A stretch of DNA of 64,000 nucleotides from a virus. The notes under the pieces were generated by a model. That model searched no databases. It was not told the DNA's origin and saw only the letters and a program-made list of their open reading frames with translations. Below, piece after piece: positions 1-64,000 of the stretch. The stretch lies in IMG/VR virus record IMGVR_UViG_3300045988_059494, positions 7,219-71,218 of that record; one strand, written 5' to 3'. The position numbers and the translations under genes are program-made. How positions within the stretch are numbered: position 1 is the first letter of the stretch; each line of letters starts with the position of its first letter.

Positions 1-302
1 ATAAACATCCCGCAAACTACTGCTTTAATAAACACTATACTCGGTAATAAAGCTAGTTTGATGGCAACTAAAGCCTGGGCTTCCGCGTTAGGAAACATCA
101 AAAGCAAAGACGTGCCTACGCAGTTGCCGATAAGTATGGTTGTTAGCATCTTTATGTCTTGTAATGAAGAGTGATAAAATCCTATCGCGCCAGTGTATAA
201 CTTAAAATCCATATTTAATATACTTAATAATCCAATGGAGAATAAGAAAGCGCCAGCGATGCCTCCTATTTGTAGGTAAATATAGCTTGCTATTGCTATC
301 AT
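1..302 (-). CDS. membrane protein, 3' end cut by window edge (ATG at 300-302)
   Basis: Open minus-strand frame from ATG preceded by GGAGGAATA SD; hydrophobic, TM-rich translation; not in ORF track because it has no stop inside the window. Confidence 0.4.
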   Translation of the reverse strand, partial: MIAIASYIYLQIGGIAGAFLFSIGLLSILNMDFKLYTGAIGFYHSSLQDIKMLTTILIGNCVGTSLLLMFPNAEAQALVAIKLALLPSIVFIKAVVCGMF

Positions 303-321
303 TATTCCTCCAAGAATTGAA

Positions 322-918
322 TTAGACAATATCTTCATTTTCTAACTCCAAATCTTCTATGTCATCCTCGTTATCTGTATCATCATAATACACTTGGCAA
401 CAACAATTAGGATGATACGGAGGGAGGATTACCTCATCTACTGGCCACTCACCTGCATATTCAGCGCAGCCGCCATCACAATCTCCGCCACTATTCTCAA
501 CAATAGCAAGTTGACTAAGTGTACCTACTTTATTAAACATAACAGCATTTTTAACAATCTGCGTTTCGTTTCTTAGTAGTTTATCATATTTATCAATTAA
601 ATATGCTTGCATCGCTGTTTTATTAGAATATTCTGATGCTTTATTCCAGTGTTCTGCGATTCTTTCATTCAAGGTTTTATTATCTTTATTATATGTTAAA
701 GATAAAATATCCTTGACTTCAAAATCCTTTGTTCTAGAATAAATTCGTTTTAACTCACCCGAAGTTGTGCTATAAGTTTGAGCAAGGGAGTCATAAAACA
801 ACTGTTGTGTTTTATCTAATAAAGTCTTTGATTGTTCCGGTTTATTACTATATGCAATAACTTGTTGAACAATTTGATTTAGGCTGGATTCTACTCCAGC
901 CTAAATCTTATCATTCAT
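322..918 (-). CDS. MuF/SPP1 gp7-like minor head protein domain; N-terminal extension contains in-frame TAG at codon 6
   Basis: C-terminal PPYHPNCCCQ motif typical of MuF/gp7 family; ORF track 322..801 starts at TTG but the frame stays open upstream to ATG at 916-918 (MNDKI-TAG-AGVESSLNQIV...). Confidence 0.5.
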
Positions 919-943
919 TGAGGCAACTTCTTTCTTGATCTAC

Positions 944-1438
944 TCACGCTTCTTCATGGCACACCTCATGCAAATCAATAATACGTTGATTGCGGCTGCC
1001 GCGCATAGGTAAGGTTAAATCGCGTTCAGCTTGAATATATGGGCCATCAATCAAGAAATCCGCGTTATTAAAGATTTCTCGCATATTTAAGTCTGAGAAG
1101 ATTGCGAGATTTTCATAGGTATTACCTGTCCAAATATAAATCTTAGTATCCGGTAATTCCTTCTTTACTGTTGTTACGATCAATCTAGTAAGGAAAGAGT
1201 TTTCTGGGCAAAGAGGTTCTCCGCCCATAATACAAAGATTTCTATGCACACCATTAGCGCGCAGTCCTTTAATAATGGAGTCGAGAGTTCCTTGAGTGAA
1301 CTCTCTACCTCCACTGAAATCCCATGTTTCTGGATTGTGACATCCTTCACAGCGGAAAGGACAACCTTGGACAAAGAAAGATAAGCACACGCCTGGCGCG
1401 GCTGAAAAGTCATCATAAATAATTCCTGCGTACTGCAT
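944..1438 (-). CDS. nrdG: anaerobic ribonucleotide reductase activating protein (radical SAM)
   Basis: CxxxCxxC-type cluster (FVQGCPFRCEGCHNPETW), 164 aa, directly downstream of NrdD, GGAGG SD. Confidence 0.85.
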   Translation of the reverse strand: MQYAGIIYDDFSAAPGVCLSFFVQGCPFRCEGCHNPETWDFSGGREFTQGTLDSIIKGLRANGVHRNLCIMGGEPLCPENSFLTRLIVTTVKKELPDTKIYIWTGNTYENLAIFSDLNMREIFNNADFLIDGPYIQAERDLTLPMRGSRNQRIIDLHEVCHEEA

Positions 1439-1441
1439 GAG

Positions 1442-3670
1442 TTATTCCTCCAATCGACCTGAATGTTTTACTCTATCATTGGCTTCGGCAACTTTACCCG
1501 CATTAAAGGCAGTTGTATAGTTACCGGTTAGATAGCCTGTAACACGTCGAAGCTGTTGAATATGGTGACTTCCGCAAACTGGGCAGTGATCATTAAACTC
1601 GTCCATATAACCACACTCAAGACAGGTGTCGTTAGGAACGTTAATGGCAAAATACGGAATATCATGTTCCATAGCATAAAGTACCAAAGTTTCTAGAGCG
1701 TCAATGTTATTCTTAACGCCACTATCAAGTTCAACGTAAGTAATGCAACCAGCAGAAGAATAACCTGTCAACTGGCTTTCAATATCAATCTTCTTAAAAG
1801 GTGACATCTTCTTCCATACCGGAACATGAATAGAGTTAGTGAAATAATCTCTATCACTTACGTTTGGAATTGCTCCATACTTATCCTTAAACTTCGTCAT
1901 AGCAGTGTAACAGAGGTTCTCCGCAGGCGTATAATAAACGCCAAAGTTTAACTGATACTGTTGTTTAAAAGTCGCACATCTATCTTGGAAGAGCTGCTCA
2001 ATCTTCTTAGCTAGTTCCATACCCTGCGAAGTAGTATGATCCTGACCAATAAGAATTTGTAGCGTTTCTGCAAGACCTAATTGACCAATAGCAAGAGTAC
2101 CATGCTTTAATGCACTACGGGTTGTCTTGCCATCATAGCCAGCCATTACGCCATTTTCATACATGAACTTCGCGGATTCCGCAGGCTGAGAGCAGATATA
2201 ATCAAATCGTTCTAGAAGCATATCCTTAGCTTCATGAATTTTCTGGTCAAGTAGAGACATAAAACAATCAATGGCGTTTGCGTCAGGGTATGCGGCATTT
2301 GCTGCTTCTTTTGCTTCCATAGCAAGAGTAGGCATGATGATAGTTACAGGGCAGATATTACCTCTACCATCTTTTGTTTGACCCATGCCATTAATATCCC
2401 AACCATTCGCGGTGCGGCAACCCATCGTGCTAAAATAGGTCTTGGGATCATTCGGGTCATATCCTGCGTTACCAGACCAATCAACGTTAGCATAGTTAGG
2501 ATAGAGTCTAGTTGCAGTAGATCTTAGAGCCAGTCTGAACAAATCATAGTTCGGATCACCTGGCTTTTGATTGACACCTTTCATACATTGGAAGATACCA
2601 CATGGGAAGATAGAAGTTTTATGTAGTTTACCGAGTCCCTCAATAGAGACATCAAGTAATGCTTTAATTACCATTCTACCTTCGGGCAAAGTGCAAGTGC
2701 CATAGTTAATAGATGTGAATGGCAGCTGATTACCAGAGCGAGACTGAAGAGTATTAAGATTATGATACATACCTTCTACAGCTTGATGCACTTCTTTAAT
2801 AGTCATATCCAGAGCATATTGATATGCTTTATCATAAATCATATATTCATTATCTTCAATTCCAGCAGTATCTGGGATATGGTCAAACAGCTCTTTATCG
2901 GAGACATTCTCAATATACTTTAAACCTTCAATATAGTGTTTTCTAAAACTCTTTCTCACATAAGGAACCATTGTCCAATCAAGGTGGGTAGCACTTACTC
3001 CACCAAATTGCTGGAGAGATTCAAGCTGGAAAATCACTGCTACCAACTGAAACGCAGTATTCACTGAGCCTGCGGGTCTTACATCAGTTTGTCTAGTGTT
3101 AAATCCATCAGCAAGCAAGTGATCAAAAGGAATAGATAGACAGTTGTGCATACCAACTGCATATGCGGATAAATCATGGATATAAATTTCGTTATTGCGG
3201 TGATTATTGCGAGCCATATCAGATACACAATAATCAAGCGCATATTTCTTCATCTGAAGGTCTGAACTTGCGCCAACACGACCTCCAAACGATAGCTCAT
3301 CAACATTAGCATTTTGTCGTTCAATAGAAGAGCCGCTAACTTTTTCAGAGAATGCTTGAATAAAGTCATCATTACTAGAGCGTACCATTTCTCTCTTATA
3401 TCTATATCTGATATAAGCCTTGGCAACATCTTTTCTTTCAGAGCGCATTAAGAAATTCTCAATCATATCTTGAATTTCTTCAACCGAGATAATATCATCC
3501 GCAGTCTTTACGCTATATTTAATTTCATCGGCAATATCTTTCGCCGTATCTTCTTCATACAGAATGCCATCAACCTCGATAAAAGCCTTGTTGATAGCAT
3601 TTACAATTCTTTGCTTATCAAATGGTACAAGGATACCATTTCTTTTCTTTACTTGTAGCAATAGAAACAC
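1442..3670 (-). CDS. nrdD: anaerobic ribonucleoside-triphosphate reductase
   Basis: N-terminal ATP-cone (KRNGILVPFDKQRI), C-terminal glycyl-radical and Zn-ribbon region (CLECGY...CPVCGS, RRVTGYL); 742 aa. Confidence 0.9.
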   Translation of the reverse strand: MFLLLQVKKRNGILVPFDKQRIVNAINKAFIEVDGILYEEDTAKDIADEIKYSVKTADDIISVEEIQDMIENFLMRSERKDVAKAYIRYRYKREMVRSSNDDFIQAFSEKVSGSSIERQNANVDELSFGGRVGASSDLQMKKYALDYCVSDMARNNHRNNEIYIHDLSAYAVGMHNCLSIPFDHLLADGFNTRQTDVRPAGSVNTAFQLVAVIFQLESLQQFGGVSATHLDWTMVPYVRKSFRKHYIEGLKYIENVSDKELFDHIPDTAGIEDNEYMIYDKAYQYALDMTIKEVHQAVEGMYHNLNTLQSRSGNQLPFTSINYGTCTLPEGRMVIKALLDVSIEGLGKLHKTSIFPCGIFQCMKGVNQKPGDPNYDLFRLALRSTATRLYPNYANVDWSGNAGYDPNDPKTYFSTMGCRTANGWDINGMGQTKDGRGNICPVTIIMPTLAMEAKEAANAAYPDANAIDCFMSLLDQKIHEAKDMLLERFDYICSQPAESAKFMYENGVMAGYDGKTTRSALKHGTLAIGQLGLAETLQILIGQDHTTSQGMELAKKIEQLFQDRCATFKQQYQLNFGVYYTPAENLCYTAMTKFKDKYGAIPNVSDRDYFTNSIHVPVWKKMSPFKKIDIESQLTGYSSAGCITYVELDSGVKNNIDALETLVLYAMEHDIPYFAINVPNDTCLECGYMDEFNDHCPVCGSHHIQQLRRVTGYLTGNYTTAFNAGKVAEANDRVKHSGRLEE

Positions 3671-3725
3671 CCCTTGTATTTATTTTTTAGACGGATACTA
3701 TATTTGGTATTTTTGATAGGCAAAT

Positions 3726-4280
3726 TTAACAAAACTGCCCAGCGATAAGATCAATAGCTTGAAAAAAGTTTCCTATATCTTGGTTTGCAAGTACCTGATA
3801 ATCAATATCCGTTAGATCGCTAAAATCTTGCTCGTCTGCGGAAAAGCGTCGAATAATTTCTTTAACATCTGGATCCTCTTCTCTTTTAAGCTGACGAAGC
3901 AAACGCTCTTTATCGCTAGCCTGTACATAATATACGGTTAAGTCAATAAGACCATCCTCCATAAGACAACGGATACCTTCTGGATTAAAGACACCAACAT
4001 TGATTTTGTCTTTTGATAAACTCGATAAAGCAGTGCCATAATGCCAGCCATTAAACTCTGTCGCTTCTAGCATATCACCATTTAATACCTTGGTAGTAAA
4101 TTCATCCACTGTCAAGAAATAATAGTTAACGCCATAGCGCTCTCCCTGTCGTGCAGGACGAGTAGTGCAACTAATGATCTCGTTAAATTTATCGGGGTAA
4201 CGTTTAACGAGAGCGTGAAGGATACTATCCTTCCCGCTTCCCGCCTTGCCGCAAATAGCAATTATTTTAGTTTTCTCCAT
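3726..4280 (-). CDS. guanylate kinase-like / deoxynucleoside monophosphate kinase
   Basis: P-loop GKAGSGKDS plus CTTRPARQGERYGVNYYF guanylate-kinase signature; probable start at MEKTK (track ORF 3726..4331 overlaps the upstream gene). Confidence 0.6.
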   Translation of the reverse strand: MEKTKIIAICGKAGSGKDSILHALVKRYPDKFNEIISCTTRPARQGERYGVNYYFLTVDEFTTKVLNGDMLEATEFNGWHYGTALSSLSKDKINVGVFNPEGIRCLMEDGLIDLTVYYVQASDKERLLRQLKREEDPDVKEIIRRFSADEQDFSDLTDIDYQVLANQDIGNFFQAIDLIAGQFC

Positions 4281-5673
4281 TATCTTCTTCCTCTCCTGTT
4301 GCTCGCTCGCTTCTAAGGATAAGCGAACCATCTGCTAATACCTCGTCAATATGATACAACTGATGTCTACCAGAACTTGCATACTTCTTGGTTACAAATT
4401 CATCACCACGACGAATACCCTGTACAACAATCATATTACCGCGATTGAACCAAGATTTCTCAATGACAGTCTTAGTACCATCACTATTTCGGCGGAATGT
4501 CTGTCTATCAAACAGCGAAAAATATTCCTGTCTAAACTTAACAGATACTACGCCAGTCGTTGTCAAGAGATATACAACACTCTTGGTTTTATTCTTTGCA
4601 ATACAAGTTCCGCAAATGCGGTTGAGCTTGTAAATTGGAATAAGAGATGCGCCTTTCTTGAAAGTCTTCTCAATAATCGGTTCCTCAGGAAGAGAAAAGA
4701 AGTTAACTAAACCATACTTAGCAGTATTTACATTACTTAATTCATGGTCGTGATAATAGAAGCAAAGAACTTCCATTTCCCAAGACGAGATGTTGCCACT
4801 AGCATACTTCTCCCAATCTTGCATAAAGATACGAGAGTTCAACTCATCAAGAATACTATCCTTATTCTCTTTAATCCAATCTCTAAAAATATCCATATAA
4901 CTCTGATAAACTTTATCCCAAGCCTTAATATTGATATACCAAGACTCGAGTTCACCATCAAGAAGTCCTTCACAATCAATCTCAGTCAAGAAATTAATCG
5001 CTCTTACATCAAGATGGTATCTCTCATGGTCAAATGGATCTTTACATTCAGCCTTTAAATATCTATTAAACTCAAATACTCGCTTTGGTAAAGCAAAAGT
5101 ATCATTCTTTGGAATTAAATCATAACGAATAAGACCCGGCATATTCTGCAAAGTTAATCGTTTCTTTTTGTCGCAAGTTAGCCACAAATATTCTACCATA
5201 GTCTTCTTGCGGTCTTTGAATTGATCGAACGCACCACCCTTAATAAGAGCAATCATAGCTTGCTTATTAGGAGCTATTCTATAATAGAAATCTATCATAG
5301 ATGCATATGGGCGATTTGCAATAATAGTCTTAATCAAATCGTTATTGACATTTGTTAAACCCTTTAAGCCAAACAAAATCTGATTATTCTCTGTATCGGG
5401 TTTAAAGCCAAGCTCAGAATGGTTAATATCAACAAGAGATACCTTAATACCCTTGTTACGAATTTCGCCAATCGCCTTTGCTAACTTTGTATAATCTGAC
5501 TGCTCGCTCTCATTTTCATCAATAGCACCACTATTAACGATAAGATATGCCGTATTCCAATACACAGGATTGAAATGTGTAGCAAGATAAAGAGTCTGCA
5601 TACCAACGAAGCTATAAGCAAGAGCATGAATAACGGAAAAACTATCGTGTTTACCCACTATTTCTAGTGGCAC
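4267..5673 (-). CDS. dnaE: DNA polymerase III alpha (DnaE) C-terminal portion (downstream half of split gene)
   Basis: Begins inside the conserved DnaE motif (GKHDSFSVIHALAYSFVGMQTLYLATHFNPVYW ~ NKSHsaAYa..YqTaylKahYP); the 6821..9334 ORF ends inside the same motif. Confidence 0.6.
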   Translation of the reverse strand: MPLEIVGKHDSFSVIHALAYSFVGMQTLYLATHFNPVYWNTAYLIVNSGAIDENESEQSDYTKLAKAIGEIRNKGIKVSLVDINHSELGFKPDTENNQILFGLKGLTNVNNDLIKTIIANRPYASMIDFYYRIAPNKQAMIALIKGGAFDQFKDRKKTMVEYLWLTCDKKKRLTLQNMPGLIRYDLIPKNDTFALPKRVFEFNRYLKAECKDPFDHERYHLDVRAINFLTEIDCEGLLDGELESWYINIKAWDKVYQSYMDIFRDWIKENKDSILDELNSRIFMQDWEKYASGNISSWEMEVLCFYYHDHELSNVNTAKYGLVNFFSLPEEPIIEKTFKKGASLIPIYKLNRICGTCIAKNKTKSVVYLLTTTGVVSVKFRQEYFSLFDRQTFRRNSDGTKTVIEKSWFNRGNMIVVQGIRRGDEFVTKKYASSGRHQLYHIDEVLADGSLILRSERATGEEEDNGEN

Positions 5674-6820
5674 AGACTATCTTTTACTATTAGCTTTTAA
5701 CTAATAGGATACCATTTCGGTTTTCAGTTGCTTCGTTTCCTAAAACAACGCTACGTACCAATAGTAGCCCTACTCCCAGTCTAACCCGGGATAGTCGTTA
5801 CAGGTTTCTTAAAGGATAAACAAGGTTATTATCTTTGAATGACTCTCCAATATTTATTCTTCTAACAGTTTCTTTAGAAGAACCATATAAATCAATTATT
5901 TCTTGGTAGGTCATATCAGTATGAAGCAGCGCATCTTTTATCTTGTCTGCCCTTATCGCTCTAACGTCTCTTTTTCGAATGGGATAAGTTGGATATAATC
6001 CTTTTTTTAATGTTCCAGCATTTATTTTCTTTACTGTGGAATATCCCATATCAAGTTGTTTAGCAATTTCTGCTAAAGATAAAGTAGAATTCGTTAGTAG
6101 TTCAATTAATTCGTCATAATCTGAATCATTCTTGTAATATTTATAGAGAGGATAATTTTGATTTTTGTCATAGAAATACAATCCATTATTGATGCTTGAA
6201 ATAAATGAAGCACTAATATTATACTTCTATTCTAACTCATAATAAGGAATACCTTCCTAGATTTCTTTTTTCAAAGAAGCTATTTGATCTTGTGATAAAA
6301 TAGAATTTCTAATTCTACTACCACCGCCAAGATCAGAATTATATCCCTCTCCATCTCCTCTAAAACTATTCTTTTCTTTTATCCAAAACTGTTCTCTTTC
6401 ATTCACAATATTTATATCATCTGTATAAATCTATTCTAAAACTTCAATTTCAAAATTGTCTATACCATATTGACGCATTTTACTGTGAATTAAATCGTTA
6501 TAAGAACTAGATTTAGAGTTTAAAGCACAAGAACGATGTTCTCTTATACGACGTTTTAAATTATTTGTTTGGCCAACATATTTGTGACCATTTATCTTGT
6601 TTGTGTAACAATATATGTAATACATTATATACCTCCATAGCATAATGTATTACCATGTTATCCTTTAAGACTTCCCACGGGATTATCATGGCAACACAGT
6701 TAGGATACTTTTTATATCCTCTATGTTACTTTAGAATTCCCCGTTAGCAATTAACAATTTTTGTCCAAAATTTTTAATTACCCTCGTGGTAAGCGAGTAA
6801 AATATCTAGGGGCAAGCATT
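5660..6820 (-). mobile_element. candidate group I intron (or free-standing HEG insertion) interrupting dnaE, carrying a GIY-YIG ORF
   Basis: ~1.16 kb between DnaE halves. Putative 5' exon ends GGT AAG TAT (GKY) followed by intron G; putative 3' end ...AUAGUG before GGT AAA CAC. A junction GKY|GKHDS would restore the conserved DnaE motif. Confidence 0.35.
5798..6643 (-). CDS. GIY-YIG homing endonuclease with 3 in-frame TAG codons
   Basis: N-terminal YIYCYTNKINGHKYVGQTNNLKRRIREH (GIY-YIG), middle EQFWIKEKNSFRGDGEGYNSDLGGGS, C-terminal HTH region; track ORFs 6431..6643 and 5798..6181 are in frame, separated only by TAGs. Confidence 0.7.
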
Positions 6821-9334
6821 TCACCCCATCTGCGGACCGAGACCAAATTTCCAGACATACTTACCTAGCTTCTCGGATTTCGCCGTATCCAAAACTTTCT
6901 GATGAAGCTCTGGAATTTTATTCATCTGTTTCTTACCAACAATCTTTCTTGCGGCATTCGCTTCAGCCAGACTAAAGTTACAAATATCTGGATCCCGCAA
7001 CATTTTCATTAGCTGCTCCTGAGAAGGAGGCACACCATAAGAAGATAAAAAGTAAGGTTCCAAAGTTTTCTGTTCTTGTTTAGTCAAGCCATTATTGTCC
7101 ATCTCTTTATACCAAAGAGAAATATCATGCTTATAACGAACATACTTTTCCATCGGAGTTTCTGCGCCCGGTTCAGAAGCCATAAGACGCATCAAACCAT
7201 TGGCATCCGCCATCTCTAACGGGTTATGCGGACGAATTTTCTTAGCTGCCTGTGCGCCTACTGCGCTATCAAACTGAAAACAACCAATTACATCATTGTT
7301 AGCCAGAGCGTTCCACATAGCTTCATCATCTTGCGGCAGGATAGATGGATGTAGATACTTATTATAGACCTCTCTAAGAGTTAAGTTTTGCTCAATAACT
7401 TTATCTGCTTGAAGCAGTTCAATGGTCTGAATGATAATATCCTGTACACTTGTTAGCAGGAAGTCATACTTTACGGAACCTGCGGCCTCTTGGTCATGCA
7501 GATCCCACTGTGTAATTAACGCGCCCTTAGGAGTTCGCATAACCGCGGCAGAGTCATAGATGTTTTCATCAAAAAGGATAACGCCAGAAGCGTGACTACT
7601 TCTTTTATTAACCATGCCTTGAATACGAATAATAATATCAAGCAAGCCTTCATACTGCGAAACCGCGGTTACAAATGCTTTAACAGGCTTTCTGCCTTTC
7701 TCTTGATTACCATTTACAACATCTTCAATCGGCCACAGGAAACCGCGCTCTTGAGGAATCAAAGAACTCAAGTATTGTGCTTCATCAACATCAATACCGT
7801 CGGGATATTCCTCAGAACGATAACCTCTACACGCAGTCAAGATTGCAGATTTTGTACCCTCTGTACCGAAAGTGCAAACCTGAATAAGACCAAGTTCTCC
7901 TCTTTCCTTGCGGATTTCGGCAAAAATCTTCTGAATTTTAGACGGCGCCAAGTCAAGATCAATATCGCCTAACTCAACACGTTCATCGTTAATGTAACGC
8001 CAGAAAGGTAAGTCCCACTCGAGGGGATCAAGCTGAGTAATACCAAGGAGATAATGGTTTAAAGCTGCACACGCAGAACCACGACCTGCGCCGACTGTAC
8101 TGCCGCAATTCCAGAACAAATCTACATAGTGCTTCAATGTATTAGGATATGCGAACATACAAGTCTGCAATTTCTCGCCAATGACTCTCTTTACTCTTGC
8201 TTCTTCTTCGAGTCTTTCCCAATACTCTTTCTTGTGGATAAGACCTTTCTCCTGCATTGCAATGATGCACTCCTGAATCCAATATTTCTCTTGCTCGTTA
8301 TCAGATTCAATCAAGGAAGTTAGTACCTTATAATCATCACGGAAAGTATCCATCATATCCGCGGGAACGCGAGACCAGTCGCTGCAATTATAATGAGTTA
8401 CTGCTACTTCTGGGACAGACTGATGCTTCTCAAGAGAATAAAACTCAATCTTATCCTTGATCTCATTAGAATTGTCATAGATAGAGTAAACTGTATCTAA
8501 GTCAAAGCTAGACAAAAGTAAATCAGTTGTCTCTTGTTCAGTCATAAGATATGTGAATTCATAGAATGAATCAACTTCTCGCTCACCACCCTTAGAATTA
8601 AGATAAGACTTGTGAACATATCTATCTTCTTTAGTTAGATAATGAGCATCCGTACCAACGCACATCTTTACATCAAATACTTGGGCAATTTTGAGCATTC
8701 TCTTGTTTGCAGTAACCTGATCACTGTTGCTTGCAGGAGCACACTCAACATAGAAGTTATCCTTGCCAAAAACGCTAATACAAAATTCCATAAAGTCAAT
8801 AATCTGTCTATGGTAACGATACGCATTATCAGTATCATTAGCTTTTTCGCAAGCATCGAGGTTAAGAATAGAATTACCTAATTCACCACCAATACACGCA
8901 GTCGTGCCGATAATGTCTCCCTTAAATCTCTGCATAACTTCCTGTAATTCTGATTTCAAAAGCGGGACTCGTTCCATACCACGATCATAGTAACTATTAG
9001 TCCACGCAATAGAAGACAGCTCTTTAAGACCTCTGTATCCATGCTCATTCTTTGCAAGCAAAATAAAATGATAATACTTTTGTCCCATATCTCGAGTATC
9101 GGTAAGATAAATCTCATTACCCAATGCTACAGTAAACTCAGGATGAGTTTCCTGAAGTTTCTTTGCATACTTATTTACTCGCATATGTGAACTTAAGGAT
9201 TCGTGATCTGTGATGGCAATACCAGTCAAACCAAGCTCAATAGCCTTATCAATTAGCTCTTCTGGATGATTGATACAATCGAGAAGGCGCAAATTACTAT
9301 ACTCAGTATGAGCATGGTTGTTAAAATAACTCAT
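6821..9334 (-). CDS. dnaE: DNA polymerase III alpha (DnaE) N-terminal portion: PHP domain plus polymerase core
   Basis: N-terminal PHP motif HAHTEYSNLRLLD...GIAITDHESL; 837 aa; ends within the conserved GKYGFNKSH-like motif. Confidence 0.8.
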   Translation of the reverse strand: MSYFNNHAHTEYSNLRLLDCINHPEELIDKAIELGLTGIAITDHESLSSHMRVNKYAKKLQETHPEFTVALGNEIYLTDTRDMGQKYYHFILLAKNEHGYRGLKELSSIAWTNSYYDRGMERVPLLKSELQEVMQRFKGDIIGTTACIGGELGNSILNLDACEKANDTDNAYRYHRQIIDFMEFCISVFGKDNFYVECAPASNSDQVTANKRMLKIAQVFDVKMCVGTDAHYLTKEDRYVHKSYLNSKGGEREVDSFYEFTYLMTEQETTDLLLSSFDLDTVYSIYDNSNEIKDKIEFYSLEKHQSVPEVAVTHYNCSDWSRVPADMMDTFRDDYKVLTSLIESDNEQEKYWIQECIIAMQEKGLIHKKEYWERLEEEARVKRVIGEKLQTCMFAYPNTLKHYVDLFWNCGSTVGAGRGSACAALNHYLLGITQLDPLEWDLPFWRYINDERVELGDIDLDLAPSKIQKIFAEIRKERGELGLIQVCTFGTEGTKSAILTACRGYRSEEYPDGIDVDEAQYLSSLIPQERGFLWPIEDVVNGNQEKGRKPVKAFVTAVSQYEGLLDIIIRIQGMVNKRSSHASGVILFDENIYDSAAVMRTPKGALITQWDLHDQEAAGSVKYDFLLTSVQDIIIQTIELLQADKVIEQNLTLREVYNKYLHPSILPQDDEAMWNALANNDVIGCFQFDSAVGAQAAKKIRPHNPLEMADANGLMRLMASEPGAETPMEKYVRYKHDISLWYKEMDNNGLTKQEQKTLEPYFLSSYGVPPSQEQLMKMLRDPDICNFSLAEANAARKIVGKKQMNKIPELHQKVLDTAKSEKLGKYVWKFGLGPQMG

Positions 9335-9351
9335 ACACTTCCTCCTTTAAT

Positions 9352-9392
9352 CTTTCTATAATAATTATATCATATTTTATAATAAAAAGCAA
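9352..9392 (-). promoter_or_regulatory. conserved AT-rich promoter block upstream of dnaE
   Basis: tctataataattatatcatattttataataaaaag on plus strand = TATAAT-containing motif on the coding strand; member of the repeated family. Confidence 0.4.
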
Positions 9393-9396
9393 TTCA

Positions 9397-10558
9397 TCAA
9401 TCTTTCAACACCAAAGTTAATTTCTGCGCCGCACGAGTACAAGCTGTGTAAAGCCACCGAGCATGATCTGCTTGTCTTAATACTTCCTCGACTACTAATA
9501 CCTTATCATACTCGCTACCTTGGGATTTATGAGTCGTGATACAATAGCCATAGTCAAATTGCTCCGGTCGCAACTGCTTAGGAAACAGTCGAAAGTTTTC
9601 TCGATTTACTGTTGTTTCTTTGGTGGTAATAAGTTTCCAATCCATCAAGAGGTCATGAAATGTCTGATCTCTCTTATCAGCATTATCAATCGTCTCAGGG
9701 GTAAAATCAATTAAACACATAGGATTAAGCCACTTATTTGGGACGGTAGCAATCTTATCAATAGTACCAATAGTGCCATTGACGAGAGCGTCTCCAGTCT
9801 CAGTAATCTTATCCCAGTTGTTTTTAAGACAAATAACTTTATCTCCAACAATAGGATTAGGAATGTCTTCACCATAGCGCATATTGCGGTAATAATTATT
9901 TAATGTATGACGAGTAATATTTTTCCCGCAAAGAATCTGATCTGCCCATGTAAACATACCGTCACACATCTCTCTATGACGCACAATATTGATTTCAGTG
10001 CCTTTATAAGGCTTGATAAGTTTACCTTCTCGAATATCTGCGGACAGACGAATAATCTCGCTTTCTGCAGCCTGGCGCATAATTTCATCGAGGAAGATGT
10101 GCGGACGTTCAAGAATGCCATTTTCTTCGCCAATAGGCGGTAACTGACCGGGATCGCCGCAAGCAATTACATAAATGCCATGCGACAGCAGCAAATTCCA
10201 CATAGGCTTAGGTAGCATAGATACCTCGTCAACTACGATAATATCATAATCAGAAATATTATCTTTAGGGATATGAATAAAGCTGCCATCTGCGCGCGGA
10301 ACAGATTTATACAAGAGTCTATGTGCAGTCATAGCAGTGGGACAACCCTTATTTCTTAGTACCTGTGCAGCTTTGCCGGTATAAGCGATATATCCAACTC
10401 TTTCGGGATCAATATCGAGAGCGGAGATAATAAACTTGATAAGAGTAGATTTACCTGTTCCTGCTTTCAGGCGTAGCCAGCGATCACGGTATAATTTTCG
10501 TTTGCGTGATATCTGGCTACAGCAATTTTCAAACCCTCTTCTTGTTTTTTAGTTAATT
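9397..10558 (-). CDS. RecD/Dda-like superfamily 1 helicase; needs -1 frameshift or ~8 nt hop at GCC TGA just before Walker A
   Basis: ATG at 10556-10558 gives MELTKKQEEGLKIAVARYHANENYTVIAGYA then TGA. The Walker A (AGTGKSTLIKF) and the rest of the helicase (track ORF 9397..10332) are in the -1 frame, with no start codon of their own. Confidence 0.55.
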
Positions 10559-11088
10559 CCATCGGGTTTTACTTCCTCCTTTTCTTTTAAATTTAATTCA
10601 TCTATTGTCCACATATTATCATGCAATTCTTTATGACAATTAGAACATAATAATATACATTTTTTACTTTCTTCAACTGCTTCTTGCAACTTAAAGTGGT
10701 CATTACTTATAGTAAAATCCTTTTGTGATGGGTCTAAATGATGAAATTCTAATGCTTTTAGGCATTTACTATAGCCGCATCTTACACATTGACCTCCGCG
10801 TTGCTATTTTATTTTAGACAGAAAGGCCCCTCTTGTTAGCTAAATTCCTTCTGACATACAGTCATAACAACAACTTCTCTAATTAGCCGCAGCACTTTTA
10901 GGGGTGAAAGTTTTTCCACATATAGGGCATTTTTTTTCTTTCAGACCCGAGGCTCCTGTAATTTTTCTCTCTTGATTACGTTGCTTTCTAGCTTGATACA
11001 TACAAGCATCACTACAATATTTTTTTGTGGATTTTATAGCTTCAAACTCTTTTCCACAAACTGTGCATATATTTGTCATAAAAATCAT
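10549..11088 (-). CDS. HNH homing endonuclease with 3 in-frame TAG codons
   Basis: C-terminal CGYSKCLKALEFHHLDPSQKDF...LLCSNCHKELH (HNH); track ORF 10879..11088 ends at TAG and the frame continues; paralog of 53357..53896 with a TAG at the aligned position. Confidence 0.65.
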
Positions 11089-11123
11089 TCCTTCTATATA
11101 TAGTAACTTATCAGATTCTATAA

Positions 11124-11261
11124 TATATAGAAATATATGTAGATAAATTTACTTGATTTGTCCAAGGGTTTTATCAAACTGCGTACCACTAATTACAGTA
11201 TATGCTTCTCCGTTATGGTATCTATCAACGGCAATCTTGAGTCCTTCCTCTTGTTTACGTG
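11124..11261 (-). pseudogene. diverged duplicate of the helicase N-terminus (46 codons), truncated exactly before the Walker A position
   Basis: MELTRKQEEGLKIAVDRYHNGEAYTVISG... ~75% identical in protein to the 10558 copy but divergent in DNA; flanks the HNH gene. Confidence 0.4.
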
Positions 11262-11464
11262 TTAGTTCCATTTTCCTTCTCCTTAATTGCTGCATCTACT
11301 TTAGCTTTTAAATTATATAAATGCTCCAATCCCACATCATAAAGTAATCTGGTATCCATCGGCAATGTAATCAAATCGCCATTTAGTTCATGTGAGAGTT
11401 GCTTATGTAGTTGTGCCATTTCTGAAATATTCATGCTAGTTAAATCTACATATAAAATATTCAT
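11255..11464 (-). CDS. hypothetical protein (69 aa)
   Basis: ORF track only; overlaps the helicase-fragment copy in another frame. Confidence 0.3.
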   Translation of the reverse strand: MNILYVDLTSMNISEMAQLHKQLSHELNGDLITLPMDTRLLYDVGLEHLYNLKAKVDAAIKEKENGTNT

Positions 11465-11558
11465 ACCGCTTTTCCTTTCAAAAAATAGTAAACCCTATTT
11501 TGGTTTCTGCGGACGACCGTCTAGGTGCCGGGCCAGTCCGCAGTTTCCATCAATCTAT

Positions 11559-13142
11559 TTAAAAGAAATACTCTTGACGATTTATGATTTCATAGTTCTG
11601 AATAATTAGCTGTGGTGTCACGCTATTGAAATACTTGTTTACCTCCGCCTTGCCAACGAGATTAATTGTAACACAACCATTCTCGCTAAACAAACTTTCT
11701 AGTTCTTCTTCGCTAGACTTAAACTTGATACAGGTTACTCCATTAGATAACTGTATCTTTAAAGTGGGATTTCGATCTCTAGACATTAAGGTAATCATAT
11801 CTTTAGTGATAGATAAATGTTCTACCGCGATAAGCGGCTCATCTACATTCTGTCCCCAAAGATTCTTCATATTACCCAGCTCTAAGATTTCTTTAGGTCT
11901 AATATCATTGGCTGAATGAATAAAGTCTACCTTGTAGCTAGGTGAGAACTCAATATCTTTAAGAGTTGTATCTGCGTACTCAACAAAAGCATCAAAATTT
12001 TCATCTAAGATACCAAAGCCAAACGCATTAGGATGTCCTTCCGCGAGATAGATTAAACCGCTGTCTCGGCAGAAACCTCTAAAATCATTGAGTTTAGATT
12101 TCTCATATCCTCGTGCAGAGCCACTCCAAGCCTTTTTACCATCTTCATCTACTTCAACAAGTAGAGCAACAGGACGTTGGTATTCTGCCATTAACTTGTT
12201 GGCAATTAGACCGGTAATACCTCTATCAAAAGATGGATGTTCTAACTTAACAAGTAAGATTTTATGATCTAAAAGATTATTTTCTTTGATAATACTTTTA
12301 ACCTGTTCAACTGCGGCATCTTGGTTCCTAGTCTGGCGGTTTTTAACATTAGTGCAAGTCCGCAAACTTTGGTCTAATCTTGTCTCTTGCTGGCCAGCGC
12401 ATCCTCGTTTAGTAGAGGGCACCAGATCAAAGGCTTTCCAATTCAACATAGATTCGAATAATAAAGTCTTTTCTTCTAACGTGCCTACTCGCGTAATCGA
12501 GTTAATTAAAGGAACAATGTAGAACGCTACGCCTATTGGAGTGGGATTGTCACCTAATTGATAATGGTTTTTTTCTGCCATACCCTTGATAAAAGGATTT
12601 TGAAGCTGACTTAAACCAGTTTGAACAAGATAATGGGTTTCAAAATCTCGCAAATCCATCATATCTCCAACAAGACCAACTGCAACCATATCTAAGAACT
12701 GATCTGCCTTTTGTTCACTGGTTGGAAGTAAAGAATCAATAAACTGGCATAACTTATACACAACACCAACACCAGATAATGACTTAGTTGGATAATCACA
12801 TAACTGATTATTTACAATACACGCATATTCAGAAATCTTTTCTGCTTGGTGGTGATCCAGTACAAGAACTTCAACTCCTTTATTATGCAACATCTTATGA
12901 ATATCATAATCATTTGAACTCGAGTCTGGAGCAATTACCAGTGTTGTTTCTGGTGGAATAAGAGCTGGATTAATTCCGTGCATTTTGCCATTATGGAAAC
13001 TATAAGAGATATGCTCAATAGCAGATGGAATAATTGCATGAATGTAATTCAATAGTAAGGCTGCTGAAGTATAGCCATCGCAATCACTATCTACTTGCAC
13101 ATGAATATGGAAACCATCTTTATGTAACTGGTTAAACAGCAT
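11559..13142 (-). CDS. RecJ-like DHH-family single-strand DNA exonuclease
   Basis: DHH motifs HVQVDSDCDGYTSAA, DHH-like HHQ, GGGH-like region; 527 aa. Confidence 0.65.
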   Translation of the reverse strand: MLFNQLHKDGFHIHVQVDSDCDGYTSAALLLNYIHAIIPSAIEHISYSFHNGKMHGINPALIPPETTLVIAPDSSSNDYDIHKMLHNKGVEVLVLDHHQAEKISEYACIVNNQLCDYPTKSLSGVGVVYKLCQFIDSLLPTSEQKADQFLDMVAVGLVGDMMDLRDFETHYLVQTGLSQLQNPFIKGMAEKNHYQLGDNPTPIGVAFYIVPLINSITRVGTLEEKTLLFESMLNWKAFDLVPSTKRGCAGQQETRLDQSLRTCTNVKNRQTRNQDAAVEQVKSIIKENNLLDHKILLVKLEHPSFDRGITGLIANKLMAEYQRPVALLVEVDEDGKKAWSGSARGYEKSKLNDFRGFCRDSGLIYLAEGHPNAFGFGILDENFDAFVEYADTTLKDIEFSPSYKVDFIHSANDIRPKEILELGNMKNLWGQNVDEPLIAVEHLSITKDMITLMSRDRNPTLKIQLSNGVTCIKFKSSEEELESLFSENGCVTINLVGKAEVNKYFNSVTPQLIIQNYEIINRQEYFF

Positions 13143-13318
13143 CTTAGCGGCTTGTTCTATATTATCTAATAGCAGTGGAGATAAGTTATCTTCCTCTGTT
13201 ACATTAAGATAATGAGCGATGTCTTCAAACTTAATACCTCGATTAGTAAGAACCTATTCAATCGCTGAATAGTTTTCTTGAATAGGTTTGATTAACTGAT
13301 AATCCATGATTAACCTCC

Positions 13319-14425
13319 TTAATTTTTAGGAATAATTCGCGAAGCTAATAGCTTCTCAAAGACTTCCGGACCTTCATCTATCGGACTCGCCTTATAAGGA
13401 GAAATCATAGCTTTATCGAATATAGCGGTTACTCTAATAGAGTTATTATACTTGTTATAGAAATGAATTAATTTAGCTTTTAATCGCTTAAACTCGTCAT
13501 CTCCAATTTCTTGGAATTGTCGATCAAGAGCAATTACAATATCTCTCGCTCCAACCTGCTTTAATAAATCAACTTGATAGCTTGATAAGCTACTTCCGCA
13601 AATTGCCACAGAAATATCATTCTCATGACCATAGTAAGACTGATACATAAGGCAAGATTTCTCAGACTCGAAGATAATCGCTGCGTGCATCTTAGCAATA
13701 TTATCTTTACTATTGTTGAGATTATATAGATTCATACTAAGAGGATGATTATACAGCTTCTTGCCAATCAATAGAGGTCTATACTTGCCATATCGTTCAG
13801 CTTCATCTTCTGCTAATGAACGACCTCTTATGCCAATTAAACGATTATTAATGTCGAAGTGCGGGATTGTGATCTGCTCACCGCCAGGATAGTAGCCAAT
13901 AAGATTCTTCTTGCTCACCTCATCGCTAATTCCTTCTTGTTCCCAACTTTCTATTCTTGGATAGGCGAAACGACTAAGAATAATTGGGTCATATTCTTTT
14001 AGTTGATTGGTAGATTTTTTTTCTGCCATCCGCAAATTATGTCGCTTAAACACTTCCCAATCTTTCAGTTCTGGCTGTTCGTCATCTCGTTGTTCTACAC
14101 CGTCAAAGCCAAAGTATGATGCAATATAATCCATTGCATCATACATCTCCCACTTCAAGTCCTTTTGATTTTTCATTACCTTAATACACAAATCAAAAAT
14201 ATCGAAGGTAGGATCTACACACCCAGTGTAGCATCTGAACAATCTTGTATTTGTGTAATAATAGAGCTTGCGAGAACCCTCTCCCGGCAGATTATGACAG
14301 ATAGTTTGGGAGATAAGCCCGCCATCTGTATATTCAGGCTCACCTCCCCAGGCTTCAATTAAATCATATATCTGTTCAAGTTCAAGTTTCTCCTTTAGCT
14401 CGTCTTTATCATAGTAACGCGACAT
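13319..14425 (-). CDS. DNA primase (DnaG-like, Zn-binding plus TOPRIM)
   Basis: Zn-ribbon CHNLPGEGSRKLYYYTNTRLFRCYTGC followed by TOPRIM-like region; sits between DnaB and the ssDNA exonuclease. Confidence 0.75.
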   Translation of the reverse strand: MSRYYDKDELKEKLELEQIYDLIEAWGGEPEYTDGGLISQTICHNLPGEGSRKLYYYTNTRLFRCYTGCVDPTFDIFDLCIKVMKNQKDLKWEMYDAMDYIASYFGFDGVEQRDDEQPELKDWEVFKRHNLRMAEKKSTNQLKEYDPIILSRFAYPRIESWEQEGISDEVSKKNLIGYYPGGEQITIPHFDINNRLIGIRGRSLAEDEAERYGKYRPLLIGKKLYNHPLSMNLYNLNNSKDNIAKMHAAIIFESEKSCLMYQSYYGHENDISVAICGSSLSSYQVDLLKQVGARDIVIALDRQFQEIGDDEFKRLKAKLIHFYNKYNNSIRVTAIFDKAMISPYKASPIDEGPEVFEKLLASRIIPKN

Positions 14426-14589
14426 CAGTCTACAATAGAAAGACGAGTTACAGTGCCACGCAGACCATAAGATGTGTTGATAATCTCCATGACATACTGA
14501 TACGGATTCTTCTTTGCGTCTGCGCCCTTACGAGTTGCAACGAGTGCGTCAAACTGCTTCTTATTCATCTGATAACCGATCTTCATAAT
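14424..14589 (-). CDS. small hypothetical protein (54 aa)
   Basis: MKIGYQMNKKQFDALVATRKG...; stop TGA overlaps primase ATG (TGATG). Confidence 0.3.
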
Positions 14590-14598
14590 TTTCTCTCC

Positions 14599-16143
14599 TT
14601 AATTTTTATTATCCCATGCACTGGGTTCATCGTCTATAATAACCCGCAGATCCTCGATGCCTACCATCTCGTGATGCCAAGTGGTACAGAACTGAGGATG
14701 AATACGACAAGTTCCTAAGTCTGCGGTACACCATAGGAATACTCCTTTATAGGCTCCTCGTCTATTTTTATATACTGACATTTTAATATTTGGTCTTTGA
14801 AGATTTGGATTTGCTTCCAAAATAGGCTCTAGCTTTACCAAGTCTTCCTCTGACACGCCTAACAAAATCATACCTACGTCAATTCTATCTGCGATACTTT
14901 TAGCACCACGCAACAAGTTCTGATCTGGGGTTTCACTATCTTTATAATCACCATTTAGCTGAGTAGCTGACATAATAAAGACACCATACTTATTCGCCAA
15001 ATCTTTTAGTCGAGCAGATAACATAAACAGGATATTATCTTCTCTTAATCGAACTCCGCCACTTCTTCGTGAAATTTCTTCTAGAATTTTTAGCGAGGTC
15101 TGAATATAATCAAACAAGACGTATTTCACATCATGCTCGCGAATATTCTTCTTAATTTTGTTTTCGACATCCTGCAACGAGAAATCCGGCAATTCTTCAA
15201 CCCAAATTGGACTTTCTTGAATAATCTTACCGGCTTCTACTACGCGTTCTCTTTCTCCTTCAAGATACTGACCATTTAAGATATGATCCTCATTAACAGA
15301 AGAAAGAAAAGCTAACATCATAGTTTGAACCTCTTCTTTATCTTGCTCTGTTGCAATAAATAAAGTAGGTTGTGATGCACCATTTTTTATCCAACCAAAT
15401 TGTTCGTGATAAATTCTATTACAAGCGAAGTTACAGGCATCCGCAATTAGACTTCGTGTCTTACCAATACCAGTAGCCGCAGATCGTAAGTAAAACTTCT
15501 TTAATCTTGCACCTCTTGTTACCGTGTTGATAAGTGGTCCATAAAGAGGAATACCGACTTCAGGATGCTCTTCCAAACGCTCGATCAAATCTATAATACC
15601 ATCGCCTGCCTGGTATCCCAAGCCTAAATCATCTTCGATATATTTGCTTTTGATTTCATCAATGCGTTTATCAATAGTAGTAGCTATATCAGTCAATGAA
15701 GTTGCATCAAGCCAATCCTCTTGTCGTTGGCGCTTCTTAGTATCGAGTAGATTATCTGGATCGTAAAGCTCGCTTACATTTACGCCATAACTATCATATG
15801 CTCGCAGCAATGAAAACTTCTTCATTCTGCTATAATAGTAATTGAAAGTATCCTGTCGAGCATTCTGTGATGCTTCTAGAAGATATTCAACGCCTTTATT
15901 CTGCTTAAAAATAGCGTCAAATTTCGGTCGATTCGCAAGATAATCAATAATTGCGTCAATATTCACCTGGCTTCCTGTCTGATGAATATTATACATACTA
16001 CCGAATACAATCTTGTGGAAGTTCTCTACAAAGTCATCTTCGTGGATTATATACTTATCTGTATCATCGAGAATCGCGGCATTATTAAAGACACATCCAA
16101 TGATTTGAGTGATAGCAGCAGTATCAACAAAGCTACTATTCAT
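14599..16143 (-). CDS. replicative DNA helicase (DnaB-like)
   Basis: 514 aa, N-terminal DnaB-type domain, C-terminal RecA-like ATPase (GIGKTRSLIADACNFA, Walker B ILFMLSARL region). Confidence 0.8.
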   Translation of the reverse strand: MNSSFVDTAAITQIIGCVFNNAAILDDTDKYIIHEDDFVENFHKIVFGSMYNIHQTGSQVNIDAIIDYLANRPKFDAIFKQNKGVEYLLEASQNARQDTFNYYYSRMKKFSLLRAYDSYGVNVSELYDPDNLLDTKKRQRQEDWLDATSLTDIATTIDKRIDEIKSKYIEDDLGLGYQAGDGIIDLIERLEEHPEVGIPLYGPLINTVTRGARLKKFYLRSAATGIGKTRSLIADACNFACNRIYHEQFGWIKNGASQPTLFIATEQDKEEVQTMMLAFLSSVNEDHILNGQYLEGERERVVEAGKIIQESPIWVEELPDFSLQDVENKIKKNIREHDVKYVLFDYIQTSLKILEEISRRSGGVRLREDNILFMLSARLKDLANKYGVFIMSATQLNGDYKDSETPDQNLLRGAKSIADRIDVGMILLGVSEEDLVKLEPILEANPNLQRPNIKMSVYKNRRGAYKGVFLWCTADLGTCRIHPQFCTTWHHEMVGIEDLRVIIDDEPSAWDNKN

Positions 16144-16670
16144 GTATCTTCCTCCTGTTCATCTAAGAATGTAAATAATTGCCGCGTATGCTTCATCGGT
16201 TCTCGCTTAGGAGGAACAATGTGAACTTCTCTTACTGGCAAATTATATTTCTGAATTTCTACTCCTTGATTGCGTTGCTTAGCTTCCCATAAAGCTCTCC
16301 AATAATTGAACGCTTCATCATAGACATATGGGATAATACCGATACCACCATTAGCTTTTTCGATCGAGTTTCCTCGTATCTCAAAGAAATACTTCAATGT
16401 CTTTCTCATGCCAGAATAGGTATAATTATTATCCTTTCTAAAGGTCTCCATCTGTTTTCTAATTTTAACAGAGATACTGTTAATTCCAAATAAGCTCTTG
16501 ATATATGTTTCTAATTCTTTCTTATCTTTCTCTTCTTGACTTTGATTTTCTTCTACGCTCTTCGCGCACGATTCATGAGCGTAACGTCTAGGATTTGGTT
16601 TCACAAATGGTTCCATATTAGCGTCAAACATTTTGCCACAATATAAACATTTGACCATATGCTTTGCCAT
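16140..16670 (-). CDS. hypothetical zinc-ribbon protein
   Basis: CLYCGKMF...CAKS motif; 176 aa. Confidence 0.35.
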   Translation of the reverse strand: MAKHMVKCLYCGKMFDANMEPFVKPNPRRYAHESCAKSVEENQSQEEKDKKELETYIKSLFGINSISVKIRKQMETFRKDNNYTYSGMRKTLKYFFEIRGNSIEKANGGIGIIPYVYDEAFNYWRALWEAKQRNQGVEIQKYNLPVREVHIVPPKREPMKHTRQLFTFLDEQEEDT

Positions 16671-16698
16671 AATATTACGCTCCTTTCTTTATTACTTT

Positions 16699-16730
16699 TC
16701 TATATATATTATATCAAATTTATGATAAAA
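16699..16730 (-). promoter_or_regulatory. conserved extended -10 promoter (coding strand TTGATATAATATATATAGAAAAG)
   Basis: TGnTATAAT about 35 nt upstream of the ATG at 16670; family member. Confidence 0.5.
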
Positions 16731-16734
16731 AATC

Positions 16735-16766
16735 AAAGGAGAGTATTATTTATAATACTCTCCTTT
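16735..16766. terminator. perfect-hairpin bidirectional intrinsic terminator
   Basis: AAAGGAGAGTATTAT/ATAATACTCTCCTTT inverted repeat with flanking A and T runs. Confidence 0.6.
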
Positions 16767-16769
16767 ATA

Positions 16770-17744
16770 TTAGCCAGCGATCAGAAGCTCCAAGTCGTGA
16801 ACAATAAGATCAATCTGTTCAGCTTGCTCAGGAGAACATTCTCCGACTTTCTTTCCTTTACCGAGATACTTGTCAACAATAGCTGTAATCTTTGCGGCAT
16901 TGGACTGATTTGCAGACATCAGCTCACCAACAAGCTCCTGAAAACGAGCTGTCAGTTGGTCAAAATCATAAGCAACATCTTCCGTAACAACCTGTGTTGC
17001 TTCGTTAGAGATGAACTTACCACCGGTTTCTTCTGCCTGCTTGTCAATAGCTCCCGCGATCGCACTTACTAAGTTATCGTAAGTAAATTCAATAGAATTG
17101 GGGATATACTTGAAACGAGAACCTGCTACGTAACGAGGAGTACCTCTCATAAAGAGGCGAGTTTGGACACCTTCATCAGTATTTACGGAAGTAGAATAAC
17201 CAATGATGTCACAAGTTCTTTCGCAAATCAAACGACCTCTCTTATCAAGAGTAGGAACAATCTGATTATACTCATTGCCTTCCTCGTCTTTAAATACCTT
17301 ATCGGTAGAGTGAGAAATAAGAATTAGACCATAATTCAACTGGAGAATCTTGCGGATCGCCTCGTCAAATTCGGTACCAACCATGGAATAACCCTTACCA
17401 TAAGCAAGGTCGGCGATGGTATCAACGCCTTCGCGGTTGCAAATATACTTCTCGCAATAGCTGTAAGCAATATCCGCGGTGTCGATAACAATGGTCTGGA
17501 ACTTCTCCTGTACTTCTGGAGTTTTTAACTCTGTAAATAGCTTCTTAAATTCGCCCCAGCTATTGATCGGCTGGGCGTATACACCTGGCAGTGCATTATA
17601 ACCTTTCTCAAAAGCGAGAAGCAGTGCTCCCGGAAACTTACTGGCAATCGTAGTCTTACCAGACTTAGGAGTGCCATAGAACAAAACGGAATATCCTCTT
17701 AGATCTCTTGATACTTCATGCGGTTTAAGGTCTAGCAAACTCAT
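16770..17744 (-). CDS. RecA-fold ATPase (Sak4-like recombination/annealing ATPase)
   Basis: Walker A GTPKSGKTT; 324 aa; adjacent to a putative SSB. Confidence 0.55.
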   Translation of the reverse strand: MSLLDLKPHEVSRDLRGYSVLFYGTPKSGKTTIASKFPGALLLAFEKGYNALPGVYAQPINSWGEFKKLFTELKTPEVQEKFQTIVIDTADIAYSYCEKYICNREGVDTIADLAYGKGYSMVGTEFDEAIRKILQLNYGLILISHSTDKVFKDEEGNEYNQIVPTLDKRGRLICERTCDIIGYSTSVNTDEGVQTRLFMRGTPRYVAGSRFKYIPNSIEFTYDNLVSAIAGAIDKQAEETGGKFISNEATQVVTEDVAYDFDQLTARFQELVGELMSANQSNAAKITAIVDKYLGKGKKVGECSPEQAEQIDLIVHDLELLIAG

Positions 17745-17821
17745 AAATGATTTTTCTCCTTTATATATTCTTTTATTTAATGAGGAATTAAAAGGGGGTA
17801 GATTAACTACCCCTTATTCAA

Positions 17822-18775
17822 TTAGAAGTTGTAGTCGCCCTTCGCAGGAGTTGCAGCCTTAGTTGCGCCACCGGTCAATGCGTTACCACGAGAAGCCTGA
17901 TACTCGTCCTGACGTCGCTTGATTTCAGCAAGGTGAACCTCACGGTTAGAAATCATTTCAGCAAACTCGGATGCGAGCAGGGTATCTTCGCTATCCCACT
18001 CATAAATTTCTGGCTGTGCCCAGTTGATTACCAGATCACGCTGAGAAGAACGGCTTTCCTTGACGATTGCCTCGCCAAAAGCGTTTTCCTCCTCAATCTT
18101 ACGAACAATAGTTCGAGATACCTGAATACCCTGAACACGAGTAAATACCGGATTGCTACTAGAAGCACCGAGATTTTCAAAGTAATCAAGCGCCTTTGCT
18201 GGAGCATGAGGCTCGTAAACACTGAACTCAACAGGGAGCAGTGCATTGCGGAAATCAAATACACAACCCTTAACAATTACCTTTTCCGGAGTATTGCGCT
18301 CTTCATCTGCCTCAATGCGACGAACATTGGTAATTACCATATCAGTGTTGAAAGTTGCGCGGCTCTTCGGCTCACACAGCTCCTGTACCTGATGAACAAA
18401 GCCACCCTCATTGCGGCGAATAGAGACGAGCTTGTCATCCTTATCATACCACTCATTCAGACCAATGGCAGTATCAATACGAACCTTACCCGCATTTTCC
18501 TTACCATGTTCCATAACAGAACCAATCTTACCACTGATGATAGACTGAAGAACATTGAAAGTGTTGTTGGGCTTACCCTTGGCAGTTACCGCAGTAACAT
18601 AAGTGAAATGAGTCTGCACGACATTGAGCAGTTCATCGTCTGTTGCAACACTCAAAATACCGCTAATAAACTCAGTACCCGGATTCTTAGAGTTTGGGCC
18701 ACTCTTCTTCATTTCCAGCTTGTGCTCGTAAACATAACCCTCTACGTGGGACTCATTCTTCATTTTCTTAGCCAT
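17822..18775 (-). CDS. putative phage single-strand DNA-binding protein (DUF2815-like)
   Basis: 317 aa, Gly/Ala-rich C-terminal tail, gene-order association with the Sak4-like ATPase; inference. Confidence 0.4.
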   Translation of the reverse strand: MAKKMKNESHVEGYVYEHKLEMKKSGPNSKNPGTEFISGILSVATDDELLNVVQTHFTYVTAVTAKGKPNNTFNVLQSIISGKIGSVMEHGKENAGKVRIDTAIGLNEWYDKDDKLVSIRRNEGGFVHQVQELCEPKSRATFNTDMVITNVRRIEADEERNTPEKVIVKGCVFDFRNALLPVEFSVYEPHAPAKALDYFENLGASSSNPVFTRVQGIQVSRTIVRKIEEENAFGEAIVKESRSSQRDLVINWAQPEIYEWDSEDTLLASEFAEMISNREVHLAEIKRRQDEYQASRGNALTGGATKAATPAKGDYNF

Positions 18776-18791
18776 TCTTATTATTCTCCTT

Positions 18792-19172
18792 TTAATTCTC
18801 GTTCAAATTGTTTTTATAGCTGTTAATATCAAAGTTCTTACCTTTTTCAGTCAAGCTATAAATGACAGGGTTCTTGCCATACTTATCTACAAATCCATCA
18901 GTTACGAGCTTTCGAATAGCTCCAGAGATCTTACGAGATGAAATAACCATTCCATCTGCAATATCTTTTGCTTTCCAACTTGTGACATCACAGGACTGTA
19001 AGTATTCCAAAATTGCCAGTCCGCTCTCTGTGAACATTGGCTTCTCCATATCTTGCTGCTCACGCAACAGATTATAGACGTCCTGAACCTCGTCAGGAAG
19101 ATTTACTGGCTCCTTACAATTCTGTACGAGCCAATCGAAATATTCAATAAAACTCTTATACTTATTATTCAT
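18792..19172 (-). CDS. winged-helix DNA-binding protein
   Basis: MarR/PadR-like wHTH region (ISSRKISGAIRKLVTDGFVDKYGKNPVIYSLTEKG). Confidence 0.4.
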   Translation of the reverse strand: MNNKYKSFIEYFDWLVQNCKEPVNLPDEVQDVYNLLREQQDMEKPMFTESGLAILEYLQSCDVTSWKAKDIADGMVISSRKISGAIRKLVTDGFVDKYGKNPVIYSLTEKGKNFDINSYKNNLNEN

Positions 19173-19244
19173 TTATTCATTTCCTTTATTTCTTATGTAT
19201 ATATAATACAATAAAAAAGAAGTTATGTCAATTAGCGCTATCCA

Positions 19245-19883
19245 TCATGCTTCACAAAGAATTAACTCTTGTGCGTACGGAAGAGTTTCAATCCACTTGC
19301 AGAACTCTCTCCATTCGGGGAGACGATGATCGTGACGCTGAACATAAATATTCTTTAGGCAACGATAATTCGTGGTCATGCGCGCAGTAAGCTCAAATCC
19401 CGCGGGATTCGTATAAAGAATTTCAAGATATAATCGTTTCATCTGTTCGGTCAATTCGACAACAAGAGCAACCCTATTGTCCTTTACAGCCCGCGCTCTT
19501 GCTTGATCAAGCGCGTTATAACGAGTGATCTTCTCTTCCATAATATCAATAACACGAGGATCAACATATTCATTATACTGCTCTCGCACATCAAACTTGG
19601 TAATGCGGTGCATCGTACTTTGAGAACTTACAAACTCCAAGAAGCGGTATCTCTCAGCCTCTACCCACATTTTATTAGAGCAGGTTAAATCAAAAGCTAC
19701 TCTAATACCAGTCATAAACTGATTATGTGCGCCATTGCCACTCGATGCTGCTTTTGATAGTCTAGTGCCACGCTTTATATCCTACTCTGTTGCTTCACGC
19801 ATTTCCGCGGTCGTGCGCATTGGATAGCCTGCCGCAACCAAACTCTCTTCAATGTCATAAATCTTTACATTATTTACTTGCAT
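19245..19883 (-). CDS. ThyX-like (flavin-dependent thymidylate synthase family) protein with altered catalytic motif; in-frame TAG at codon 34
   Basis: Aligns with ThyX (WVEAERYRFLEFVSSQSTMHRI vs WFRHRIASYNELSGRY). ATG at 19881-19883; track ORF 19245..19715 is the part after the TAG. Confidence 0.4.
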
Positions 19884-20188
19884 TATTATTCTCCCACTGT
19901 ATTAGAATAGCCTACGACGTTAAAATTGCTAGCTAACCAACAATCTAAATCATCTACAACGGCGACGCATCTCTTGCCTCTAAAGTTATCTATATAGTAT
20001 GAATAGCTAATAAATCCCAAGTTTGATGGAAGCGGCCCCACTTCTGTGATAAATCGTTTTACCTGAGAAGAAGGAGCATTACCAACAAATAAAATTTGCT
20101 TATCGGGATTTTCTTTAGCAAGCTAATTAGCATATCGCATTAAGGTAGCTGTTTTACCAGCTCCTCTATTTGTAATTACCTTAAACAT
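19865..20188 (-). CDS. P-loop NTPase, hypothetical; in-frame TAG at codon 22
   Basis: GGAGG SD, MFKVITNRGAGKTATLMRYAN-TAG-LAKENPDKQILFVGNAP...; no ORF in track because of the TAG. Confidence 0.45.
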
Positions 20189-21099
20189 TAGGAGCCTCCT
20201 CTGGTACTATTTAGACCATAATCTTTTGTTTTATAGAACTCAATCCAATAAGTCTCTCGCTCATTCAACTAAGCTCGAGGCACTTCTTCCAAAACTTCGA
20301 ACATGAAATTATGCTGTCCAGATTTTTGCATTGCCTAATATAACTTATTAGTCGCTGGACCGTAAGCTAAAGAAGTTTTAATGTGTTGCCTAAAACGCTC
20401 TTTAATATCAACAGATTGGCCAATATAGGCCTAACCAGTGATTAGATTAGTAATCTTATAGATACCACAGACTTTAGAGGCTTTTGGAAATAACTTACTC
20501 ATAAGTGCATCATAAGATGGCTTATAATAAGTTTCCCAAATTAGCTTATCAATAGCTTCTTTCTTGAAGAAACGAGTCTATAATTCTCGCAACAGACTTA
20601 TATCATTAACACTTAAATCATCAATAGTTAGTCGATAATAGTCCTAATTTGCGGCACTCTCTTCTTGACGCTATTGAGCTTGGATATACGCTAACTATTT
20701 AGCTTCTAACTGCTCCAGTTTGTCTTGTTCTACTAGAACCTACTAGGCAATTTCCGCGAGTTCTTTTTCCTTTTGCTGTTCAAACTCTTGATAGACTTTT
20801 TCTAATTTTTCAGTTTCTCGCGCATATATTGTCTTTGCGCTCTCTTTGGCTTGCTGCTCTGCGTTTTCCCGCATTTTAGTAGCTGTATCAATTAAAGAGT
20901 TGATAACTTCATTCTACTAATCTATATTAGCTTTTAGCTACATTAAATCTAGATTATGTCGTTCAATATCTGATTCAATGCGCTCATTTTCTGCCTATCG
21001 CTCTCTATTTATTGATACTACTTTAAGCCGATCATTGCGGAGGTGGACAGTATATCCTGCCAAAGCAGCAATAATTAAACCTAATAGTAAATATATCAT
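20188..21099 (-). CDS. TM helix + coiled-coil + C-terminal GIY-YIG domain protein; 13 in-frame TAG codons
   Basis: MIYLLLGLIIAALAGYTVHL (TM), Q/E-rich coiled coil, then GIYKITNLITG-TAG-AYIGQSVDIKERFRQH...ETYWIEFYKTKDYGLNSTRGG (GIY-YIG). Single frame from ATG 21097-21099 to TAA if TAG is sense. Confidence 0.6.
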
Positions 21100-21110
21100 A
21101 ATTAAAAGAA

Positions 21111-21140
21111 GTCGGTAAGAGATATTCTCTTACCGACTCT
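21111..21140. terminator. hairpin terminator
   Basis: AGTCGGTAAGAG/CTCTTACCGACT inverted repeat after the 21148 gene stop. Confidence 0.5.
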
Positions 21141-21147
21141 CAATTTA

Positions 21148-21408
21148 TTACTCCTGTGCGTCAGGATCGAAAGCCATGCCCTTGTCGGTCAAGCGGAGAT
21201 ACTTAACCTTCTGATGGGAGCCATCGGCAAGCTCAACCTCAGCCGGCTCACGAACGCCAAGATCCTTGCGCTGTAGAGCAGATGTAAAGATGCCATCAAC
21301 CTGGCGCTTCTCAAGACCAAGAACCTCAGCGATGTCAGCCGCGGTCAGATCCTTGCCAGCATTGTCCTTCAGATAATCAAAAACCTTACGAGTGTTTTCC
21401 TTCATCAT
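21148..21408 (-). CDS. hypothetical protein (86 aa)
   Basis: ORF track. Confidence 0.3.
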   Translation of the reverse strand: MMKENTRKVFDYLKDNAGKDLTAADIAEVLGLEKRQVDGIFTSALQRKDLGVREPAEVELADGSHQKVKYLRLTDKGMAFDPDAQE

Positions 21409-21433
21409 AATAATTTTTCCTCTCTTAATACAT

Positions 21434-21634
21434 TTATTTATTTTTCGATGCTATCATTGCATCAATTTCCAGTAAAGCATTTATCCCGTCCGGTAGAGCC
21501 ATAATTTGATTAGTAAGAGATATGATTCTAGCTTCAGCACGAGATTTTGCTTCTTTCGAAGCATTTTCATCTTGGTGAATAAGTTCGCATTTGTAGATTT
21601 CGTCCGCAAACTTCTTCATCTGTTTTCGGGTCAT
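21434..21634 (-). CDS. hypothetical protein (66 aa)
   Basis: ORF track. Confidence 0.3.
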   Translation of the reverse strand: MTRKQMKKFADEIYKCELIHQDENASKEAKSRAEARIISLTNQIMALPDGINALLEIDAMIASKNK

Positions 21635-21705
21635 ATAATCTGTCCTTTAACTTTTCTATTGCTTCCTGATTACATTATATATTATATCAGAAAATATTTT
21701 TTAAG

Positions 21706-22854
21706 TCAACAAAAAATTTCTGATATTACGCAATCTTTCGCATCCTTATCATCTCTCTTACACTTGAAAACAGGATGCCGCAGAGTGTGTTCTTTCTTGT
21801 CAACTTGCATACAATCAAGAGCTACAACCGTACCAAGCCATAATTCGGGATGTTCAGTCATCTCTCTTTTATTGTCATCAGTTAATCCAGAGCTAACTGT
21901 ACCTAAGTCAATAAGTTCACCTTTATCATTGTATGCGCCAATTCTAATTGCGGTTTTCCAGCCAAGAAAATAAGGTTTGGTTACTGGTCTATAAATATGA
22001 GGATTATGAACATAATCTTCATAATACTGACCTTCGCTTAATAGCCAAGTATATTCATCATCTTGGTTTTGCTCACCGCGCTCTTCCCAATAAGGCCAGG
22101 TTTCTAGCTCCTTACCAGTATATTCTTTAGTAGCATCGCAAAAACCCGTACAAATTAGGTCAATAGAATCCATCTGTTTAACTTTAATAGTAGACCAAGC
22201 GGGTCTTTTACCAGGACTATATGGATAGTCTTTCTTCTTTAAGACTACGCCCTCACCGCCAGATTTTAAGATACGAGAGATTTCAGCTTCCATATCTTCG
22301 TCAACACGAGTAGCAAGTCTCAAGAAACTATACTGGTTGAGATTATGTTTCTTCCAGATTGCTGCAAGAATTTTATAGCGCAAATCCGCAGGTGAGTTAA
22401 TAAGGTTGACACTATCATATGCAATAATGTCATGCACATAGTAATGAATTGGAGCGTCTTTCTGTCTCTTGATAGCAAGAGTTGGAAGACAACCCATAAT
22501 ACTTACAGTATCTTTCGATGTACCACCGGGAACATAAATTTCTCCAATGAGAATTGTTCCCGCGGGAAGGCAGTTCAATGCTTCTTTTAGGTGAGGTACA
22601 TTGTCACTTTTTTCTGTAAGAATACCAGATACTTTACTTACCGTGCGACCAAAAAGATAACAATGATTTTCGGTTTTTACAAACTGATAAAAGGCTCCGT
22701 CGATCTTCTCTTCAAGAAAATATTCTCCATTAGAGCATACTTCAGAAAGCATAGATTCCTTGCCTGCTGGGAGCTTCCAAATAAGCATCGGCTCAATCAT
22801 TAGCTCCTCTGCTTCGGGATACAACTCATGTATCTTTTCTTTATCAAAACTCAT
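21706..22854 (-). CDS. ATP-dependent DNA ligase
   Basis: KxDG adenylation motif (EEKIDGAFYQ), 382 aa. Confidence 0.8.
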   Translation of the reverse strand: MSFDKEKIHELYPEAEELMIEPMLIWKLPAGKESMLSEVCSNGEYFLEEKIDGAFYQFVKTENHCYLFGRTVSKVSGILTEKSDNVPHLKEALNCLPAGTILIGEIYVPGGTSKDTVSIMGCLPTLAIKRQKDAPIHYYVHDIIAYDSVNLINSPADLRYKILAAIWKKHNLNQYSFLRLATRVDEDMEAEISRILKSGGEGVVLKKKDYPYSPGKRPAWSTIKVKQMDSIDLICTGFCDATKEYTGKELETWPYWEERGEQNQDDEYTWLLSEGQYYEDYVHNPHIYRPVTKPYFLGWKTAIRIGAYNDKGELIDLGTVSSGLTDDNKREMTEHPELWLGTVVALDCMQVDKKEHTLRHPVFKCKRDDKDAKDCVISEIFC

Positions 22855-22947
22855 TTATTGTTATTACCCTTTCTTTTATATAAATATAATATAATAATTA
22901 AAAAGAAAAGTCAATAAAAGAAAGAATGGCGTAGCCATTCTTTCTTA

Positions 22948-25311
22948 TTATACTTGCGTAATAGAGATAGTCTGATCGTTATTCTTCAGCATGATATTAC
23001 CCATAGAAGCTCTTCCAAGAGTGGGAATATCCTTACCACTGATAACAATAGAAGATTTATTGCCATTGATGAGGAGATTATCAGTTTCCTTAATAATCTC
23101 CGCACCCGCAATTTCTTCCTTATAGCACATCAGACCCTTACCTCCACGATTCTGGAGTGTAAGTTCATCAATCTTAATTTTCTTGCCTAAGCCATTCTTA
23201 GAAACAATAGCAAGATAGTCTGCGGGATCTGTGATCGGTAAAGCCGCAATTACACTATCTCCATCATTTAGTTTCATGCCCTTTACACCTTGCGCTGTGC
23301 GAGAAGAAATGGGCATTTCCGCAGTTCCAAAGCGAATGGTCATACCATTTTTAGTTACAAGAATCATCTGCTCTTGATTAATAAATGTAACATCTACGAG
23401 TTCATCATCGCCCTTGAAGCTAATTGCAATAATGCCAGTACGCTTCATTTTATCGTACTCATTTAACGGAACCTTTTTAATAGTGCCGTTTTTGGTAGCA
23501 AAGAAAATAAATTTCTTATCTGTATCTCTTGTTAGAGTAGTAAATGCCATAGGTACTTCGCCATTCTCAAATTCAATTAAGCTAGAGATAGGCGCACCAT
23601 TAGACGCATTAGTACCCTCTGGAATATTGTCTACCAGTATACGATACATCTTACCCTTAGACGAGAATACCATTAAAGTATCCTGAGTATTAGTTCTCTG
23701 CGAAAAGACAATAATATCTCCAGTCTTAACGCCAACAGTATTGCGTTTCTGCGCTTTAAAACTCTTAGCATCAATTCTCTTGATAGTGTTCTTTTTAGAA
23801 ACTACTACAACGCAGTCCTTTGGTTCGACTACTACCATCTCTTTTTCCTGCTTAGGAATATCGACATTGAGAAGTTTAGTTCTACGAGCGTCACCATAAG
23901 TATCTCTTAACTTAGAGATTTTCTCGATAAGAACTTGGTTGCGGATTTCCTTATTAGTTAAAAGGTTGACGCACTCCTCGATAAAAGCTCTCTTTTCTTT
24001 CAACTCATTTACAAGTTCTTCCTTGTCAATGCGTGTTAATTTGCCGAGCTTCATATCAAGAATTGCATTTGCCTGCACTTCATCAACGGTAAGAAATTCC
24101 ATCAACTTAGTGCGGGCGTCTGCGCGACCAGCAGATTGCTTGATAAGCGCGATTACGTCGTCAATTTTATCAACTGCCGCAATTAGACCTTCCAAGATAT
24201 GTGCTCTTGCTTCTGCTTTTTCTTTATCAAAGGTTGTCGCATTGATTAACACATTTTCCTGATGGTCTACATAAGCTCGCAGCAGATCCACCATAGAACA
24301 TAACTTAGGTGTACCATTGACAATATAGTTCATATTATAAGATAGTGTAGACTGCAAATCAGTCAGCAGAAACAGCTTGTTCAAGGCTTTAGATACAGAA
24401 ACACCATCTTTAATATGAAACACCAGTCTATTCTGACCGATATTAGACTCATCATCAAAATCGTCAATCATCTCGCTCAGAACATCAATATTCTTTTCGA
24501 TCTGCTCTTTAATCTTGTTACGATAAGTTCGATAAGGGATGCTTGTAAAAATGATGTCTTGCCCATCAATCTCGTAATCACCTTGAATTTTAAGTGATAC
24601 ATTAGACTTGCCAGATGCAAAAGCAGTCCGCACATCCTTAATATTAAGAACCGTGCCGCCGAGAGGGAAATCTGGACCGGGAATATAAGACAATACTTCA
24701 TCAATAGAAAGATTGCCCTTTTCAATTAGCGCAATCGCAGCGTTACATACCTCAGTAAGATTGTGCGGCGCGGAATTATGTGCCATTGAAATACCAATAG
24801 CTTGACGGCCATTGCAGATAGCATTAGGGAACAATGACGGGAGAATAACTGGCTCCTGGAACTCACCATTATAAGTTTCTTTTGTTGGAACAACTTTCTT
24901 AGCAAAGTCATTCATCATTAGATCAGTAAACTTAGATGGCTTAGCTTCAGTATAACGAGAAGACGAAAACATATCATTGCTCTCTTGCGTACCCAACTGT
25001 CCCTGTCCTGTAACAAGAGGATAGCGCATAAGAAATTCCTGCGCCATCTTACGAAGAACGCCATAACAAGCAATATCGCCATGGAAATAAGAGGTTGCAA
25101 GCGTAGAGCCAATGATAGCATTACACTTCTTTGTTTTACTCTTGCTATCCATTTTTAAGTAATCTTCCATAGTCCACAGGATTTTTCGTTGAGCGCTAAG
25201 GAGTCCATCCTCTGCGGCAGGGATGGCTCGATCAGTCAAGACTTCTTCTGCATATGTCAAGAAATTATCTTTCGCTTCATCAAGAATATCAACTTCAGTA
25301 ATCAAACTCAT
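22948..25311 (-). CDS. type II DNA topoisomerase, GyrA/gp52-like breakage-reunion subunit
   Basis: 787 aa; QRKILWTM, active-site Tyr region; follows the GyrB-like subunit. Confidence 0.85.
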   Translation of the reverse strand: MSLITEVDILDEAKDNFLTYAEEVLTDRAIPAAEDGLLSAQRKILWTMEDYLKMDSKSKTKKCNAIIGSTLATSYFHGDIACYGVLRKMAQEFLMRYPLVTGQGQLGTQESNDMFSSSRYTEAKPSKFTDLMMNDFAKKVVPTKETYNGEFQEPVILPSLFPNAICNGRQAIGISMAHNSAPHNLTEVCNAAIALIEKGNLSIDEVLSYIPGPDFPLGGTVLNIKDVRTAFASGKSNVSLKIQGDYEIDGQDIIFTSIPYRTYRNKIKEQIEKNIDVLSEMIDDFDDESNIGQNRLVFHIKDGVSVSKALNKLFLLTDLQSTLSYNMNYIVNGTPKLCSMVDLLRAYVDHQENVLINATTFDKEKAEARAHILEGLIAAVDKIDDVIALIKQSAGRADARTKLMEFLTVDEVQANAILDMKLGKLTRIDKEELVNELKEKRAFIEECVNLLTNKEIRNQVLIEKISKLRDTYGDARRTKLLNVDIPKQEKEMVVVEPKDCVVVVSKKNTIKRIDAKSFKAQKRNTVGVKTGDIIVFSQRTNTQDTLMVFSSKGKMYRILVDNIPEGTNASNGAPISSLIEFENGEVPMAFTTLTRDTDKKFIFFATKNGTIKKVPLNEYDKMKRTGIIAISFKGDDELVDVTFINQEQMILVTKNGMTIRFGTAEMPISSRTAQGVKGMKLNDGDSVIAALPITDPADYLAIVSKNGLGKKIKIDELTLQNRGGKGLMCYKEEIAGAEIIKETDNLLINGNKSSIVISGKDIPTLGRASMGNIMLKNNDQTISITQV

Positions 25312-25325
25312 AAAATCACTCCTTA

Positions 25326-27224
25326 TTACTCAAAATTGAAACCTAATTCATTAGCATTATCATAGATATACTGCTTGCGAGGTTCCACTGCACTACCCAT
25401 GAGAATATTTAATAGTTCCGTGGTTTTCTCTGCATCAGAGATAGAAATACGTTTATATCTCTCATTCATAAAACATACTTTCTGCAAGTCCTCAGGATTT
25501 AACTCACCAAGACCCTTCGCGCGAAGTAGGTCGTATGAACCGGTATGAGTATTCTTCCATTCGGTCAGTTCATCTTCTGTGTAACAGTAATACTCATTTC
25601 CCTTATGACGAATAATATACAATGGAGTTACAGCTCTGTATAGCTTACCGGCTTCCACAAGAGGACGCATATAAGTATAGAAGAAAGTAATCAGCAGCAA
25701 CTCAATGTCTGCGCCATCACTATCTGCATCAGAAGTAATAACAACCTTGTCGAAATTCATCTTGTTAACATCAAAAGAAGAACCAAATCCAGCACCAATT
25801 ACGCGCACAATGTCAGACATCTCTTGGTTGGCAAGAATTTTTTCTACCGCAGTTTTAAGCGGAGATACGATTTTACCACGCAACATATAGATGCAATCTG
25901 TCTTCGGATTGCGGGCTTCTACTGCGGAGGCGCCTGCAGACAAACCCTCTACTACCAGAAGATTGCGGTTTTTGGGATTCTTATTCGTGCAATCAATAAA
26001 CTTATTACTGATTTGCATTTTTGCCTTTAAACCGGTTTCTTTCTTACCCTTTACACCACGAGCAGCATCACGCGCTTTACGTGCTGCTTCTCTAGCCTTA
26101 CGCGCATTAAGAGCCTTATCCGCGATCTTCTTGACATCTTTTTCATTCGCTGCGAGCCAATACTGAAGCTCTTCAGCGATTGCCGAGGTAAATGGCTTCA
26201 TGTCAAGTTTAACTACTCTACTCTTGGTCTGCGCATCATATGCTACACCCGGCGCAGTTACGTTGAATGCGATATATACGCCTTCTTGACAATCTTCACC
26301 CGTGAGATTTTCGTCCTTGTCTTTCAGCCAACCTTTCTCACGGAAGAACTTATTCATTTCTCTAGTGAGAATAGTCTTTACCTGCGTAATATGCGGACCT
26401 GAATCTGTAAGACCAGTATTTACATACGGAACAATGGTTGCGGAATAAGAATTTGTGTAGGTCAGAACTAAATCCAGCTTGTTCTTGTTATCAGAAAAGT
26501 TGAAGTTCAGACGGTTTTTCAAAATCTCCTTGCCCTGTACTGCCTCGTCCACAAGATCCATTAGACCATTCTTAGAAGAGAAAATTACCTGCGGCTTACC
26601 TTCTACATTTAGCTCGATAGTAAGACCAGGACACAAGCACGCAATTACCTTAAACAAATTGAGAATGGTATTCATATCTACTTCTGGATGAGTGAAGAAC
26701 TCTTCACTTGGCTGCCACTGAACAAGAGTACCAGAAGGATAATTCTTATTATCCCATGCACCACATTCACGCTTCTCAAAGACGCCTTCCTTGAACCAGA
26801 TATGTTCATACTTACCATCTCTATGACTGATTACTTCGAGCCAATGAGAAAGATAAGTGGTCAGCTTACTGCCGATACCGTTCAAGCCAAGAGCTGTACC
26901 TTCATAAACGCCATCATCAGAATACTTACCAGAAGTATTGAGTACGCTAAAAGATGCTTCAAGAACGGTCTTTCCATCGTCTCGCTTGGCATTAGGAATA
27001 AAACCCTGACCATTATCTTCCACGATAATAGTATTATCTTTCTTAATAGTCACGTTAATTTTATTACCATGCCCAGCTTTAAATTCGTCAACTGCGTTAG
27101 ATACAATCTCAATCAACAGCTGAGTAGAGTACTCAGTACTGCCGACGTAAACACCTGGCCGCAGTCTTGTAAATTCAAGAGGCGAGAGTGACTCAATTGA
27201 CTTCTCATCATATAGTTTTCCCAT
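25326..27224 (-). CDS. type II DNA topoisomerase, GyrB/gp39-like ATPase-TOPRIM subunit
   Basis: GHKL ATPase motifs (EIVSNAVDE, DNGQGF), TOPRIM (LLVVEGLSAG); 632 aa. Confidence 0.85.
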   Translation of the reverse strand: MGKLYDEKSIESLSPLEFTRLRPGVYVGSTEYSTQLLIEIVSNAVDEFKAGHGNKINVTIKKDNTIIVEDNGQGFIPNAKRDDGKTVLEASFSVLNTSGKYSDDGVYEGTALGLNGIGSKLTTYLSHWLEVISHRDGKYEHIWFKEGVFEKRECGAWDNKNYPSGTLVQWQPSEEFFTHPEVDMNTILNLFKVIACLCPGLTIELNVEGKPQVIFSSKNGLMDLVDEAVQGKEILKNRLNFNFSDNKNKLDLVLTYTNSYSATIVPYVNTGLTDSGPHITQVKTILTREMNKFFREKGWLKDKDENLTGEDCQEGVYIAFNVTAPGVAYDAQTKSRVVKLDMKPFTSAIAEELQYWLAANEKDVKKIADKALNARKAREAARKARDAARGVKGKKETGLKAKMQISNKFIDCTNKNPKNRNLLVVEGLSAGASAVEARNPKTDCIYMLRGKIVSPLKTAVEKILANQEMSDIVRVIGAGFGSSFDVNKMNFDKVVITSDADSDGADIELLLITFFYTYMRPLVEAGKLYRAVTPLYIIRHKGNEYYCYTEDELTEWKNTHTGSYDLLRAKGLGELNPEDLQKVCFMNERYKRISISDAEKTTELLNILMGSAVEPRKQYIYDNANELGFNFE

Positions 27225-27226
27225 CT

Positions 27227-27730
27227 TTAACCTCCATACATATCTAATACTTGCTGTTCAGTAATTTTGCCCGTGGCTAATTGATCAGCAAGCTCATTAA
27301 ATAGTGTTCCATTATGTCCTTTTACATATCGTAAATCTATTTTTAATCCTTCTTTTGATGTAAGTCTATCATATTCAAGAATTAAATCCTTGTTTTCTAA
27401 CGGCTTGTTGCCGGCGCGAACCCAGCCATTTGCCTCCCAGTTCTTAATCCAATTAGTGAAACTGTTCACGCAATACATAGAGTCGCTATAAACAACAGGA
27501 ACAAAGAAATCACCATCTTTAGCTCCATAGTTATTGATAGCCCACAAGATAGCGGACATTTCCATTCTATTGTTTGTAGTGCCTTCAGCTCGTTCTGAGT
27601 ATGCGGCAATTACCTTATAAGTTTCTGGATCCTGATACGGCTCGGCTTCACAAACTACAACACCGAAACCACCTTTAGCGTTTTTATCGCCGTTCTTCAA
27701 GGTCGAACCATCTGTATAAATCACAATCAT
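27227..27730 (-). CDS. ribonuclease H
   Basis: MIVIYTDGSTLKNGDKNAKGGFGVV RNase H start; likely start at the internal ATG (track ORF begins upstream inside the promoter block). Confidence 0.7.
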   Translation of the reverse strand: MIVIYTDGSTLKNGDKNAKGGFGVVVCEAEPYQDPETYKVIAAYSERAEGTTNNRMEMSAILWAINNYGAKDGDFFVPVVYSDSMYCVNSFTNWIKNWEANGWVRAGNKPLENKDLILEYDRLTSKEGLKIDLRYVKGHNGTLFNELADQLATGKITEQQVLDMYGG

Positions 27731-27830
27731 AGCGAATACCTCAAATACTTCATTTATTTTTAAGTTCTCCTTTTCCTTTTCTGTATATATAATATCATAT
27801 TTTTTATAAAAAATCAAATTAAAAACAAAT

Positions 27831-27864
27831 AAAAGCTCGATAGACGAAAGTCTATCGAGCTTTT
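27831..27864. terminator. hairpin terminator
   Basis: AAAAGCTCGATAGAC...GTCTATCGAGCTTTT. Confidence 0.55.
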
Positions 27865-27910
27865 ATTATTAGATCGTTGAATCTTCATCAGAAGGGTATG
27901 TCATCTACTA

Positions 27911-28120
27911 CTATGCATTATACATAGCTAGATCGTAGGTAATCCCACCCTTTTTATGATCTGACTTACTCATATTAAGATAGAATGAGCAAACTATCCC
28001 ATGAGCTGACCAAGGTAAACCAACCAACGCACTAATCCAAGGTAAAGACCCCAGATATCCTAAGTGCACGCAATAAAACGCTAACAAAATACCAGAAAGA
28101 GTTACGACCCATAATAGCAA
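27911..28120 (-). CDS. putative holin (two TM segments); ends with TAG TAG TAG
   Basis: Hydrophobic 69 aa ORF immediately downstream of the amidase gene; TTG start per track, start uncertain. If TAG is sense it gains a 15-residue charged tail ending at TAA (~27871). Confidence 0.4.
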   Translation of the reverse strand: MLLWVVTLSGILLAFYCVHLGYLGSLPWISALVGLPWSAHGIVCSFYLNMSKSDHKKGGITYDLAMYNA

Positions 28121-28193
28121 GCGAATATCGCAAATTAACTATTTAGAAAACTCTTTCTTAGATTTTTGTCTATGCTTTTTTTGCTAAGTTGAT

Positions 28194-28937
28194 TTAGTTT
28201 TGCTTTTCAGCATAGCGCTTCAATACAGTAACGAATTCGCCGCGAGTCAGGAAGCTTTTTGGCATCAATTGACCCTTTTCGTTACCTTTAATTAGACCTT
28301 GCTCCTGTGCCCATTTCATTGCCTCTTGTTCCCAAGTCATAGGCTTTAGATCTCTTTGCGCAAGGTAAGTATCCATCATTTTATTAAATTGATCCTGTGT
28401 CACAATTTCTTCCTCCTTTTTAATTGGTGCAGTTGCGGTCAGACGCTTTTTGAAATCAATCCACTTGCTTTCATCGCGTACCCAAGGTTCTGGACAACGC
28501 TTACCAGTTACGTCATAATGTCTAATGACATGGTCTGCCGCAATATTATACTTCTTCATTAACATCTTTACTAGTTCAACTGTACGATTTACTGTTGCTT
28601 CGGTAATGACATATTTACCATTTACAATATCGCTGCACATCTCGACGCCAATAGAATTTCGGTTTGTACAGATATTTCGATATGGGTGATGTGAAGACTC
28701 TAAAGAGCCGCCACAATGCCAAGCACCATCTGAATCCTTTACAGATTGAACTACGCTATTTTCATCTACAAAGTAGTGTGCGGAAGCCTGACGATTAGCT
28801 CCAGAGAAATAGTTGCCATTACCAGCTGCTGTATCTCCGTTATTCGCAGTATAGTGGACTACAATATATAGAATAGAGTTACCACTACGCCCACTATAAT
28901 AATTAGATGAATGAGCGGGAATAAATTTTATTTCCAT
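28194..28937 (-). CDS. N-acetylmuramoyl-L-alanine amidase (endolysin; amidase_2/PGRP fold plus C-terminal domain)
   Basis: YIVVHYTANNG...AHYFVD...VGVEMCSD signature; 247 aa. Confidence 0.8.
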   Translation of the reverse strand: MEIKFIPAHSSNYYSGRSGNSILYIVVHYTANNGDTAAGNGNYFSGANRQASAHYFVDENSVVQSVKDSDGAWHCGGSLESSHHPYRNICTNRNSIGVEMCSDIVNGKYVITEATVNRTVELVKMLMKKYNIAADHVIRHYDVTGKRCPEPWVRDESKWIDFKKRLTATAPIKKEEEIVTQDQFNKMMDTYLAQRDLKPMTWEQEAMKWAQEQGLIKGNEKGQLMPKSFLTRGEFVTVLKRYAEKQN

Positions 28938-29062
28938 TAATGGTTCACCTCCAATGTGAATTAAGTTATTTAGTTTTATCTTAGTAACAATTAATTAAAT
29001 CTTAGTTGTTGCTAAGGATATAATTAAAGCCAAGAGTTTTTTTCAAACTCTTGGCTTAACTA

Positions 29063-30433
29063 TTAAATTTTATCAGCAATCGCCGCAATCTTGCTTCGAT
29101 AGATATTCTTAAGAGTGACTTCACCATAACTGTCTTGTCCTCTAAAGATTTTAGAGACACGTTTCATACCGTTATTAGCTCCAGAAAAATGAATGTCATC
29201 TACCTGGGTTTTTTCGTCACCATCAATAATACAAATACAATCTTCGCCAACTCGCTGTAAAGCTAGTTTCATAAGTGTGCGATCTAGGTTTTGAGCTTCG
29301 GAAATATAGATACCTGCGCTCATTCCTGTTGTATCATATCCACGAATATCGGAAAATGGTAGAAGAATTAGCTTGCCGTCCGCGATCATTTTTTCAACAG
29401 CTTCTCTGCCTCCAAATTTACTACTTAGCAAATTACCGATCTGAGAATCTAGTAGTTTTTCATCTTTTGTTCCAGGATAATAACCCAATTTAGCAGAATT
29501 TGCTGTGGCAATAGTGTTACAAAATACGATAATTTTATCTAGCTCTCCGGCTTCTAATTTTGCCATTAAATAAGCAAGAGAAACATAAGTTTTTCCGCTA
29601 CCAGCAGGGCCTTTTACTAAAGTCAACTTATTATTTCGTAAACTATCAAATAACATTTTTTGATAGATGTCATCTTGATATGGGACAATCTTACCAAACC
29701 ATTTAGATTTAATGGGCTTTGAAACAAGATATTTGAATTCATCACCTGTCCAAACCCGCAGGTCTACAATCTTATTGTCTTTATCTTTAATAATGAGATA
29801 CTGTCCCGGCAGTAAACCAAAGTTATTATCTGCCTTTTGATAGAAGTCATTTAACTCATTATCATCTAAGACTACTTCTACATAACCTGTATAGTTATCA
29901 GCATCTTCATTCACGCTTTCTATCATTCCGTGACCAAGAAATTGATTTGCGATATGTTTAAGACTAAGATCGTTAGTCACGAATACAATATCTTCATTCT
30001 TATCTCTTGCGATTGCATCAGACAAGATTCTGGTGTCATCAGTAATATCAAATCCCTTTTTAAGAATGACCTTTTCGTAACAAATCTTATGCGGGACTAC
30101 TTCATATCTATCTGGATATTTCTCAAATAGATGTAACAAGAGACGAGCGGAATATTTTACATCAGCGTCTTTATTAGATGCTGTCTTAATTCTTTCAAGC
30201 TCTTTAAGTGTAATAGAGGATACTAAAAATGGCTTAGTATCTTGCTCAAACAACTCTTCTCCTCCCAACAATAGAGAGCAAGTATCATAAAAATAAGTGT
30301 CTGTTGGGAAGCGAAATTCATTATACATATTCATTGTCCTCTTCGGTTGTGGTAGTGAATCCGATTGTTCTAGTTTGAGTTTTCTACTCACTAAGTTCAC
30401 TAATGGTAACATTGTGTCGAACAATCCTTTCAT
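29063..30433 (-). CDS. PhoH-like ATPase with N-terminal PIN domain (YlaK-type)
   Basis: Walker A GPAGSGKTY, PhoH core; 456 aa. Confidence 0.7.
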   Translation of the reverse strand: MKGLFDTMLPLVNLVSRKLKLEQSDSLPQPKRTMNMYNEFRFPTDTYFYDTCSLLLGGEELFEQDTKPFLVSSITLKELERIKTASNKDADVKYSARLLLHLFEKYPDRYEVVPHKICYEKVILKKGFDITDDTRILSDAIARDKNEDIVFVTNDLSLKHIANQFLGHGMIESVNEDADNYTGYVEVVLDDNELNDFYQKADNNFGLLPGQYLIIKDKDNKIVDLRVWTGDEFKYLVSKPIKSKWFGKIVPYQDDIYQKMLFDSLRNNKLTLVKGPAGSGKTYVSLAYLMAKLEAGELDKIIVFCNTIATANSAKLGYYPGTKDEKLLDSQIGNLLSSKFGGREAVEKMIADGKLILLPFSDIRGYDTTGMSAGIYISEAQNLDRTLMKLALQRVGEDCICIIDGDEKTQVDDIHFSGANNGMKRVSKIFRGQDSYGEVTLKNIYRSKIAAIADKI

Positions 30434-30592
30434 TTATATTAGCTTTAACGAGTTCTGTTAGTGCGCTGATGATTTCAGTAACACTAGTTAATAAGGTGGT
30501 ACCCACAGTGATCAAAAGAACTCCCGTAAGATATATAATAATATTGTCAATAAAACCACCTCTTATTTATAATGATAAATAAAAAGGAATTT

Positions 30593-31102
30593 TTAATTAT
30601 CGTTGGCCTTACGTCTAAAACGCTTTACAGATTCAATCGCTTTATCTTGACCAATAATATATTTATTTAACATATCTTCCTCTTTATCAAGAGCTGATTT
30701 AATCGCGGAAAGGCGAGATTCAATACGCGCAATATTGTGGTGGAAGGCGTTAGAGGGGTCAACTTCCGCAGAAGTTTTAGCACCGAAACCTAATACCTCT
30801 TGATAGAATTGCTCGCGGGCATTGAGCTTATTTTCCTCTTTCTCATAAGAGTATTTAAGAGCTTGAATTCTTGCTTTTGATAGGGCGATGTTGTAGCCTA
30901 CTTTTTTAGAATAAAAACCTTCATCTTGCTTGCTTAAAATAGCTGTACCATAAAAATTTTTTCCATTATAATTGATTATTACAAAAGTTATGCCTTGTTC
31001 TTCGCAATATTCTTTTACAACTACAGGAGCTTTATATATAGATTTAATTAGTTTCATTATTTGATTCTCCTTATCTATCTCTTTATCTATATAATAGCAC
31101 AT
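30593..31102 (-). CDS. hypothetical protein; N-terminal domain paralogous to 55243..55575
   Basis: Shared pattern V..V....G.A.........F....G..IAL.KA between the two ORFs. Confidence 0.3.
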   Translation of the reverse strand: MCYYIDKEIDKENQIMKLIKSIYKAPVVVKEYCEEQGITFVIINYNGKNFYGTAILSKQDEGFYSKKVGYNIALSKARIQALKYSYEKEENKLNAREQFYQEVLGFGAKTSAEVDPSNAFHHNIARIESRLSAIKSALDKEEDMLNKYIIGQDKAIESVKRFRRKANDN

Positions 31103-31196
31103 TTTTATAGATAAATCAAATTTGGCCTAATTACTAAAAAAAATTGCTGGGCCTATGCGCACGGAAACTCGGAGCCTGACGACGCTGGCGATAAAA

Positions 31197-31226
31197 AAAG
31201 AACCTCGTCTATATAGACGAGGTTCT
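31197..31226. terminator. hairpin terminator
   Basis: AAGAACCTCGTCTATATAGACGAGGTTCTT palindrome. Confidence 0.55.
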
Positions 31227-31231
31227 TAAAA

Positions 31232-32719
31232 TTAGTTCTTATCAGCGATCTTTCCGCCAAGGAAGCCAGCCAGCATAGCCTTTACATCAATGCCGAGAGA
31301 CTCACTCAGTCCCTCAGAAATCTGAGCGACATTATTGATAATATCTCCAGAGAGCTTGCTTGTGTTATCACCAAACATCACAATCTTATCAACATTGGTA
31401 TACGCCTGACCAGTTGCTTCTGCGATAGCCGGGAGCTGCTGGAAGTACATCTTGAGGGCTTCCATCTGCATATCCATCTTAGCAGCTTCACCATACTGCT
31501 TCATGGCTTCTGCCTTCTTCATAAGACCTTCAGCTTCTGCCTCAGCCTTTGCCTGAATAGCAGCTGCCTCTGCTTCACCACGAGCCTTTGCAGCTGCGGC
31601 TTCAGCCTCACCCTGAATACGAATAGCTTCTGCGGTTGCACGCTGTGCTTCAGCTCGCTGCTCTGCTTCAAAACGTTCAGCTTCTGCGGTCTTCTGACGC
31701 TCATAGAGGTCAGCCTCAGACTGCTTCTGCGTTGCGTAGAGTCGCGCATCAGCTTCCTGCTGAGCGGCATACTTCTTAGCCTCAGCGGTCTTCTTTACCT
31801 CAGCTTCCAGAGCACGTTCCTTGATAGTAACTTCGCGTTCCTTAAGGTCGATTTCCTTCTCCTGACGAGCAATATCTGCGTCAGCCGCTGCAACGTCACG
31901 CAGCTTGCGCTGGTTCTCAGACTCGATTTCCATAGCAGCATTAGCCTGAGCCTGCTTAGTATCGGATTCCTGCTTCAGCTGAGCCTTCTGGATAGCAAGA
32001 CTATTATTGCGCTTAGCAATCTCTTCCTCAGCCTTTACACGAGCGTCATTAGAAGCCTTAGCATTTTCTGCTTCAGCGACTGCAATCTCACGCTGGGCAT
32101 TAGACTTAGCAATAGCAGCATCCTTGCGAATCTGCTCGACATTATCAATACCAAGGTTGGTGATAACATCATTGTCATCAGAGAAGTTCTGAACATTAAA
32201 GGAAACCAGTTCCAGACCGAAACGAGCCAGATCAGGCACCGCATTTTCCTGTACCTTTTCGGAGAATGCCTTGCGGTCGCCAACCATCTCGGTCAGCTTC
32301 ATCTGACCTACAATCTCACGGATATTACCTTCAAGGAGATCGTTAATCTTCTGAGCAATCTCCGCACGGGATACATTCAGAAAGTTCTGTGCAGCAAGAG
32401 CAATCATTTCATCGGTCTGTCCTACTCGTACAGAAACAGTGGAGTCAACGCGTACATTGATGTATTCCGCGGTGGGAACAGCAGATCCTGTCTTTACGTC
32501 GATCTGAATAGCGCCAAGTGCCAGCTTATCCATTCGCTCAAGGAAAGGAATTTTAATACCAGCCTTGCCAGCAAGCACTCGCGGTTTCTTGTGCATACCA
32601 GAAATGATATATGCCACATCCGGCGGAGCCTTTACATAGCTCGAAACAAGAAATACGATAATCGCAAGCACGATAATCGCTACGGGAACAAAGGGAAGGA
32701 TAGTAGTTAGAATTTCCAT
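31232..32719 (-). CDS. SPFH/band-7 (flotillin-like) membrane protein
   Basis: N-terminal TM, SPFH domain, long Ala/Glu-rich coiled coil (EAERFEAEQRAEAQRATAEA...); 495 aa. Confidence 0.7.
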   Translation of the reverse strand: MEILTTILPFVPVAIIVLAIIVFLVSSYVKAPPDVAYIISGMHKKPRVLAGKAGIKIPFLERMDKLALGAIQIDVKTGSAVPTAEYINVRVDSTVSVRVGQTDEMIALAAQNFLNVSRAEIAQKINDLLEGNIREIVGQMKLTEMVGDRKAFSEKVQENAVPDLARFGLELVSFNVQNFSDDNDVITNLGIDNVEQIRKDAAIAKSNAQREIAVAEAENAKASNDARVKAEEEIAKRNNSLAIQKAQLKQESDTKQAQANAAMEIESENQRKLRDVAAADADIARQEKEIDLKEREVTIKERALEAEVKKTAEAKKYAAQQEADARLYATQKQSEADLYERQKTAEAERFEAEQRAEAQRATAEAIRIQGEAEAAAAKARGEAEAAAIQAKAEAEAEGLMKKAEAMKQYGEAAKMDMQMEALKMYFQQLPAIAEATGQAYTNVDKIVMFGDNTSKLSGDIINNVAQISEGLSESLGIDVKAMLAGFLGGKIADKN

Positions 32720-32757
32720 GTGTTTACTCCTTAATATTAAATTATTTATAAATGCAA

Positions 32758-33327
32758 TTAAAGCATTTCAATACATTTCTTTGCCTGCTGTTCCATATCT
32801 TCGATTACAGTATCAAGATGAACGGGATAGCAGTTATGTGAATCAACGCCTACGTGGTAGATGAAAGGAATTTCATTATAGAAGTTGGTAGTCTGATGTG
32901 TGTGTCCAAAAAGATTGCAAGTCACCTGCTTGAGGGATTCTTGCTCAAGATTGCCGGTCAAAGTTGGATAATGCGATGCGTAAAAATGATACTTGCGATA
33001 AGTGAAAGCGTAAGCATCAAATACCGGAATATTTGCTTTAAGATATGCTTCGCGTCTAGCGCGAGTATCGTGATTACCGCCAACAATGAGTTTCTTACCA
33101 TTCATGCGGTTTAGCATTTCAATACCTTTTTCAAGGTTTTCGCTTCCACCAAGCATTAGGTCGCCGCAGATAATCAAAGTATCATCTGGAGAAACAAGCT
33201 CATTATTTCGTGTAATAATAGCTTCATTCATCTCTTCGACACTATCAAAACCGCGAGCCTTCCAGATAAATTCCTTATCATGGTTCAAGTGGTAGTCGCT
33301 AGAAACATAAATATTCAGTGTTATCAC
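32758..33327 (-). CDS. calcineurin-like metallophosphoesterase (candidate 2',3'-cyclic/3'-phosphatase for RNA repair)
   Basis: DxH...GDxxxxG...GNHD motifs; adjacent to the polynucleotide kinase. Confidence 0.6.
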   Translation of the reverse strand: MITLNIYVSSDYHLNHDKEFIWKARGFDSVEEMNEAIITRNNELVSPDDTLIICGDLMLGGSENLEKGIEMLNRMNGKKLIVGGNHDTRARREAYLKANIPVFDAYAFTYRKYHFYASHYPTLTGNLEQESLKQVTCNLFGHTHQTTNFYNEIPFIYHVGVDSHNCYPVHLDTVIEDMEQQAKKCIEML

Positions 33328-33406
33328 TCCTTTTGATTAGTTAATAAAGTAGTCTATTACTCTTGCTAAATCTTCTACTACTGCATAGCTAAACCCTCCT
33401 CTGCAT

Positions 33407-33922
33407 TCAATCTTTTCTCTCGTATCCATGCACATTGATTTTAATATCCGAAAAGCCCCACTTAGTCTTAGGAAGCTCCTTTGCGCTCGGGATCGAAAAT
33501 CCTTTCTTCATATTCTTGATTGCCGAATCCGGCACTCTAGCGAAACCACTACGCTGCGCATTGCGCTTAATTGCAACATCAAGAGGAACATCAATAACCT
33601 CAAAGGTTAGCTTAGTGTGCGGATCTGCTGCCAGTCGACCAAGCAACTTAGCTCGAGAAGCAGGACTGATATGCGTTGCATCAGCAAATACAACATCAAT
33701 ACCAAGTTCCATAGCTTCATTGATCTGTCGCACGAACTCATTGAATACTTCGGTTTCCTTATCGAAGTAGCCATCGTGATCGTTTAAGAGGGACTTCCGC
33801 ACGAAATCTCTGGAAACTACACAAGTGGTGCGGTGATCATCTTCCAGTCGAGCAATCTCTTGCTCGACCCAAGTGGATTTACCACTACCGGGTATACCTA
33901 CCATTACTTTAAGTTCAGTCGT
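33407..33922 (-). CDS. polynucleotide 5'-kinase (P-loop, T4 Pnk kinase-domain-like)
   Basis: VMVGIPGSGKST Walker A; probable start MTTELK with GGAGG SD (track ORF extends upstream). Confidence 0.65.
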   Translation of the reverse strand, partial: TTELKVMVGIPGSGKSTWVEQEIARLEDDHRTTCVVSRDFVRKSLLNDHDGYFDKETEVFNEFVRQINEAMELGIDVVFADATHISPASRAKLLGRLAADPHTKLTFEVIDVPLDVAIKRNAQRSGFARVPDSAIKNMKKGFSIPSAKELPKTKWGFSDIKINVHGYERKD

Positions 33923-34007
33923 CATTCTTCGTACCTCCATATCTAGTTCACAAAAGATACCTTGCCAATGAATACATCTTGTATTTGGTGCACTACAGCG
34001 TTTGCAA

Positions 34008-34232
34008 TCATTCTCCCGTTGCAATGTTATTTACCTTTCTTATAAGGCGCTTAGCCGCGTTCTGCGACATATTTGTTTTTATACCATGACAATATGCCGT
34101 ATAGCGATTACAGTATTTGCATTTCTTTATCCACGTGTCATCAAGCAAATTAGAAAAACGATCTTTATCTTCTAACTCATGGACGCCAAAGAAACATAGC
34201 CATCTCATAGCTTTTTCCCTCCCAAATCTCAA
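34008..34232 (-). CDS. hypothetical small protein (74 aa)
   Basis: ORF track. Confidence 0.3.
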   Translation of the reverse strand: MRFGREKAMRWLCFFGVHELEDKDRFSNLLDDTWIKKCKYCNRYTAYCHGIKTNMSQNAAKRLIRKVNNIATGE

Positions 34233-34249
34233 TAAAAGGATCCCACATC

Positions 34250-34435
34250 TTAAATAACCCCTCTCATTCTTCGATTAGCTTCTGCCATAACCCACGCAAT
34301 ATCTTCATCAGATACTTCGGTTTCAAACTCGATCGAACAATTCTCTCCTTTTGCTCTTGCTTCAAGAATGATGTTAACCGCATCCTCGAGATCTTGCTGA
34401 TGTTCAGCAAACGAAAGAAAAGGGAGAGTATACAT
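34250..34435 (-). CDS. hypothetical small protein (61 aa)
   Basis: ORF track. Confidence 0.3.
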   Translation of the reverse strand: MYTLPFLSFAEHQQDLEDAVNIILEARAKGENCSIEFETEVSDEDIAWVMAEANRRMRGVI

Positions 34436-34605
34436 ATTATTCCTCCTTAATAAACCGATAGATAATATTCATAGACTCTTCAACTGTACACATCTCACTA
34501 TTGGCAAGTGCGCCACTCCAATCGAGGTCGTCAATAATTGCGTCAAGGCGCTTCCATGCTTCAAGAGCCTTGTTCTTATCAATCATATTTATTTTCTCCT
34601 CTCTT

Positions 34606-34642
34606 TCACTTTCTATATATATTATAATATATATTTATAAAA
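34606..34642 (-). promoter_or_regulatory. conserved AT-rich promoter block
   Basis: ctttctatatatattataatatatatttataaaaaaa (plus); family member. Confidence 0.45.
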
Positions 34643-34644
34643 AA

Positions 34645-34674
34645 ATCAAAGGTTCTATTTCTAGAACCTTTGAT
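34645..34674. terminator. hairpin terminator
   Basis: ATCAAAGGTTCTA/TAGAACCTTTGAT. Confidence 0.55.
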
Positions 34675-34680
34675 TTTTAT

Positions 34681-35199
34681 TTAATTGGTTTGCTCAGTAA
34701 AATAGACTTGTGAAAGTCCACCAATGTCATCAATCTCGTAACTATCTACTTTTAATGACCAATCTTCCCATAAGTCCTGATGCGCTAACAAGAAAGCCAA
34801 TGGATCTTTTCGAAAAGTTTTATAGTCTTCGTCAGACAGCTCAAGATCTCCATTGTAATATCCGCCTCGTAGATGGCCAGTAACATAATCTACTTCTGCG
34901 GTTACATTAACTTTATGAGTTACCTCAGCCGGAGTATCAAGAGAGATATAATATTTTTTGCCATTGATTTTCTTCCAGAATGAATAATTACTCTTTGGAT
35001 AGCCGACTTTTCTTTCTAGAATATCTTCCTTGGTATTAGACTGCAATATAATGACCGGGTTTCTACGCGGGTCTTGACCAATTGGGTGGAAATCTACCCC
35101 ATCCGCGCCAGTGATTTCAAGCCATTCTTTCCATCCTGTTTCTCTTTGCCATTCAGCCATAATTATTCCTCTTCGCTCTGGATTAGGGATTCGATACAC
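34681..35199 (-). CDS. hypothetical protein (172 aa)
   Basis: ORF track. Confidence 0.3.
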   Translation of the reverse strand: MYRIPNPERRGIIMAEWQRETGWKEWLEITGADGVDFHPIGQDPRRNPVIILQSNTKEDILERKVGYPKSNYSFWKKINGKKYYISLDTPAEVTHKVNVTAEVDYVTGHLRGGYYNGDLELSDEDYKTFRKDPLAFLLAHQDLWEDWSLKVDSYEIDDIGGLSQVYFTEQTN

Positions 35200-36005
35200 T
35201 TGCGATTTTCGCCGACAAACACGGGAATGTGTTTCTCAATAATCCATTCAGAACGAGTATACTCAATTCCATCGGGAGTTACATCTTGGACCTGAGTCTT
35301 AATACAACAAGAGCCACGCTGATAGGAAATGGGATAACTATCCCACTCAATACCAATATCAGAGAGCATCTTCTTGATTTGGATGCAAGATTTACCTTGA
35401 AGCTCTTTATGAGAGAAATTAGCCTGGCCTACCATCTGGATAGAATTGCGGATTGCATCTGACTGGCGCCAATAAATGAGGTTGGTGACCTCTTCCTTGG
35501 GGATATTGAAGCAACGGGCATCGAACATAGCGCCTTTAGACTTGGCGGTAATTAAAGCTCTCATATACTCTTGATGCTTTTGCTGAATTTCAACGTCTTG
35601 CGGAATTAAGCCAGTTTTCCAACAGGTCTCTTCATCGAGAACGAGTGCATCAAAAGCCTTATTAAAAGCCATAGTCGCCATAGATGCGGCGACAGAGCAC
35701 ATCTTCTGAACCTCATAATCAAACCATGCGGAGCTATTCAGTCGTTTATAATCTACAAGGATAAGAGTAATTTCATCACTCTGGGTATATCCAAGTACAC
35801 AACCTTGAATATTTTGGCACAGGTATCTCATAGTTTCTTGCATAGCAGTTCCAAGAATATGATCGAAAGGCTTGTTAAAACCACGAGTGAAAGTGTGGAA
35901 AGCCTTGCCATCAATGCGGATTGCGACAGGAGTTCTGCGCATCAGTCTAGCCTTAGGAACCGCTTCATAAAACTCTTTCATGCGCATACCAAGTTTATCA
36001 GTCAT
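35163..36005 (-). CDS. Thg1-like protein (tRNA-His guanylyltransferase family, 3'-5' nucleotide addition)
   Basis: N-terminal VAIRIDGKAFHTFTRGF...GYTQSDEITLIL matches Thg1/TLP palm-domain motifs; 280 aa. Confidence 0.75.
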   Translation of the reverse strand: MTDKLGMRMKEFYEAVPKARLMRRTPVAIRIDGKAFHTFTRGFNKPFDHILGTAMQETMRYLCQNIQGCVLGYTQSDEITLILVDYKRLNSSAWFDYEVQKMCSVAASMATMAFNKAFDALVLDEETCWKTGLIPQDVEIQQKHQEYMRALITAKSKGAMFDARCFNIPKEEVTNLIYWRQSDAIRNSIQMVGQANFSHKELQGKSCIQIKKMLSDIGIEWDSYPISYQRGSCCIKTQVQDVTPDGIEYTRSEWIIEKHIPVFVGENRKCIESLIQSEEE

Positions 36006-36152
36006 TCTTTGCTTGCTCCTTCCATTTCTTTCGCTTTTTGTTTAAGTTCCTCAATACTTGTTCCAAGAAGAGCGAAGAAAGTTTCATCGTCCATTTTGGC
36101 GAGATCTCGTTCCATGTTTTCGAGAGTCTTAGATAGCTTACGTAGCTTCATT
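36003..36152 (-). CDS. small hypothetical protein (49 aa), translationally coupled (ATGA overlap) to the Thg1-like gene
   Basis: MKLRKLSKTLENMERDLAKMDDETFF... Confidence 0.3.
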
Positions 36153-36419
36153 AGTCTTTATCCTTTCCGAAAATAGAGGTATTATTATTAAAGAAGCTAC
36201 CGATCCAACCAAGAGTACCTGCACACAGCGGGATCATATCCTTAGTGAACCATGCTACATTGAACATAGTATTCAAACCAGTAGCGAGAATATTACCAAT
36301 CGTGATTGAAGCAATCCAACCACCAAGATAAGCGAACCAAAAATATACGAATGGCTCAATTACAATTAGGAAAACGATACTTACCAACGCACCAATCACA
36401 GACAGAAAATCATCAAACA
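36151..36419 (-). CDS. small membrane protein
   Basis: Hydrophobic; probable start MFDDFLSVIG inside track ORF 36151..36504. Confidence 0.3.
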
Positions 36420-36571
36420 TCCGATTACACTCCTTACGATAAAATAAATAAAATAGACAATAGAGATCATAAGCGCCCACGAACCTATAATAAGTCCTCC
36501 CCAAATGGCAAGTCGAGAGCCGATCCCAACGACTAAGAATATGCTAATAAATAGCATAGATAAAAGTAGTA

Positions 36572-37480
36572 TTAGAAATAACATTTCTGTTTTCGATGCC
36601 CCTTTTCGTAGCAGTAATCTTTGCAATGTTTCGCAGCGGTGTCAGGTCTATGTTCCTTAGGCTGATCGCAATCTAAAGAACCATGCTTATGACATCTACA
36701 AGCAGCATGGCCGCGGAACCATTCACGATAGAAATGTTTACAGTCGTAACATTCTTTGTTCTTCAGTTTTCTCTTTCTCGATCTTTTCGTAGCTACATCA
36801 ATAGTCTGTCTATGTACAGATTGGACTTTTGCCGTTAATCCTCTCTTCATTAACCTATTCAGATTAACTGGCGTGTAGTTAATTACATCAGAGCAAACAT
36901 TCAGATGTCGGTCATCATCTTTGTGACAACGATCATGGATATGACCATGAATGTTGAATACCCAAGGCATCATAGGAAGCGGCTCATGCGATAGAATAAG
37001 TTTCTCACCAATCATGAGAGGCCCTTCATAGATCTCGTCAAACAGATTGTTGTCCGCGCTCACTTCCCAATAAACGAAAGGAGCGTGAAAATCATATATC
37101 TCACTGATAGAATACTTACAACCGGGATATAGCTGCTTCATTTTATCAAGAGCTTCAGATTTACTCCAAAGCTCTGTATCATAAATTCTCTTGACAATCT
37201 TGCGCTCGTAGTTACTGCGGCCGGCATCATGGTTTCCCATAATAAGTACCTTATAACCACGAAGTTTAGCGCACACAGCTGGGTCGCCGCAATCTCCAAG
37301 AATAATGAGCGTATCCTTCTTACCAACTTTACTATTGATAAGTTTAACTTGTTCTTCCGCGGAGGGACGTTCTGGCATACCTGCTACAATCTCTTCATCA
37401 TTGAAGTGAGGATCAGAGTAGATATATACCGTGCCTTGAGCGTGCCAGTGGTCAAAGATCTTATAGAGTCCAGGGATCAT
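36572..37480 (-). CDS. metallophosphoesterase with C-terminal Cys/His-rich zinc-binding tail
   Basis: YIYSDPHFNDEE...LIILGDCGD...GNHD motifs; C-terminal CYDCKHF...CRCHKHGSLDC. Confidence 0.55.
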   Translation of the reverse strand: MIPGLYKIFDHWHAQGTVYIYSDPHFNDEEIVAGMPERPSAEEQVKLINSKVGKKDTLIILGDCGDPAVCAKLRGYKVLIMGNHDAGRSNYERKIVKRIYDTELWSKSEALDKMKQLYPGCKYSISEIYDFHAPFVYWEVSADNNLFDEIYEGPLMIGEKLILSHEPLPMMPWVFNIHGHIHDRCHKDDDRHLNVCSDVINYTPVNLNRLMKRGLTAKVQSVHRQTIDVATKRSRKRKLKNKECYDCKHFYREWFRGHAACRCHKHGSLDCDQPKEHRPDTAAKHCKDYCYEKGHRKQKCYF

Positions 37481-37565
37481 TACAAAACCTCCTTAGTTAA
37501 ATCAATCGCATTATCTGCAATAAATGGATAATCTAAATCAAATAAGATATAACAGCCATTACTTT

Positions 37566-37612
37566 TCATTCTTCTTTATTTTATGTATATATAATAACAT
37601 ATATTTTATAAA
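37566..37612 (-). promoter_or_regulatory. conserved extended -10 promoter block
   Basis: Coding strand TTTATAAAATATATGTTATTATATATACATAAAATAAAG. Confidence 0.45.
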
Positions 37613-37616
37613 AAAT

Positions 37617-37640
37617 AAAGGGAGCTTAAAGCTCCCTTAA
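37617..37640. terminator. hairpin terminator
   Basis: GGGAGCtttaaGCTCCC. Confidence 0.5.
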
Positions 37641-37649
37641 AATCTATAT

Positions 37650-38384
37650 TCACCACGGAAAAGTAGGCATCGGCTCTACCTTATGGAGATTACGCTGGTG
37701 ACGTCCCATAATGTTGGCGAAGGTGTTGTAGTCAGGTACATTGCCAAATACAAGAAAATCATCTAGCTCTTTGTAGGTAAAACCAAGATTATCTTCGTCA
37801 GTTTTTCCACTAAGACCATCTTCCGGTACTTTGTTAATAAACTCTTCCGGCAAGCCCAGTTCTCTACCAATAGCAAGAACTTCCTTTACTGTAAGGTTCG
37901 ACAGAAGAGAGAAATCACCTGCGGAGTCGCCAAACTTAGTAGAATAACCAATAAAATCCTCGCTCTTGTTGCAGGTATTTGCTACTCTACCATGTTCAAG
38001 CGCAGCAATAGCATAAAGCACTGTCATGCGGACGCGGGCAGGAGAGTTAGAAGTAACTTGGGGATTGTTTTTAACCGTACTATCAAAATCATACCCCTCA
38101 TCAATAGCATGATATAAGGATTCACAGACATCGCCAATATTGATTTCGTAACTCCGAATACCGAGATAATCAATTACTTTATTGGCAATGTCGATGTCAT
38201 GCTGATTGCCCTGCGGCATCTTTACACCAATTACCCTATCTTTTCCGAGCGCTTTAACGAGCAGGGCCGCAGTTACGGTGCTATCTTTACCGCCAGAAAT
38301 ACCTACGATTGCCTTGCAATCTGCGCCATTCTGCACAAAATAGTGCTTAGTCCAATCTAAAATCTTAGGAATTACTTTCTCCAT
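37650..38384 (-). CDS. nadE: NH3-dependent NAD+ synthetase
   Basis: PP-loop SGGKDST motif, 244 aa. Confidence 0.8.
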   Translation of the reverse strand: MEKVIPKILDWTKHYFVQNGADCKAIVGISGGKDSTVTAALLVKALGKDRVIGVKMPQGNQHDIDIANKVIDYLGIRSYEINIGDVCESLYHAIDEGYDFDSTVKNNPQVTSNSPARVRMTVLYAIAALEHGRVANTCNKSEDFIGYSTKFGDSAGDFSLLSNLTVKEVLAIGRELGLPEEFINKVPEDGLSGKTDEDNLGFTYKELDDFLVFGNVPDYNTFANIMGRHQRNLHKVEPMPTFPW

Positions 38385-38833
38385 GTTTTGAGTTCTCCTT
38401 CTGTTTCAAGTCTATTATATACTTCTCTCAATATTGCGAACGCATTACCAAGTCCAGCGCGATCATCGAGCAAAATATTGTAATAAATTTTTCGTGCTGG
38501 GATATGCTTTTCTGGTGGAAGAATATCTTCATTGATATAGTCAAATGGAATATTATTGTCGCGTAAATATTTTTCAATATACGGATAACGCTCTTCCGCA
38601 GAGGCGGTAAATACAACGAGCTTGGCATATGGTTCCCATGCCCGCAGCAAGTTAATTACGCCATCATAGCGCCACTGTTCATCTTTGAAATTATGGACAG
38701 TATAATCAAAGTCAAATGCTATGATTATACTGCCATACTTCTTATATTCGCTATATAGTCTTTCAGCGGCATTATGAGTGTAGATATATGGATCACATAA
38801 AACCTTCTCGGTAGAGTCTTGCTCTAATATCAT
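38372..38833 (-). CDS. HAD-superfamily phosphatase
   Basis: Motif I FDFDYTV; 153 aa. Confidence 0.5.
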   Translation of the reverse strand: MILEQDSTEKVLCDPYIYTHNAAERLYSEYKKYGSIIIAFDFDYTVHNFKDEQWRYDGVINLLRAWEPYAKLVVFTASAEERYPYIEKYLRDNNIPFDYINEDILPPEKHIPARKIYYNILLDDRAGLGNAFAILREVYNRLETEGELKTWRK

Positions 38834-40517
38834 GTAATGTATCCTCCTTAATCATAGTGCCATTACGGAAAATGGGCTGAAGCAGATTGTCTTCACCAAG
38901 GTGCTCATTCCAAGTCAGCTCATCTTCATAATTCTGACCATCAAGAGAAACTCGGCAGCAACCCTTTTGAGATCTCTTCCAGCTAAGCGCTTTAGGCTGC
39001 TTATAGATCATAATAGGCTTGCCATTTGCATCTTCTGCGTAAGTAGCTTTTACCGCGATGCCGAAAGTATCTCGCGTATAAGGGTTAAACTTACCATCTT
39101 CCTCAAGGCACATGAACGAGAACGAACCCACGCCAAGTGAAGTATTATTGATAGCAAATCCATTATTCACAAGGCGATGGTAAATGCGGGCGCAACGCTG
39201 AGGGGTAATACTGTCGCCGTAGATTGCTTTGATATGGGGATCAAGAACCTTATAACCCTTGCTATTGATGGTGCCACCGAAGATGTCCCATAGGCGCCAA
39301 ACAGTGCCCTTATCCTCAGAGGTCAGTTCATAGTTTTCAATCAGTTTGACGTTATAACCCTCAATGTACCAATATTTGCAATCAGTACAAGCGCCGCGCT
39401 CATTAGTCCATTCGACTGTAATGTCAGCAAGAGCATACTCTCCATTGTAAGAGAAAATCTGCTGAGTGTCCTTCTCTAAGTCTCGCTCAAAGAACTCAGC
39501 AATAAATTCATTGGGATCATCTTTCAGCTGTTCCCACTCTTGCTCGTCGAGATAGATAATTTCCTTACCCGCGATAATCTCTACAGGATCGCCGCTATCG
39601 CCACGAATAGAAAGGCAACCATCATGCGCCATAATTTCGTCTTTTAACTGCGGAAGGATCTTATCTACGAGTCTCCAATAGTCATAACTATCAGATACCA
39701 TAGAGAAATTGTGGTGAGGATAAATCTCTGTTAGAAGTCTGCGGATGTGGGTAATCTCATCACCATCAACCGCGTAATTAGAACACATAACACTGTGCTC
39801 TGTAGAGATTGCGCCATAAGCAACAGGCTCAGTAGCGCAATCGCAATTATAGTTCTTCTCAAGCCACATGATTGCGGGTACAGTAGCAGTATTCAAGAAA
39901 GAAAGACACCAACCCGCAGAACTCTTAATCGCGGATTCCGCAGACTGCTGACCGCGCATAGAAAAATCGCCAAGCAGTCGAGCAACAGAAACATCATCAT
40001 CGCAACTAATATCGTGATACTTCTGCACAATCTGCCGATACCGATAGCCGACTTCCGCGGATACCTGCGTGTGCCACATGGTTGCAGACAGCAGAGTTTC
40101 AATGGTATTTACAAGCCAAACAAAGTTTGGATGGGTATTAGTAATCTCAATCTGCGGAACTCCAATCGCAGTTCTAGTACCTTCCGGGACAGCGGAGATT
40201 TCAAGCGGCAAATAACCGAGCCGATGCAGTTCTCTAATCTTATCAGACTGGAAAGCACCTTTACCGAGCGTGGCATTGAGCACACGTTCATACTCGGTTA
40301 CTACCTCGTCTTCCGAACGATTAAAGAAGCTATCGTTGAAGCCTGCAATAAGATATTCTTTAATAAAGGCTTGCAGACCAAAGAGAGTAACTTTATCAAC
40401 TCCCTGCAGCCTACTCATACGAGGAGTATAGTAACTAACCATCTTAGTTAATCCCGCAGGATACTGTTCATGGTGAGTGCTCTTATAGAAATCAATCATT
40501 AAAAGAGGATTAAACAT
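38793..40517 (-). CDS. nicotinamide/nicotinate phosphoribosyltransferase (NAMPT/PncB family)
   Basis: MFNPLLMIDFYKSTHHEQYP N-terminus typical of the NAPRTase family; 574 aa. Confidence 0.75.
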   Translation of the reverse strand: MFNPLLMIDFYKSTHHEQYPAGLTKMVSYYTPRMSRLQGVDKVTLFGLQAFIKEYLIAGFNDSFFNRSEDEVVTEYERVLNATLGKGAFQSDKIRELHRLGYLPLEISAVPEGTRTAIGVPQIEITNTHPNFVWLVNTIETLLSATMWHTQVSAEVGYRYRQIVQKYHDISCDDDVSVARLLGDFSMRGQQSAESAIKSSAGWCLSFLNTATVPAIMWLEKNYNCDCATEPVAYGAISTEHSVMCSNYAVDGDEITHIRRLLTEIYPHHNFSMVSDSYDYWRLVDKILPQLKDEIMAHDGCLSIRGDSGDPVEIIAGKEIIYLDEQEWEQLKDDPNEFIAEFFERDLEKDTQQIFSYNGEYALADITVEWTNERGACTDCKYWYIEGYNVKLIENYELTSEDKGTVWRLWDIFGGTINSKGYKVLDPHIKAIYGDSITPQRCARIYHRLVNNGFAINNTSLGVGSFSFMCLEEDGKFNPYTRDTFGIAVKATYAEDANGKPIMIYKQPKALSWKRSQKGCCRVSLDGQNYEDELTWNEHLGEDNLLQPIFRNGTMIKEDTLHDIRARLYREGFM

Positions 40518-40535
40518 TTATGCAAAACTCCTTTA

Positions 40536-41345
40536 TTAAAGAATAATAGGATCGACAGTGATGAGATCAGTTGGGAAAGTACCAGCAAGAGAGTTGGTTG
40601 TAAAGATATGCTCAACCAGTCCACTCTTGATTAGGTCTCCTTCCATGATAGTGGTTTCGCAATGAGTAATAAAGAGATAAATGTTCTTCGCACCCTCAGC
40701 CTTAAGTGCCTTAGCGGAATGGAAGAAGGTGCCGCCGCGCGAACAAATATCATCAACAATGAGAATATTTTTACCTCTTACAGCTTCCTTGTTGATAATA
40801 TCAATGCCTTTAATGTTACCAGTCGCCCAATCGCGCTTCTTCATGCCGAAACTATAAGGACGATTAAACTGTTCAGAATATCTCTTCATTGCTCCCTCAT
40901 CAGGATAATACATCACAAGATCCGGATCGTTAATTGTGTTGATCGCACGCTCAACAAAAGGAGTGTTATCACGATTCTCGATACGATCAATAAGTGCCAG
41001 ACTTACATTGCTGTGTGCATCATAGACAACTACCTTAGAGAAATTGAGCGAGTTGATAATGCCTGCGAAGCTCTTGAGAGTAAAAACATCATTAGGACTC
41101 TTTACTCTGTCCATGCGGGCGTGCGGACAGTAGGGCATATAAAGCGAGATACTATCATTGCAATAGTGGTTCTTTAAGCAAATAAGCGAGAATAATTCTG
41201 CATCGTTTTCATAGTCCCATCGTATTGCGGAAACAAAAGTATGACTCAGCTTCGGGGGTTCTAAATGCAAAGTCCCATCTGGAAAATGACTCTGAATAAC
41301 TGGCAGCCAAGTTCCAGGGTAATGGAAAGTTTTAACAGAAAGCAT
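40536..41345 (-). CDS. prs: ribose-phosphate pyrophosphokinase (PRPP synthetase)
   Basis: PRPP-binding ILIVDDICSRGGTF motif; likely start MLSVKTF. Confidence 0.8.
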   Translation of the reverse strand: MLSVKTFHYPGTWLPVIQSHFPDGTLHLEPPKLSHTFVSAIRWDYENDAELFSLICLKNHYCNDSISLYMPYCPHARMDRVKSPNDVFTLKSFAGIINSLNFSKVVVYDAHSNVSLALIDRIENRDNTPFVERAINTINDPDLVMYYPDEGAMKRYSEQFNRPYSFGMKKRDWATGNIKGIDIINKEAVRGKNILIVDDICSRGGTFFHSAKALKAEGAKNIYLFITHCETTIMEGDLIKSGLVEHIFTTNSLAGTFPTDLITVDPIIL

Positions 41346-41361
41346 AAATATTCTCCTCTCC

Positions 41362-41874
41362 TTACACAATTTTAATCTGGCAAGACTTCATTACTGCCAG
41401 AGCTGCTTCATGCGCTTCCTTGGTAGTACCGGCACACCAATCCTTATGGCACACAATTTCTCTATTGGGATAGAGTGCTCGAAGGATCAGCGCATTCGAT
41501 ACAACACAAATGTCAGTGCAAACACCGCAAATCTCAATCTGCGCAGTATCCTTTACCGGCATATTCTTCCACATAAAGGTACCAAAAGTATCCTTATCAA
41601 CCACATAAAGGTTCTTAATTGCAGAAGCCGCGTCTGTCAGCTCTGGAACAATATCCCAACCCTCGGTATTCTTCACACAATGCTGAACCGGCAGGTACTT
41701 GCCTTCAAGAGTATTGAGGTAATCATCATCGTGGGTGTCACGAGTAAAGACAACCATATCGTAGTCCTTAATATGATCGGCAATGTTCTTTGTCGCAGTC
41801 TGAGCAGCTTCAGAACCAAGTGCGCCGGTCACAAAATCGTTCTGCATATCAATTACAATAAGAATTTTCTTCAT
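41362..41874 (-). CDS. isochorismatase-family nicotinamidase (PncA-like)
   Basis: MKKILIVIDMQNDF start with catalytic Asp; Cys in ICGVCTDICV. Confidence 0.65.
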   Translation of the reverse strand: MKKILIVIDMQNDFVTGALGSEAAQTATKNIADHIKDYDMVVFTRDTHDDDYLNTLEGKYLPVQHCVKNTEGWDIVPELTDAASAIKNLYVVDKDTFGTFMWKNMPVKDTAQIEICGVCTDICVVSNALILRALYPNREIVCHKDWCAGTTKEAHEAALAVMKSCQIKIV

Positions 41875-41898
41875 AGGGAAAACTCCTTTCCTTATTCT

Positions 41899-41935
41899 TT
41901 ATGTATATATTATATCATAATTATTTATAAAAATA
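41899..41935 (-). promoter_or_regulatory. conserved extended -10 promoter (coding strand TTATGATATAATATATACATAAAGAA)
   Basis: TGaTATAAT 37 nt upstream of ATG 41874, with SD AAGGAAAGGAG between. Confidence 0.55.
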
Positions 41936-41937
41936 AA

Positions 41938-41961
41938 AGAGAGCCTTTGAACAAGGCTCTC
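41938..41961. terminator. hairpin terminator
   Basis: AGAGCCTTtgaacAAGGCTCT. Confidence 0.5.
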
Positions 41962-41967
41962 ATATCT

Positions 41968-42357
41968 TTAATCCAGACCAATAGGTTTAATATCAAGCAC
42001 CCTATCCGGATACATACTCCAGTTTTTCCAATTCCTCTTGCTTGCCTGCATTTCTGCGAGCCGCTTATTAGCTTCTACCATATCAGCCATATAGAGTAGA
42101 TTGTCACTATTGATGTTATTTTTTTCAGTTAGTGCAGCAATAGTCTGTCTCTGGATTTCAAACGATGCTTCAAAGTTTTTATATTCCATGCTATAAGAAA
42201 TAGCAACAAGCAGAATAACTAAGGTCGTCGCGCCACAAAAAACTGCACCGAGCGCCGCAATCCAATCGTATTCATGGCCAAATACCTTGATAGAAACGAT
42301 AAGTAGCATTACAAACAGCATCGCTGCGATAAGTGCAACAATCATCCAATTAACCAT
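41968..42357 (-). CDS. membrane protein, hypothetical
   Basis: N-terminal TM helices; 129 aa. Confidence 0.3.
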   Translation of the reverse strand: MVNWMIVALIAAMLFVMLLIVSIKVFGHEYDWIAALGAVFCGATTLVILLVAISYSMEYKNFEASFEIQRQTIAALTEKNNINSDNLLYMADMVEANKRLAEMQASKRNWKNWSMYPDRVLDIKPIGLD

Positions 42358-42518
42358 TTATATTCTCCTTTATGCAAATAATGTAATATACGCAAATGCA
42401 ACCGCTAAATTGCCAAACAGAAACCCTGCTTGATATGCGGTTGCCGGATCTGCTTGGTCAGCACCAATGGCCCGACCAAGAATAATTACAGCAATCCATA
42501 GGATGAAAGAAATAATCT

Positions 42519-43784
42519 TCATACTTCCTGTGCTTCCTCCATATCCGGTGCATTTTCAGTCTCCTTAATGATGCCTTCAAGTACCTTAAACTCGTAGGTC
42601 TTAGACTTGAAAGCAGTGAAGGAACGACGATTTACAATACGAATTACAACGCCTTCCTTGACATGAGTTTTGCCAATTGGGTCTGCAAGATCCTCGAAGT
42701 AATCATTGATGCGCTTCAACAGATCATCTACGGTAGTAAACTCAAAGTTGTCAATCACTGGTACTCGATTAAAGCCATGCTCATCACACCATGCAGTAAT
42801 CTCGTCAGGAGTCCACTCACGCTCGCCGTTCTCAGAAGTGATGCGGTAAATCCACATATGAGACTCACCCGGCTCGCATCCATAAGAGAAAATAGAACGC
42901 TTGCCGAACTGTTTCTGGAAAGCCTTGTCTTTCAGCTTCGAGTTATCGCCAATCGGCATGATAGTATCTCCATCGCCGAGACCATAGTAACCTACAACCT
43001 CGTAAAAGACTTCCATACCCGGCTCAAGGAACGGCTTCAGCGCCTCGTGATGCGGCAGTCGGAACTTATTATCACCGTAGTAGCCACCATCATCCTCAGA
43101 GACTACACAACGACGAGTACCAAGTACATAAGCCTGCTTAGTACGCTTCTTCATATGAAACAGGCGACGGAAGAAACCATTCGGCAGCTCCGCAACAGTA
43201 TTCATAGAACGCTGAGAAGTACCATGCATTTTAAGAGTCATGTTTAGCTGATCGCCCGGACGGAACGCATCAAGATTGTAAGCAAGCTGTGCAGTATCAA
43301 TGTGCATTGCAAAATCCGGATATACAACGCCCTCTGCCTTACGACCCTTATAAGAGGTCTTAGCCACAGTCTGCGGATACTTGCGCTTCGGGATATACTT
43401 GCGGCAGAACTCTTTATCATTGACGGTATTTACCTTATCACCATCCTCCCAGTGCTGATCGCCAAATACTTCATAGACATGGTCAAGAGAAATGACAATA
43501 CCAGAACTCTGGTTGCCACGGAGCTTAATTGCCCGGATGTGAGAGCTATTTTCCAAATATCCGCCTTGAGGAGTGCCATCGAGATTTTTTCGATATAAGG
43601 TGAAAGCATCGCCGAACCATCTCTCAATCTCTCCGTCTGTAGGAAGATAAAGCACTAACTCATTTTCTTTCATGTTGGACCCAACAATAACTCCTTCATT
43701 AAAACAATCTGCAAGCCACAGATTATCAGAATTGGGATCTTTATGCAGATTATTCAATTTTGTCACTAAAGCATAGTAAGCCAT
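42519..43784 (-). CDS. ATP-dependent RNA ligase (Rnl2-like nucleotidyltransferase with N-terminal extension)
   Basis: Motif I KMHGTS (KxHGxN), motif IV EGVVIR, motif V FKSK; 421 aa. Confidence 0.7.
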   Translation of the reverse strand: MAYYALVTKLNNLHKDPNSDNLWLADCFNEGVIVGSNMKENELVLYLPTDGEIERWFGDAFTLYRKNLDGTPQGGYLENSSHIRAIKLRGNQSSGIVISLDHVYEVFGDQHWEDGDKVNTVNDKEFCRKYIPKRKYPQTVAKTSYKGRKAEGVVYPDFAMHIDTAQLAYNLDAFRPGDQLNMTLKMHGTSQRSMNTVAELPNGFFRRLFHMKKRTKQAYVLGTRRCVVSEDDGGYYGDNKFRLPHHEALKPFLEPGMEVFYEVVGYYGLGDGDTIMPIGDNSKLKDKAFQKQFGKRSIFSYGCEPGESHMWIYRITSENGEREWTPDEITAWCDEHGFNRVPVIDNFEFTTVDDLLKRINDYFEDLADPIGKTHVKEGVVIRIVNRRSFTAFKSKTYEFKVLEGIIKETENAPDMEEAQEV

Positions 43785-44499
43785 TTAACTCATGTTCCTC
43801 CTCTTTACTAATTCGTTTATATATAAAACCTTTATATGTGTTTCTCTGCCCATTTAATACTCGATAAATTGCTTTATCAGTTTTTGCATCTGGACAAAAT
43901 TCTCTATATGCTGAAATTGCAGTAGGAAAAATAGCTAATAATTGACCATCTTTATCATACTTCGCAATCGGCTATCTTCTTGCTTCCAACGCCTTTTTCT
44001 TTGCATCTTCTCGATGACCATCTTGATAGGCTTGTTTTAATTTTTCACTTCGCTCTTTTTTTAAGGAAGGATTGTCGATAAACTTCTATTTTAGAGAGTT
44101 GCTAATCTTTTCGTTTCTTTTGTTACTATAAGTTCGATTTTTAGCAGCTAGAGTCATATGCTGTCGATACTCTGGATCTTCCCATAGCGACTTAACAGAC
44201 TCGCCTATCTGTTTTCTAACTTCTTCCGTTTGATAGTTTCCGCCTGGAGAGACATTGTAACCAAAACTTGTATCTAAAAGATTTAATTCTTTGATTGTGT
44301 CTATTTCTTTTTGTCGAATTAAATCTTCATTATCGGATTCTAATATCACTTCTTTAGTTACATTTTCCCAGCCATATTTTTCAATAGCGTAGCCGACACG
44401 CTATCCTTTATATCTCCCCGATGCTCGCTGTTCAATGGAATTTCTAGTAATTCCGCAGTATTTCTTCCCATTTGGGAAAGTGTATAAATAACAAATCAT
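43750..44499 (-). CDS. GIY-YIG homing endonuclease (I-TevI-like architecture) with 3 in-frame TAG codons
   Basis: AGGAGG SD; MICYLYTFPNGKKYCGITRNSIEQRASGRYKG-TAG-RVGYAIEKYGWENV (GIY-YIG), NUMOD-like repeats, C-terminal DNA-binding tail; track ORF 44086..44349 is the middle fragment. Confidence 0.65.
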
Positions 44500-44595
44500 C
44501 TAGATAACCTCCTAAATCTTTCTACTTATATTAAAAATTACTAGGAGGTTATTTAGAAGTTTTGTCCAAACTTTCTTCCTTATAATAAGCTCTTA

Positions 44596-44772
44596 TCTTA
44601 TTCATCTACATCCTTATAGGAAACAACTTCCACATTCTCAAGTTTGGTTGCAATAGATACCTTGCCGGTATAGATTACCACAACCTTGGTCTTACGATTT
44701 ATGCCAATGATCTTGCCGGTGTAACCACCAGCCACATTAACAATAGTACCCTTGCATACATAAGGCATCATA
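44596..44772 (-). CDS. small hypothetical protein (58 aa)
   Basis: Strong SD AGGAGGTTATAATATG; MMPYVCKGTIVNVAGGYTGKIIGINRKTKVVVIYTGKV. Confidence 0.35.
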
Positions 44773-44792
44773 TTATAACCTCCTCTTGTTAA

Positions 44793-45186
44793 TTAAAGCG
44801 TAATGTCAATTCCTTTATCGTGCAAGATGCGGATACACTCTTGCAGATAGTTGTCATCATGTTCAGGATAAATCATATTACCCTGCTTTGCGGCTTCATA
44901 AATCTCCTTATATCGGAAATCAGAAATCCATGTATCTTCACCCAGTGTAGCACCTCGCCAGTTAGGATCCTTCCAAATCTTATCTGGGTGATAACCACGC
45001 GCTTCCATCTCGTCCATAATGAGATAGTGATAAGCTACTAAAAGCGCGGGATCGTGAGTAAACGCATAATCTACAGTAGCGTGTTTCTTACCCCAACCCT
45101 TTCCCCGAAGCGCTGCACATTCTCGATGCTGACCAAGAAGGCGCTGTCGATCGAGATGTGGAATTAACTTTTGATGCCAGATACGC
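44793..45186 (-). CDS. pyrimidine-dimer DNA glycosylase (T4 DenV / endonuclease V family)
   Basis: MRIWHQKLIPHLDRQRLLGQHRECAALRG resembles the DenV N-terminus; likely start at the internal M of track ORF 44793..45311. Confidence 0.55.
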
Positions 45187-45192
45187 ATTATA

Positions 45193-45588
45193 TCACTCCT
45201 TAATAACTTCTTGCCAATGGTGATAGAGATAGGCACTTCCGCACAAAGGTTCAATTCCCTCTCGTTCAACAATACGATCGCCATCTCCAGTCTTAAGAAT
45301 GAAACAACCACTTTTAATCATAGAAAGTAGATCGCCCTGATAGAAATGGCAACCAATATATCGCATATCTCTCGCAGGAACAACCTTTACTTTATAGCCA
45401 CCTTCAAGCGTGTAAAGATCACCATAAGAATAGTCATCTTCCAACTTACACTCTACCCAATCATCAGAATAGCTAGAGAAAAATAATCCCGCGGGTTTGT
45501 CCAAATGCCCAAAGAATCTAAAGTTCTCAATACCTCCGCAATCGTTGACTAAATCTTTCAGCTTGAAATAATCCTGCAAATTTTTCAT
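45193..45588 (-). CDS. hypothetical protein (131 aa)
   Basis: ORF track. Confidence 0.3.
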   Translation of the reverse strand: MKNLQDYFKLKDLVNDCGGIENFRFFGHLDKPAGLFFSSYSDDWVECKLEDDYSYGDLYTLEGGYKVKVVPARDMRYIGCHFYQGDLLSMIKSGCFILKTGDGDRIVEREGIEPLCGSAYLYHHWQEVIKE

Positions 45589-45756
45589 TACTTTTCCTCC
45601 TCTTTACAAGAACATTTCCGACAAGAGAAAAATAATATCTTTCTATCTTTCTTGTGGCAGTAATACTCATAATCAGGATGGTCGAACATATCATTACGCC
45701 CGTCTCCTAAATCTCTAACCTCAAGATATTTACAGCCTTGCATTTATCTTTCCCTC

Positions 45757-45795
45757 ACTTTCTATATATATTATATAATAAATATATAATATTTT
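45757..45795. promoter_or_regulatory. conserved AT-rich promoter block (possibly serving the plus-strand islet)
   Basis: ttctatatatattatataataaatatataatatttt. Confidence 0.35.
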
Positions 45796-45889
45796 CAAAT
45801 TACTCTTATTGTTTGGTCAAAAGCTGATATACTTCTATTATCATTTTTTAGATAACAATAGAGAAAATAATGAAAGGGGCAGATTGTCT

Positions 45890-46153
45890 ATGTATTCTCA
45901 GATGATGAGTGGAGAAAAAGTAACTCCCTATTTAGTGCGTTTAGTAGCTGATACTGAAGACGAGATTGCCACCCTTCCTACCCACTATGCCCCTGGCAGT
46001 ACCTGCGAGGTTATTGCAACCTCTAGTGTTTATAGATTGAATAACCAGGGTCAATGGATTAAACAAAAGTCAAGTAGTGGCGGAGGCGGTGGGACAGTTG
46101 TCGTTGATGGCAGCTTAGCCGATATTTCTGACATTGATAATTTATTTGGTTAA
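45890..46153 (+). CDS. hypothetical protein with Gly5 linker (plus-strand islet gene 1)
   Basis: SD AAAGGGG; MYSQMMSGEKVTPYLVRL... Confidence 0.4.
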   Translation: MYSQMMSGEKVTPYLVRLVADTEDEIATLPTHYAPGSTCEVIATSSVYRLNNQGQWIKQKSSSGGGGGTVVVDGSLADISDIDNLFG

Positions 46154-46164
46154 GGAGTGAAAAA

Positions 46165-46422
46165 ATGAGCGTTGCATTAGAAAAGCTAATTGACCTTAAC
46201 CTGTTATCACACTATGACACCAAACTGAAAAGCTGGGTTAAGGAATAGATTGATAACGCTACAAGCGCAGAAATCACTACAAGAGCAGAACTTCCCGAGG
46301 TCGGTGAAGAAGGAAAGATCTATTTTGTAGAAGATGCTATTTTGATTTACACTTCCGAAGGTCGCTATCAAGAGATCGGTGGAACTGGAAGTCCGCAAAC
46401 AATTACTTGGAAAGATTTTTAA
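46165..46422 (+). CDS. tail-fibre N-terminal-motif minigene with in-frame TAG at codon 27 (plus-strand islet gene 2)
   Basis: SD GGAGTGA; MSVALEKLIDLNLLSHYDTKLKSWVKE-TAG-IDNATSAEITTRAELPEVGEEGKIYFVEDAILIY; shares a motif with 55749, 56266 and 57509 proteins. Confidence 0.45.
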
Positions 46423-46426
46423 TTAA

Positions 46427-46462
46427 AAGGGTCGAAGTTAAATACTTCGACCCTTATTTTTT
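46427..46462 (+). terminator. hairpin terminator with T-run
   Basis: AAGGGTCGAAGTtaaatACTTCGACCCTT TATTTTTTT. Confidence 0.6.
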
Positions 46463-46671
46463 TATTCAACAAATTGGAAAAACTCGGTATGACTGCCTAC
46501 ATCATATCTTGTGCCGTCCGCAGTCTCCCACCCACGCATATAATAAATCTTATAATTGGGGTTCATATCCTTGACAGCTTTAGTAATACATTTATACACC
46601 TCTTGTTTAGAAATATTCTCAGCAATAGTAATGCGCTCGCCATTGCTTCTATCGAAATATAATGTACCCAT
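46462..46671 (-). CDS. hypothetical protein (69 aa)
   Basis: ORF track. Confidence 0.3.
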   Translation of the reverse strand: MGTLYFDRSNGERITIAENISKQEVYKCITKAVKDMNPNYKIYYMRGWETADGTRYDVGSHTEFFQFVE

Positions 46672-46673
46672 AC

Positions 46674-47465
46674 TTAAAGCTCCTTCTGGATTGCGGCTTT
46701 CACGATATTATACTGCACATCATCAAGCAGTTCATCGACCTCAGGATCGCAAGACTTACCTACTTTCTCACAAAATGCGTCCGCAGTTACAAGAACATCT
46801 TCCATCGCACTGTTGGCAGAAATGCGCGCTTGCTCAAGATTAAAATATCCCTGCTTAACTGCGACAAGAAATTCTGGATTGCGGGGATGCAGACAATCTT
46901 CGTAAGACTCGCCCTCAGTGTAACGATGGATATACTCCTGTACTCTCAGTAGATGGTGCAGCTGTTTTGGATCGTAGCCATATTTAGCGAGAACTGCGAC
47001 TTTACTAGGGTACTCATGTTCCATCGCATGGTACTTCTCCATAGCAATACCCTTCATGGTTTTTACCGCACTATAAGGGGAATAATGCGCGATTTTCTCG
47101 CGCTCCGCAGTCAGTCTATTCCACTCATCTGCGAAAAGCGGATTTACCCACAGATAAGGAGTGAACAGGATCTCGATGAAATTGAGATTTTGCTTGCGGA
47201 AAGTAGAGAACATCAGGCGAATATCTTTAAGGTCAGTATGCTCATCGTTGGCACGAACATGAGTGGTACTAATAGGTTTCTTATTGAAAACAATCTCCTT
47301 AAAGGTAGGAGTGAGGATCAGTTTGGTATCCACATCGCTGGTCGGGATCTGCAAGCCATAATTTTGAGAACCTTGGAGGAAGATACCTACGATACGAGAG
47401 TTATCAAATCTCTCTTTTGCTTCCTCCAGATGGTCATGAACACGCTGCATAATTTTATTTTCCAT
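46674..47465 (-). CDS. Pol-beta-superfamily nucleotidyltransferase (GS-x9-SDVD motif)
   Basis: GIFLQGSQNYGLQIPTSDVDTKL matches the minimal NTase / OAS / CD-NTase-type active site; probable start MENKIMQ with GGAGG SD. Confidence 0.5.
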   Translation of the reverse strand: MENKIMQRVHDHLEEAKERFDNSRIVGIFLQGSQNYGLQIPTSDVDTKLILTPTFKEIVFNKKPISTTHVRANDEHTDLKDIRLMFSTFRKQNLNFIEILFTPYLWVNPLFADEWNRLTAEREKIAHYSPYSAVKTMKGIAMEKYHAMEHEYPSKVAVLAKYGYDPKQLHHLLRVQEYIHRYTEGESYEDCLHPRNPEFLVAVKQGYFNLEQARISANSAMEDVLVTADAFCEKVGKSCDPEVDELLDDVQYNIVKAAIQKEL

Positions 47466-47793
47466 TATCAATAGCCTCCATTTCTTTAACATATCTCTCG
47501 GGAATAGGATGCGCGGTAATGAGCGTATCCTTACCTCTCCAGATGTAGATGTTGCCTCGATATATTCTGATAGAGCAAGTGTTTGTTTGATTTCTTTTGT
47601 TCTGCAAGTAAGAGAAAAATCGCGGAAACTTCTGGAATTGATTAATCGTTGCACCGGAGCGTTTAGCTTGCTTAGCTAGCTTTTTAGCTTCTGCAAAACT
47701 AGTGCAACCGTCGGTTCGCTGAACAATACGCTCTTTGCTATGTCTTGTAATTCGTCCCATTACTTTACACCTCTTCCTCTCTTTTTGTAGCAT
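47455..47793 (-). CDS. hypothetical protein (112 aa)
   Basis: ORF track. Confidence 0.3.
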   Translation of the reverse strand: MLQKERKRCKVMGRITRHSKERIVQRTDGCTSFAEAKKLAKQAKRSGATINQFQKFPRFFSYLQNKRNQTNTCSIRIYRGNIYIWRGKDTLITAHPIPERYVKEMEAIDNGK

Positions 47794-48010
47794 CTAAATA
47801 AATTCGAATGGTATCCGCCTTACTCTCAAGAGTATTTGCTTCCTCAATGAGATGCTGTGCTTGCCAGTATAGCGCAGTAGCGAATTTATCTAGCTCCTCT
47901 CTTGACTTATCGAAAAGACCCGGATACTCTGCTTCGAGGTCTTCCAAATCCTCCTCTTGATACCATTTTAGACCAAGTTCTGAAAACTTACCCATTAAAT
48001 CTTCCTCCAA
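47765..48010 (-). CDS. hypothetical acidic protein (81 aa)
   Basis: ORF track. Confidence 0.3.
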   Translation of the reverse strand: MEEDLMGKFSELGLKWYQEEDLEDLEAEYPGLFDKSREELDKFATALYWQAQHLIEEANTLESKADTIRIYLDATKREEEV

Positions 48011-48177
48011 GTAAAATGATTGTAATAAACTATTTCATTACAAGTAGGACAAACTGTCAAAAGTCGGCCAGTGCCAACCCCACGGGTAACTTCATTAAAC
48101 CTACAATGAAAAACGCACTTGCACTTTTCGCATTTAACCCGATAACCAATATATCTATGCTTCCTAATAATAACCAT
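47995..48177 (-). CDS. zinc-ribbon protein (60 aa)
   Basis: CEKCKC...CPTCNE. Confidence 0.3.
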   Translation of the reverse strand: MVIIRKHRYIGYRVKCEKCKCVFHCRFNEVTRGVGTGRLLTVCPTCNEIVYYNHFTWRKI

Positions 48178-48503
48178 TATCTAATCTCCCTCCATCCATT
48201 TTTCTCAATGACCACTCTCATATTCTGAACGCCGACAGGATTCATACTATGTATATGAAAGCTATATCCAGTATCTACAATACCTTTAGCTTCTAGCCAA
48301 TCGAGTAACTTGATATAGTCCCCGCCTTTAGATACATAGTCACCAGCATCATGATCAAGGTCAATCAAGATATTGTCATCTGTCATGTTATGTTCATAGT
48401 GCCAAATTGCAGTTTTAGCTGCTTCTACGCTTTTAGCCCAGATATATCCAACTGGAGCTGGTCTTGTATCATCAATCCATAACTTCATGCAATAAGTCTC
48501 CAT
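48177..48503 (-). CDS. hypothetical protein (108 aa)
   Basis: ORF track. Confidence 0.3.
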   Translation of the reverse strand: METYCMKLWIDDTRPAPVGYIWAKSVEAAKTAIWHYEHNMTDDNILIDLDHDAGDYVSKGGDYIKLLDWLEAKGIVDTGYSFHIHSMNPVGVQNMRVVIEKNGWREIR

Positions 48504-49288
48504 CTACAGCTAAAATAGGATTTGCCATTTAAGCAAGCTCGCTTAATTTTCTTAGCGATATTATTCCCATTGATGGTATCCTGCTGCTTTACATCAACCT
48601 TTGTAGTAATAAGCCATTCGGCAGCTGCCTGCAAGTTATCAAAATGGTTGATTACTGCTTTCTTCTTGTTTATAATACAAACAGTTCCGACAGGAAATTC
48701 TACTTCGTTCAACTTAACAGAAGGAGCTACTTCCTCTTTCTTTTTAACACCCATTTTCTCTCGCAGCTTCTCAATAGAGATAGAATCAGTAATCTTAACG
48801 ACCTTAGCCAGCATCATCGCATCATCAAGAGAGTTATGAGTCTGAATTGCTGCATCGTCAATCAAGAGCTTATAGGCTCTAATCAAAGCGCAATCCTTAA
48901 TTTTAGTTCTCTTACTGAACCATTTAGCCGCATTTCTCATATCGCCGCATACGTAGCCCATCATAGTGCGTGCTTTCATAGAAATCGCATTATGGAATGT
49001 ATGGCGCAGATATTCAATATCAGCATTACCCCAAGCATAGAACTCTGGCATATCATCAACACCATCAAAAGTCCAGTCATAGAATTCTTCAAAAGCCTTG
49101 TCTGCGGATGGTGCGCTTTTCAGCATATCTACCGTGAGACCTGTCAGCTTAGTGATAAATTCAGTGACTTTATTAAAATTACTGGGAGCCACAAGCGAGT
49201 AAAAAGTCTTGCCATCTTCCCGCACGCAGCCAATCGAAATAATCTCTCCCGCGAACTGAGTAGCTTCAAAGTCAACAAAATACTTCAT
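48485..49288 (-). CDS. DnaQ-like DEDDh 3'-5' exonuclease (probable proofreading subunit)
   Basis: Exo I motif FVDFEATQFAGEIISIG; HNSLDDA-like Exo III; 267 aa. Confidence 0.7.
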   Translation of the reverse strand: MKYFVDFEATQFAGEIISIGCVREDGKTFYSLVAPSNFNKVTEFITKLTGLTVDMLKSAPSADKAFEEFYDWTFDGVDDMPEFYAWGNADIEYLRHTFHNAISMKARTMMGYVCGDMRNAAKWFSKRTKIKDCALIRAYKLLIDDAAIQTHNSLDDAMMLAKVVKITDSISIEKLREKMGVKKKEEVAPSVKLNEVEFPVGTVCIINKKKAVINHFDNLQAAAEWLITTKVDVKQQDTINGNNIAKKIKRACLNGKSYFSCRWRLIA

Positions 49289-49326
49289 AAATTCATTTAC
49301 CCTCTTTCTTTACTTTCTATATATAT

Positions 49327-49350
49327 TATATGATATTTTTATAATAAAAT
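49327..49350 (-). promoter_or_regulatory. conserved promoter block
   Basis: Coding strand TATCATATAATATATATAGAAAG. Confidence 0.4.
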
Positions 49351-49351
49351 A

Positions 49352-49380
49352 AAGGAGAGCTATTAATCTAGCTCTCCTTT
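49352..49380. terminator. hairpin terminator
   Basis: AAAGGAGAGCTAttaatcTAGCTCTCCTTT. Confidence 0.6.
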
Positions 49381-49384
49381 ACCA

Positions 49385-49486
49385 TTATTCTTGCTTACAT
49401 GGCTCTCTGAAGTAGCCACAGCCGCACTACTTTACCCACGGAGCATTTGCGTGTCCGCACTTTGGACAGATCCAACCTGTCTACAT
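49385..49486 (-). CDS. zinc-ribbon minigene with TAG at codons 2 and 20
   Basis: SD GAGGTGA; M-TAG-TGWICPKCGHANAPWVK-TAG-CGCGYFREPCKQE-TAA. Paralog of 49756..49911, where the aligned codons are CAA and CAG. Confidence 0.5.
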
Positions 49487-49488
49487 GA

Positions 49489-49752
49489 TTACTCACCTCG
49501 CATTTTATCATAATATGCGCCCCAGTCTACGGGACCATTATCAGAGGTGTCGCGGAAAATGTTGCTCCAAAACTCTTCATAAGTGGCATCAGAGATATTC
49601 GGATTGACAGCTTCAATAAGAGCAACACCATACTCACCTACAATGAGGTCAATAAAATTCTCTCCGCAATCAAGAATATTGCTGAGTTCAACTGCTTTCT
49701 TGTTATAAAGCGCGAGATTATGTGCGTGCTTAATAAAGTTTTCTTTATTCAT
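49489..49752 (-). CDS. hypothetical protein (87 aa)
   Basis: ORF track. Confidence 0.3.
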   Translation of the reverse strand: MNKENFIKHAHNLALYNKKAVELSNILDCGENFIDLIVGEYGVALIEAVNPNISDATYEEFWSNIFRDTSDNGPVDWGAYYDKMRGE

Positions 49753-49755
49753 GTG

Positions 49756-49911
49756 TCACTTCTCCTTATCTTGTATTGGTGAAGTATTGATAGCCATATC
49801 ATAGATATTACTACAAGTGACTTGATTGTCCTAAAAGTCAAAACAAGAGCACTGCGGCACCCAAGGTGCGTTTACTCTCTTACACCGAGGACAAAGCCAA
49901 CCTTCTTGCAT
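49756..49911 (-). CDS. zinc-ribbon minigene (standard-code paralog); ends at TAG (codon 27) or, if TAG is read through, at TGA ~49756
   Basis: SD GGAGG; MQEGWLCPRCKRVNAPWVPQCSCFDF-TAG-... Confidence 0.45.
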
Positions 49912-49926
49912 TATGATTTTACCTCC

Positions 49927-50934
49927 TTAAAAATCCCAAGCGTTGCCATTAATGATGGCTTTAGCATATTTGTTATTAGACATTCCGGGAGCATTAGACA
50001 GCTCATTCCGCAGAATAGTAAGAGTATCTTCGTCAATACCCTTAAGCAGAGAGATAGCCATAACTTCAGACAGATTACTAATTACCTGCTCCAGTTTTGC
50101 AATTCTATCAAGAGTACGATAAGAGAACAGACACTCAATGCCGGTTTTATCAGTAATGTTACGAAAACAATGGCAGAAAGAAACGAGTTTCTTGTTATCA
50201 TGCGCCATTGCCATCTCAATCTTCTCAGAATAGTCGATATTCACCATTGCAAAACGATCAAGACTTGCTCTATCCAAGCAATAGCGACCAGTGTAGTTAT
50301 TATCGGCACCTGTACCAACCGTGTTACCGGCAGCGATAACTCTAAAGTTAGGGTGCGCATTAACTTTACCGGTGGGGAAATCGAAGTATCTATTCGCGAT
50401 GGCCGCGTTCAAAATGATCAGAGTCTCGGGGATAGACGCATCCATCTCGTCCAAGAAGAACAGGCCGCCCTTCGTAAAAGCCTTATAAAACTGGGTTTCC
50501 TGATAATTGCCATTGGCATCAATGAAGCCAGTGAGTTTGTACTCCTGCGTAACGGCATTGGTGAAGTAAAAATCCAGACCCAGAGCTTCCGCAACCTGCT
50601 GACAAATGACATTCTTGCCGGTGCCTGCTTTACCAGTCAGATATACTGGAATATCCAGATTAACAATATTGGCTACTTCATCGAACTTCTCATGCGTAGT
50701 GCCGACAATCTTATGAATACCTTCGGGAGAGCGAATTTCATGAATTTCGGGGAGAAAACCATAAGTCTGATGGATCTTTTCCTCGATCTTAGGATACAGC
50801 TGATCGAGAACTTCGTCCGCATTAACATCAACTACGGCATTAGTCACCGCCTGCATCATTGCTTTAAGCATCTTCTCGTTATCCATATTAGCATACCTCC
50901 ATGTATTTAAGAATTTCTTCAATGTTGTTACCAT
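49927..50934 (-). CDS. MoxR/CobS-like AAA+ ATPase
   Basis: Walker A GKAGTGKNV, Walker B FFLDEMD; 335 aa. Confidence 0.65.
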   Translation of the reverse strand: MVTTLKKFLNTWRYANMDNEKMLKAMMQAVTNAVVDVNADEVLDQLYPKIEEKIHQTYGFLPEIHEIRSPEGIHKIVGTTHEKFDEVANIVNLDIPVYLTGKAGTGKNVICQQVAEALGLDFYFTNAVTQEYKLTGFIDANGNYQETQFYKAFTKGGLFFLDEMDASIPETLIILNAAIANRYFDFPTGKVNAHPNFRVIAAGNTVGTGADNNYTGRYCLDRASLDRFAMVNIDYSEKIEMAMAHDNKKLVSFCHCFRNITDKTGIECLFSYRTLDRIAKLEQVISNLSEVMAISLLKGIDEDTLTILRNELSNAPGMSNNKYAKAIINGNAWDF

Positions 50935-51706
50935 GATCTGTAATCCATTCTCTGTTGATAATATAAGTATCTTTTTCCTTTAAGCAAGTTTTAATCTGTT
51001 CTAATGAGACTGGTCTACCATATCCACAAGAGAAATCTTCTTCCATACTAGGGCAAGTCTCTAGATACTTAAAACCAATACGCCTAAACATACTGGGGTG
51101 AACCATAGGGAAACAAATCTTTTGCAGACTAAAGCGTTCATTGAAATTTTTGATATTTACAGTAGGAAAAATTATCTGTCTACCTTTGACAGAAGGAATA
51201 AATCCTATCGAGAGCTTGGTCTGAATTCCAGCAAGTTCAATAAGGTTAATAGCAGATACAAGAGCTGCGCCCGCACTTTCTAGCTCTTCCGCTTCTACCA
51301 TAGCCGCGCCACCAGTGGCATAGATAATAGAAATAGTTTTCTTCTTTCTATTGATTTTCTCTACTGAAATCATAGACTTCGGCAAGCCCATTAGCGCATT
51401 TGGTACATTAGGCACGAAACCTACAACCTGATTAGTTGCAATCGGCTTAGGAATAAGATTATACATCTTACTAACTAACTTTTTGTTCTTTATCAGATTA
51501 CTCTTGATATTCTTAACTGGATCATTATATCCATAAATCAAGAGAGATTCAGCTTCCTCATAAGTATTTGTACCGCTCCAATTCGAGTTACCAGTCGTTT
51601 GAGAACTATGTTCATCTCTCATAAACTTATTGTTTGGTCGTTCTTTAAGCGTGTTCATAAGCTCAAAAATGCTGCTAAATTCTTCTTTATACATATTATA
51701 AGACAC
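50888..51706 (-). CDS. hypothetical protein (272 aa) between the AAA+ and vWA genes
   Basis: ORF track. Confidence 0.3.
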   Translation of the reverse strand: MSYNMYKEEFSSIFELMNTLKERPNNKFMRDEHSSQTTGNSNWSGTNTYEEAESLLIYGYNDPVKNIKSNLIKNKKLVSKMYNLIPKPIATNQVVGFVPNVPNALMGLPKSMISVEKINRKKKTISIIYATGGAAMVEAEELESAGAALVSAINLIELAGIQTKLSIGFIPSVKGRQIIFPTVNIKNFNERFSLQKICFPMVHPSMFRRIGFKYLETCPSMEEDFSCGYGRPVSLEQIKTCLKEKDTYIINREWITDHGNNIEEILKYMEVC

Positions 51707-51738
51707 TCTTATAAACTTCCTTTCCTATTTCCTTATGT

Positions 51739-51775
51739 ATATATTATATAATAATTATTTATTATTTTCAAATAG
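51739..51775 (-). promoter_or_regulatory. conserved promoter block
   Basis: Coding strand AATAATTATTATATAATATATACATAAGGAA. Confidence 0.45.
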
Positions 51776-51780
51776 AAAAG

Positions 51781-51816
51781 AAAAAACGAGGAAATATTTC
51801 TATTTCCTCGTTTATA
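51781..51816. terminator. hairpin terminator
   Basis: ACGAGGAAATAtttcTATTTCCTCGT. Confidence 0.55.
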
Positions 51817-53391
51817 TTAGTGAATCTGCGCGTAGCGCTCACTGTCCAGCTTCTCAAGAACAAGAGCAAGTCCGTCCTTGCCGCTCAGAATCTGCTGGAT
51901 CATAACAGGGCTGAAACCACTTACGTAGCTAAAGCCGTCCCCAATCGCGGGAATGTTGTTATTACGCGCGTTCAGGTTCCAAAAGACACAACTCGGCATC
52001 TTGTAGCCACACCGCGCCCACTTAGCCTTCATGTCTTCAAACAGAGTGTTGATCCGCTGCATTTCCATGCCACGACCCCAGCCGCCAGTAACATGGTTAC
52101 TCGTTACACAGCGATCAAATTCCATATCAGAAAAGATATATACACGCTCAGGCATATCTTCTGCACGAACAGACTGCTTCATAGCGGTCGCAAGCAGCAT
52201 ATCGAAAACAGCTTCGATATTAGTATTCGCACCCCAATCCGCACTCACGCAGCGGCACAGCTTATCCGTAATGTCTGCACCCTCGAACTTTACCAGCTTC
52301 GGAGAGCCAGAAAAAGTAATGAAGTGGTTAGCAAACGGACCGTGCGCCTTATCTGCAATGTATGCGCCCATAGAAACAGCCGCTTCCATAGGAACACCAG
52401 ACATAGAGCCAGAAACATCGACAACTGCGATGCCGTTCTCTACATTGTCGCCATAGAAATTGGGCAGATTATCCCAATACTTCTGGAGCATTAGACGCTC
52501 AGAGTCTTCCAGACTCTTACGGCGAGAGCTGAAGGCACGATGAGCAATGTCATGCGGATACAGCGCACCAGCGTTAACGGTAGTTTCAGTATCCTTAGCA
52601 AAAGCCTCATACTTTGCCTTAATCATATCGCGACGCGCAAATGCGTTACGATAGATAATACCTGCACGAGAAGGAATTTTATCAAACTCAATCTCGTCCC
52701 AACGGTTTTCAGACATAAGGCGTTCGACAATGCGGATGCGCTCGCGCAGTACAGACAAGGTCTTGCGGTACTCCTTCGGAGTCATATGGAAATGATTACG
52801 AGAGATCGTCGCCAGACGACGCGACTCCTTAGAAGAAGTGTTCTCAGACTTCAGCCACTTAGCAAGAAGCGACGGAGTTTTACAAGAAACATCGAGCGCA
52901 AGCTGATGTCTCATAATCTTGAAAGCCTCATCTTCCAGAGGAGTGTCGACAAAGACGTAGAAATCATCCCAACGACCATACTCGGGCACGAACTTCAGGT
53001 TACGGCGCATTGCTGCGGTTTCATTGAAGGCAAGCCAACGAGAAACCACGCGGAAGAAACGACGTTCTCCCTGTCCACCACGCACATCGCGCAGATAAAA
53101 CAGACACTTCAGTGCATGAGCCTCGTCCTCATCAAAAGCAGCCTTGAACAGAGTGATGCAATCTGCATCGGTGCGCTGACGATAAGCGCCTCCAAGCGCA
53201 AAAAGATCCATAAGTCCATTTAGCGTAGACTTATGAGTAATAGCGCCATTCTCAGTCAGAGTGAAGTTAGTGTCCTGCTTCATAGCGTTCATAAAAGTAT
53301 TCATTGTATCAATCTCCTTTTGATTTTTAGTCGCTCCCTTGGACAAGGGAGATAGTTTATTGATAATGTTCTTCTGCGTGACAATTTGCAC
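51817..53391 (-). CDS. CobT-like protein with C-terminal vWA domain (MIDAS DVSGSMSG)
   Basis: vWA motif AVVDVSGSMSG; 524 aa; partner of the MoxR-like ATPase. Confidence 0.5.
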   Translation of the reverse strand: MQIVTQKNIINKLSPLSKGATKNQKEIDTMNTFMNAMKQDTNFTLTENGAITHKSTLNGLMDLFALGGAYRQRTDADCITLFKAAFDEDEAHALKCLFYLRDVRGGQGERRFFRVVSRWLAFNETAAMRRNLKFVPEYGRWDDFYVFVDTPLEDEAFKIMRHQLALDVSCKTPSLLAKWLKSENTSSKESRRLATISRNHFHMTPKEYRKTLSVLRERIRIVERLMSENRWDEIEFDKIPSRAGIIYRNAFARRDMIKAKYEAFAKDTETTVNAGALYPHDIAHRAFSSRRKSLEDSERLMLQKYWDNLPNFYGDNVENGIAVVDVSGSMSGVPMEAAVSMGAYIADKAHGPFANHFITFSGSPKLVKFEGADITDKLCRCVSADWGANTNIEAVFDMLLATAMKQSVRAEDMPERVYIFSDMEFDRCVTSNHVTGGWGRGMEMQRINTLFEDMKAKWARCGYKMPSCVFWNLNARNNNIPAIGDGFSYVSGFSPVMIQQILSGKDGLALVLEKLDSERYAQIH

Positions 53392-53896
53392 ATAGTAATA
53401 AACATTTATCTACTTCTTCATAAAGTTTATCTATATTGTCGAGTGTTACTCCAATTTCGGCTATACCGAAATCTTTTTGGGTTGGGTCAAGATGGTGAAA
53501 TTGTAAAGCTCCTTCGCATTTATCATAACCACAACGCTCACATTTTCCGCCTTTATAAAGAATTAGCTAGTGTTTGATGGCTTTTTGACGAGCCTTACCG
53601 CTATCTTGGCTTGGAGAGCAATCATAACAATAAATGCGATTATTGACTTTTGTTTTATATTTCTTCCCACAAATCGGGCATATCTTCTCAATCTCTTCTT
53701 GAGCAATATTGGGATTAGTACATTTACCACACGACTAAGTGGGCCTGCTACTTGTTAAACTTGAACCTCTAATTTCCTTTTCAGTTCCACAGTCACATCT
53801 GCATTTCCAATAGGTCTTACCATTGCGGTTTGGCGCTCTTTCAATAACGACTAACTTACCAAAACGCATACCAGTTAAATCTCTTAAATTTGGCAT
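53357..53896 (-). CDS. HNH homing endonuclease with 2 in-frame TAG codons (paralog of 10549..11088)
   Basis: SD GGGAGG; CERCGYDKCEGALQFHHLDPTQKDF...LLCANCHAEEH; the TAG in KAIKH-TAG-LILYKGGKCERCGY aligns with the TAG in SKIK-TAG-QRGGQCVRCGY of the paralog. Confidence 0.65.
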
Positions 53897-53979
53897 TTTA
53901 ATTCCTCCCTTACTATATATAAGAGAAGACCTTAATAGACAAACGGATTTTGTCCAATGTTAGTTTATCTTTTTGTCTA

Positions 53980-54055
53980 TGGAGCAAACGGCTGGATTCG
54001 AACCAGCGATCACGGGGTTGCAGCCCGCTGTCTTAATCCACTTGACTACGTTCGC
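53980..54055 (-). tRNA. tRNA-Cys(GCA)
   Basis: Hand-folded cloverleaf: acceptor GCGAACG/CGTTTGC, anticodon loop CUGCAAC, T-loop GGTTCGAATCC, U73, encoded CCA. Confidence 0.7.
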
Positions 54056-54075
54056 ATAAGAGCGGCAAAAGCCGC

Positions 54076-54327
54076 TTAATCGGTCATTAAGACTACATTG
54101 GAAATATGTGTAAGATATGTTACATCATCAATCTTGATTTGAATAGTGTCACCATCGTCAAAGTCTTTCCAAGACTGAACTGTGCCATCAACTACTGTGC
54201 CATCTGGCATCGAGATAATTGCTCTATTAAAATAGAAATTAGTATCTAAAATCTGACGGTTTCCGCATCCAGTTAAGCAGAATGCTAAACCCGCAGCTGC
54301 AACCAGCGCCACAATCTTCTTTTTCAT
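54076..54327 (-). CDS. small lipoprotein
   Basis: MKKKIVALVAAAGLAFCLTGCGN signal peptide with lipobox; the track ORF extension overlapping tRNA-Leu is spurious. Confidence 0.5.
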   Translation of the reverse strand: MKKKIVALVAAAGLAFCLTGCGNRQILDTNFYFNRAIISMPDGTVVDGTVQSWKDFDDGDTIQIKIDDVTYLTHISNVVLMTD

Positions 54328-54354
54328 TGTTTTATAACCCTTTCTGTAAGTTAA

Positions 54355-54436
54355 TGGTAGGCGAGGAGGGACTCGAACCCTCACGCATAAGCAGCAGATT
54401 TTGAGTCTGCCGTGTCTACCATTCCACCACTCGCCC
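54355..54436 (-). tRNA. tRNA-Leu(CAA), type II
   Basis: Acceptor GGGCGAG/CTCGCCT (G1-U72), anticodon loop CUCAAAA, long variable arm, A73, CCA. Confidence 0.65.
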
Positions 54437-54560
54437 ATAGGAGAAGAGAATTATCGCAAGAAGAAGCGAACATTATTCTTCTTTTGATAATCCATCTCAG
54501 CCTGATAAACGCCCTTGAAGAAGTGTCTTACCTTATTCAGCATTATTAAATCCCTCACTT

Positions 54561-54596
54561 TCTATAAATATTATATCATAATATTTATTTTATTGC
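54561..54596 (-). promoter_or_regulatory. palindromic promoter variant TATAAATATTATATCATAATATTTAT upstream of the tRNA-Leu/Cys unit
   Basis: Near-perfect 26-bp palindrome containing TGATATAAT on the coding strand; near-identical copies at 61326 and 62419. Confidence 0.5.
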
Positions 54597-54640
54597 AAAT
54601 TTTTCATTTATTGCTTTCATTGTAAATAATCCAGGACTGC

Positions 54641-55093
54641 TTAGCAGCTATCCTTTTCGTCCATCTTCGCCCCGCAGTACCTGCAATAGTAGCTATCACT
54701 ACTCTCTGCGTTTCCGCATTCGCTACAAGTGAGTACGCCATCATCATGGTGAATCCATCTCCCATGCACCACTGGGACGACATCGGCGGTAGGAAGCGCC
54801 TTAATCCTCTCTGCGTACCAACTCGGATAATGCGCTTCCGGCGCTTCGCTGAAGATTGTATTCAGCGCGGCTTCTTTCGTGATGTATTTAGCCATCAACT
54901 GACTTCCGTCCAAATATTCCCGCAGTAGCGGACAGTGCGCCGCCGGGACCGCCGTGCAGAATCCGCCGACCGCAGTACAGTTCCCGTTATCCTTATGCCT
55001 AAAGCGGCAACGCAGGCAATTAACATTTTCCATCACATTTCCTCCTCCATCGGCATCCGTTACAGGCCACATGAACCAGCGTGTAGTTTCCAT
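54641..55093 (-). CDS. Cys-rich hypothetical protein in a locally GC-rich segment
   Basis: 150 aa with CLRCRF, CTAVGGFC, CSECGN, CRYCG clusters; composition differs from the surroundings. Confidence 0.35.
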   Translation of the reverse strand: METTRWFMWPVTDADGGGNVMENVNCLRCRFRHKDNGNCTAVGGFCTAVPAAHCPLLREYLDGSQLMAKYITKEAALNTIFSEAPEAHYPSWYAERIKALPTADVVPVVHGRWIHHDDGVLTCSECGNAESSDSYYCRYCGAKMDEKDSC

Positions 55094-55111
55094 ATTTCTC
55101 GTCTAATTTGT

Positions 55112-55205
55112 TGGCGGAGGGCGAGAGACTCGAACTCTCACGCCGTTGTTCACGGTTACTAGCGGTTTTCAGGACCGCTCCCTTGCCAATTAGGGTTAGC
55201 CCTCC
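55112..55205 (-). tRNA. tRNA-Ser(UGA), type II
   Basis: Acceptor GGAGGGC/GCCCTCC, anticodon loop CCUGAAA, long variable arm, G73, CCA. Confidence 0.65.
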
Positions 55206-55242
55206 GTATAGAGCAGTTTTATATCCTGCTCAGGATAGCAGC

Positions 55243-55575
55243 TTATGTAGTTTCAAGGAACTCTTGTTCAGCTTCCATAACTTCACGCAGTTCATGCGCA
55301 GCCTTATTCTCATAATCAGCCATATCAGAATAATGAGCAACCGCATCATCATAAATGCGTCTAGCCTCAAGTTTCTTCGCCGTTGCGCGCTTCATACGCT
55401 TGCGGGCAATCTTTTCCGCACACCGCAGAGCAGCAATCTGCTTACCCTTCTCCAGTGAAAACTCGTCATCTGCATGGCATACTGCAACGCCTCGCACTAC
55501 TCTGCCTGCGTAGGTGGAAACCGCAATTACACGAGAACCATTGGTATAAAACTTGTACTTCTCAATCGGATACAT
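55243..55575 (-). CDS. hypothetical protein; paralog of the N-terminal domain of 30593..31102
   Basis: ORF track; shared motif. Confidence 0.3.
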   Translation of the reverse strand: MYPIEKYKFYTNGSRVIAVSTYAGRVVRGVAVCHADDEFSLEKGKQIAALRCAEKIARKRMKRATAKKLEARRIYDDAVAHYSDMADYENKAAHELREVMEAEQEFLETT

Positions 55576-55726
55576 AACTTGTAACTCCTTTTCTCATTTA
55601 CTATATATATTATATAATAAAATTTCATATATGTCAAAGATCATCTAAGCTAGCTTAGTATCGACCCTTATCATATTTCCTTTTGTTTATATACATATAA
55701 TACAATAATTTTTGAGAAAAATAAAA

Positions 55727-55758
55727 AATAGGATAAAGCCTAATGGCTTTATCCTATT
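55727..55758. terminator. hairpin terminator
   Basis: AATAGGATAAAGCCtaatGGCTTTATCCTATT. Confidence 0.55.
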
Positions 55759-56213
55759 AAATCAGAGAAATTGCCCCAAGCAACAGATGCAGTAGGAGAA
55801 CCCCACGATCCATCACCTTTAAGGTACTTATCAGTATCTCCTGCTTGAGGTGCTGGTACTAAACCTCTCGTGCCCGCGGCCGTAGAGGAAGCCCCAGTCA
55901 TAGTATCTACATTGTTTTGAACTACTGTCCAGTCACTTGCTTTATAGCTAGAGCTATAATCACTGATACATATAATCATATCACCTATTTCAAGTTTGCC
56001 CAAAGAAGCAATCTCGAAAGAAGCATTAGCTTTATATGTCCAACCAATTTTGTAGTTCTTTAGACCAGTAAGATCGGCAGCACTAGAGACGACACCTTTA
56101 AAGACTAGAGAAGAAGAAACCGCGGTTTGCAATGCATTGACCGCGGCTCTTGCTTCTTCATCTTTAAGGGAGTAAATGGTACTGCCGAGTTTAATTTTGG
56201 AAATATCCGCCAT
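55749..56213 (-). CDS. tail-fibre-like protein (short)
   Basis: N-terminal ADISKIKLGSTIYSLKDEEARAAVNALQ motif shared with the 56266 gene. Confidence 0.4.
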   Translation of the reverse strand: MADISKIKLGSTIYSLKDEEARAAVNALQTAVSSSLVFKGVVSSAADLTGLKNYKIGWTYKANASFEIASLGKLEIGDMIICISDYSSSYKASDWTVVQNNVDTMTGASSTAAGTRGLVPAPQAGDTDKYLKGDGSWGSPTASVAWGNFSDLIG

Positions 56214-56265
56214 TTACTCACCATCCTTTATTTTCATAAACGAGTTTTAGCTCGCTAGTGCTAAA

Positions 56266-57486
56266 TTACTTAACAGTAACTTCCTTAGAGGTAACTACTA
56301 CGTCGTCAACATCAAGTTCAACAGCACCGCCGGTAAACTTGGTCTTGTCAGTATCTACGCCAGCCTTATCGTAAGATACGCCGGTAACAACCTGAGTCTT
56401 AGTGCCTGCGAAAGTAGCATTAACATCGACTTCATTACCAGCAAAGGTAGCTGCAAATTTATCGCCAGTAAATACTGGAGCTGTAGCAGTAGCGCTAGTA
56501 ATACCAGTTACAACATCGGTTGCAGTTTCAGCGAGTTCTGGAAGAGCACCTGCATCAAATGCACCTTCTGTGTAAGAAGCCTTTGCACCCTGAACGAAAG
56601 TAGGAAGTGCGTTCGCAGTAAAGCTAAAACTTAAAGTCTCAGTGGTATCATCAACGTTAGCGCTCCAAGTAGCCTGAGAACCTTGAGTAAAAGTATCATC
56701 GCCGTTGGTAACAAAAGTATCCTTAGCCTTAGACGGCAGAGAACCAACAGAAGTTACCTTTTTAATGCTATCCTTAGCTGGGGTTACGGTTACGTTTGGT
56801 GCAGACACAGAACCGGAAATTTGAACACCGTTTTCAGCATCCTTAGCAATACTAACAGTACCAGCAGCAGTTGTAGTACCGGTTACAGTACCTGCTGGAG
56901 TATAATCACTCTTGGTTAGAGTAGCATCAGTTGCGGTCTGAGTAAGACCAACCTCAATAGAACCTGCGGCATTACCCTTAGCCTTCAGACCGATAATAAT
57001 CTGGCCAGCTACGGTACCAGTAGCGGAATCCTTCTTAGATAGAGCACCAAGACCCATATCCGCAGCAAGGGTATCAAGGTTAATATTAGCAGACAGATTC
57101 TGAGTACCAATGGTAACAGTCTTTAAAGCATAAATGCTCTCATCGCCAAGCTCATGCCATGTAGCCGGCTCACCGCCATATACATACTCCTTAACACCAA
57201 TGATGATTACATCACCAGCAACCGGATTGGTAATGTCAGCAAAAGCACTAACAACACCACGGAAGTGCATAGAACCTGCAATACCGGCAATAGCGGCCTG
57301 AACCTGAGCGCCAGTTACAAGACCTTGCTCCTTAGCACTAACGCCAGCCGCAACGTCCTTCTTAGCAGCATTACCAAGAGTAGCAAGAAGCTCACGAGCC
57401 TCAGCATCCTTTAGATAATAAGTCTGATCTCCAATAGTTAGTTTGGAAACAACAGGAACATTCTTAGGATCAAAAATAGCAGCCAT
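56266..57486 (-). CDS. tail fibre / structural protein (Gly-Ala-Thr-Val rich)
   Basis: 406 aa, low-complexity beta-rich composition; N-terminal KLTIGDQTYYLKDAEARELLATL motif; SD AGGAGG. Confidence 0.5.
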   Translation of the reverse strand: MAAIFDPKNVPVVSKLTIGDQTYYLKDAEARELLATLGNAAKKDVAAGVSAKEQGLVTGAQVQAAIAGIAGSMHFRGVVSAFADITNPVAGDVIIIGVKEYVYGGEPATWHELGDESIYALKTVTIGTQNLSANINLDTLAADMGLGALSKKDSATGTVAGQIIIGLKAKGNAAGSIEVGLTQTATDATLTKSDYTPAGTVTGTTTAAGTVSIAKDAENGVQISGSVSAPNVTVTPAKDSIKKVTSVGSLPSKAKDTFVTNGDDTFTQGSQATWSANVDDTTETLSFSFTANALPTFVQGAKASYTEGAFDAGALPELAETATDVVTGITSATATAPVFTGDKFAATFAGNEVDVNATFAGTKTQVVTGVSYDKAGVDTDKTKFTGGAVELDVDDVVVTSKEVTVK

Positions 57487-57508
57487 AAATTAATTTCCTC
57501 CTATAAGA

Positions 57509-58021
57509 TTATTTGAAGATAGCTGTTTCATCTTCTAAATTAACTGTAGCGCCAACTTTGGCGTTCAGTACATCTGTAATCGCTTTTTGCGTCATGGTAC
57601 CATCGGTATTTTCTCCACTGCCAGAGTAAAGTTTCATAACACCTGCGGTTTCCGCGGACGCTACGGGAAGCGAACCCGGTCCAATACCAACAAACTCAAC
57701 ACCATTATAATAATATAAAGCATTTGAATTATTGGCATCAATATAAATTTTATTTTCATTAGGAGTGATTTCTTGAGTGCCATCAACATCTTTGAAAATC
57801 TTTTCACCAATGAAATAAGCGCGTTGGAAGATAGTATTCTCATACTCAAGACTTCCATAAGTTGACACGCCATCGCCAACAATCACGCAAAGGCCTTGCT
57901 TAGCAGTATCTACTAAACAAATTTCGCCCTTTTCGGGAATAAAACTATCCTTTACCTTCTCGTAATTGTAATCATTATCACGGCGCATCTTTAAGACAAT
58001 CTAAATTGTTTTAACAGCCAT
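57509..58021 (-). CDS. fibre-like structural protein with in-frame TAG at codon 7
   Basis: SD AGGAGGTTAAGGCATATG; MAVKTI-TAG-IVLKMRRDNDYNYEKVKD...; track ORF 57509..57988 is the post-TAG part. Confidence 0.45.
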
Positions 58022-58026
58022 ATGCC

Positions 58027-58242
58027 TTAACCTCCTATTGTTATAGGAGCGCCGCCGGCGTCCAAAATGATTGTATCAGTATCCTCAATCGCGGGAGAAG
58101 TGATCTATACTCGAGTACTGTTATCAGTATCCAAGAAAATCAGACGATTACCCTCATCTGTCGTGAAAATCAACTAGCCCTCTTTAATCGGGATGCTATC
58201 GAGATTGGCAAAAGAACCTTTAAGAACTACTAAATCAGCCAT
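58027..58242 (-). CDS. fibre-motif minigene with 2 in-frame TAG codons
   Basis: SD GAGGAGGGATTTATAAGAATG; MADLVVLKGSFANLDSIPIKEG-TAG-LIFTTDEGNRLIFLDTDNSTRV-TAG-ITSPAIEDTDTIILDAGGAPITIGG. Confidence 0.4.
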
Positions 58243-58374
58243 TCTTATAAATCCCTCCTCTCACATAGATATAAAAATTGTAGCAAGTCATTTTCCCATA
58301 TTTGGCCCGAAAAATTCTAAAGCCACTTTGCATTTGCACCGAGCGCGGTCCGATGCCCACATATATGCAACAAA

Positions 58375-58403
58375 AAACCCTGTCATTATATAATAATGAC
58401 AGG
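58375..58403. terminator. hairpin terminator
   Basis: ACCCTGTCATTATataATAATGACAGGGT. Confidence 0.55.
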
Positions 58404-58415
58404 GTTTATATTTAC

Positions 58416-59528
58416 TTACACACCAAACTTGTTAATCATCAAGTCGTTTACCTTAGTAAGTGTGAGAGAAAGAACGGAGGTGGAATTGAGCCACTGTTTC
58501 TTAGCAATCTCTGCATCGTCGTCTGGCAGCTCATCAAAAGCATCCCACGGCAACGATAATGCGACCTTATCAGGATCAACACAAAGCACGCCATTCTCAG
58601 CAACGACATCCTTCACATCGAATTTAACGTGGTAGCAGAACTCTTTATTGTAAAATTCACAATATACCCATCCCGCAGAATACAGGTTAACTCTGTAACT
58701 ATATTTGGTATTAGTCCAACCATTAGAAAGTCTAACGGTAATATCATAAGCGACATCACGCTCATAATTGATATTCAGATCCATGAGAGTTTCCTCGAGA
58801 GGGTATCCCTGCTTAAGATCAAAAGCAATAGCCCGCAAACAGTCGAAAGTGATATTCGACATCTGAGACAGCTTAATAATCTTATCAATCTCGTCGTCCC
58901 AGCCAGTGCCGAGCTTATCAGTCATGTAAGCACGAATTTCCTCAGGTGCAGGACAAGTAATCTCGAAATGATAATGGAAACGACCAGGTCTATTAACAAG
59001 AAACTCATTGAGGTCACGCGGATCGTTGCAGGTGATAACGAACAATTTCTTGCCATTATCAATACCGTCAAATAGACTAAGCATTTCTATCTGCGGATCA
59101 CCGTCATCTGTCTTGCGGAAAGTCTTTTCGAACTCGTCGAAAATGATTGTTACCTCTTGCTGAATAGAGCTAAGAAAATTGCTGATACCGGGCACAGCCG
59201 CATCAACAATAATAACAGGCATATCATTTTCAATAGATTTGCTAGCAATCATTCGAGCGAGCAAAGACTTACCAATACCCTTCTTACCAGAAAGAATAAC
59301 ACCAAAGTTTCTTTCGCTAATCTGAAACGATTTAAGGATTTTATCTGCCTTGCGGGCATGGTCGCCATAAATCGTGCCCTCATTGATTACAAGGTCATCA
59401 TGCTTGGTAAGCCAAAAACCCATCTGCGGATGGAAACCGACTGTGTAGGTTGCAGCAGGTAATTCTTTGTATGTCTGAACATCTTCGCCATATACCTGAT
59501 AGCGAGAACCTGCATTTACAATATTCAT
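58416..59528 (-). CDS. AAA-family ATPase
   Basis: Walker A GKKGIGKS, Walker B IIFDEFE; 370 aa. Confidence 0.55.
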   Translation of the reverse strand: MNIVNAGSRYQVYGEDVQTYKELPAATYTVGFHPQMGFWLTKHDDLVINEGTIYGDHARKADKILKSFQISERNFGVILSGKKGIGKSLLARMIASKSIENDMPVIIVDAAVPGISNFLSSIQQEVTIIFDEFEKTFRKTDDGDPQIEMLSLFDGIDNGKKLFVITCNDPRDLNEFLVNRPGRFHYHFEITCPAPEEIRAYMTDKLGTGWDDEIDKIIKLSQMSNITFDCLRAIAFDLKQGYPLEETLMDLNINYERDVAYDITVRLSNGWTNTKYSYRVNLYSAGWVYCEFYNKEFCYHVKFDVKDVVAENGVLCVDPDKVALSLPWDAFDELPDDDAEIAKKQWLNSTSVLSLTLTKVNDLMINKFGV

Positions 59529-59552
59529 ACTCTACTTCCTTTCAAATGTATA

Positions 59553-59626
59553 TGGTGCGGGGCCGCGGATTCGAACCGCTTTTTCAGCCTTTTAACGCTG
59601 ATGGTCTACTTATAGCCTAGCCCCGC
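59553..59626 (-). tRNA. atypical tRNA-like gene with an apparent 8-nt anticodon loop (GUUAAAAG); anticodon unresolved (UAA, AAA or quadruplet)
   Basis: Acceptor GCGGGGC/GCCCCGC, T-loop GGTTCGAATCC, A73, CCA; anticodon stem UCAGC/GCUGA encloses 8 nt; weak D-stem. Confidence 0.4.
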
Positions 59627-59629
59627 GTA

Positions 59630-59706
59630 TGGTGGTTCTTCAGAGGCTCGAACTCTGGATCGTCCCGTTATGAGCGGGATGCTGTGACCAACTCAGCTAA
59701 AGAACC
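59630..59706 (-). tRNA. tRNA-Met(CAU) (or Ile-lysidine type)
   Basis: Acceptor GGTTCTT/AAGAACC, D-stem GCTG/CAGC, anticodon loop CUCAUAA, CCA. Confidence 0.65.
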
Positions 59707-59752
59707 ATATGACGGCATTAAAGCCGCCAGGAGTCCGTAAAGAAGGAGAAAA

Positions 59753-59826
59753 TGGCACCGGTTGGTAGAATTGAACTACCGTCAGAGGAGTCAGAATCCT
59801 CTGTACTACCATTATACTAAACCGGT
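59753..59826 (-). tRNA. tRNA-Gln(CUG)
   Basis: Acceptor ACCGGTT/AACCGGT, anticodon stem GAGGA/TCCTC with loop UUCUGAC, T-arm GGTAG/CTACC, G73, CCA. Confidence 0.6.
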
Positions 59827-59830
59827 AAAT

Positions 59831-59916
59831 TGGTGCCGCCAGCGGGACTCGAACCCGCACGGTTCTACACCGGGGGATTTTAAGTCCCCTGTGTCTACCA
59901 GTTCCACCATGGCGGC
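59831..59916 (-). tRNA. tRNA-Leu(UAA), type II
   Basis: Acceptor GCCGCCA/TGGCGGC, anticodon loop CUUAAAA, long variable arm, A73, CCA. Confidence 0.65.
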
Positions 59917-59924
59917 ATACTTTC

Positions 59925-60278
59925 TTATTCATAACCTACTGCATCATACATTGGAGCATAACTTTTCACATGACGATGAGTAATAACTCCAATACAAGTT
60001 TCTTTGTCATCTACTTCTTTAATGTAAATAGAAGCCTGATCACTTGTGATTGCGGCACGACCTCGTGGATTTGTTACACGCTTCGCGCACTCTTCGACGT
60101 GCTTCATATCAATAGTATTGATCTCAATACGCTTGTTTCTACCAATGATTACAAAAATAGGTTTATTATTTACTAACAAAGGCTTTGTATCAATGATCCG
60201 TCCGCACCATCTAATTGAATATTCTTCGTGAACATCTGTAACAATCAGATGGGTCTTAATCATAACATCTTCTGTCAT
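59925..60278 (-). CDS. hypothetical protein (117 aa)
   Basis: ORF track. Confidence 0.3.
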   Translation of the reverse strand: MTEDVMIKTHLIVTDVHEEYSIRWCGRIIDTKPLLVNNKPIFVIIGRNKRIEINTIDMKHVEECAKRVTNPRGRAAITSDQASIYIKEVDDKETCIGVITHRHVKSYAPMYDAVGYE

Positions 60279-60538
60279 GCTTTTAACCTCGCAAAGAAAG
60301 CTAATACATCATCATCTGCTTGAACTTCTACAATATCCTCTGAACGAGGTGCTGGAGTTGATTGATGGAATGGGTGTTGCTCCTTCCAACAATCTAAGAA
60401 ATGTTTCTTGATGTAGCTCTCCGAACTGAAAGCCTTATGACAAGTTGGACAAATATACATATCTCTCTTCCTCTTAACAAATATCATCCATTGTTGGGTC
60501 ACTAATTTCAATACCTGCGAAGATTTCGCAATCATCAT
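60275..60538 (-). CDS. small C2H2/C2HC-like zinc-finger protein
   Basis: YICPTCHKAFSSESYIKKHFLDCWKEQH. Confidence 0.35.
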   Translation of the reverse strand: MMIAKSSQVLKLVTQQWMIFVKRKRDMYICPTCHKAFSSESYIKKHFLDCWKEQHPFHQSTPAPRSEDIVEVQADDDVLAFFARLKA

Positions 60539-60918
60539 AGGTCATATTCCGCATAAACTCAATCTCGATTGCTTCTCGCTCGAGAGTTTCAATATCCTCT
60601 TGATATTCATAAATCATGTTCATGATATTGTGAATAGCGCCAAACACTTCATCGAAATTATCCACGGTAATGTTAATTCCTTTTGCAATCTCGATTTGTT
60701 GCTGTAGACGAGCAATCTCTTTATGAGCAGAAGTCTTGCTTTCCCGCAATTTGCTTGCTATTGATTCAAGCTGTTCTTGACTAAATCTCCTAATCTTTTC
60801 ATAAGGAGCTTCTGCAATATCATAAACATGAGTATTACGAGAGTAATTTGCGAGAGGAATAAAATCCTCATTGTGACGAACAAAGAAGTTAAGATATTGT
60901 GACATATACATTCTCCTC
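60474..60918 (-). CDS. hypothetical protein
   Basis: Probable start MYMSQYLNFF with SD AGAGGAG; the upstream part of track ORF 60474..61115 overlaps tRNA genes and is spurious. Confidence 0.35.
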
Positions 60919-60927
60919 TCTTTCGTG

Positions 60928-61042
60928 TGGTTGGAAGCACAGGATTCGAACCTGTATCTCGCGTCCCATACGATAAAATTGCTGTTACAGCCTATTACTA
61001 GGCTAAATCTTACGCGCGTGCTGTCTCTTACACTAACTTCCA
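60928..61042 (-). tRNA. tRNA-like gene with ~40-nt insertion in the anticodon-loop region (possible intron-containing tRNA or pseudo-tRNA)
   Basis: Canonical T-arm ACAGGTTCGAATCCTGT, acceptor TGGAAGT/GCTTCCA, A73, CCA, D-arm GTG..CAC. The putative anticodon stem CGCGT/ACGCG encloses 47 nt that include a hairpin AGCCTAgtaaTAGGCT. Confidence 0.3.
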
Positions 61043-61044
61043 AA

Positions 61045-61120
61045 TGGCTGGGATGGTGAGACTCGAACTCACGAATTCCGGGGTCAAAGCCCGTTGCCTT
61101 ACCGCTTGGCGACACCCCAA
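61045..61120 (-). tRNA. tRNA-Gln(UUG)
   Basis: Acceptor TGGGGTG/CATCCCA (one G-U), D-stem GCC/GGC, anticodon loop CUUUGAC, G73, CCA. Confidence 0.55.
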
Positions 61121-61322
61121 TATTTACAAGACGCTAACGGGCATAACCAATTCCTTTTCGTCCTTTTGTCGGTTCCCCATATGCTCACTGTCCAAAAGAA
61201 CTAGGTTTCTTAAGACCGTGGTCTTAAAACCATAAATATCTCTTATATTTATTCAAATTAGTAGCACAAAAGTTTGCTGATATAGCGTCTTAATCCACGA
61301 TTTGTGGTTGACCTTGCCGGCC

Positions 61323-61360
61323 TATATAAATATTATATCATAATATTTATTATTTTTCAA
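61323..61360 (-). promoter_or_regulatory. palindromic promoter variant upstream of the tRNA unit
   Basis: cctatataaatattatatcataatatttattattttt; near-identical to the 54561 and 62419 copies. Confidence 0.5.
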
Positions 61361-61599
61361 ATCAAGACCCACGGAAACTCAAGCTAATTACTCCATATCT
61401 CCCACTTGTTTCCGTCTTAAAGAGATATATCATAGTCTGGAGGTAATACACTTACCAATAAACATTCTTGTATTCAAGTAAATAGAAGAATTTGCTGTAT
61501 GGGTCTTTTCCATAACATAGGAAAGGAGTGATACATAACCCCATTTAATGGGGAAGTGGCCGTAACTATAAGGGATAACCTTATCTAAGCTCTGGCAAG

Positions 61600-62223
61600 T
61601 TACGAGGTTTCACCGTATTTCCATTTGTATCCATAAGCAGTTTTTCGTTTGCCATTGCATACAGCAGCTATATGCCCTGAATGTTGTTTGCCCAAACGAT
61701 CATAAGCAGCTTTAATTGAAGGGAAAATATTCAAAATTTGATTGGTATTTTTATCTATCTGTATAACAGGCTTAATAATACCTAAACGACTTTTAATACT
61801 TCGCTCTTCTTTGGAAATACCATATTGATTTAACACCTTTGAACAAGTGTCCGTAGAATAATTCAAAATTTTTGCAACTTCTTTAATATTTAATCCTTCT
61901 TTATATAAAGAATATATTAAATCATAGTCACAATATCTCTTTCCATCGCCGCCAAGGGTTGCATTATATCCATTCTTGAAAGAACGTTTTTGTTCAATCC
62001 AATAAACTTCTCGTTCTTCTGGATTATCCGTTTCTTCAATTAGCTCAATATGGAAATGTTCAACCCCATATTTCCGCATAGCAGAATATAATGGACGCTT
62101 TTCGTTACGCTCTTTGAAAGCATCTCGACAATGTTCCTTAAAGCGTTTCTCGATAGAGAATTCAGTTTTACCGACATAAATTTTACCATTTATGTCATTA
62201 GTGATCTAATAGATGTATGCCAT
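61600..62223 (-). CDS. GIY-YIG homing endonuclease with in-frame TAG at codon 6
   Basis: SD AAAGGAG; MAYIY-TAG-ITNDINGKIYVGKTEFSIEKRFKEHCRDA...RKYGVEHFHIELIEE...YWIEQKRSFKNGYNATLGG; track ORF 61600..62079 is the post-TAG part from an internal Met. Confidence 0.65.
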
Positions 62224-62306
62224 AACTAAATGACTCCTTTCTTTTTATTTTGATATAATTAGCATTACCCGTCTTTTACCGCGTGGAGGTTTATATCACA
62301 AAAGAC

Positions 62307-62378
62307 TCGGAGTGACAGGATTCGAACCTGCGACCTCGATACCCCAAATATCGCCGTCTACCGCTGACTTACACCCCG
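62307..62378 (-). tRNA. tRNA-Pro(UGG), CCA not encoded
   Basis: Acceptor CGGGGTG/CACTCCG (one G-U), anticodon stem CGATA/TATCG with loop UUUGGGG, T-loop GGTTCGAATCC. Confidence 0.55.
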
Positions 62379-62418
62379 TTATAAAGACACATATTGTAAT
62401 ATGTGTCTTTCCTTATCT

Positions 62419-62450
62419 TGTATAAATATTATATCATAATATTTATACAA
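62419..62450 (-). promoter_or_regulatory. palindromic promoter variant upstream of tRNA-Pro
   Basis: tataaatattatatcataatatttatacaaaat. Confidence 0.5.
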
Positions 62451-62452
62451 AA

Positions 62453-63313
62453 TCAAATTGTTGTAACAAAAGCATTATATCCCTTGTTAGCTAGATCATG
62501 AACTACTCTTGCTGCGTTAGTCTTCACAGAAAACGCACCAACTTGTACCTTCCAATAGCTACCAACCTTGCGGACATAAGCGTTTTTATATCCTGCATTG
62601 ATTGTGTCTGGAAGAGCTTTAATCTTAGCCAAAAATGCGTTTGCATTAGCTTTCTTGCTAAATGCGCCAAGCTATACTCTATAAATAACTTTTGGCTTTA
62701 AATAAACAGCCATTACATTATCAACAGGACGATTAGTAAATGCTTTTGTGATACACTTACCATCGTGTAATACCTTGGTACTTCCACCTCCATCAAGGTT
62801 AATAGCATAATCAACCTTGAGAGTCTGCAAGAAAGATTGCATTTGCGAGAAGTTCATACCTGGAGATTCAATAGCTACAATAAAGATATTCTCTTTATTA
62901 TAAGCTAAAATAGTTCTTCTAGCTTTGTAGTTAATCTCAGAAGCAATAGTAATAGGAACTGCGGCGCCGGCCTTAATCAAAACTGGATAGCCACTTACGA
63001 AGTCTTCAAACTTCTCTTGACCAATTACACCGTATCTTAGCTCTCCATTTATAGTTCCAAATCCTTCTCTGTAAGAAGAATTAGAGCTAATGATTTTTCC
63101 TTCATCAGAATAATTCAAGATAGTTGAACCATTGCTCATGTTAAAGAAACCACCATTTGAAATAATAGAAGGCTTAACAGCGCAGCTATCATAATAGGCT
63201 TTCAAAGTCTAACGAGGCTATTGACATAATGCCATATCAAACTTTGAAATCTCTGTCTTAGGGATTTCTACAACAGTGATATAAGAATAGTTAGTTGGAT
63301 TATAAATCTTCAT
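62453..63313 (-). CDS. cell-wall-associated protein: phosphodiester-glycosidase-like (NAGPA, NLDGGGST) domain plus C-terminal SPOR domain; 3 in-frame TAG codons
   Basis: SD AAGGTGA; MKIYNPTNYSY...ALCQ-TAG-PR-TAG-TLKAYYDSC... (track ORF 62672..63205), then ...VIYRV-TAG-LGAFSKKANANAFLAKIKALPDTINAGYKNAYVRKVGSYWKVQVGAFSVKTNAARVVHDLANKGYNAFVTTI-TGA (SPOR). Confidence 0.5.
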
Positions 63314-63375
63314 TTTATCACCTTCCTTAATATTTATAAAAGAGAAGATAATTAAATTAAAGAAATATCCCCAAA

Positions 63376-63451
63376 TGGTAGTCCAGATAAGACTTGAACT
63401 TATGCCCTTTCGATTATCAATCGAACGCTCTACCGACTGAGCTACTGGACT
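63376..63451 (-). tRNA. tRNA-Ile(GAU)
   Basis: Acceptor AGTCCAG/CTGGACT, D-arm GCTCAGTCGGTAGAGC, anticodon loop UUGAUAA, A73, CCA. Confidence 0.7.
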
Positions 63452-63454
63452 ATA

Positions 63455-63542
63455 TGGCGCGGAGGGAGAGATTCGAACTCTCGGACCCTCGCGGGTCACT
63501 AGTTTTCTAGACTAGCGCCTTAAACCGCTCGGCCACCTCCAC
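63455..63542 (-). tRNA. type II Ser-like tRNA (G73, long variable arm) with unusual anticodon loop CUAGAAA (formal anticodon AGA)
   Basis: Acceptor GTGGAGG/CCTCCGC (one U-G), anticodon stem CTAGT/ACTAG; same architecture as tRNA-Ser(GGA) but with A at position 34. Confidence 0.45.
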
Positions 63543-63619
63543 TTATTATCAAGACTCTATTATAGTCTAATTAACGGTTAGATGCTCAATAAGCTAAAGA
63601 ATTGCTGTTAGAGTCTTAA

Positions 63620-63696
63620 TGGTATGCTATATTGGACTCGAACCAATGACCCTCGGTTTAGAAGACCGATGCTCTGTCCAACTGAGCTAATAGCAC
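63620..63696 (-). tRNA. tRNA-Arg(UCU)
   Basis: Acceptor GTGCTAT/ATAGCAT, D-arm GCTCAGTTGGACAGAGC, anticodon loop CUUCUAA, CCA. Confidence 0.65.
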
Positions 63697-63960
63697 TTAT
63701 TTCATTCGATATTTAAGCCAATCTCTGTAGGCTTCTTCTCTCGTAGGTGTTGGTTCATCTTTCCAGAACCAATAGCTTTTACGTTCTTTCCATCTATTAA
63801 CAGAGATATGATAGAACTGTTCAAAAGAACTTGGAACAAGAGAGCAATAATCACAAATATCCCACTGACAAGTATATTTCTTGTAAGCAGAATTCGATAA
63901 GTCGAGGTTAATGTTTCTATTAAGCGCCCGCCGCACTTTACGATTAGCAATCTTCTTCAT
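63697..63960 (-). CDS. hypothetical protein (87 aa)
   Basis: ORF track. Confidence 0.3.
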   Translation of the reverse strand: MKKIANRKVRRALNRNINLDLSNSAYKKYTCQWDICDYCSLVPSSFEQFYHISVNRWKERKSYWFWKDEPTPTREEAYRDWLKYRMK

Positions 63961-64000
63961 GCCACGGTTATGATCCTTCCAAACCGGTTGTTTCCGATAT

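Follow-up and report, generated by a model that had tools for sequence, protein, structure and literature searches.

In a replication and nucleotide-metabolism module of the window (the whole 64,000-nucleotide stretch of viral DNA analysed), the standard-code open reading frame track was blank at a place where one frame can be read on the minus strand through 13 TAG codons (Table 1). The locus raises the questions of whether this frame is one functional gene, what protein it encodes, and when and to what end a phage would make that protein.

Table 1. Coordinates of the GIY-YIG gene, its parts and neighbouring features in the window
Feature	Position	Strand	Description
GIY-YIG gene, complete	20188..21099	-	303 sense codons and TAA stop; 13 in-frame TAG
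Transmembrane anchor	21040..21099	-	Codons 1-20, N-terminal; MIYLLLGLIIAALAGYTVHL
Helical stalk	20650..21039	-	Codons 21-150; acidic, Q/E/K-rich; 8 of the 13 TAG codons
Conserved linker	20470..20649	-	Codons 151-210; DYYRL...LLRELQ.RF.KKE.IDKLIWE.YYKP.YD
GIY-YIG nuclease domain, I-TevI-type	20191..20469	-	Codons 211-303
Intrinsic-terminator-like hairpin	21109..21139	-	13-14 bp stem, then U-run
Upstream 86-aa gene, TAG-free	21148..21408	-	Ends just before the hairpin
gyrB-gyrA-ligase block, TAG-free	21706..27224		Closed by the 86-aa gene
Mini P-loop protein, 100 aa	19886..20188	-	Walker A GAGKT, Walker B VVDDLD; 1 TAG
Divergent ThyX-like gene	19245..19883	-	1 TAG; closes the three-gene TAG-bearing unit
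Promoter-like site TTGACA-17-TATTAT (11/12)	19203..19231	-	Just downstream of the ThyX-like gene
Second promoter-like site	20524..20552		Inside the GIY-YIG gene
Lysis cassette	27869..28937		7 kb from the GIY-YIG gene
Holin-like gene	27869..28213		In the lysis cassette

One gene with TAG read as glutamine

The initial annotation had described a gene of about 300 codons with 13 in-frame TAGs, and the analysis bore this out, since no TAA or TGA interrupted the frame over its 303 codons (p ~1.5e-7). Among homologues, TAG exchanged with CAA or CAG at conserved glutamine positions. The glutamine column of the YIGQS motif held CAA or CAG in 29 members, TAG in 22 and another residue in 4, and TAG and CAG were swapped between close relatives at codons 255 and 262. 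Residues aligned to TAG could be used in conserved columns only, the stalk being unalignable and dominated by E and K, and a tally of the residues opposite TAG over the entire, highly divergent alignment was uninformative. With TAG scored as glutamine, dN/dS ranged from 0.013 to 0.078, and purifying selection was strong along the whole gene. The locus is a single functional gene of a phage that decodes TAG as glutamine.

The locus could be read as a pseudogene in decay or as a pair of genes separated by genuine TAG stops, which would fit the empty standard-code track and the state of the orthologue in Phass-1, which was split in GenBank into two hypothetical proteins and missed in the Phass-1 paper. 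The probability of this reading is practically nil. The frame lacks TAA and TGA throughout, and the reading is refuted by the dN/dS of 0.01-0.08, by the alignment of TAG with glutamine and by a standard-code relative (L007), in which the whole protein is encoded by one uninterrupted ORF with a TAG stop at its end. More than 850 homologues were full length, not divided into separate genes for the membrane and nuclease parts, and the TAG positions varied between homologues and aligned with glutamine codons, not with gene ends.

No amber-suppressor tRNA was found in the 64-kb window with ARAGORN or Rfam. A tRNA(CTA) was present in the relatives L006 (Phass-1), L065 and L067, and in Phass-1 the orthologue adjoins two tRNA-Sup(CTA) genes. 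Decoding of TAG as glutamine late in infection has proteomic support in crAss-like phages only (PMC9523058). The GC content of the gene (0.34-0.38) was slightly under that of its flanks and gave no support to a recent acquisition.

A membrane anchor joined to a GIY-YIG nuclease domain

The protein starts with a membrane anchor, which is followed by a helical stalk, a two-helix linker and, at the C-terminus, a GIY-YIG nuclease domain. The anchor (mean hydropathy 2.0) was the sole segment of its kind in the protein and was found in all 51 family members tested. In these members no K or R preceded the anchor and a mean of 3.6 occurred in the 15 residues after it, so that, by the positive-inside rule, the C-terminal part with the nuclease domain is predicted to face the cytoplasm.

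The stalk, about 130 residues long with a net charge of -8, was modelled by AlphaFold2 as part of one helix spanning residues 2-150 (pLDDT >90 for residues ~40-130). Its reach would be up to ~19 nm if straight. As no single heptad register was found, a coiled coil is not established; of the architecture first described, a transmembrane helix, a coiled coil and a GIY-YIG domain, the membrane helix, a long helix and the C-terminal domain are retained. The linker model showed a strand (155-157) and two helices (161-174 and 180-203; pLDDT ~81-86), and the linker had invariant columns in alignments A1 and A2. The linker had no match among Pfam, NCBIfam and PHROG models, and searches of stalk and linker against Pfam, NCBIfam, PHROGs and PADLOC gave nothing credible; weak matches to MORF, WWE, V-ATPase E, ZorA and SMC were set aside as coiled-coil noise. 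The overall layout, in which a helical spacer links a membrane anchor at the N-terminus to a cytoplasmic domain acting on nucleic acid at the C-terminus, recurs in phage phi29 p16.7, bacterial RNase Y and DUF4041-T5orf172 proteins. This likeness is an analogy only; no relationship in sequence was detected, and the protein had no DUF4041, T5orf172, KH or HD match in Pfam at E <= 0.1.

The nuclease domain matched PF01541 over residues 211-292 (32.3 bits against a cut-off of 22.6 bits, E = 1.2e-7) and TIGR01453, the group I intron endonuclease model, at 76.2 bits against a cut-off of 56.05, the latter over profile positions 3-86 of 215 only. A beta-beta-alpha-alpha-beta-alpha core fold was present, and Y214, Y225, R235, H239, E282 and N297 matched I-TevI Y6, Y17, R27, H31, E75 and N90; these catalytic residues were invariant across 17-19 homologues. 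Judged by its residues, the domain is catalytically intact and of the I-TevI type, not of the SLX1 or UvrC type. The earlier wording of a membrane-tethered nuclease is apt as a description. Profile searches of the protein found no sequence-specific DNA-binding module (no NUMOD, IENR1 or HTH), and PHROG and TIGR homing-endonuclease profiles matched in the catalytic part only; the stalk ahead of the domain is acidic. Since a sequence-specific DNA-binding domain is lacking, the enzyme is probably a non-specific or structure-dependent DNase.

The succession of an N-terminal membrane helix and long helices is shared with Rz-type i-spanins, which the initial annotation had called to mind, and a part in lysis, whether as an i-spanin-like protein or as an accessory of a holin or antiholin, would also agree with a TAG density equal to that of the holin-like gene, recoded TAG being reported as typical of lysis and structural genes (PMC10607447). 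The predicted topology is, however, opposite to that of i-spanins, with a cytoplasmic C-terminus, and the nuclease is intact, its residues invariant. The gene lies outside the lysis cassette, always in the replication module, and no o-spanin was found near it, its neighbours being the small TAG-free, mini P-loop and ThyX-like genes. The window encodes an SLH-domain amidase as its endolysin, and related 148-151 kb contigs fell into bins of Oscillospiraceae, Eubacterium, Lachnospiraceae and Clostridia MAGs, which suggests a wall-bearing host without an outer membrane, where spanins are not expected. A function in lysis is very unlikely, and the comparison with i-spanins was not upheld.

A conserved phage family at a fixed genomic position

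At 50% identity the homologues (E <= 1e-30) fell into 706 clusters, almost every one aligned over the full length, and all relatives found were on phage contigs or on phage-sized contigs within MAG bins. A bacterial genome scan with narrow search patterns returned only four phage-sized contigs in MAG bins and no prophage or chromosomal copy. The architecture had been called unusual, and it has indeed no whole-protein model in Pfam, NCBIfam or PHROGs; it is, however, no one-off but a very common one, the family being a large, unnamed, conserved core phage protein of uncultured gut phages. No relevant work on membrane-anchored GIY-YIG phage proteins was found in the literature.

Megablast of positions 17000..26000 against GenBank phages gave no match, hence the phage has no close cultured or deposited relative among them. 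A near-identical contig in IMG/VR is IMGVR_UViG_3300045988_051734 (100,920 bp). When two family members were compared with 50,697 phage records by tblastn, only Phass-1 shared more than the nuclease domain. Matches in Enterococcus phage EF1 and in Listeria, Bacillus and Salmonella phages were rejected as ordinary homing endonucleases with an N-terminal GIY-YIG domain; one such example sits inside Pol III alpha. BFVD contained two viral proteins of the same overall fold (A0A345BPZ2, 304 aa, 33% identity).

Loci found through the neighbouring ligase gene, at ligase identities down to 38%, harbored the family gene in 27 of 27 cases in IMG/VR, about 0.4-0.7 kb downstream of the ligase, and synteny was identical in L001, L004 and L009. 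The position of the gene is constant: gyrase, ligase, helicase, primase and Pol III genes surround it, and thymidylate-synthase genes follow closely downstream. In most loci a ThyX, ThyX-like or ThyA gene was the next or next-but-one gene, with overlaps of 1-4 nt. Clear Thy1 genes lay directly downstream in L051 and L060, and ThyA and DHFR occupied the ThyX-like position in L004. The ThyX-like protein of the window had no Pfam match at E = 0.01, and precomputed Pfam Thy1 matches exist for its orthologues in L001 and L009. Between the two genes, the mini P-loop gene is a conserved downstream partner in the sub-clade of the window; its ATG, served by a strong GGAGG site, overlaps the TAA of the GIY-YIG gene by 1 nt (TAATG), and its product had only weak AAA/P-loop matches.

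The position beside a thymidylate-synthase gene recalls I-TevI, which resides in the td gene of T4. The domain has the catalytic fold and key residues of I-TevI and other GIY-YIG homing endonucleases (TIGR01453; PDB 1ln0, 1mk0; ~32% identity to I-TevI), and identities of 32-38% were obtained across I-TevI and the canonical homing endonucleases of the window. An active free-standing homing endonuclease, aimed at the thymidylate-synthase region of relatives lacking it (intron-less homing), would thus accord with the TIGR01453 score over the curated cut-off, with the intergenic slot straight after a terminator and straight before a Thy gene, and with a TAG share within the range of the other homing endonucleases of the window. 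The gene is nevertheless fixed and syntenic, being present in all ligase-anchored loci and hence not sporadic, and it is under strong purifying selection over its full length. Its catalytic domain is C-terminal, not N-terminal as in I-TevI, without a linker, zinc finger or HTH DNA-binding module, and a membrane anchor and long stalk are added; the anchor is universal in the family, whereas the three canonical homing endonucleases in the window keep the usual layout. Active homing is therefore fairly improbable. A homing endonuclease associated with thymidylate synthase, which became fixed, is the probable ancestor of the domain, and the neighbouring position of the thymidylate-synthase gene may be a relic of this ancestry and not functional.

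Structure-specific enzymes, among them SLX1 and UvrC, also have GIY-YIG domains. The gyrase, ligase, helicase, primase and Pol III genes around the locus, together with a late timing that would suit debranching prior to packaging, are in line with a structure-specific nuclease or nickase that would act on phage DNA at the membrane, resolving branches or processing replication intermediates before packaging, as in phage replication organised at the membrane. But the domain is of another type than those of SLX1 and UvrC, neither a partner nor a DNA-binding surface was identified, and there was no link to terminase or packaging genes, which leaves this role rather unlikely.

TAG density, terminator hairpin and timing of expression

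TAG codons reached 4.3 per 100 codons in the gene versus 0.17 in its neighbours in the window, in agreement with the unusually high density (about 4%) first noticed. Across about 50 loci, most TAG-bearing members had 2-7.5 TAG per 100 codons versus 0-0.9 (mostly <0.3) in the flanks, and within the window only the holin-like gene equalled the GIY-YIG gene. In the complete genome of Phass-1, the orthologue (2.45 TAG per 100 codons) ranked 7th of 109 genes, with 1.60 in the structural arm and 0.28 in the arm that holds the orthologue. The first TAG fell at codon 23-49 in 45 of the 49 TAG-bearing members. The TAG rate of the family is that of late and structural genes, and the neighbouring genes avoid TAG almost wholly. 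Late genes of code 15 gut phages (crAss-like; Phass-1, 'Caudoviricetes code 15 clade') likewise carry in-frame TAG for glutamine, and translation of the TAG-bearing genes of these phages is believed to await the code switch. Unlike the known late genes of code 15 phages, the GIY-YIG gene is neither structural nor lytic and lies within a TAG-poor replication arm.

The hairpin in front of the gene had a folding energy of -20 to -22.7 kcal/mol (z = -5.8), and its stem ended about 9 nt upstream of the start codon. It was kept in 25 of 39 distinct upstream regions of the family versus 5 of 401 control genes, with compensatory changes at 7 of 12 pairs. The start codon had no Shine-Dalgarno sequence, and there was no room for a promoter between hairpin and ATG. 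The two promoter-like sites are consensus matches only, their number not above that in shuffled sequence; the one beyond the ThyX-like gene may start the next, TAG-free unit. The 13 TAG codons, the upstream terminator and the missing ribosome-binding site suggest that the protein would be made only late in infection. The high TAG use could also reflect a lack of selection in a weakly expressed gene, and not an evolved lock.

Three restraints would thereby be stacked on the gene. Transcripts would have to read through the terminator, ribosomes would have to start at a codon without a Shine-Dalgarno sequence 9 nt from a -20 kcal/mol hairpin, and, as long as amber suppression is off, the 13 TAG codons would halt translation after 34 residues. 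With all three, the protein would appear late and in small amounts. The same arrangement could be a genetic-code-dependent switch between two products, that is, a 'code-switch lock' on a lethal nuclease, with a micropeptide that has a function of its own. Transcripts that escape the terminator before suppression would then yield only a membrane micropeptide of ~25-45 residues, which might for example prime or block a membrane site, and the same mRNA would give the full nuclease after the code switch; the SD-like terminator hairpin at the start codon would act as a second sensor, through antitermination or as a mimic of a ribosome-binding site. Such a two-product switch is distinctly improbable.

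Candidate functions of the tethered nuclease

A cytoplasmic nuclease held at the membrane could serve superinfection exclusion or phage competition by cutting incoming phage or plasmid DNA at the inner membrane face, the resident phage DNA being deeper in the cell. Anchor and stalk would place the active site where DNA enters, and the lack of a sequence-specific DNA-binding domain would suit such targets. The GIY-YIG domain also matched that of UzuA of the Uzume system (PADLOC PDLC03973, PDLC03974; E = 4.7e-9, P0088), likewise a single protein of ~280-310 aa with a C-terminal GIY-YIG domain and the same domain order. However, the UzuA profile aligned at positions 181-277 of 278 only, which is the GIY-YIG part, and UzuA is a bacterial defence gene, whereas the family studied here is a phage core gene. 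The mechanism of UzuA is unknown (10.1101/2024.10.26.620412), and no relevant work on it was found in the literature. Exclusion functions are moreover usually early, against the late-class TAG use and the terminator in front of this gene, and the conserved neighbourhood belongs to nucleotide metabolism and does not resemble a defence or moron locus. Exclusion is an unlikely function, though with an appreciable chance of being the right one.

The function put forward here, tentatively and with somewhat less than even confidence, is that of a membrane-tethered DNase under tight lock and made late in infection, which would most likely break down host DNA in connection with dTMP synthesis. Once the phage can dispense with host genes, the nuclease would cleave the host chromosome close to the membrane, and the released nucleotides would feed salvage, with thymidylate synthase co-expressed from the same unit. 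The membrane tether may hold the nuclease apart from replicating phage DNA. No means of protecting the phage genome, be it a DNA modification or a nuclease inhibitor, was found, and the canonical ThyA and DHFR of L004-type genomes give no hint of a modification-based discrimination between phage and host DNA.

The protein would then be a functional analogue of T4 endonuclease II (DenA), a GIY-YIG enzyme of ~136 aa that degrades host DNA and is encoded in the nrd-td-frd nucleotide cluster. DenA is soluble and early, and phage DNA is spared through hydroxymethylcytosine. The likeness, a working analogy, lies in a non-homing phage GIY-YIG nuclease encoded beside nucleotide-metabolism genes. Unlike DenA, the protein described here is membrane-anchored and has late-class TAG use, with no DNA modification found.

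Significance for code switching and phage biology

A large, unnamed family of membrane-anchored GIY-YIG proteins is defined here, whose genes are shredded by standard-code annotation. Prior evidence on the timing of TAG-to-glutamine decoding in late genes came mainly from structural and lysis genes. Owing to its location in a TAG-free early arm, its late-class TAG use in all recoded lineages examined and its TAG-free relatives in the standard code, the family lends itself as a natural reporter of the timing and mechanism of the code switch. Should the protein prove to be a DNase made late and confined to the membrane, it would illustrate how a phage could employ a non-specific nuclease while leaving its own DNA unmodified, and how a homing-endonuclease domain was turned into a core phage function.

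A single recoded reading frame

The reading frame of the membrane-anchored GIY-YIG gene was free of TAA and TGA over all 303 codons (p ~1.5e-7 from the trinucleotide frequencies of the window), each of the five other frames of this stretch containing 12 to 34 of these triplets. As the initial annotation had described, the frame harbored 13 TAG (codons 35, 54, 61, 62, 119, 120, 135, 143, 152, 174, 223, 255 and 277), and no standard-code ORF of at least 60 aa was found in 19716..21148. More than 850 database proteins matched the product, the best 120 being aligned over essentially the full length. TAG positions varied among homologous DNAs from related phage contigs (8 TAG in L001, 13 in L004 and 5 in L009), and the near-invariant glutamine of the YIGQS motif was encoded by CAA/CAG in 29 and by TAG in 22 of 55 distinct members, the other four displaying another residue. 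Compared with two close relatives, the window showed 15 to 19 synonymous and 1 non-synonymous differences (dN/dS 0.013-0.017), with swaps between TAG and CAG at codons 255 and 262; dN/dS was 0.078 for a more distant family pair. In L007, a relative in which TAG is a stop, the whole protein was encoded by one ORF with 0 internal TAG and a terminal TAG stop, providing the standard-code homologue that the initial annotation had suggested looking for. The alternative of two genes separated by genuine stops fails, since homologues are full-length, the shifting TAGs align with glutamine columns, dN/dS is low and the L007 ORF is uninterrupted. Judging from these alignments, the gene uses TAG to encode glutamine and is under selection.

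No amber-suppressor tRNA was found within the 64-kb window. Relatives carried tRNA(CTA), and the phage Phass-1 encoded two tRNA-Sup(CTA) genes about 300 nt downstream of its orthologue. In crAss-like phages, proteomic data support the reading of TAG as glutamine during late infection (PMC9523058). The tRNA cluster around 59553..59626 (minus strand) encoded tRNA-Gln(CTG) and tRNA-Gln(TTG) without tRNA(CTA). The tRNA-like gene at this position, with an 8-nt anticodon loop, a four-base anticodon ('taaa') assigned by ARAGORN and an Rfam tRNA score of only 31.3 bits, could be a degenerate tRNA or an unusual decoding tRNA.

Features of the GIY-YIG locus and of the lysis cassette in the window
Feature	Coordinates	Strand	Description
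GIY-YIG gene	ATG 21099..21097 to TAA 20190..20188	-	303 sense codons
Terminator-like hairpin	21139..21109	-	13-14 bp stem and U-run; -20 to -22.7 kcal/mol, z = -5.8
Mini P-loop protein	19886..20188	-	100 aa; Walker A GAGKT, Walker B VVDDLD
ThyX-like gene	19245..19883	-	divergent ThyX-like group
Lysis cassette	27869..28937	-	endolysin and holin-like ORF
Endolysin	28194..28937	-	Amidase_2 plus SLH domain; 0 TAG
Holin-like ORF	27869..28213	-	114 aa; multi-pass membrane by eye; no family match; overlaps endolysin

Protein architecture

The identity and architecture of the protein could be assigned with near certainty. Residues 1-20 formed its sole strongly hydrophobic segment. Among 51 distinct members this segment began at residue 1-8, with almost no K/R before it and a mean of 3.6 K/R in the next 15 residues; as these charges follow rather than precede the helix, the positive-inside rule predicts that the remainder of the protein is cytoplasmic. 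The AlphaFold2 model (19-sequence alignment, mean pLDDT 78) displayed a single helix over residues 2-150, with pLDDT above 90 over about residues 40-130, then a short strand (155-157), two helices (161-174 and 180-203) and a beta-beta-alpha-alpha-beta-alpha domain at residues 211-291. The stalk, in which Q, E and K abound, was acidic with a net charge of -8. No single heptad register was found in it, and it may therefore form either a stuttered coiled coil or one stable helix on its own. Of the initial annotation, the membrane segment and the GIY-YIG domain were thus retained, and the coiled coil became a long helix without a single register.

Residues Y214, Y225, R235, H239, E282 and N297 aligned with the catalytic residues of I-TevI and were invariant among homologues. 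Homing-endonuclease profiles matched the catalytic part only, and profile searches detected no DNA-binding module. The linker (151-210) was among the best-conserved parts of the protein and matched no known family.

Family distribution and genomic context

The family profile retrieved 706 representatives at E <= 1e-30 among 1.84 billion cluster representatives; nearly all of the best 150 were about 300-350 aa long and aligned end to end. Their source names were only 'hypothetical protein' or 'YoxC', and the contigs, typically 90-155 kb, came from gut metagenomes. Bacterial genome collections yielded only four matches, all on phage-sized contigs in MAG bins (Oscillospiraceae, Eubacterium, Lachnospiraceae or Clostridia). 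Phass-1 ('Caudoviricetes code 15 clade') was the only GenBank phage sharing more than the nuclease domain. In its record (OQ749652.1), the orthologue (63005..63985) appears as two hypothetical proteins, at 63845..63985 and at 63005..63439, with no annotation over the TAG-rich stalk that separates them, and it goes unmentioned in the Phass-1 paper.

Gene order was gyrB, gyrA, a small gene, ligase, two small genes, the GIY-YIG gene, the mini P-loop gene and ThyX (or ThyA and DHFR), followed further along, after other genes, by YorF, AAA_24, YorH and DnaB. The ligase gene was used to retrieve 27 IMG/VR loci, with ligase identity as low as 38%, and in every one of them the family gene lay just downstream; it is therefore a fixed core gene rather than a sporadic mobile one. 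Its universal presence, together with the reversed domain layout and the missing DNA-binding module, contradicts an active homing endonuclease. The I-TevI-type domain and the adjacency to Thy genes hint at an ancestral homing endonuclease, associated with thymidylate synthase, in which the DNA-binding half was lost and the gene became fixed.

In most loci the next gene overlapped the family-gene stop by 1-4 nt; it was directly a ThyX or ThyX-like gene, or else the mini P-loop gene with a Thy gene behind it. The mini P-loop protein, kept in the sub-clade of the window (91-106 aa), had no family assignment; the start of its gene overlaps the stop of the nuclease gene (TAATG), which couples their translation, and the protein may be a partner or regulator of the nuclease. 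The divergent ThyX-like group (the window and the downstream genes of L038, L055, L064 and L073) displayed a weak or absent Pfam Thy1 match and STMH(R/K) in place of the usual S.RY motif, and may act as a thymidylate synthase or have acquired a different activity. Other family loci encoded a clear Thy1, or ThyA plus DHFR.

Canonical homing endonucleases with an N-terminal GIY-YIG domain were encoded at 5798..6643, 43750..44499 and 61600..62223 and an HNH endonuclease at 10549..11088 (all minus strand), all four containing TAG codons. The first divided DNA polymerase III alpha (4267..5715 and 6821..9334), and the HNH gene adjoined a RecD/UvrD-like helicase fragment (9397..10332) without the N-terminal Walker A part. 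In L007, a canonical 235-aa GIY-YIG homing endonuclease gene split gyrB (6988..9902). The window also harbored a large auxiliary set (944..3466, 29063..30433 and 35163..53421, minus strand) including the anaerobic ribonucleotide reductase NrdD/NrdG, a PhoH plus PIN protein, a Thg1-like tRNA-His guanylyltransferase, NAD salvage proteins (NadE, NAMPT, PRPP-synthetase-like), an RNA ligase and a Ro/TROVE-like RNA-binding protein. No structural genes were found in the 64 kb.

Terminator hairpin at the start codon

The terminator-like hairpin ended about 9 nt upstream of the ATG, leaving no room for a promoter. Like the missing ribosome-binding site, the TAG load and the early first TAG, it is an unusual feature that would restrain expression of the gene. 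Of 39 distinct upstream regions in the family, 25 had a hairpin ending at most 25 nt from the start, versus 5 of 401 other genes of the same loci, with compensatory changes at 7 of 12 pairs. No Shine-Dalgarno (SD) sequence was found at the family-gene start in the clade of the window; the overlapping mini P-loop gene had GGAGG. In 22 of 27 family cases (the window and L012-L075), purines dominated the 5' arm of the hairpin, which resembled an SD (GGAG, AGAGG or AGGAGG), so that the 3' arm resembles an anti-SD; other terminator-like hairpins had such an arm in 58 of 143 cases, the sequences being related and the statistic therefore not clean.

TAG load and lysis cassette

The GIY-YIG gene contained 4.3 TAG per 100 codons versus 0.17 for the other minus-strand genes of the window (Fisher p = 1.3e-9), TAG accounting for 48% of its glutamine codons, and the surrounding gyrase, ligase, helicase and primase genes had none. 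Across about 50 IMG/VR loci, most TAG-bearing members displayed 2-7.5 TAG per 100 codons and as many as 25 TAG in all; their 8-kb flanks had 0-0.9 per 100 codons, in most cases less than 0.3. A few members had zero or one TAG. In the complete Phass-1 genome, the orthologue (2.45 TAG per 100 codons, rank 7 of 109 genes) resembled the structural arm (1.60) rather than its own arm (0.28). A change from CAG to TAG takes one transition and is silent after suppression has been switched on; a gene never needed before the switch would therefore be expected to have a TAG share near 30-50%, and near-zero TAG would mark genes needed early. On this expectation the protein probably belongs to the post-switch class, whether or not TAG is an evolved lock. 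The first TAG fell just past the membrane helix (codon 35 in the window gene, codon 23-49 in 45 of 49 members), and a standard-code reading of the mRNA would give a short membrane peptide only. The most extreme CAG bias of the window, opposite to this codon use, was found in an SPFH/flotillin-like membrane protein gene (31232..32719, minus strand, 495 aa), with 31 CAG, 0 CAA and 0 TAG.

Among the genes of the window, the holin-like ORF alone equalled the GIY-YIG gene in TAG density (5 TAG in 114 codons, 71% of glutamine codons), a load that fits the idea of a lethal lysis step locked by the code switch. The resemblance of the GIY-YIG protein to i-spanins, raised in the initial annotation, was not supported: its predicted topology (K/R after the helix), the location of its gene and the likely host all contradict a spanin-like lysis factor.

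Proposed function and significance

The GIY-YIG protein belongs to the conserved phage core and combines a membrane anchor and a stalk with an intact nuclease domain; its gene has late-class codon use and is linked to thymidylate-synthase genes. The protein could be a non-specific or structure-dependent DNase tethered to the membrane on the cytoplasmic side, whose production would be late and sparing on account of the danger it poses, the tether possibly keeping phage DNA from being cut. Host-DNA breakdown coupled to nucleotide salvage ranked first among functions, and this specific assignment is tentative, with the odds somewhat against it. T4 endonuclease II, likewise a GIY-YIG enzyme encoded beside td/nrd genes, serves as working analogy. 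In a competing reading, the protein would exclude superinfecting phages or attack competitor DNA where it enters the cell, for which the match to the nuclease domain of Uzume UzuA gives a weak hint; a replication or packaging nuclease is another.

Stop-codon recoding and the GIY-YIG fold were already known. Three points are new: that proteins of this architecture form a large family without a name, which is broken up when annotated under the standard code; that late-class TAG use is consistent throughout this family, within a TAG-free arm; and that a conserved terminator abuts the start codon of the gene, which is also tightly coupled to Thy genes.

What the first reader, a model, noticed from the sequence alone, without database searches (positions are those of the whole stretch)
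27871..28120. Putative holin gene terminates with three consecutive TAG codons followed by a short open tail
The hydrophobic 69-aa ORF next to the endolysin ends ...AMYNA TAG TAG TAG ATG ACA TAC CCT TCT GAT GAA GAT TCA ACG ATC TAA. Under standard decoding the triple amber is an emphatic stop. Under TAG-to-Gln decoding the protein gains a QQQMTYPSDEDSTI acidic tail. Because holin C-terminal charge controls lysis timing, suppressor-dependent extension could couple the lysis clock to the code switch. An upstream in-frame TAG also leaves the true start ambiguous.
Basis: inference. Interest (0 to 1): 0.55.

Follow-up and report, generated by a model that had tools for sequence, protein, structure and literature searches.

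The report
Amber-recoded phage holin gene
The three TAGs are not a stop: this uncultivated gut phage reads TAG as glutamine, so the real lysis-membrane-protein gene has 114 codons, five of them TAG, and needs an amber-suppressor tRNA, a known phage strategy seen here in a clear example.

Summary
A 69-codon TTG-started ORF ends in TAG TAG TAG (27913..27905). Eleven sense codons follow, then TAA TAA TAA (27871..27863) and a strong terminator hairpin.

The 69-aa ORF is a standard-code artefact. More than 160 homologues align across the whole read-through frame. They have a Gln run where the window has TAG×3, "FSKQLICDIR" where the window has FSK-TAG-LICDIR, and 125 of 132 end in Ile, as the window's tail does (…DSTI).

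The real gene is ATG 28213 to TAA 27869: 114 aa with TAG at codons 10, 25 and 101-103.

No gene in the window ends in TAG. TAG positions align mostly with CAA/CAG-encoded Gln in orthologues. A 96-98% identical genome carries a tRNA(CUA) about 2.1 kb beyond the window end.

This is therefore a genetic-code-15 phage, and its putative holin cannot be made without amber suppression. Preferential recoding of lysis genes has been described before (Borges et al.; phAss-1). I file it as a new member of a known kind.

The model of an optional tail on a short holin does not. Whether the TAGs set lysis timing remains an inference.

The parts
27869..28213 (-). Full-length putative holin gene under TAG=Gln decoding. 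It has 114 codons plus the TAA stop: MLKSKTKSTqQKKHRQKSKKEFSKqLICDIRLLLWVV...AMYNAqqqMTYPSDEDSTI, where q marks TAG. It overlaps the 3' end of the endolysin gene by 20 nt.
   Evidence: Read-through frame. Homologues of 93-117 aa align end to end. All 7 substitutions against the 97% identical relatives L001 and L022 are synonymous in this frame, including one upstream of the TTG and one in the tail.
28184..28186 (-). In-frame TAG, codon 10, in the K/R-rich N-terminal region.
28139..28141 (-). In-frame TAG, codon 25, in the conserved motif FSK-[Q/K/R]-LI.DIR.
   Evidence: This column holds Q in 53, K in 46 and R in 30 homologues. Sister phages L087-L101 encode the Q with an ordinary Gln codon rather than TAG, while L085, L086 and L102 use TAG.
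27905..27913 (-). TAG TAG TAG, codons 101-103, in the C-terminal cytoplasmic tail.
   Evidence: It aligns with the Gln run of the closest homologues (QQQ to QQQQQQQ), which itself contains 1-2 TAG in sister phages: QQqQQ, QQqqQ, QQQqQ.
27863..27871 (-). True termination signal: TAA TAA TAA directly after the conserved C-terminal Ile.
   Evidence: 125 of 132 family members end in Ile. No gene in the window ends in TAG.
27828..27867 (-). Intrinsic-terminator-like hairpin (18 bp, 6 G-C pairs) followed by TGTTTTT. It closes the transcription unit that includes the endolysin and holin genes.
28194..28937 (-). Endolysin (N-acetylmuramoyl-L-alanine amidase type, 247 aa). It has no in-frame TAG and ends in TAA. 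Its last 20 nt overlap the holin start.
53980..63696 (-). Phage tRNA cluster with 12 genes, none with a CTA anticodon. In the 96-98% identical genome IMGVR_UViG_3300045988_055134 the same cluster continues past the window end and holds a tRNA(CUA) about 2.1 kb beyond position 64000.

Best explanation
The window comes from an uncultivated gut phage of about 145 kb that decodes TAG as glutamine (genetic code 15). The putative holin gene runs from ATG 28213 to TAA 27869 and encodes 114 aa. The protein has a K/R-rich N-terminus, two transmembrane helices and a charged C-terminal tail that ends in a conserved Ile. Five of its seven Gln codons are TAG: two lie before the first membrane helix and three in tandem lie in the tail. 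A host using the standard code would stop at codon 10. The protein can therefore be completed only when a tRNA(CUA) outcompetes release factor 1. Yield should scale roughly with the fifth power of suppression efficiency. Holin synthesis, and hence lysis, is thereby tied to the phage's code switch. Shown by computation: the gene structure, TAG=Gln, and a suppressor gene in a near-identical genome. Inferred: holin function, a standard-code host with RF1, and any effect on timing.
For: The frame is conserved across all five TAGs, and homologues cover the N-terminal motif and the tail. CAR and TAG interchange at homologous positions between sister phages. Residues aligned with TAG in orthologous genes are Gln in 34 of 94 cases (19 CAA, 15 CAG), then K, E and R, with few S, Y or L. 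Of 62 minus-strand ORFs, 47 end in TAA, 12 in TGA and 3 apparently in TAG, and all 3 of the last continue in frame for 72-254 codons of protein-like sequence. No TAG stops occur in the relatives L080, L265 and L266. A tRNA(CUA) sits in the tRNA cluster of the near-identical genome and of the seven other TAG-holin contigs that were checked. The holin is enriched in TAG: 5 of 7 Gln codons against 7.5% in the window, P=4e-5. The family lies on the same strand downstream of a cell-wall hydrolase in 72 of 75 loci, and these hydrolases are of three different types. AlphaFold2 on the closest homologue gives a helical hairpin plus a C-terminal helix. The published model that recoded phages preferentially recode lysis genes fits these facts (bioRxiv 10.1101/2021.08.26.457843; PMC10607447).
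Against: The suppressor tRNA is not inside the window; it was found only in a 96-98% identical genome. That tRNA has a long variable arm, which is unusual for a Gln acceptor, so the inserted residue is inferred from alignments only. 'Holin' rests on context, because there is no Pfam, NCBIfam, PHROG or BFVD match. Code-15 relatives L265 and L266 have no TAG in their holin, and L103-L107 also lack TAG in theirs. The window's endolysin has none either. TAG in the holin is therefore not a fixed requirement of the clade. Nothing here shows when the tRNA or the holin mRNA is expressed.
Confidence: 0.8

Rival explanations
1. Neutral recoding. TAG is simply a synonymous Gln codon in a genome that has already switched code. 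The triple TAG arose by C-to-T transitions in a CAG/CAA run in a fast-evolving tail, and it has no adaptive role in lysis timing. The gene structure and the decoding are as in the best explanation.
For: TAG number and position in the holin vary from 0 to 5 among code-15 relatives. TAGs can arise only in the hydrophilic ends, because the membrane core has no Gln. A time-series study notes that recoded genes are simply the faster-evolving ones (bioRxiv 10.1101/2023.08.07.552389). The window's endolysin has no TAG.
Against: 5 of 7 Gln codons are TAG against a 7.5% background (P=4e-5). Three diverged holin lineages (window type, L087 type, L154 type) each carry at least one TAG before TMD1 and at least one in the tail, at different positions. 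Whatever the selective history, two TAGs before the first membrane helix make synthesis suppressor-dependent.
Confidence: 0.35
2. A functional 69-aa holin is made under standard decoding and ends at the triple amber. Suppression only adds an acidic 14-aa tail that retunes lysis timing, giving two isoforms.
For: The 69-aa ORF contains both membrane helices. If suppression is incomplete, some product ending at codons 101-103 must exist.
Against: TTG 28120 has no Shine-Dalgarno sequence, while most genes in the window have GGAGG. The nearly invariant motif FSK.LI.DIR lies upstream of it and behind two TAGs. No homologue genuinely ends at this position, and those that appear to are standard-code miscalls. 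A substitution upstream of the TTG is synonymous in the long frame.
Confidence: 0.05
3. A standard-code phage with a decayed or truncated holin gene. The TAGs are real stops and the downstream similarity is a relic.
For: No suppressor tRNA lies inside the window.
Against: TAG is never used as a terminator in about 60 genes. There are 13 in-frame TAGs and no TAA or TGA in a conserved 303-codon GIY-YIG gene. TAG aligns with Gln. A tRNA(CUA) is present in the near-identical genome. The substitutions seen are only synonymous.
Confidence: 0.02
4. The decoding is as in the best explanation, but the protein is not the hole-former. It could be another membrane component of the lysis cassette, such as an antiholin, a lysis regulator or a membrane anchor.
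For: It matches no described holin family. There is no significant fold match. Borges et al. also describe a strongly recoded transmembrane protein of uncertain lysis role.
Against: No other small membrane ORF was noted beside the endolysin in the ORF list for 25000..31000. Its start overlaps the endolysin stop in many unrelated phages. Its size, two TMDs and charged ends fit a class II-like holin (established holin knowledge).
Confidence: 0.2

Closest known systems
Stop-codon-recoded gut phages with preferentially recoded lysis genes (Borges et al., bioRxiv 10.1101/2021.08.26.457843; crAss-like, Lak and the 'gemstone' clades, including Agate at about 154 kb)
   Same: TAG is read as an amino acid. 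A phage-encoded suppressor tRNA is present. Replication genes are free of in-frame stops, while lysis genes, transmembrane proteins and homing-endonuclease genes carry them. The proposed role is to block premature expression of lysis proteins.
   Different: Clade membership could not be tested, because no reference genomes were at hand. Here the lysis cassette sits inside the replication-gene block (PhoH, endolysin, holin, RNase H, gyrB, gyrA). The endolysin is unrecoded, and the holin carries a tandem TAG×3.
phAss-1 / proposed Phassvirus group (Babkin et al. 2023, PMC10607447)
   Same: A human-gut phage of about 136 kb with many tRNAs, tRNA-SUP-CTA genes and TAG=Gln. The holin ORF carries suppressor TAG in some members and not in others.
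   Different: It is not a close relative. Neither DNA nor the holin core matched a named relative in the GenBank phage collection, and the best GyrB identity there is 35%.
Experimentally validated code 15 in crAss-like phages (Peters et al. 2022, PMC9523058)
   Same: The same reassignment, TAG to Gln, shown there by metaproteomics (abstract).
   Different: A different phage order and host phylum. There is no protein-level evidence for the present phage.
Class II holins and holin timing control such as lambda S105/S107 and S21 (textbook knowledge, not tested here)
   Same: A small protein with two TMDs and charged cytoplasmic ends, encoded next to the endolysin. Lysis timing is sensitive to holin amount and to terminal charges.
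   Different: There is no sequence or profile similarity to any described holin family. The control proposed here works at the level of codon decoding, not through a dual-start antiholin.

Membership tests
Genetic code 15 (TAG=Gln) recoded phage gene | In-frame TAGs inside an ORF whose frame and homology continue across them | tested here: met
   There are five TAGs, and homologues align from the N-terminal motif to the terminal Ile.
Genetic code 15 (TAG=Gln) recoded phage gene | TAG positions correspond to Gln in homologues | tested here: met
   FSKQ and the Gln run in the holin. Across three other gene families, 34 of 94 aligned residues are Gln, and 19 of those are CAA.
Genetic code 15 (TAG=Gln) recoded phage gene | TAG is not used as a terminator in the genome | tested here: met
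   0 genuine TAG stops among 62 ORFs in the window. 0 of 67 called genes in L080, L265 and L266.
Genetic code 15 (TAG=Gln) recoded phage gene | Phage-encoded suppressor tRNA with anticodon CUA | tested here: met
   It is not in the window. It is present in the 96-98% identical genome, about 2.1 kb past the window end, and in the seven other TAG-holin contigs that were checked.
Genetic code 15 (TAG=Gln) recoded phage gene | Gln actually inserted at TAG (protein-level evidence) | not testable with these tools
   This needs proteomics. The tRNA has a long variable arm, so its charging identity is uncertain.
Holin | Small membrane protein with at least one TMD and a charged, hydrophilic C-terminus | tested here: met
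   The sequence has two hydrophobic stretches and the tail KSDHKKGG...DEDSTI (my reading of the sequence). The AlphaFold2 model of P0001 has helices at 12-46, 49-79 and 86-103, with mean pLDDT 67.
Holin | Encoded next to the endolysin in the lysis cassette | tested here: met
   72 of 75 loci have a hydrolase upstream on the same strand, and in 52 it ends within 400 nt. The start overlaps the endolysin stop in L080, L264 and L265.
Holin | Sequence membership in a described holin family | tested here: not met
   No Pfam, NCBIfam or PHROG hit for the window protein or for 30 homologues. No BFVD fold match with E<=0.001.
Holin | Forms lethal membrane lesions that release the endolysin | not testable with these tools
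   This needs an expression experiment.
   There is no SD before TTG 28120. A conserved motif lies upstream behind two TAGs. No genuine homologue ends there.
Agate clade of Borges et al. | Phylogenetic placement with the reference Agate genomes | not tested
No reference sequences were available.

The most novel reading that the evidence does not exclude
The five TAGs act as a designed, ultrasensitive translational timer. The two N-terminal TAGs stop any membrane-active fragment from being made early. The tandem TAG×3 in the tail makes completion depend steeply on the tRNA(CUA):RF1 ratio. The 100-aa product that terminates at the triplet, lacking the conserved ...TI C-terminus, would act as an antiholin until suppression becomes efficient. 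Under this reading the lysis clock is literally the progress of the code switch.
Probability: 0.12. Interest if true: 0.6.

Novelty: new member of a known kind. Interest (0 to 1): 0.3.

Why it matters
The finding is a compact case of a lysis gene that cannot be translated in the host's genetic code. It shows how standard-code gene calling yields a plausible but wrong 69-aa 'holin'. It supplies a ready test construct (five TAGs against five CAGs) for the still untested idea that recoded phages use their code switch to time lysis. It also points to a widespread, unannotated family of membrane proteins linked to endolysins. That family has invariant motifs (LLW, LPW, GLPW.AHG, C.FY..M.KSDH..GGIT) and a conserved C-terminal Ile.

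Tried and rejected
- PHROGs, Pfam and NCBIfam gave no family for the 69-aa, 83-aa or 114-aa forms, nor for 30 homologues.
- The GenBank phage collection has no close relative. Distant blastn of 4 kb gave only endolysin-fragment hits. tblastn of the holin core gave one hypothetical protein in Dulem virus 33. The best GyrB identity was 35%.
- The afdb50 fold library was unavailable, and BFVD gave no significant match.
- Cluster look-up gave no source names beyond 'hypothetical protein'.
- I considered the odd tRNA at 59553..59626 (8-nt anticodon loop) as the suppressor and rejected it. It has no CTA anticodon, and the real tRNA(CUA) was found elsewhere.
- I considered the 33-aa out-of-frame ORF 28032..28133 as an alternative start and frame and rejected it, because it has no homology support.
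- TAGTAGTAG as a bare 9-mer is not statistically unusual.

Full report
**1. Observation**

All genes in the window lie on the minus strand. Reading that strand, a TTG at 28120 opens a hydrophobic 69-codon ORF that ends ...AMYNA.
- It is followed by TAG TAG TAG (27913..27905).
- Then come ATG ACA TAC CCT TCT GAT GAA GAT TCA ACG ATC.
- Then TAA TAA TAA (27871..27863).
- Then an 18-bp hairpin with a T run (27867..27828).

The gene directly upstream (28194..28937) is an amidase-type endolysin. Both in-frame stops upstream of the TTG are also TAG (28186..28184 and 28141..28139).

The description is therefore correct. As a bare 9-mer, TAGTAGTAG is not beyond chance: 2 are found against 0.48 expected. 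Any significance has to come from context.

**2. What the gene really is**

A search with the read-through translation found 163 homologues, mostly 93-117 aa long. That is longer than 69 aa, and many of them cover 94-100% of the query, tail included.

In the alignments:
- The closest homologues have a run of 3-7 Gln exactly where the window has TAG×3.
- They read 'FSKQLICDIR' where the window reads FSK-TAG-LICDIR. That column holds Q in 53, K in 46 and R in 30 sequences.
- 125 of 132 family members end in Ile, as the window's read-through product does (...DSTI).

The only canonical start that includes the conserved N-terminal motif is ATG 28213. It lies 17 nt before the endolysin's TAA, so the two genes overlap by 20 nt. 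In relatives the holin ATG overlaps the endolysin stop as TAATG. TTG 28120 has no Shine-Dalgarno sequence, whereas most genes in the window have GGAGG or AAGGAG.

The gene is therefore 28213..27869, 114 aa, with TAG at codons 10, 25 and 101-103.

Two IMG/VR contigs that are 97-98% identical over 12 kb carry the same five TAGs. All seven substitutions in the gene are synonymous in the long frame, including one upstream of the TTG and one in the tail.

A JGI standard-code gene call on a relative (P0026, 68 aa, LWIVT...CEQQ) shows the same artefactual truncation.

**3. TAG is a sense codon (Gln) in this phage**

(a) The database gene for homologue P0014 does not translate to its protein under table 11. 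The DNA reads ...RRRN*KREFSKQ...CKQQ*QQII*DEATI.

(b) Eighty IMG/VR loci of the family show sister phages of about 140 kb with TAG at varying positions, each matched by an ordinary Gln codon in other sisters: FSKQ/FSKq, HNqKRE, QQqQQ, QQqqQ, QQQqQ. High-GC standard-code relatives end ...SP[AMP]I followed by TGA, TAA or a genuine TAG stop.

(c) In the window, 62 minus-strand ORFs of at least 80 aa end in TAA (47), TGA (12) or apparently TAG (3). All three 'TAG-ended' ORFs continue in frame for 72-254 codons of protein-like sequence, including a SPOR domain and a GIY-YIG nuclease. In three 20-kb syntenic loci from relatives, 0 of 67 called genes end in TAG.

(d) In orthologous GIY-YIG, endolysin and PhoH genes, residues aligned with TAG are Gln in 34 of 94 cases. 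Of these, 19 are CAA, which is two mutational steps from TAG, and 15 are CAG. Next come K, E and R, and only 4 S, 2 Y and 2 L.

(e) The window's 12 tRNAs include no CTA anticodon. The cluster runs off the window end. In the 96-98% identical genome IMGVR_UViG_3300045988_055134, a 91-nt tRNA with anticodon loop CUCUAAA lies about 2.1 kb past the position that corresponds to 64000. Equivalent tRNA(CUA) genes are present in the seven other TAG-holin contigs that were checked.

**4. Is it a holin?**

No Pfam, NCBIfam or PHROG family matches the protein or 30 of its homologues. The fold search was uninformative.

The call rests on context and anatomy:
- It is a small protein with a K/R-rich N-terminus, two hydrophobic helices and a charged tail. 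The AlphaFold2 model of the 84%-identical P0001 has helices at 12-46, 49-79 and 86-103, with mean pLDDT 67.
- In 72 of 75 loci a cell-wall hydrolase lies upstream on the same strand. These hydrolases are of three different architectures: Amidase_2, lysozyme plus amidase plus SLH, and CHAP.

I treat 'holin' as likely but unproven. A different lysis-cassette membrane role is a rival, at about 0.2.

**5. Mechanism**

Shown:
- The gene can be translated to its conserved full length only if TAG is decoded.
- Five of its seven Gln codons are TAG, against 7.5% across the window (P=4e-5). Only the conserved GIY-YIG gene at 20188..21099 is more strongly enriched (13 of 27).

Inferred:
- In a standard-code host, ribosomes starting at ATG 28213 stop at codon 10. 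No membrane-active product is made until the phage tRNA(CUA) competes effectively with RF1.
- With five sites, three of them in tandem, yield rises steeply with suppression efficiency.

This matches the published hypothesis that recoded phages encode lysis regulators with in-frame stops to prevent premature lysis (Borges et al.). Holin ORFs with suppressor TAG have been reported in the phAss-1 group, and TAG=Gln has proteomic support in crAss-like phages.

**6. Caveats and rivals**

- Code-15 relatives L265 and L266 have holins with no TAG, and L103-L107 also lack TAG in theirs. The window's endolysin has none, whereas L080's has five. So TAG in the holin is not fixed in the clade.
- The membrane core contains no Gln, so TAG can accumulate only in the fast-evolving termini. 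A time-series study notes that recoded genes are simply the faster-evolving ones. A neutral-drift reading of the triple TAG therefore stays plausible, at about 0.35. It does not alter the gene structure or the suppressor dependence.
- The tRNA(CUA) has a long variable arm, so the amino acid it inserts is inferred from alignments only.

**7. Novelty and verdict**

This is a well-resolved instance of a described phenomenon, in an undescribed phage lineage and an unannotated protein family. There is no close relative in the GenBank phage collection.

In-frame TAG×3 inside long ORFs is rare. In the 2.75 Mb of loci fetched here, only about four other cases occur in frames of more than 100 codons.

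I rate it as a new member of a known kind, with interest about 0.3.

Noticed in passing
window 20188..21099 (-): A conserved 303-aa gene with an N-terminal hydrophobic segment, a long Q/E/K-rich helical-looking region and a C-terminal GIY-YIG domain (PF01541). It carries 13 in-frame TAGs, including two TAG-TAG doublets, and is the most TAG-rich gene in the window (13 of 27 Gln codons, P=2e-8). Syntenic orthologues carry 15, 7 and 6 TAGs (L080, L265, L266). It looks like a fixed gene of the clade, not a mobile homing endonuclease.
   Followed up: partly
window 4267..9334 (-): A GIY-YIG homing-endonuclease-like ORF (5798..6643, 3 TAGs, with helix-turn-helix-like C-terminal repeats) sits between two large ORFs (6821..9334 and 4267..5715). 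I read these by eye as parts of one DNA polymerase III alpha-like gene. This suggests a gene split by an intron or a free-standing endonuclease.
   Followed up: no
window 43750..44499, 10549..11088, 53357..53896 (-): Three more endonuclease-like ORFs are readable only with TAG=Gln: one GIY-YIG-like (weak Pfam hit, below cutoff) and two that look HNH-like by eye, with no Pfam HNH match. They carry 3, 3 and 2 TAGs. This matches the published note that recoded stops occur in homing-endonuclease genes.
   Followed up: partly
window 62453..63313 (-): An ORF encoding a NAGPA phosphodiester-glycosidase domain plus a SPOR peptidoglycan-binding domain, with 3 in-frame TAGs. It lies next to the tRNA cluster and may be a second cell-wall-directed protein that also depends on suppression.
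   Followed up: partly
window 59553..59626 (-); also L164 6755..6828, L168 14069..14142, L252 4753..4826: A tRNA-like gene with an 8-nt anticodon loop (GTTAAAAG). ARAGORN reports a four-base anticodon 'taaa', and the Rfam tRNA score is 31.3 bits, just above threshold. It is conserved among relatives. It could be a quadruplet-decoding or frameshift-suppressor tRNA, or a degenerate copy.
   Followed up: no
L247 7911..8001; L168 6436..6526; L163 13482..13570: The clade's amber-suppressor tRNA(CUA) is 88-91 nt long with a long variable arm (type II-like) and a G73 discriminator. This is unusual for a tRNA expected to accept Gln, and its charging identity deserves a test.
   Followed up: partly
L168 9253..9598; L259 1001..1345; L262 5009..5354; L263 3167..3510: Several relatives encode a tmRNA (tag peptide DNNYFDSHMAA or DNDYFDSHMAA) inside the tRNA cluster, just after tRNA-Arg(tct). 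The window has only a 77-nt gap at the equivalent place (63543..63619). A phage tmRNA in a stop-codon-recoded phage is worth a look.
   Followed up: no
window 28194..28937 versus L080 8670..10001: The endolysin upstream of the conserved holin differs between close relatives: 247-aa Amidase_2 type here, 443-aa lysozyme plus amidase plus SLH there. The last few codons (…KRYAEK) are shared. This suggests module exchange with a junction at the holin start.
   Followed up: no

Follow-up and report, generated by a model that had tools for sequence, protein, structure and literature searches.

A predicted RNA end-repair set with a Thg1-like protein in a large gut phage

The participation of Thg1-like enzymes, together with polynucleotide kinase (PNK) and RNA ligase, in RNA repair (phages included) is a published genomic prediction, and so is the cooperation of RlaP with RNA ligase (PMC2904730, PMC7824862). 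In jumbo phages, the RNA-repair repertoire comprises RNA ligases, PNK, HAD, HD and calcineurin phosphatases, RlaP, a CCA enzyme and Thg1 (Iyer et al., 2021, PMC7824862); the ligase classes given there are RtcB, Rnl1 and Rnl2, and the term "Rnl5" is absent from the text. Here we describe a window of 64,000 nucleotides from a large gut phage with a genome of ∼140 kb (IMG/VR record IMGVR_UViG_3300045988_059494, positions 7,219 to 71,218). Judging from its sequence, we consider it rather likely that the region at 32758-43784 encodes a multi-enzyme set for the repair of RNA ends, most probably those of tRNA, arranged in three units around a NAD+ cassette. It would be a set of the kind foreseen by comparative genomics, found here in a large gut phage.

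Gene order and predicted transcription units

The five genes on which a sequence-only reading had based its proposal, encoding a polynucleotide kinase, a Thg1-like protein (TLP), two metallophosphoesterases (MPE_A and MPE_B) and an RNA ligase (RNL), are all present on the minus strand at the coordinates given below. They are spread over 11 kb, broken up by a NAD+ salvage block and several small ORFs. Their description as a clustered set holds in so far as their order is kept in related phages, but the genes are not contiguous and fall into three predicted transcription units, split by terminator-like hairpins and by the inserted NAD+ cassette. The ligase unit, in which the ligase gene is followed by a 50-aa ORF and a 129-aa membrane ORF, would end at a hairpin at 41939..41961 (minus strand, 9-bp stem with five GC pairs, T-run), and the five-gene NAD+ cassette (37650-41874), which lies inside the five-gene interval, at a second one (37618..37638, minus strand, 9-bp stem, T-run). 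The predicted end of the MPE_B-TLP unit is a palindromic hairpin with a 17-bp stem (34641..34678, minus strand), which the scan reported on the plus strand and whose palindromic stem would equally fold on the gene (minus) strand; a promoter-like site (34649-34621) comes after it. The cassette is mobile, and it is missing from loci L009, L013, L015 and L021. Neither this cassette, within the interval, nor a gene for an RlaP-like nucleotidyltransferase beyond it figured in the sequence-only reading.

Three nucleotides past the TLP stop codon starts a gene for a 159-aa protein of unassigned function (34681..35160, minus strand), which gave zero matches in Pfam, PHROG and NCBIfam. Its 68 homologues all come from the same gut-phage group, with synteny in 13 loci, and judged by these it is restricted to the phage clade of this window.

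Families and active sites of the encoded proteins

The 280-aa TLP (35163..36005, minus strand) is predicted to be a bacterial-type templated 3′-5′ RNA polymerase. It matches PF04446 above the family cutoff (E = 4e-28) and phrog_4717 (E = 7e-85), and its closest solved relative is the TLP of Bacillus thuringiensis (BtTLP, 4kgk; E = 3.9e-51). D31, D76 and E77 align with D30, D75 and E76 of BtTLP, and R29, K44 and S75 likewise align with functional BtTLP residues; with all three catalytic carboxylates kept and the PF04446 match, the proposed Thg1-like identity stands.

The 171-aa kinase (33407..33922, minus strand) consists of the kinase domain only. It matches Pfam AAA_33 (E = 2.6e-18), phrog_505 "polynucleotide kinase" (E = 3e-21) and TIGR04075 of bacterial Pnkp (E = 2e-9), and its top PDB match is T4 Pnk (1ly1, E = 6e-6). 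Its P-loop GSGKST and the motif RDfvR (RDxxR) align with K15/S16 and D35/R38 of the T4 enzyme, an active-site pattern that bears out its assignment as a polynucleotide 5′-kinase.

MPE_A (189 aa, 32758..33327, minus strand) is encoded immediately downstream of the kinase, and MPE_B (302 aa, 36572..37480, minus strand) is an aq_1665-like protein with a Cys/His-rich C-terminal tail. As calcineurin-type phosphoesterases both had been recognized correctly: they match Pfam Metallophos families (PF12850, E = 2e-7, for MPE_A; PF00149, E = 6e-6, for MPE_B) and phrog_547 (E = 4e-41 and 4e-29, respectively), and they have full metal-binding motifs, whose ligands are invariant in an alignment of 15 sequences. 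The profile of the family, which is uncharacterised, matches aq_1665 (1xm7) with E = 4e-24. A search for similarity to the Clostridium thermocellum Pnkp or lambda phosphatases detected none, nor was sequence similarity to any solved Pnkp phosphatase detected. MPE_A is predicted to act as a 2′,3′-cyclic or 3′-phosphate esterase and MPE_B to heal RNA 3′ ends.

The 421-aa ATP-dependent ligase (42519..43784, minus strand) matches PF09414 (E = 5e-9) and phrog_968 (E = 2e-47), a family with 373 phage records. Motifs I, Ia, III, IIIa, IV and V are invariant, adenylylation is predicted to occur at Lys185 of the KMHGTS motif, and a distinct ATP-dependent DNA ligase (PF01068) is encoded at 21706-22854 in the replication module, in agreement with the earlier assignment as an RNA ligase. 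Its labelling as Rnl2-type, by contrast, was wrong, and the protein is Rnl5-like (DraRnl/NgrRnl type). An N-terminal OB-like domain precedes the C-terminal nucleotidyltransferase (NTase) domain; TIGR02306 (DRB0094 ligase) is matched with E = 1.8e-8, at 33.7 bits against an equivalog cutoff of 151 bits, and the N-domain of the Naegleria gruberi ligase NgrRnl (5cot) in a profile search with E = 1e-3. With an AF2 model (pLDDT 77), the best 13 Foldseek matches were the N. gruberi RNA ligase (E ∼1e-14), whereas Rnl2 gave E ∼1e-6.

A predicted sixth component of the set is the RlaP-like Pol-beta nucleotidyltransferase (46674..47465, minus strand), located beyond the 32758-43784 interval. It matches phrog_388 "nucleotidyltransferase" (E = 2e-21) and shows a GS...DVD motif in its translation; PF10127 (RlaP) is its best Pfam match at E = 1e-3, with a score of 19.2 bits that falls short of the cutoff (23). 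Its predicted role is the restoration of nucleotides at 3′ ends.

Conserved neighbourhoods, tRNA genes and alternative readings

The order RNL-(NAD block)-MPE_B-TLP-u172-PNK-MPE_A is common to 22 related contigs with protein identities of 55-98%, and the clustering is therefore beyond chance. TLP, PNK and MPE_A are consecutive in one sub-clade (L003-L008, 55-70% identity), MPE_B remains beside the TLP where the NAD+ cassette is missing, and the kinase-MPE pair is conserved in 22 loci with a TLP and some 30 with a ligase. Linkage of the TLP to repair partners is lineage-specific: within 10 kb of the TLP, 58 of 80 loci lack any repair partner, and in Fnu1, Bcp1 and Shewanella phage 1/4 the TLP stands without one nearby. 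Proximity to Pnkp recurs in Omega-like mycobacteriophages (0.9 kb in Hannaconda) and is absent from most other TLP-carrying phages; in Vibrio phage 1.170.O, 1.3 kb separate the TLP from a COG0617 CCA-enzyme-like gene.

The linkage of ligase and kinase extends further, to phage ligases that are only 25-45% identical. Among 57 distant ligase loci (L113-L169, identity only 39-45%), a PNK homologue is found no more than 10 kb from the ligase in 34, and in 29 of these it lies within ∼3.5 kb downstream. An RlaP-like gene occurs in 15 of the 57, directly between ligase and kinase in 12 of these, and throughout the clade of the window a homologue lies ∼3 kb upstream of the ligase. MPE_A-like genes adjoin the ligase in 12 distant loci; in 11 of them (L158-L168) the gene immediately precedes the ligase, and in L142 it comes just after it. 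In L105 an MPE_B homologue is immediately upstream of the ligase. Among cultured phages, Bacillus phage vB_BcoS-136 and Microbacterium phage Necrophoxinus have PNK next to a ligase of the same family, and in Mycobacterium phage OhShagHennessy the two are ∼3.5 kb apart; in these three phages the PNK includes a phosphatase domain of the HD or HAD type, in contrast to the separate metallophosphoesterase found here. These conserved neighbourhoods support a healing-and-sealing module, as had been proposed.

The window also contains a block of 12 tRNA genes (53980..63696, minus strand; ARAGORN), which in relatives runs on to about 30-35 tRNAs, tRNA-His among them, and whose products are likely substrates of the repair set. 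In the clade of the window, the tRNA-His gene lies ∼0.6 kb past the window end. All clade contigs have tRNA-Arg followed by tRNA-His (...GCCA-T-GTGGCTG...CAGTCAC-C-CCA), with T at -1, a G1:C72 pair and C73. G-1 is not encoded, and the TLP may therefore install it, a role as concrete as repair and a new lead.

We see some chance, though clearly the smaller one, that the TLP chiefly matures the phage's own tRNA-His rather than repairing damage. RNase P would free a tRNA beginning at G+1, the TLP would add G-1 opposite C73 as the identity element required by bacterial HisRS, and its position beside kinase and phosphoesterase would be incidental or reflect a secondary repair role. Templated addition of G-1 opposite C73 is an in vitro activity of bacterial and archaeal TLPs, and a G-1 addition assay is mentioned in part of the literature on BtTLP. 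A separate paper deals with tRNA 5′-end repair by TLPs (PMC3061083). In Salmonella, G is present at -1 of the chromosomal gene, whereas the TLP-carrying Bacillus phage Bc431v3, like every contig of the window's clade, does not encode it; the tRNA-His of Bc431v3, however, has A73, which a templated enzyme would not pair with G. Covariation across phages between TLP presence and tRNA-His lacking G-1 was not seen: the TLP-negative T4-like phages CHI14, JD18 and EcS1 share the T at -1, as does L365 with a syntenic slot devoid of TLP, while G at -1 is encoded in the TLP-positive sister sub-clade L334-L339, and Bacillus phage BM10 carries a TLP without any tRNA-His.

It seems unlikely to us that the genes have accessory or counter-defence functions with no relation to each other and merely share a variable early region. 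The phosphoesterases might then, for instance, break down nucleotides used in immune signalling, or ADPR derivatives for the NAD+ pathway encoded next to them, and the kinase act on small molecules. The separate predicted transcription units would suit this, with the mobile cassette, membrane ORFs, DenV and an SPFH protein in between, as would an MPE family without known substrate, the weak NCBIfam similarity of MPE_A to a cyclic-nucleotide phosphodiesterase and an anti-phage phosphoesterase, and the known recruitment of accessory phosphatases by NARP1 operons. But the phosphatase known from NARP1 is of the Macro-domain type and no metallophosphoesterase, MPE_B keeps to the TLP without the cassette, and the kinase has the 5′-OH-binding RDxxR motif and polynucleotide and tRNA kinases as nearest relatives; moreover, adjacent pairs of kinase and phosphoesterase, ligase and kinase, and ligase and RlaP turn up repeatedly in phages at identities of 25-45%. 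Less probable still is a service of ligase and kinase in DNA replication or repair, sealing 3′-OH-ribonucleotide nicks in RNA:DNA hybrids such as primer remnants instead of tRNA. The nearest structural relative, NgrRnl, acts on duplex nicks bearing an RNA 3′-OH strand; its depositors titled it a "nick-sealing RNA ligase" (5cot). DenV, a pyrimidine-dimer glycosylase, is encoded a short way upstream of the ligase. Yet replication is served by a module of its own, 15-40 kb away, that includes a DNA ligase and RNase H, and the conserved partners of the ligase are RlaP and PNK, along with tRNA blocks.

A possible repair pathway and its relation to known systems

In the favoured reading, an RNA break with 5′-OH and 2′,3′-cyclic or 3′-phosphate ends, possibly made by a host anticodon or acceptor nuclease, would be phosphorylated at its 5′ end by the kinase. 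One or both aq_1665-family metallophosphoesterases would clear the 3′ end, a step carried out in relatives by a HAD or HD domain that forms part of the kinase protein. The RlaP-like nucleotidyltransferase may replace nucleotides lost on the 3′ side, and the Rnl5-type ligase would seal the nick in the folded RNA. The TLP would offer a second route, in which nucleotides are added in the 3′-5′ direction, with the 3′ strand of the acceptor stem as template, to rebuild a shortened or incomplete 5′ end; the 5′-phosphate that it needs could come from the kinase. The tRNA-repair interpretation of the sequence-only reading is thus plausible in the light of enzymes and neighbourhoods that fit it, apart from the mistaken Rnl2 label, and had been proposed previously (Anantharaman et al., 2010; Iyer et al., 2021).

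With T4 Pnkp and Rnl1, which counter the PrrC anticodon nuclease, the proposed pathway shares the sequence of 5′-kinase, 3′-phosphate removal and ATP-dependent RNA ligation, encoded by a virulent phage carrying tRNAs, and the kinase is homologous to the kinase domain of T4 Pnk. It lacks the fused HAD phosphatase, however, in place of which there are stand-alone metallophosphoesterases; the ligase is Rnl5-like instead of Rnl1, and the RlaP-like NTase and the TLP are additional. The three chemistries, with a calcineurin-type phosphoesterase as 3′-end healer, and a related kinase domain are likewise found in C. thermocellum Pnkp of the Pnkp-Hen1 system, but kinase, metallophosphoesterase and ligase form one polypeptide there and are separate proteins here. 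Compared to NgrRnl (5cot) and DraRnl (TIGR02306), the ligase has the same OB-like N-domain, NTase domain and KxHGTS motif I, although identity is just ∼13-15% and the protein is longer (421 versus ∼340 aa) and has insertions in the NTase domain. The TLP is phage-encoded, unlike the bacterial BtTLP (4kgk), to which it is ∼40-45% identical across two aligned blocks with the catalytic D/D/E and activation residues kept, and it has an insertion of ∼40 aa (residues 119-158). As in the Thg1-PNK(-Macro, -ligase) operons predicted for bacteria (Anantharaman et al., 2010, PMC2904730), a polynucleotide kinase neighbours the TLP, whose partners here include metallophosphoesterases and there a Macro domain. 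Parts list and proposed role are essentially those given for jumbo phages (Iyer et al., 2021, PMC7824862), whereas the phage described here, with its genome of this size, is no jumbo phage.

Predicted end-healing and sealing enzymes

All five open reading frames from which the sequence-only reading had assembled a toolkit for tRNA and RNA end repair are present as described, all of them on the minus strand. The polynucleotide kinase (33407-33922), 171 aa long when read from the ATG at 33922, has matches to AAA_33 and to the PHROG "polynucleotide kinase"; the solved proteins closest to it are T4 Pnk, the archaeal L-seryl-tRNA(Sec) kinase and the kinase domain of C. thermocellum Pnkp. Its GIPGSGKST and SRDFVR motifs align to GCPGSGKST and NRDDYR of T4, i.e., to the P-loop and to the Asp general base and Arg (D35 and R38 in T4); the RDxxR element holds the 5'-OH end. 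Whereas T4 Pnkp is bifunctional through a fused HAD 3'-phosphatase, the window enzyme is a kinase only and has no HAD domain.

Two metallophosphoesterases, MPE_A (32758-33327, 189 aa) and MPE_B (36572-37480, 302 aa), match Metallophos and one and the same PHROG (547). Both contain all of the calcineurin-like motifs (DxH, GD, GNHD, H and GHxH), and the metal ligands D11, H13, D56, N85, H86, H119, H142 and H144 are invariant in a 15-sequence alignment including both window paralogues; judged by these signatures, their assignment to the calcineurin-like metallophosphoesterases is certain. A profile built from the 15-homologue alignment matched only aq_1665 (E = 4e-24), a structural-genomics protein without assigned function, followed by GpdQ and MJ0936, and no characterised RNA-end phosphoesterase of the Pnkp type was recognisable as a homologue in this search of solved structures. 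A role at RNA ends is predicted for both proteins because of their gene context. The best argument concerns MPE_A: homologous kinases of cultured phages carry a fused phosphatase (HAD domains with DxDGT in actinophages, an HD domain in Bacillus phages), while the window kinase stands alone with a metallophosphoesterase gene next after it, so that the fused phosphatase appears displaced by the separate MPE_A gene, which would then be the 3'-end healing enzyme. MPE_B ends in a Cys/His-rich C-terminal extension of ~60 aa (36572-36760) in the window and in one related contig (locus L001, 302 aa); in other relatives the protein has ~243 aa and no such extension.

The ligase (42519-43784) is indeed an RNA ligase, but its earlier designation as Rnl2-type does not hold. 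Motifs I, Ia, III, IIIa, IV and V are present, and the set K185-x-HGTS, GTRR, E262-x-x-G, Y313-R314, E377-G-x-x-x-R382 and K393-x-K395 is invariant among nine homologues, down to 27% identity. In Rnl2 an N-terminal nucleotidyltransferase (NTase) domain is followed by an Rnl2-specific C-terminal helical domain, whereas here the catalytic NTase domain is C-terminal. The ~180 residues preceding it form an OB-like domain, and their profile matches the N-terminal domain of the Naegleria gruberi RNA ligase NgrRnl (5cot; E = 1e-3). The sole NCBIfam match is the model of Deinococcus DRB0094 (TIGR02306), with 33.7 bits against an equivalog cutoff of 151, a score so far below the cutoff that it marks the protein as distantly related and argues against calling it an equivalog. 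Foldseek with an AlphaFold model (pLDDT 77, pTM 0.65) placed NgrRnl structures at ranks 1-13 (E ~1e-14), with both domains aligned over the full length, followed by Rnl3, REL1 and Rnl2 at ~1e-6 with the NTase core only, T4 Rnl2 included. Profile, NCBIfam match and structural search thus rule out Rnl2 and favour an Rnl5-like label. A DNA ligase, the outcome on which the earlier claim might have foundered, is rejected as well, because a canonical ATP-dependent DNA ligase (PF01068) sits in the replication module of the same genome; RNA ligases fill ranks 1-13 and 16-32 of the Foldseek search, the exception at ranks 14-15 being 3qwu, titled by its depositors a putative ATP-dependent DNA ligase. 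The predicted reaction is that of the Rnl5 family, i.e., sealing of 3'-OH/5'-PO4 nicks with an RNA 3'-OH strand. Ligases of this Rnl5-like family occur in 373 phage records.

A further component had escaped the sequence-only reading, whose list of five repair genes otherwise stands. The ORF at 46674-47465 encodes a Pol-beta-type nucleotidyltransferase (phrog_388, E = 2e-21), for which the best Pfam match is PF10127 (RlaP, the "RNA repair pathway" family), at 19.2 bits (E = 1e-3) and thus below the cutoff of 23. We know of no characterised example of either RlaP nucleotidyltransferases or phage Rnl5-like ligases.

The Thg1-like protein and the phage tRNA-His

The Thg1-like protein (TLP; 35163-36005, 280 aa) scores 98.4 bits against Pfam PF04446 (cutoff 29.2; E = 4e-28) and matches PHROG 4717 with E = 7e-85; 158 phage records include an annotated TLP gene. 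Among solved structures the window protein is closest to the TLP of Bacillus thuringiensis (BtTLP, 4kgk; E = 3.9e-51), the eukaryotic Thg1 structures scoring only ~1e-4 (human Thg1, 3otb, 7e-5), and by these scores it is a bacterial TLP, not a eukaryotic Thg1. The catalytic carboxylates of Thg1, on which its earlier recognition had been made to depend, are all three present: in a phmmer alignment to 4kgk, D31, D76 and E77 coincide with the metal-binding and catalytic carboxylates D30, D75 and E76 of BtTLP (residue roles from PMC3701042), and the activation Lys and Ser align as K44 and S75. An insertion of ~40 residues relative to BtTLP (residues ~119-158, window 35530-35650) lies between two aligned blocks. 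Bacterial-type TLPs repair 5'-truncated tRNAs in vitro, yet to our knowledge they have no established cellular job. The predicted activity of the phage protein is templated 3'-5' nucleotide addition at the tRNA 5' end.

Twelve tRNA genes are found in the window (53980-63696) and ~30-35 in relatives, where tRNA-His maps ~0.6 kb past the window end (L170, 1705-1781). In these relatives (L170, L171-L179) a single T separates it from the CCA of the preceding tRNA-Arg(acg), and it shows T at -1, a G1:C72 pair and discriminator C73. Bacterial HisRS requires G-1 on tRNA-His. The main rival explanation for TLP is that it matures the phage tRNA-His: as the clade's tRNA-His gene lacks G-1, TLP would install it opposite C73, which could template the addition by a 3'-5' polymerase, and the chromosomal tRNA-His of Salmonella has G at -1. 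But T at -1 is also encountered in three TLP-negative T4-like phages and in a relative that has no TLP at the syntenic slot, G at -1 is encoded in a TLP-positive sister sub-clade (L334-L339), the TLP-positive phage Bc431v3 has C at -1 with A73, and BM10, also TLP-positive, has no tRNA-His at all. Across the sampled phages and contigs, presence of TLP and absence of G-1 from tRNA-His gave a mixed picture with no clean covariation. Eleven unrelated viral contigs had G (seven) or T (four) at -1; the two DNA-pattern scans for tRNA-His returned mainly unrelated contigs or host tRNAs at prophage borders and did not reach TLP-negative sister contigs. A G-1 role is chemically attractive for the window's clade, but as a general reason for phage TLPs it is not supported by the survey, and we consider maturation of tRNA-His an unlikely explanation.

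The tRNA-His of the sister sub-clade (e.g., L334, 3345-3420) encodes G-1, but its first acceptor pair is a mismatched U1.C72 in five of the six contigs and U1-A72 in the sixth (L336). A broader and equally doubtful version would make the phage the installer of its own tRNA identity, with TLP adding G-1 opposite C73 and maybe rebuilding the U1.C72 of the sister group, and with kinase and phosphoesterase extending its reach to damaged 5' ends. If true, phage tRNA-His would be functional only during infection, and a bacterial-type TLP would for the first time have a physiological role. For the window, 5'-editing of tRNAs in the mitochondrial style was rejected, since all 12 of its tRNAs have normal, well-paired acceptor stems, which argues against a need for it; across relatives, 1:72 mismatches are confined to initiator-type C1xA72, a suppressor tRNA (maybe mis-registered) and the tRNA-His of the sister sub-clade.

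One tRNA gene in the window (59553-59626), its anticodon loop 8 nt long and its anticodon given as "taaa" by ARAGORN, is kept in relatives L171-L179. A suppressor tRNA with the anticodon CUA, assigned as "Pyl", is also encoded in relatives, a hint that phages of this group may recode or read through TAG. A pair of adjacent genes for DUF7192 (272 aa) and DUF2828/DUF7788 (524 aa) proteins at 50888-53391 adjoins the tRNA block.

Gene neighbourhoods and the NAD+ cassette

The source is a large phage genome, with 39.5% G+C in the window and nearly all genes on the minus strand. Its replication module encodes NrdD, RecD-like and DnaB helicases, RecJ, primase, gyrase A and B, the ATP-dependent DNA ligase and RNase H, as well as a DNA polymerase III alpha. 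The polymerase is seemingly split between two ORFs (4267-5673 and 6821-9334, separated by ~1.1 kb with small ORFs), with PHP, core and finger domains in one ORF and HHH_6 in the other. Megablast of the 11-kb region of the repair genes against 50,697 phage records found no close cultured relative at the DNA level, and relatives were therefore drawn from IMG/VR, where related contigs of 80-160 kb are numerous; one of them, IMGVR_UViG_3300045988_055134 (loci L001, L090 and L170), is fully syntenic with the window, its proteins being 86-99% identical.

Terminator-like hairpins (41961-41939, 37638-37618, 34678-34641 and 31227-31198; consensus matches only) delimit four predicted units. The first would run from DenV to the ligase and two small membrane ORFs; the second would comprise PncA, a PRPP-synthetase-like and a NAMPT-like protein, a HAD-like 153-aa ORF and NadE; the third MPE_B, a 117-aa membrane ORF, a 49-aa ORF, TLP and a 159-aa protein; and the fourth two small ORFs, kinase, MPE_A and an SPFH protein. 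Domain, profile and homologue searches found no family or distant homologue for the 159-aa ORF. In all close relatives, synteny with the repair genes extends to the SPFH/flotillin-like protein (31232-32719, 495 aa) and to a fusion of PIN domain and PhoH ATPase (29063-30433), and in Fusobacterium phage Fnu1 a prohibitin-family gene lies ~0.7 kb from TLP.

The interval 32758-43784, treated as one repair cluster by the sequence-only reading, does hold the repair genes, but the second unit within it, which went unrecognised, is unrelated to them. This block (37650-41874) encodes an isochorismatase/PncA-like protein, a PRPP-synthetase-like protein scoring under the TIGR01251 cutoff, a 574-aa NAMPT/NAPRT-like protein, the 153-aa ORF with HAD-like DxDxT motifs, and NadE. 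It is a cassette, present in some close relatives and missing in L009, L013, L015 and L021, and the positions of MPE_B and TLP are unchanged with or without it. As a pair, the PRPP-synthetase-like and NAMPT-like proteins resemble the published NARP1 pathway (Adps + Namat), and the added PncA and NadE might make it a NARP1 variant using a nicotinate/deamido route. MPE_B as a NARP1-associated phosphatase was rejected, the published accessory phosphatase being a Macro domain and MPE_B being kept where the cassette is absent. The same pair lies within a few kb of an Rnl5-like ligase and/or polynucleotide kinase in L084, L085, L086, L129, L139 and L153/L154, as in the window (37650-43784), and the phages concerned are unrelated (Bacillus, Alishewanella, Mycobacterium and several IMG/VR lineages); this recurrent proximity may reflect a shared counter-defence island.

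Conservation of the repair genes was followed in two sets of 80 loci each. Of those centred on TLP, 22 belong to the window lineage (L001-L021 and L025), and most of these keep the order ligase ... MPE_B-TLP-unknown-kinase-MPE_A, with TLP, kinase and MPE_A back to back in sub-clade L003-L008. The other 58 (TLP 59-65% identical) have, a few weak matches aside, no repair partner within 10 kb of TLP, and at least one of these genomes has a ligase ~11 kb off (L037 and L155, on one contig). The ligase-centred set includes 57 loci with only 39-45% identity. A kinase homologue is located within 10 kb of the ligase in 34 of the 57 (~3.5 kb downstream or less in 29), and an MPE_A-like gene adjoins the ligase in 12: in 11 it immediately precedes the ligase, and in L142 it closely follows. 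The RlaP-like gene is found in 15 of the 57, mostly between ligase and kinase (L123, L129, L132, L144-L149, L156 and L157) and in L133 immediately after the kinase; in the window's clade it lies 3 kb upstream of the ligase. Among cultured phages, the same ligase family adjoins a polynucleotide kinase in Bacillus phage vB_BcoS-136 and Microbacterium phage Necrophoxinus and lies ~3.5 kb from one in Mycobacterium phage OhShagHennessy. In Hannaconda, an Omega-like mycobacteriophage, 0.9 kb separate TLP from Pnkp, and in a Vibrio phage a CCA-enzyme-like gene lies 1.3 kb away from TLP; in Fnu1, Bcp1 and Shewanella phage 1/4 TLP has no Pnkp- or CCA-type neighbours. That ligase, RlaP-like enzyme, kinase and phosphoesterase form one module is well supported, and TLP is a lineage-specific addition to it. 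Homologues of the kinase or the Rnl5-like ligase also lie a few kb from tRNA genes in four unrelated contigs found via tRNA-His (L189, L190, L192 and L197).

Proposed repair of both tRNA ends and comparison with known systems

On balance, the most likely function of the set is the healing, end filling and sealing of RNA, probably tRNA, with TLP giving 5'-end rebuilding. The gene set noticed from sequence is real, once its ligase is relabelled, the RlaP-like enzyme added and the NAD+ cassette set apart. One phage lineage unites TLP, an RlaP-like enzyme, an Rnl5-like ligase, a split kinase/phosphoesterase pair and ~30 tRNA genes, and offers natural variants that differ in the presence of TLP and of the NAD+ cassette; it is therefore well suited to asking whether broken tRNAs are rebuilt at both ends by phages, and could also reveal whether a phage tRNA-His gene product devoid of G-1 receives it from TLP.

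Conserved bacterial neighbourhoods of Thg1 and polynucleotide kinase, sometimes with Macro or RNA-ligase genes, were described by Anantharaman, Iyer and Aravind, who proposed that in RNA repair Thg1 owes its 5'-phosphate to the kinase and noted a Thg1 in a caudovirus (Anantharaman et al., 2010; PMC2904730). The RNA-repair repertoire of jumbo phages was later listed as RNA ligases, polynucleotide kinase, HAD, HD and calcineurin-like phosphatases, RlaP, CCA enzyme and Thg1 (Iyer et al., 2021; PMC7824862). Because of these genomic predictions our interpretation is not new, and as an observation it mostly confirms them. The window adds a further instance, an Rnl5-like ligase with a split kinase/metallophosphoesterase, an RlaP-like enzyme and TLP in a ~140-kb gut phage, and its worth lies in providing a compact, naturally variable system for first experiments.
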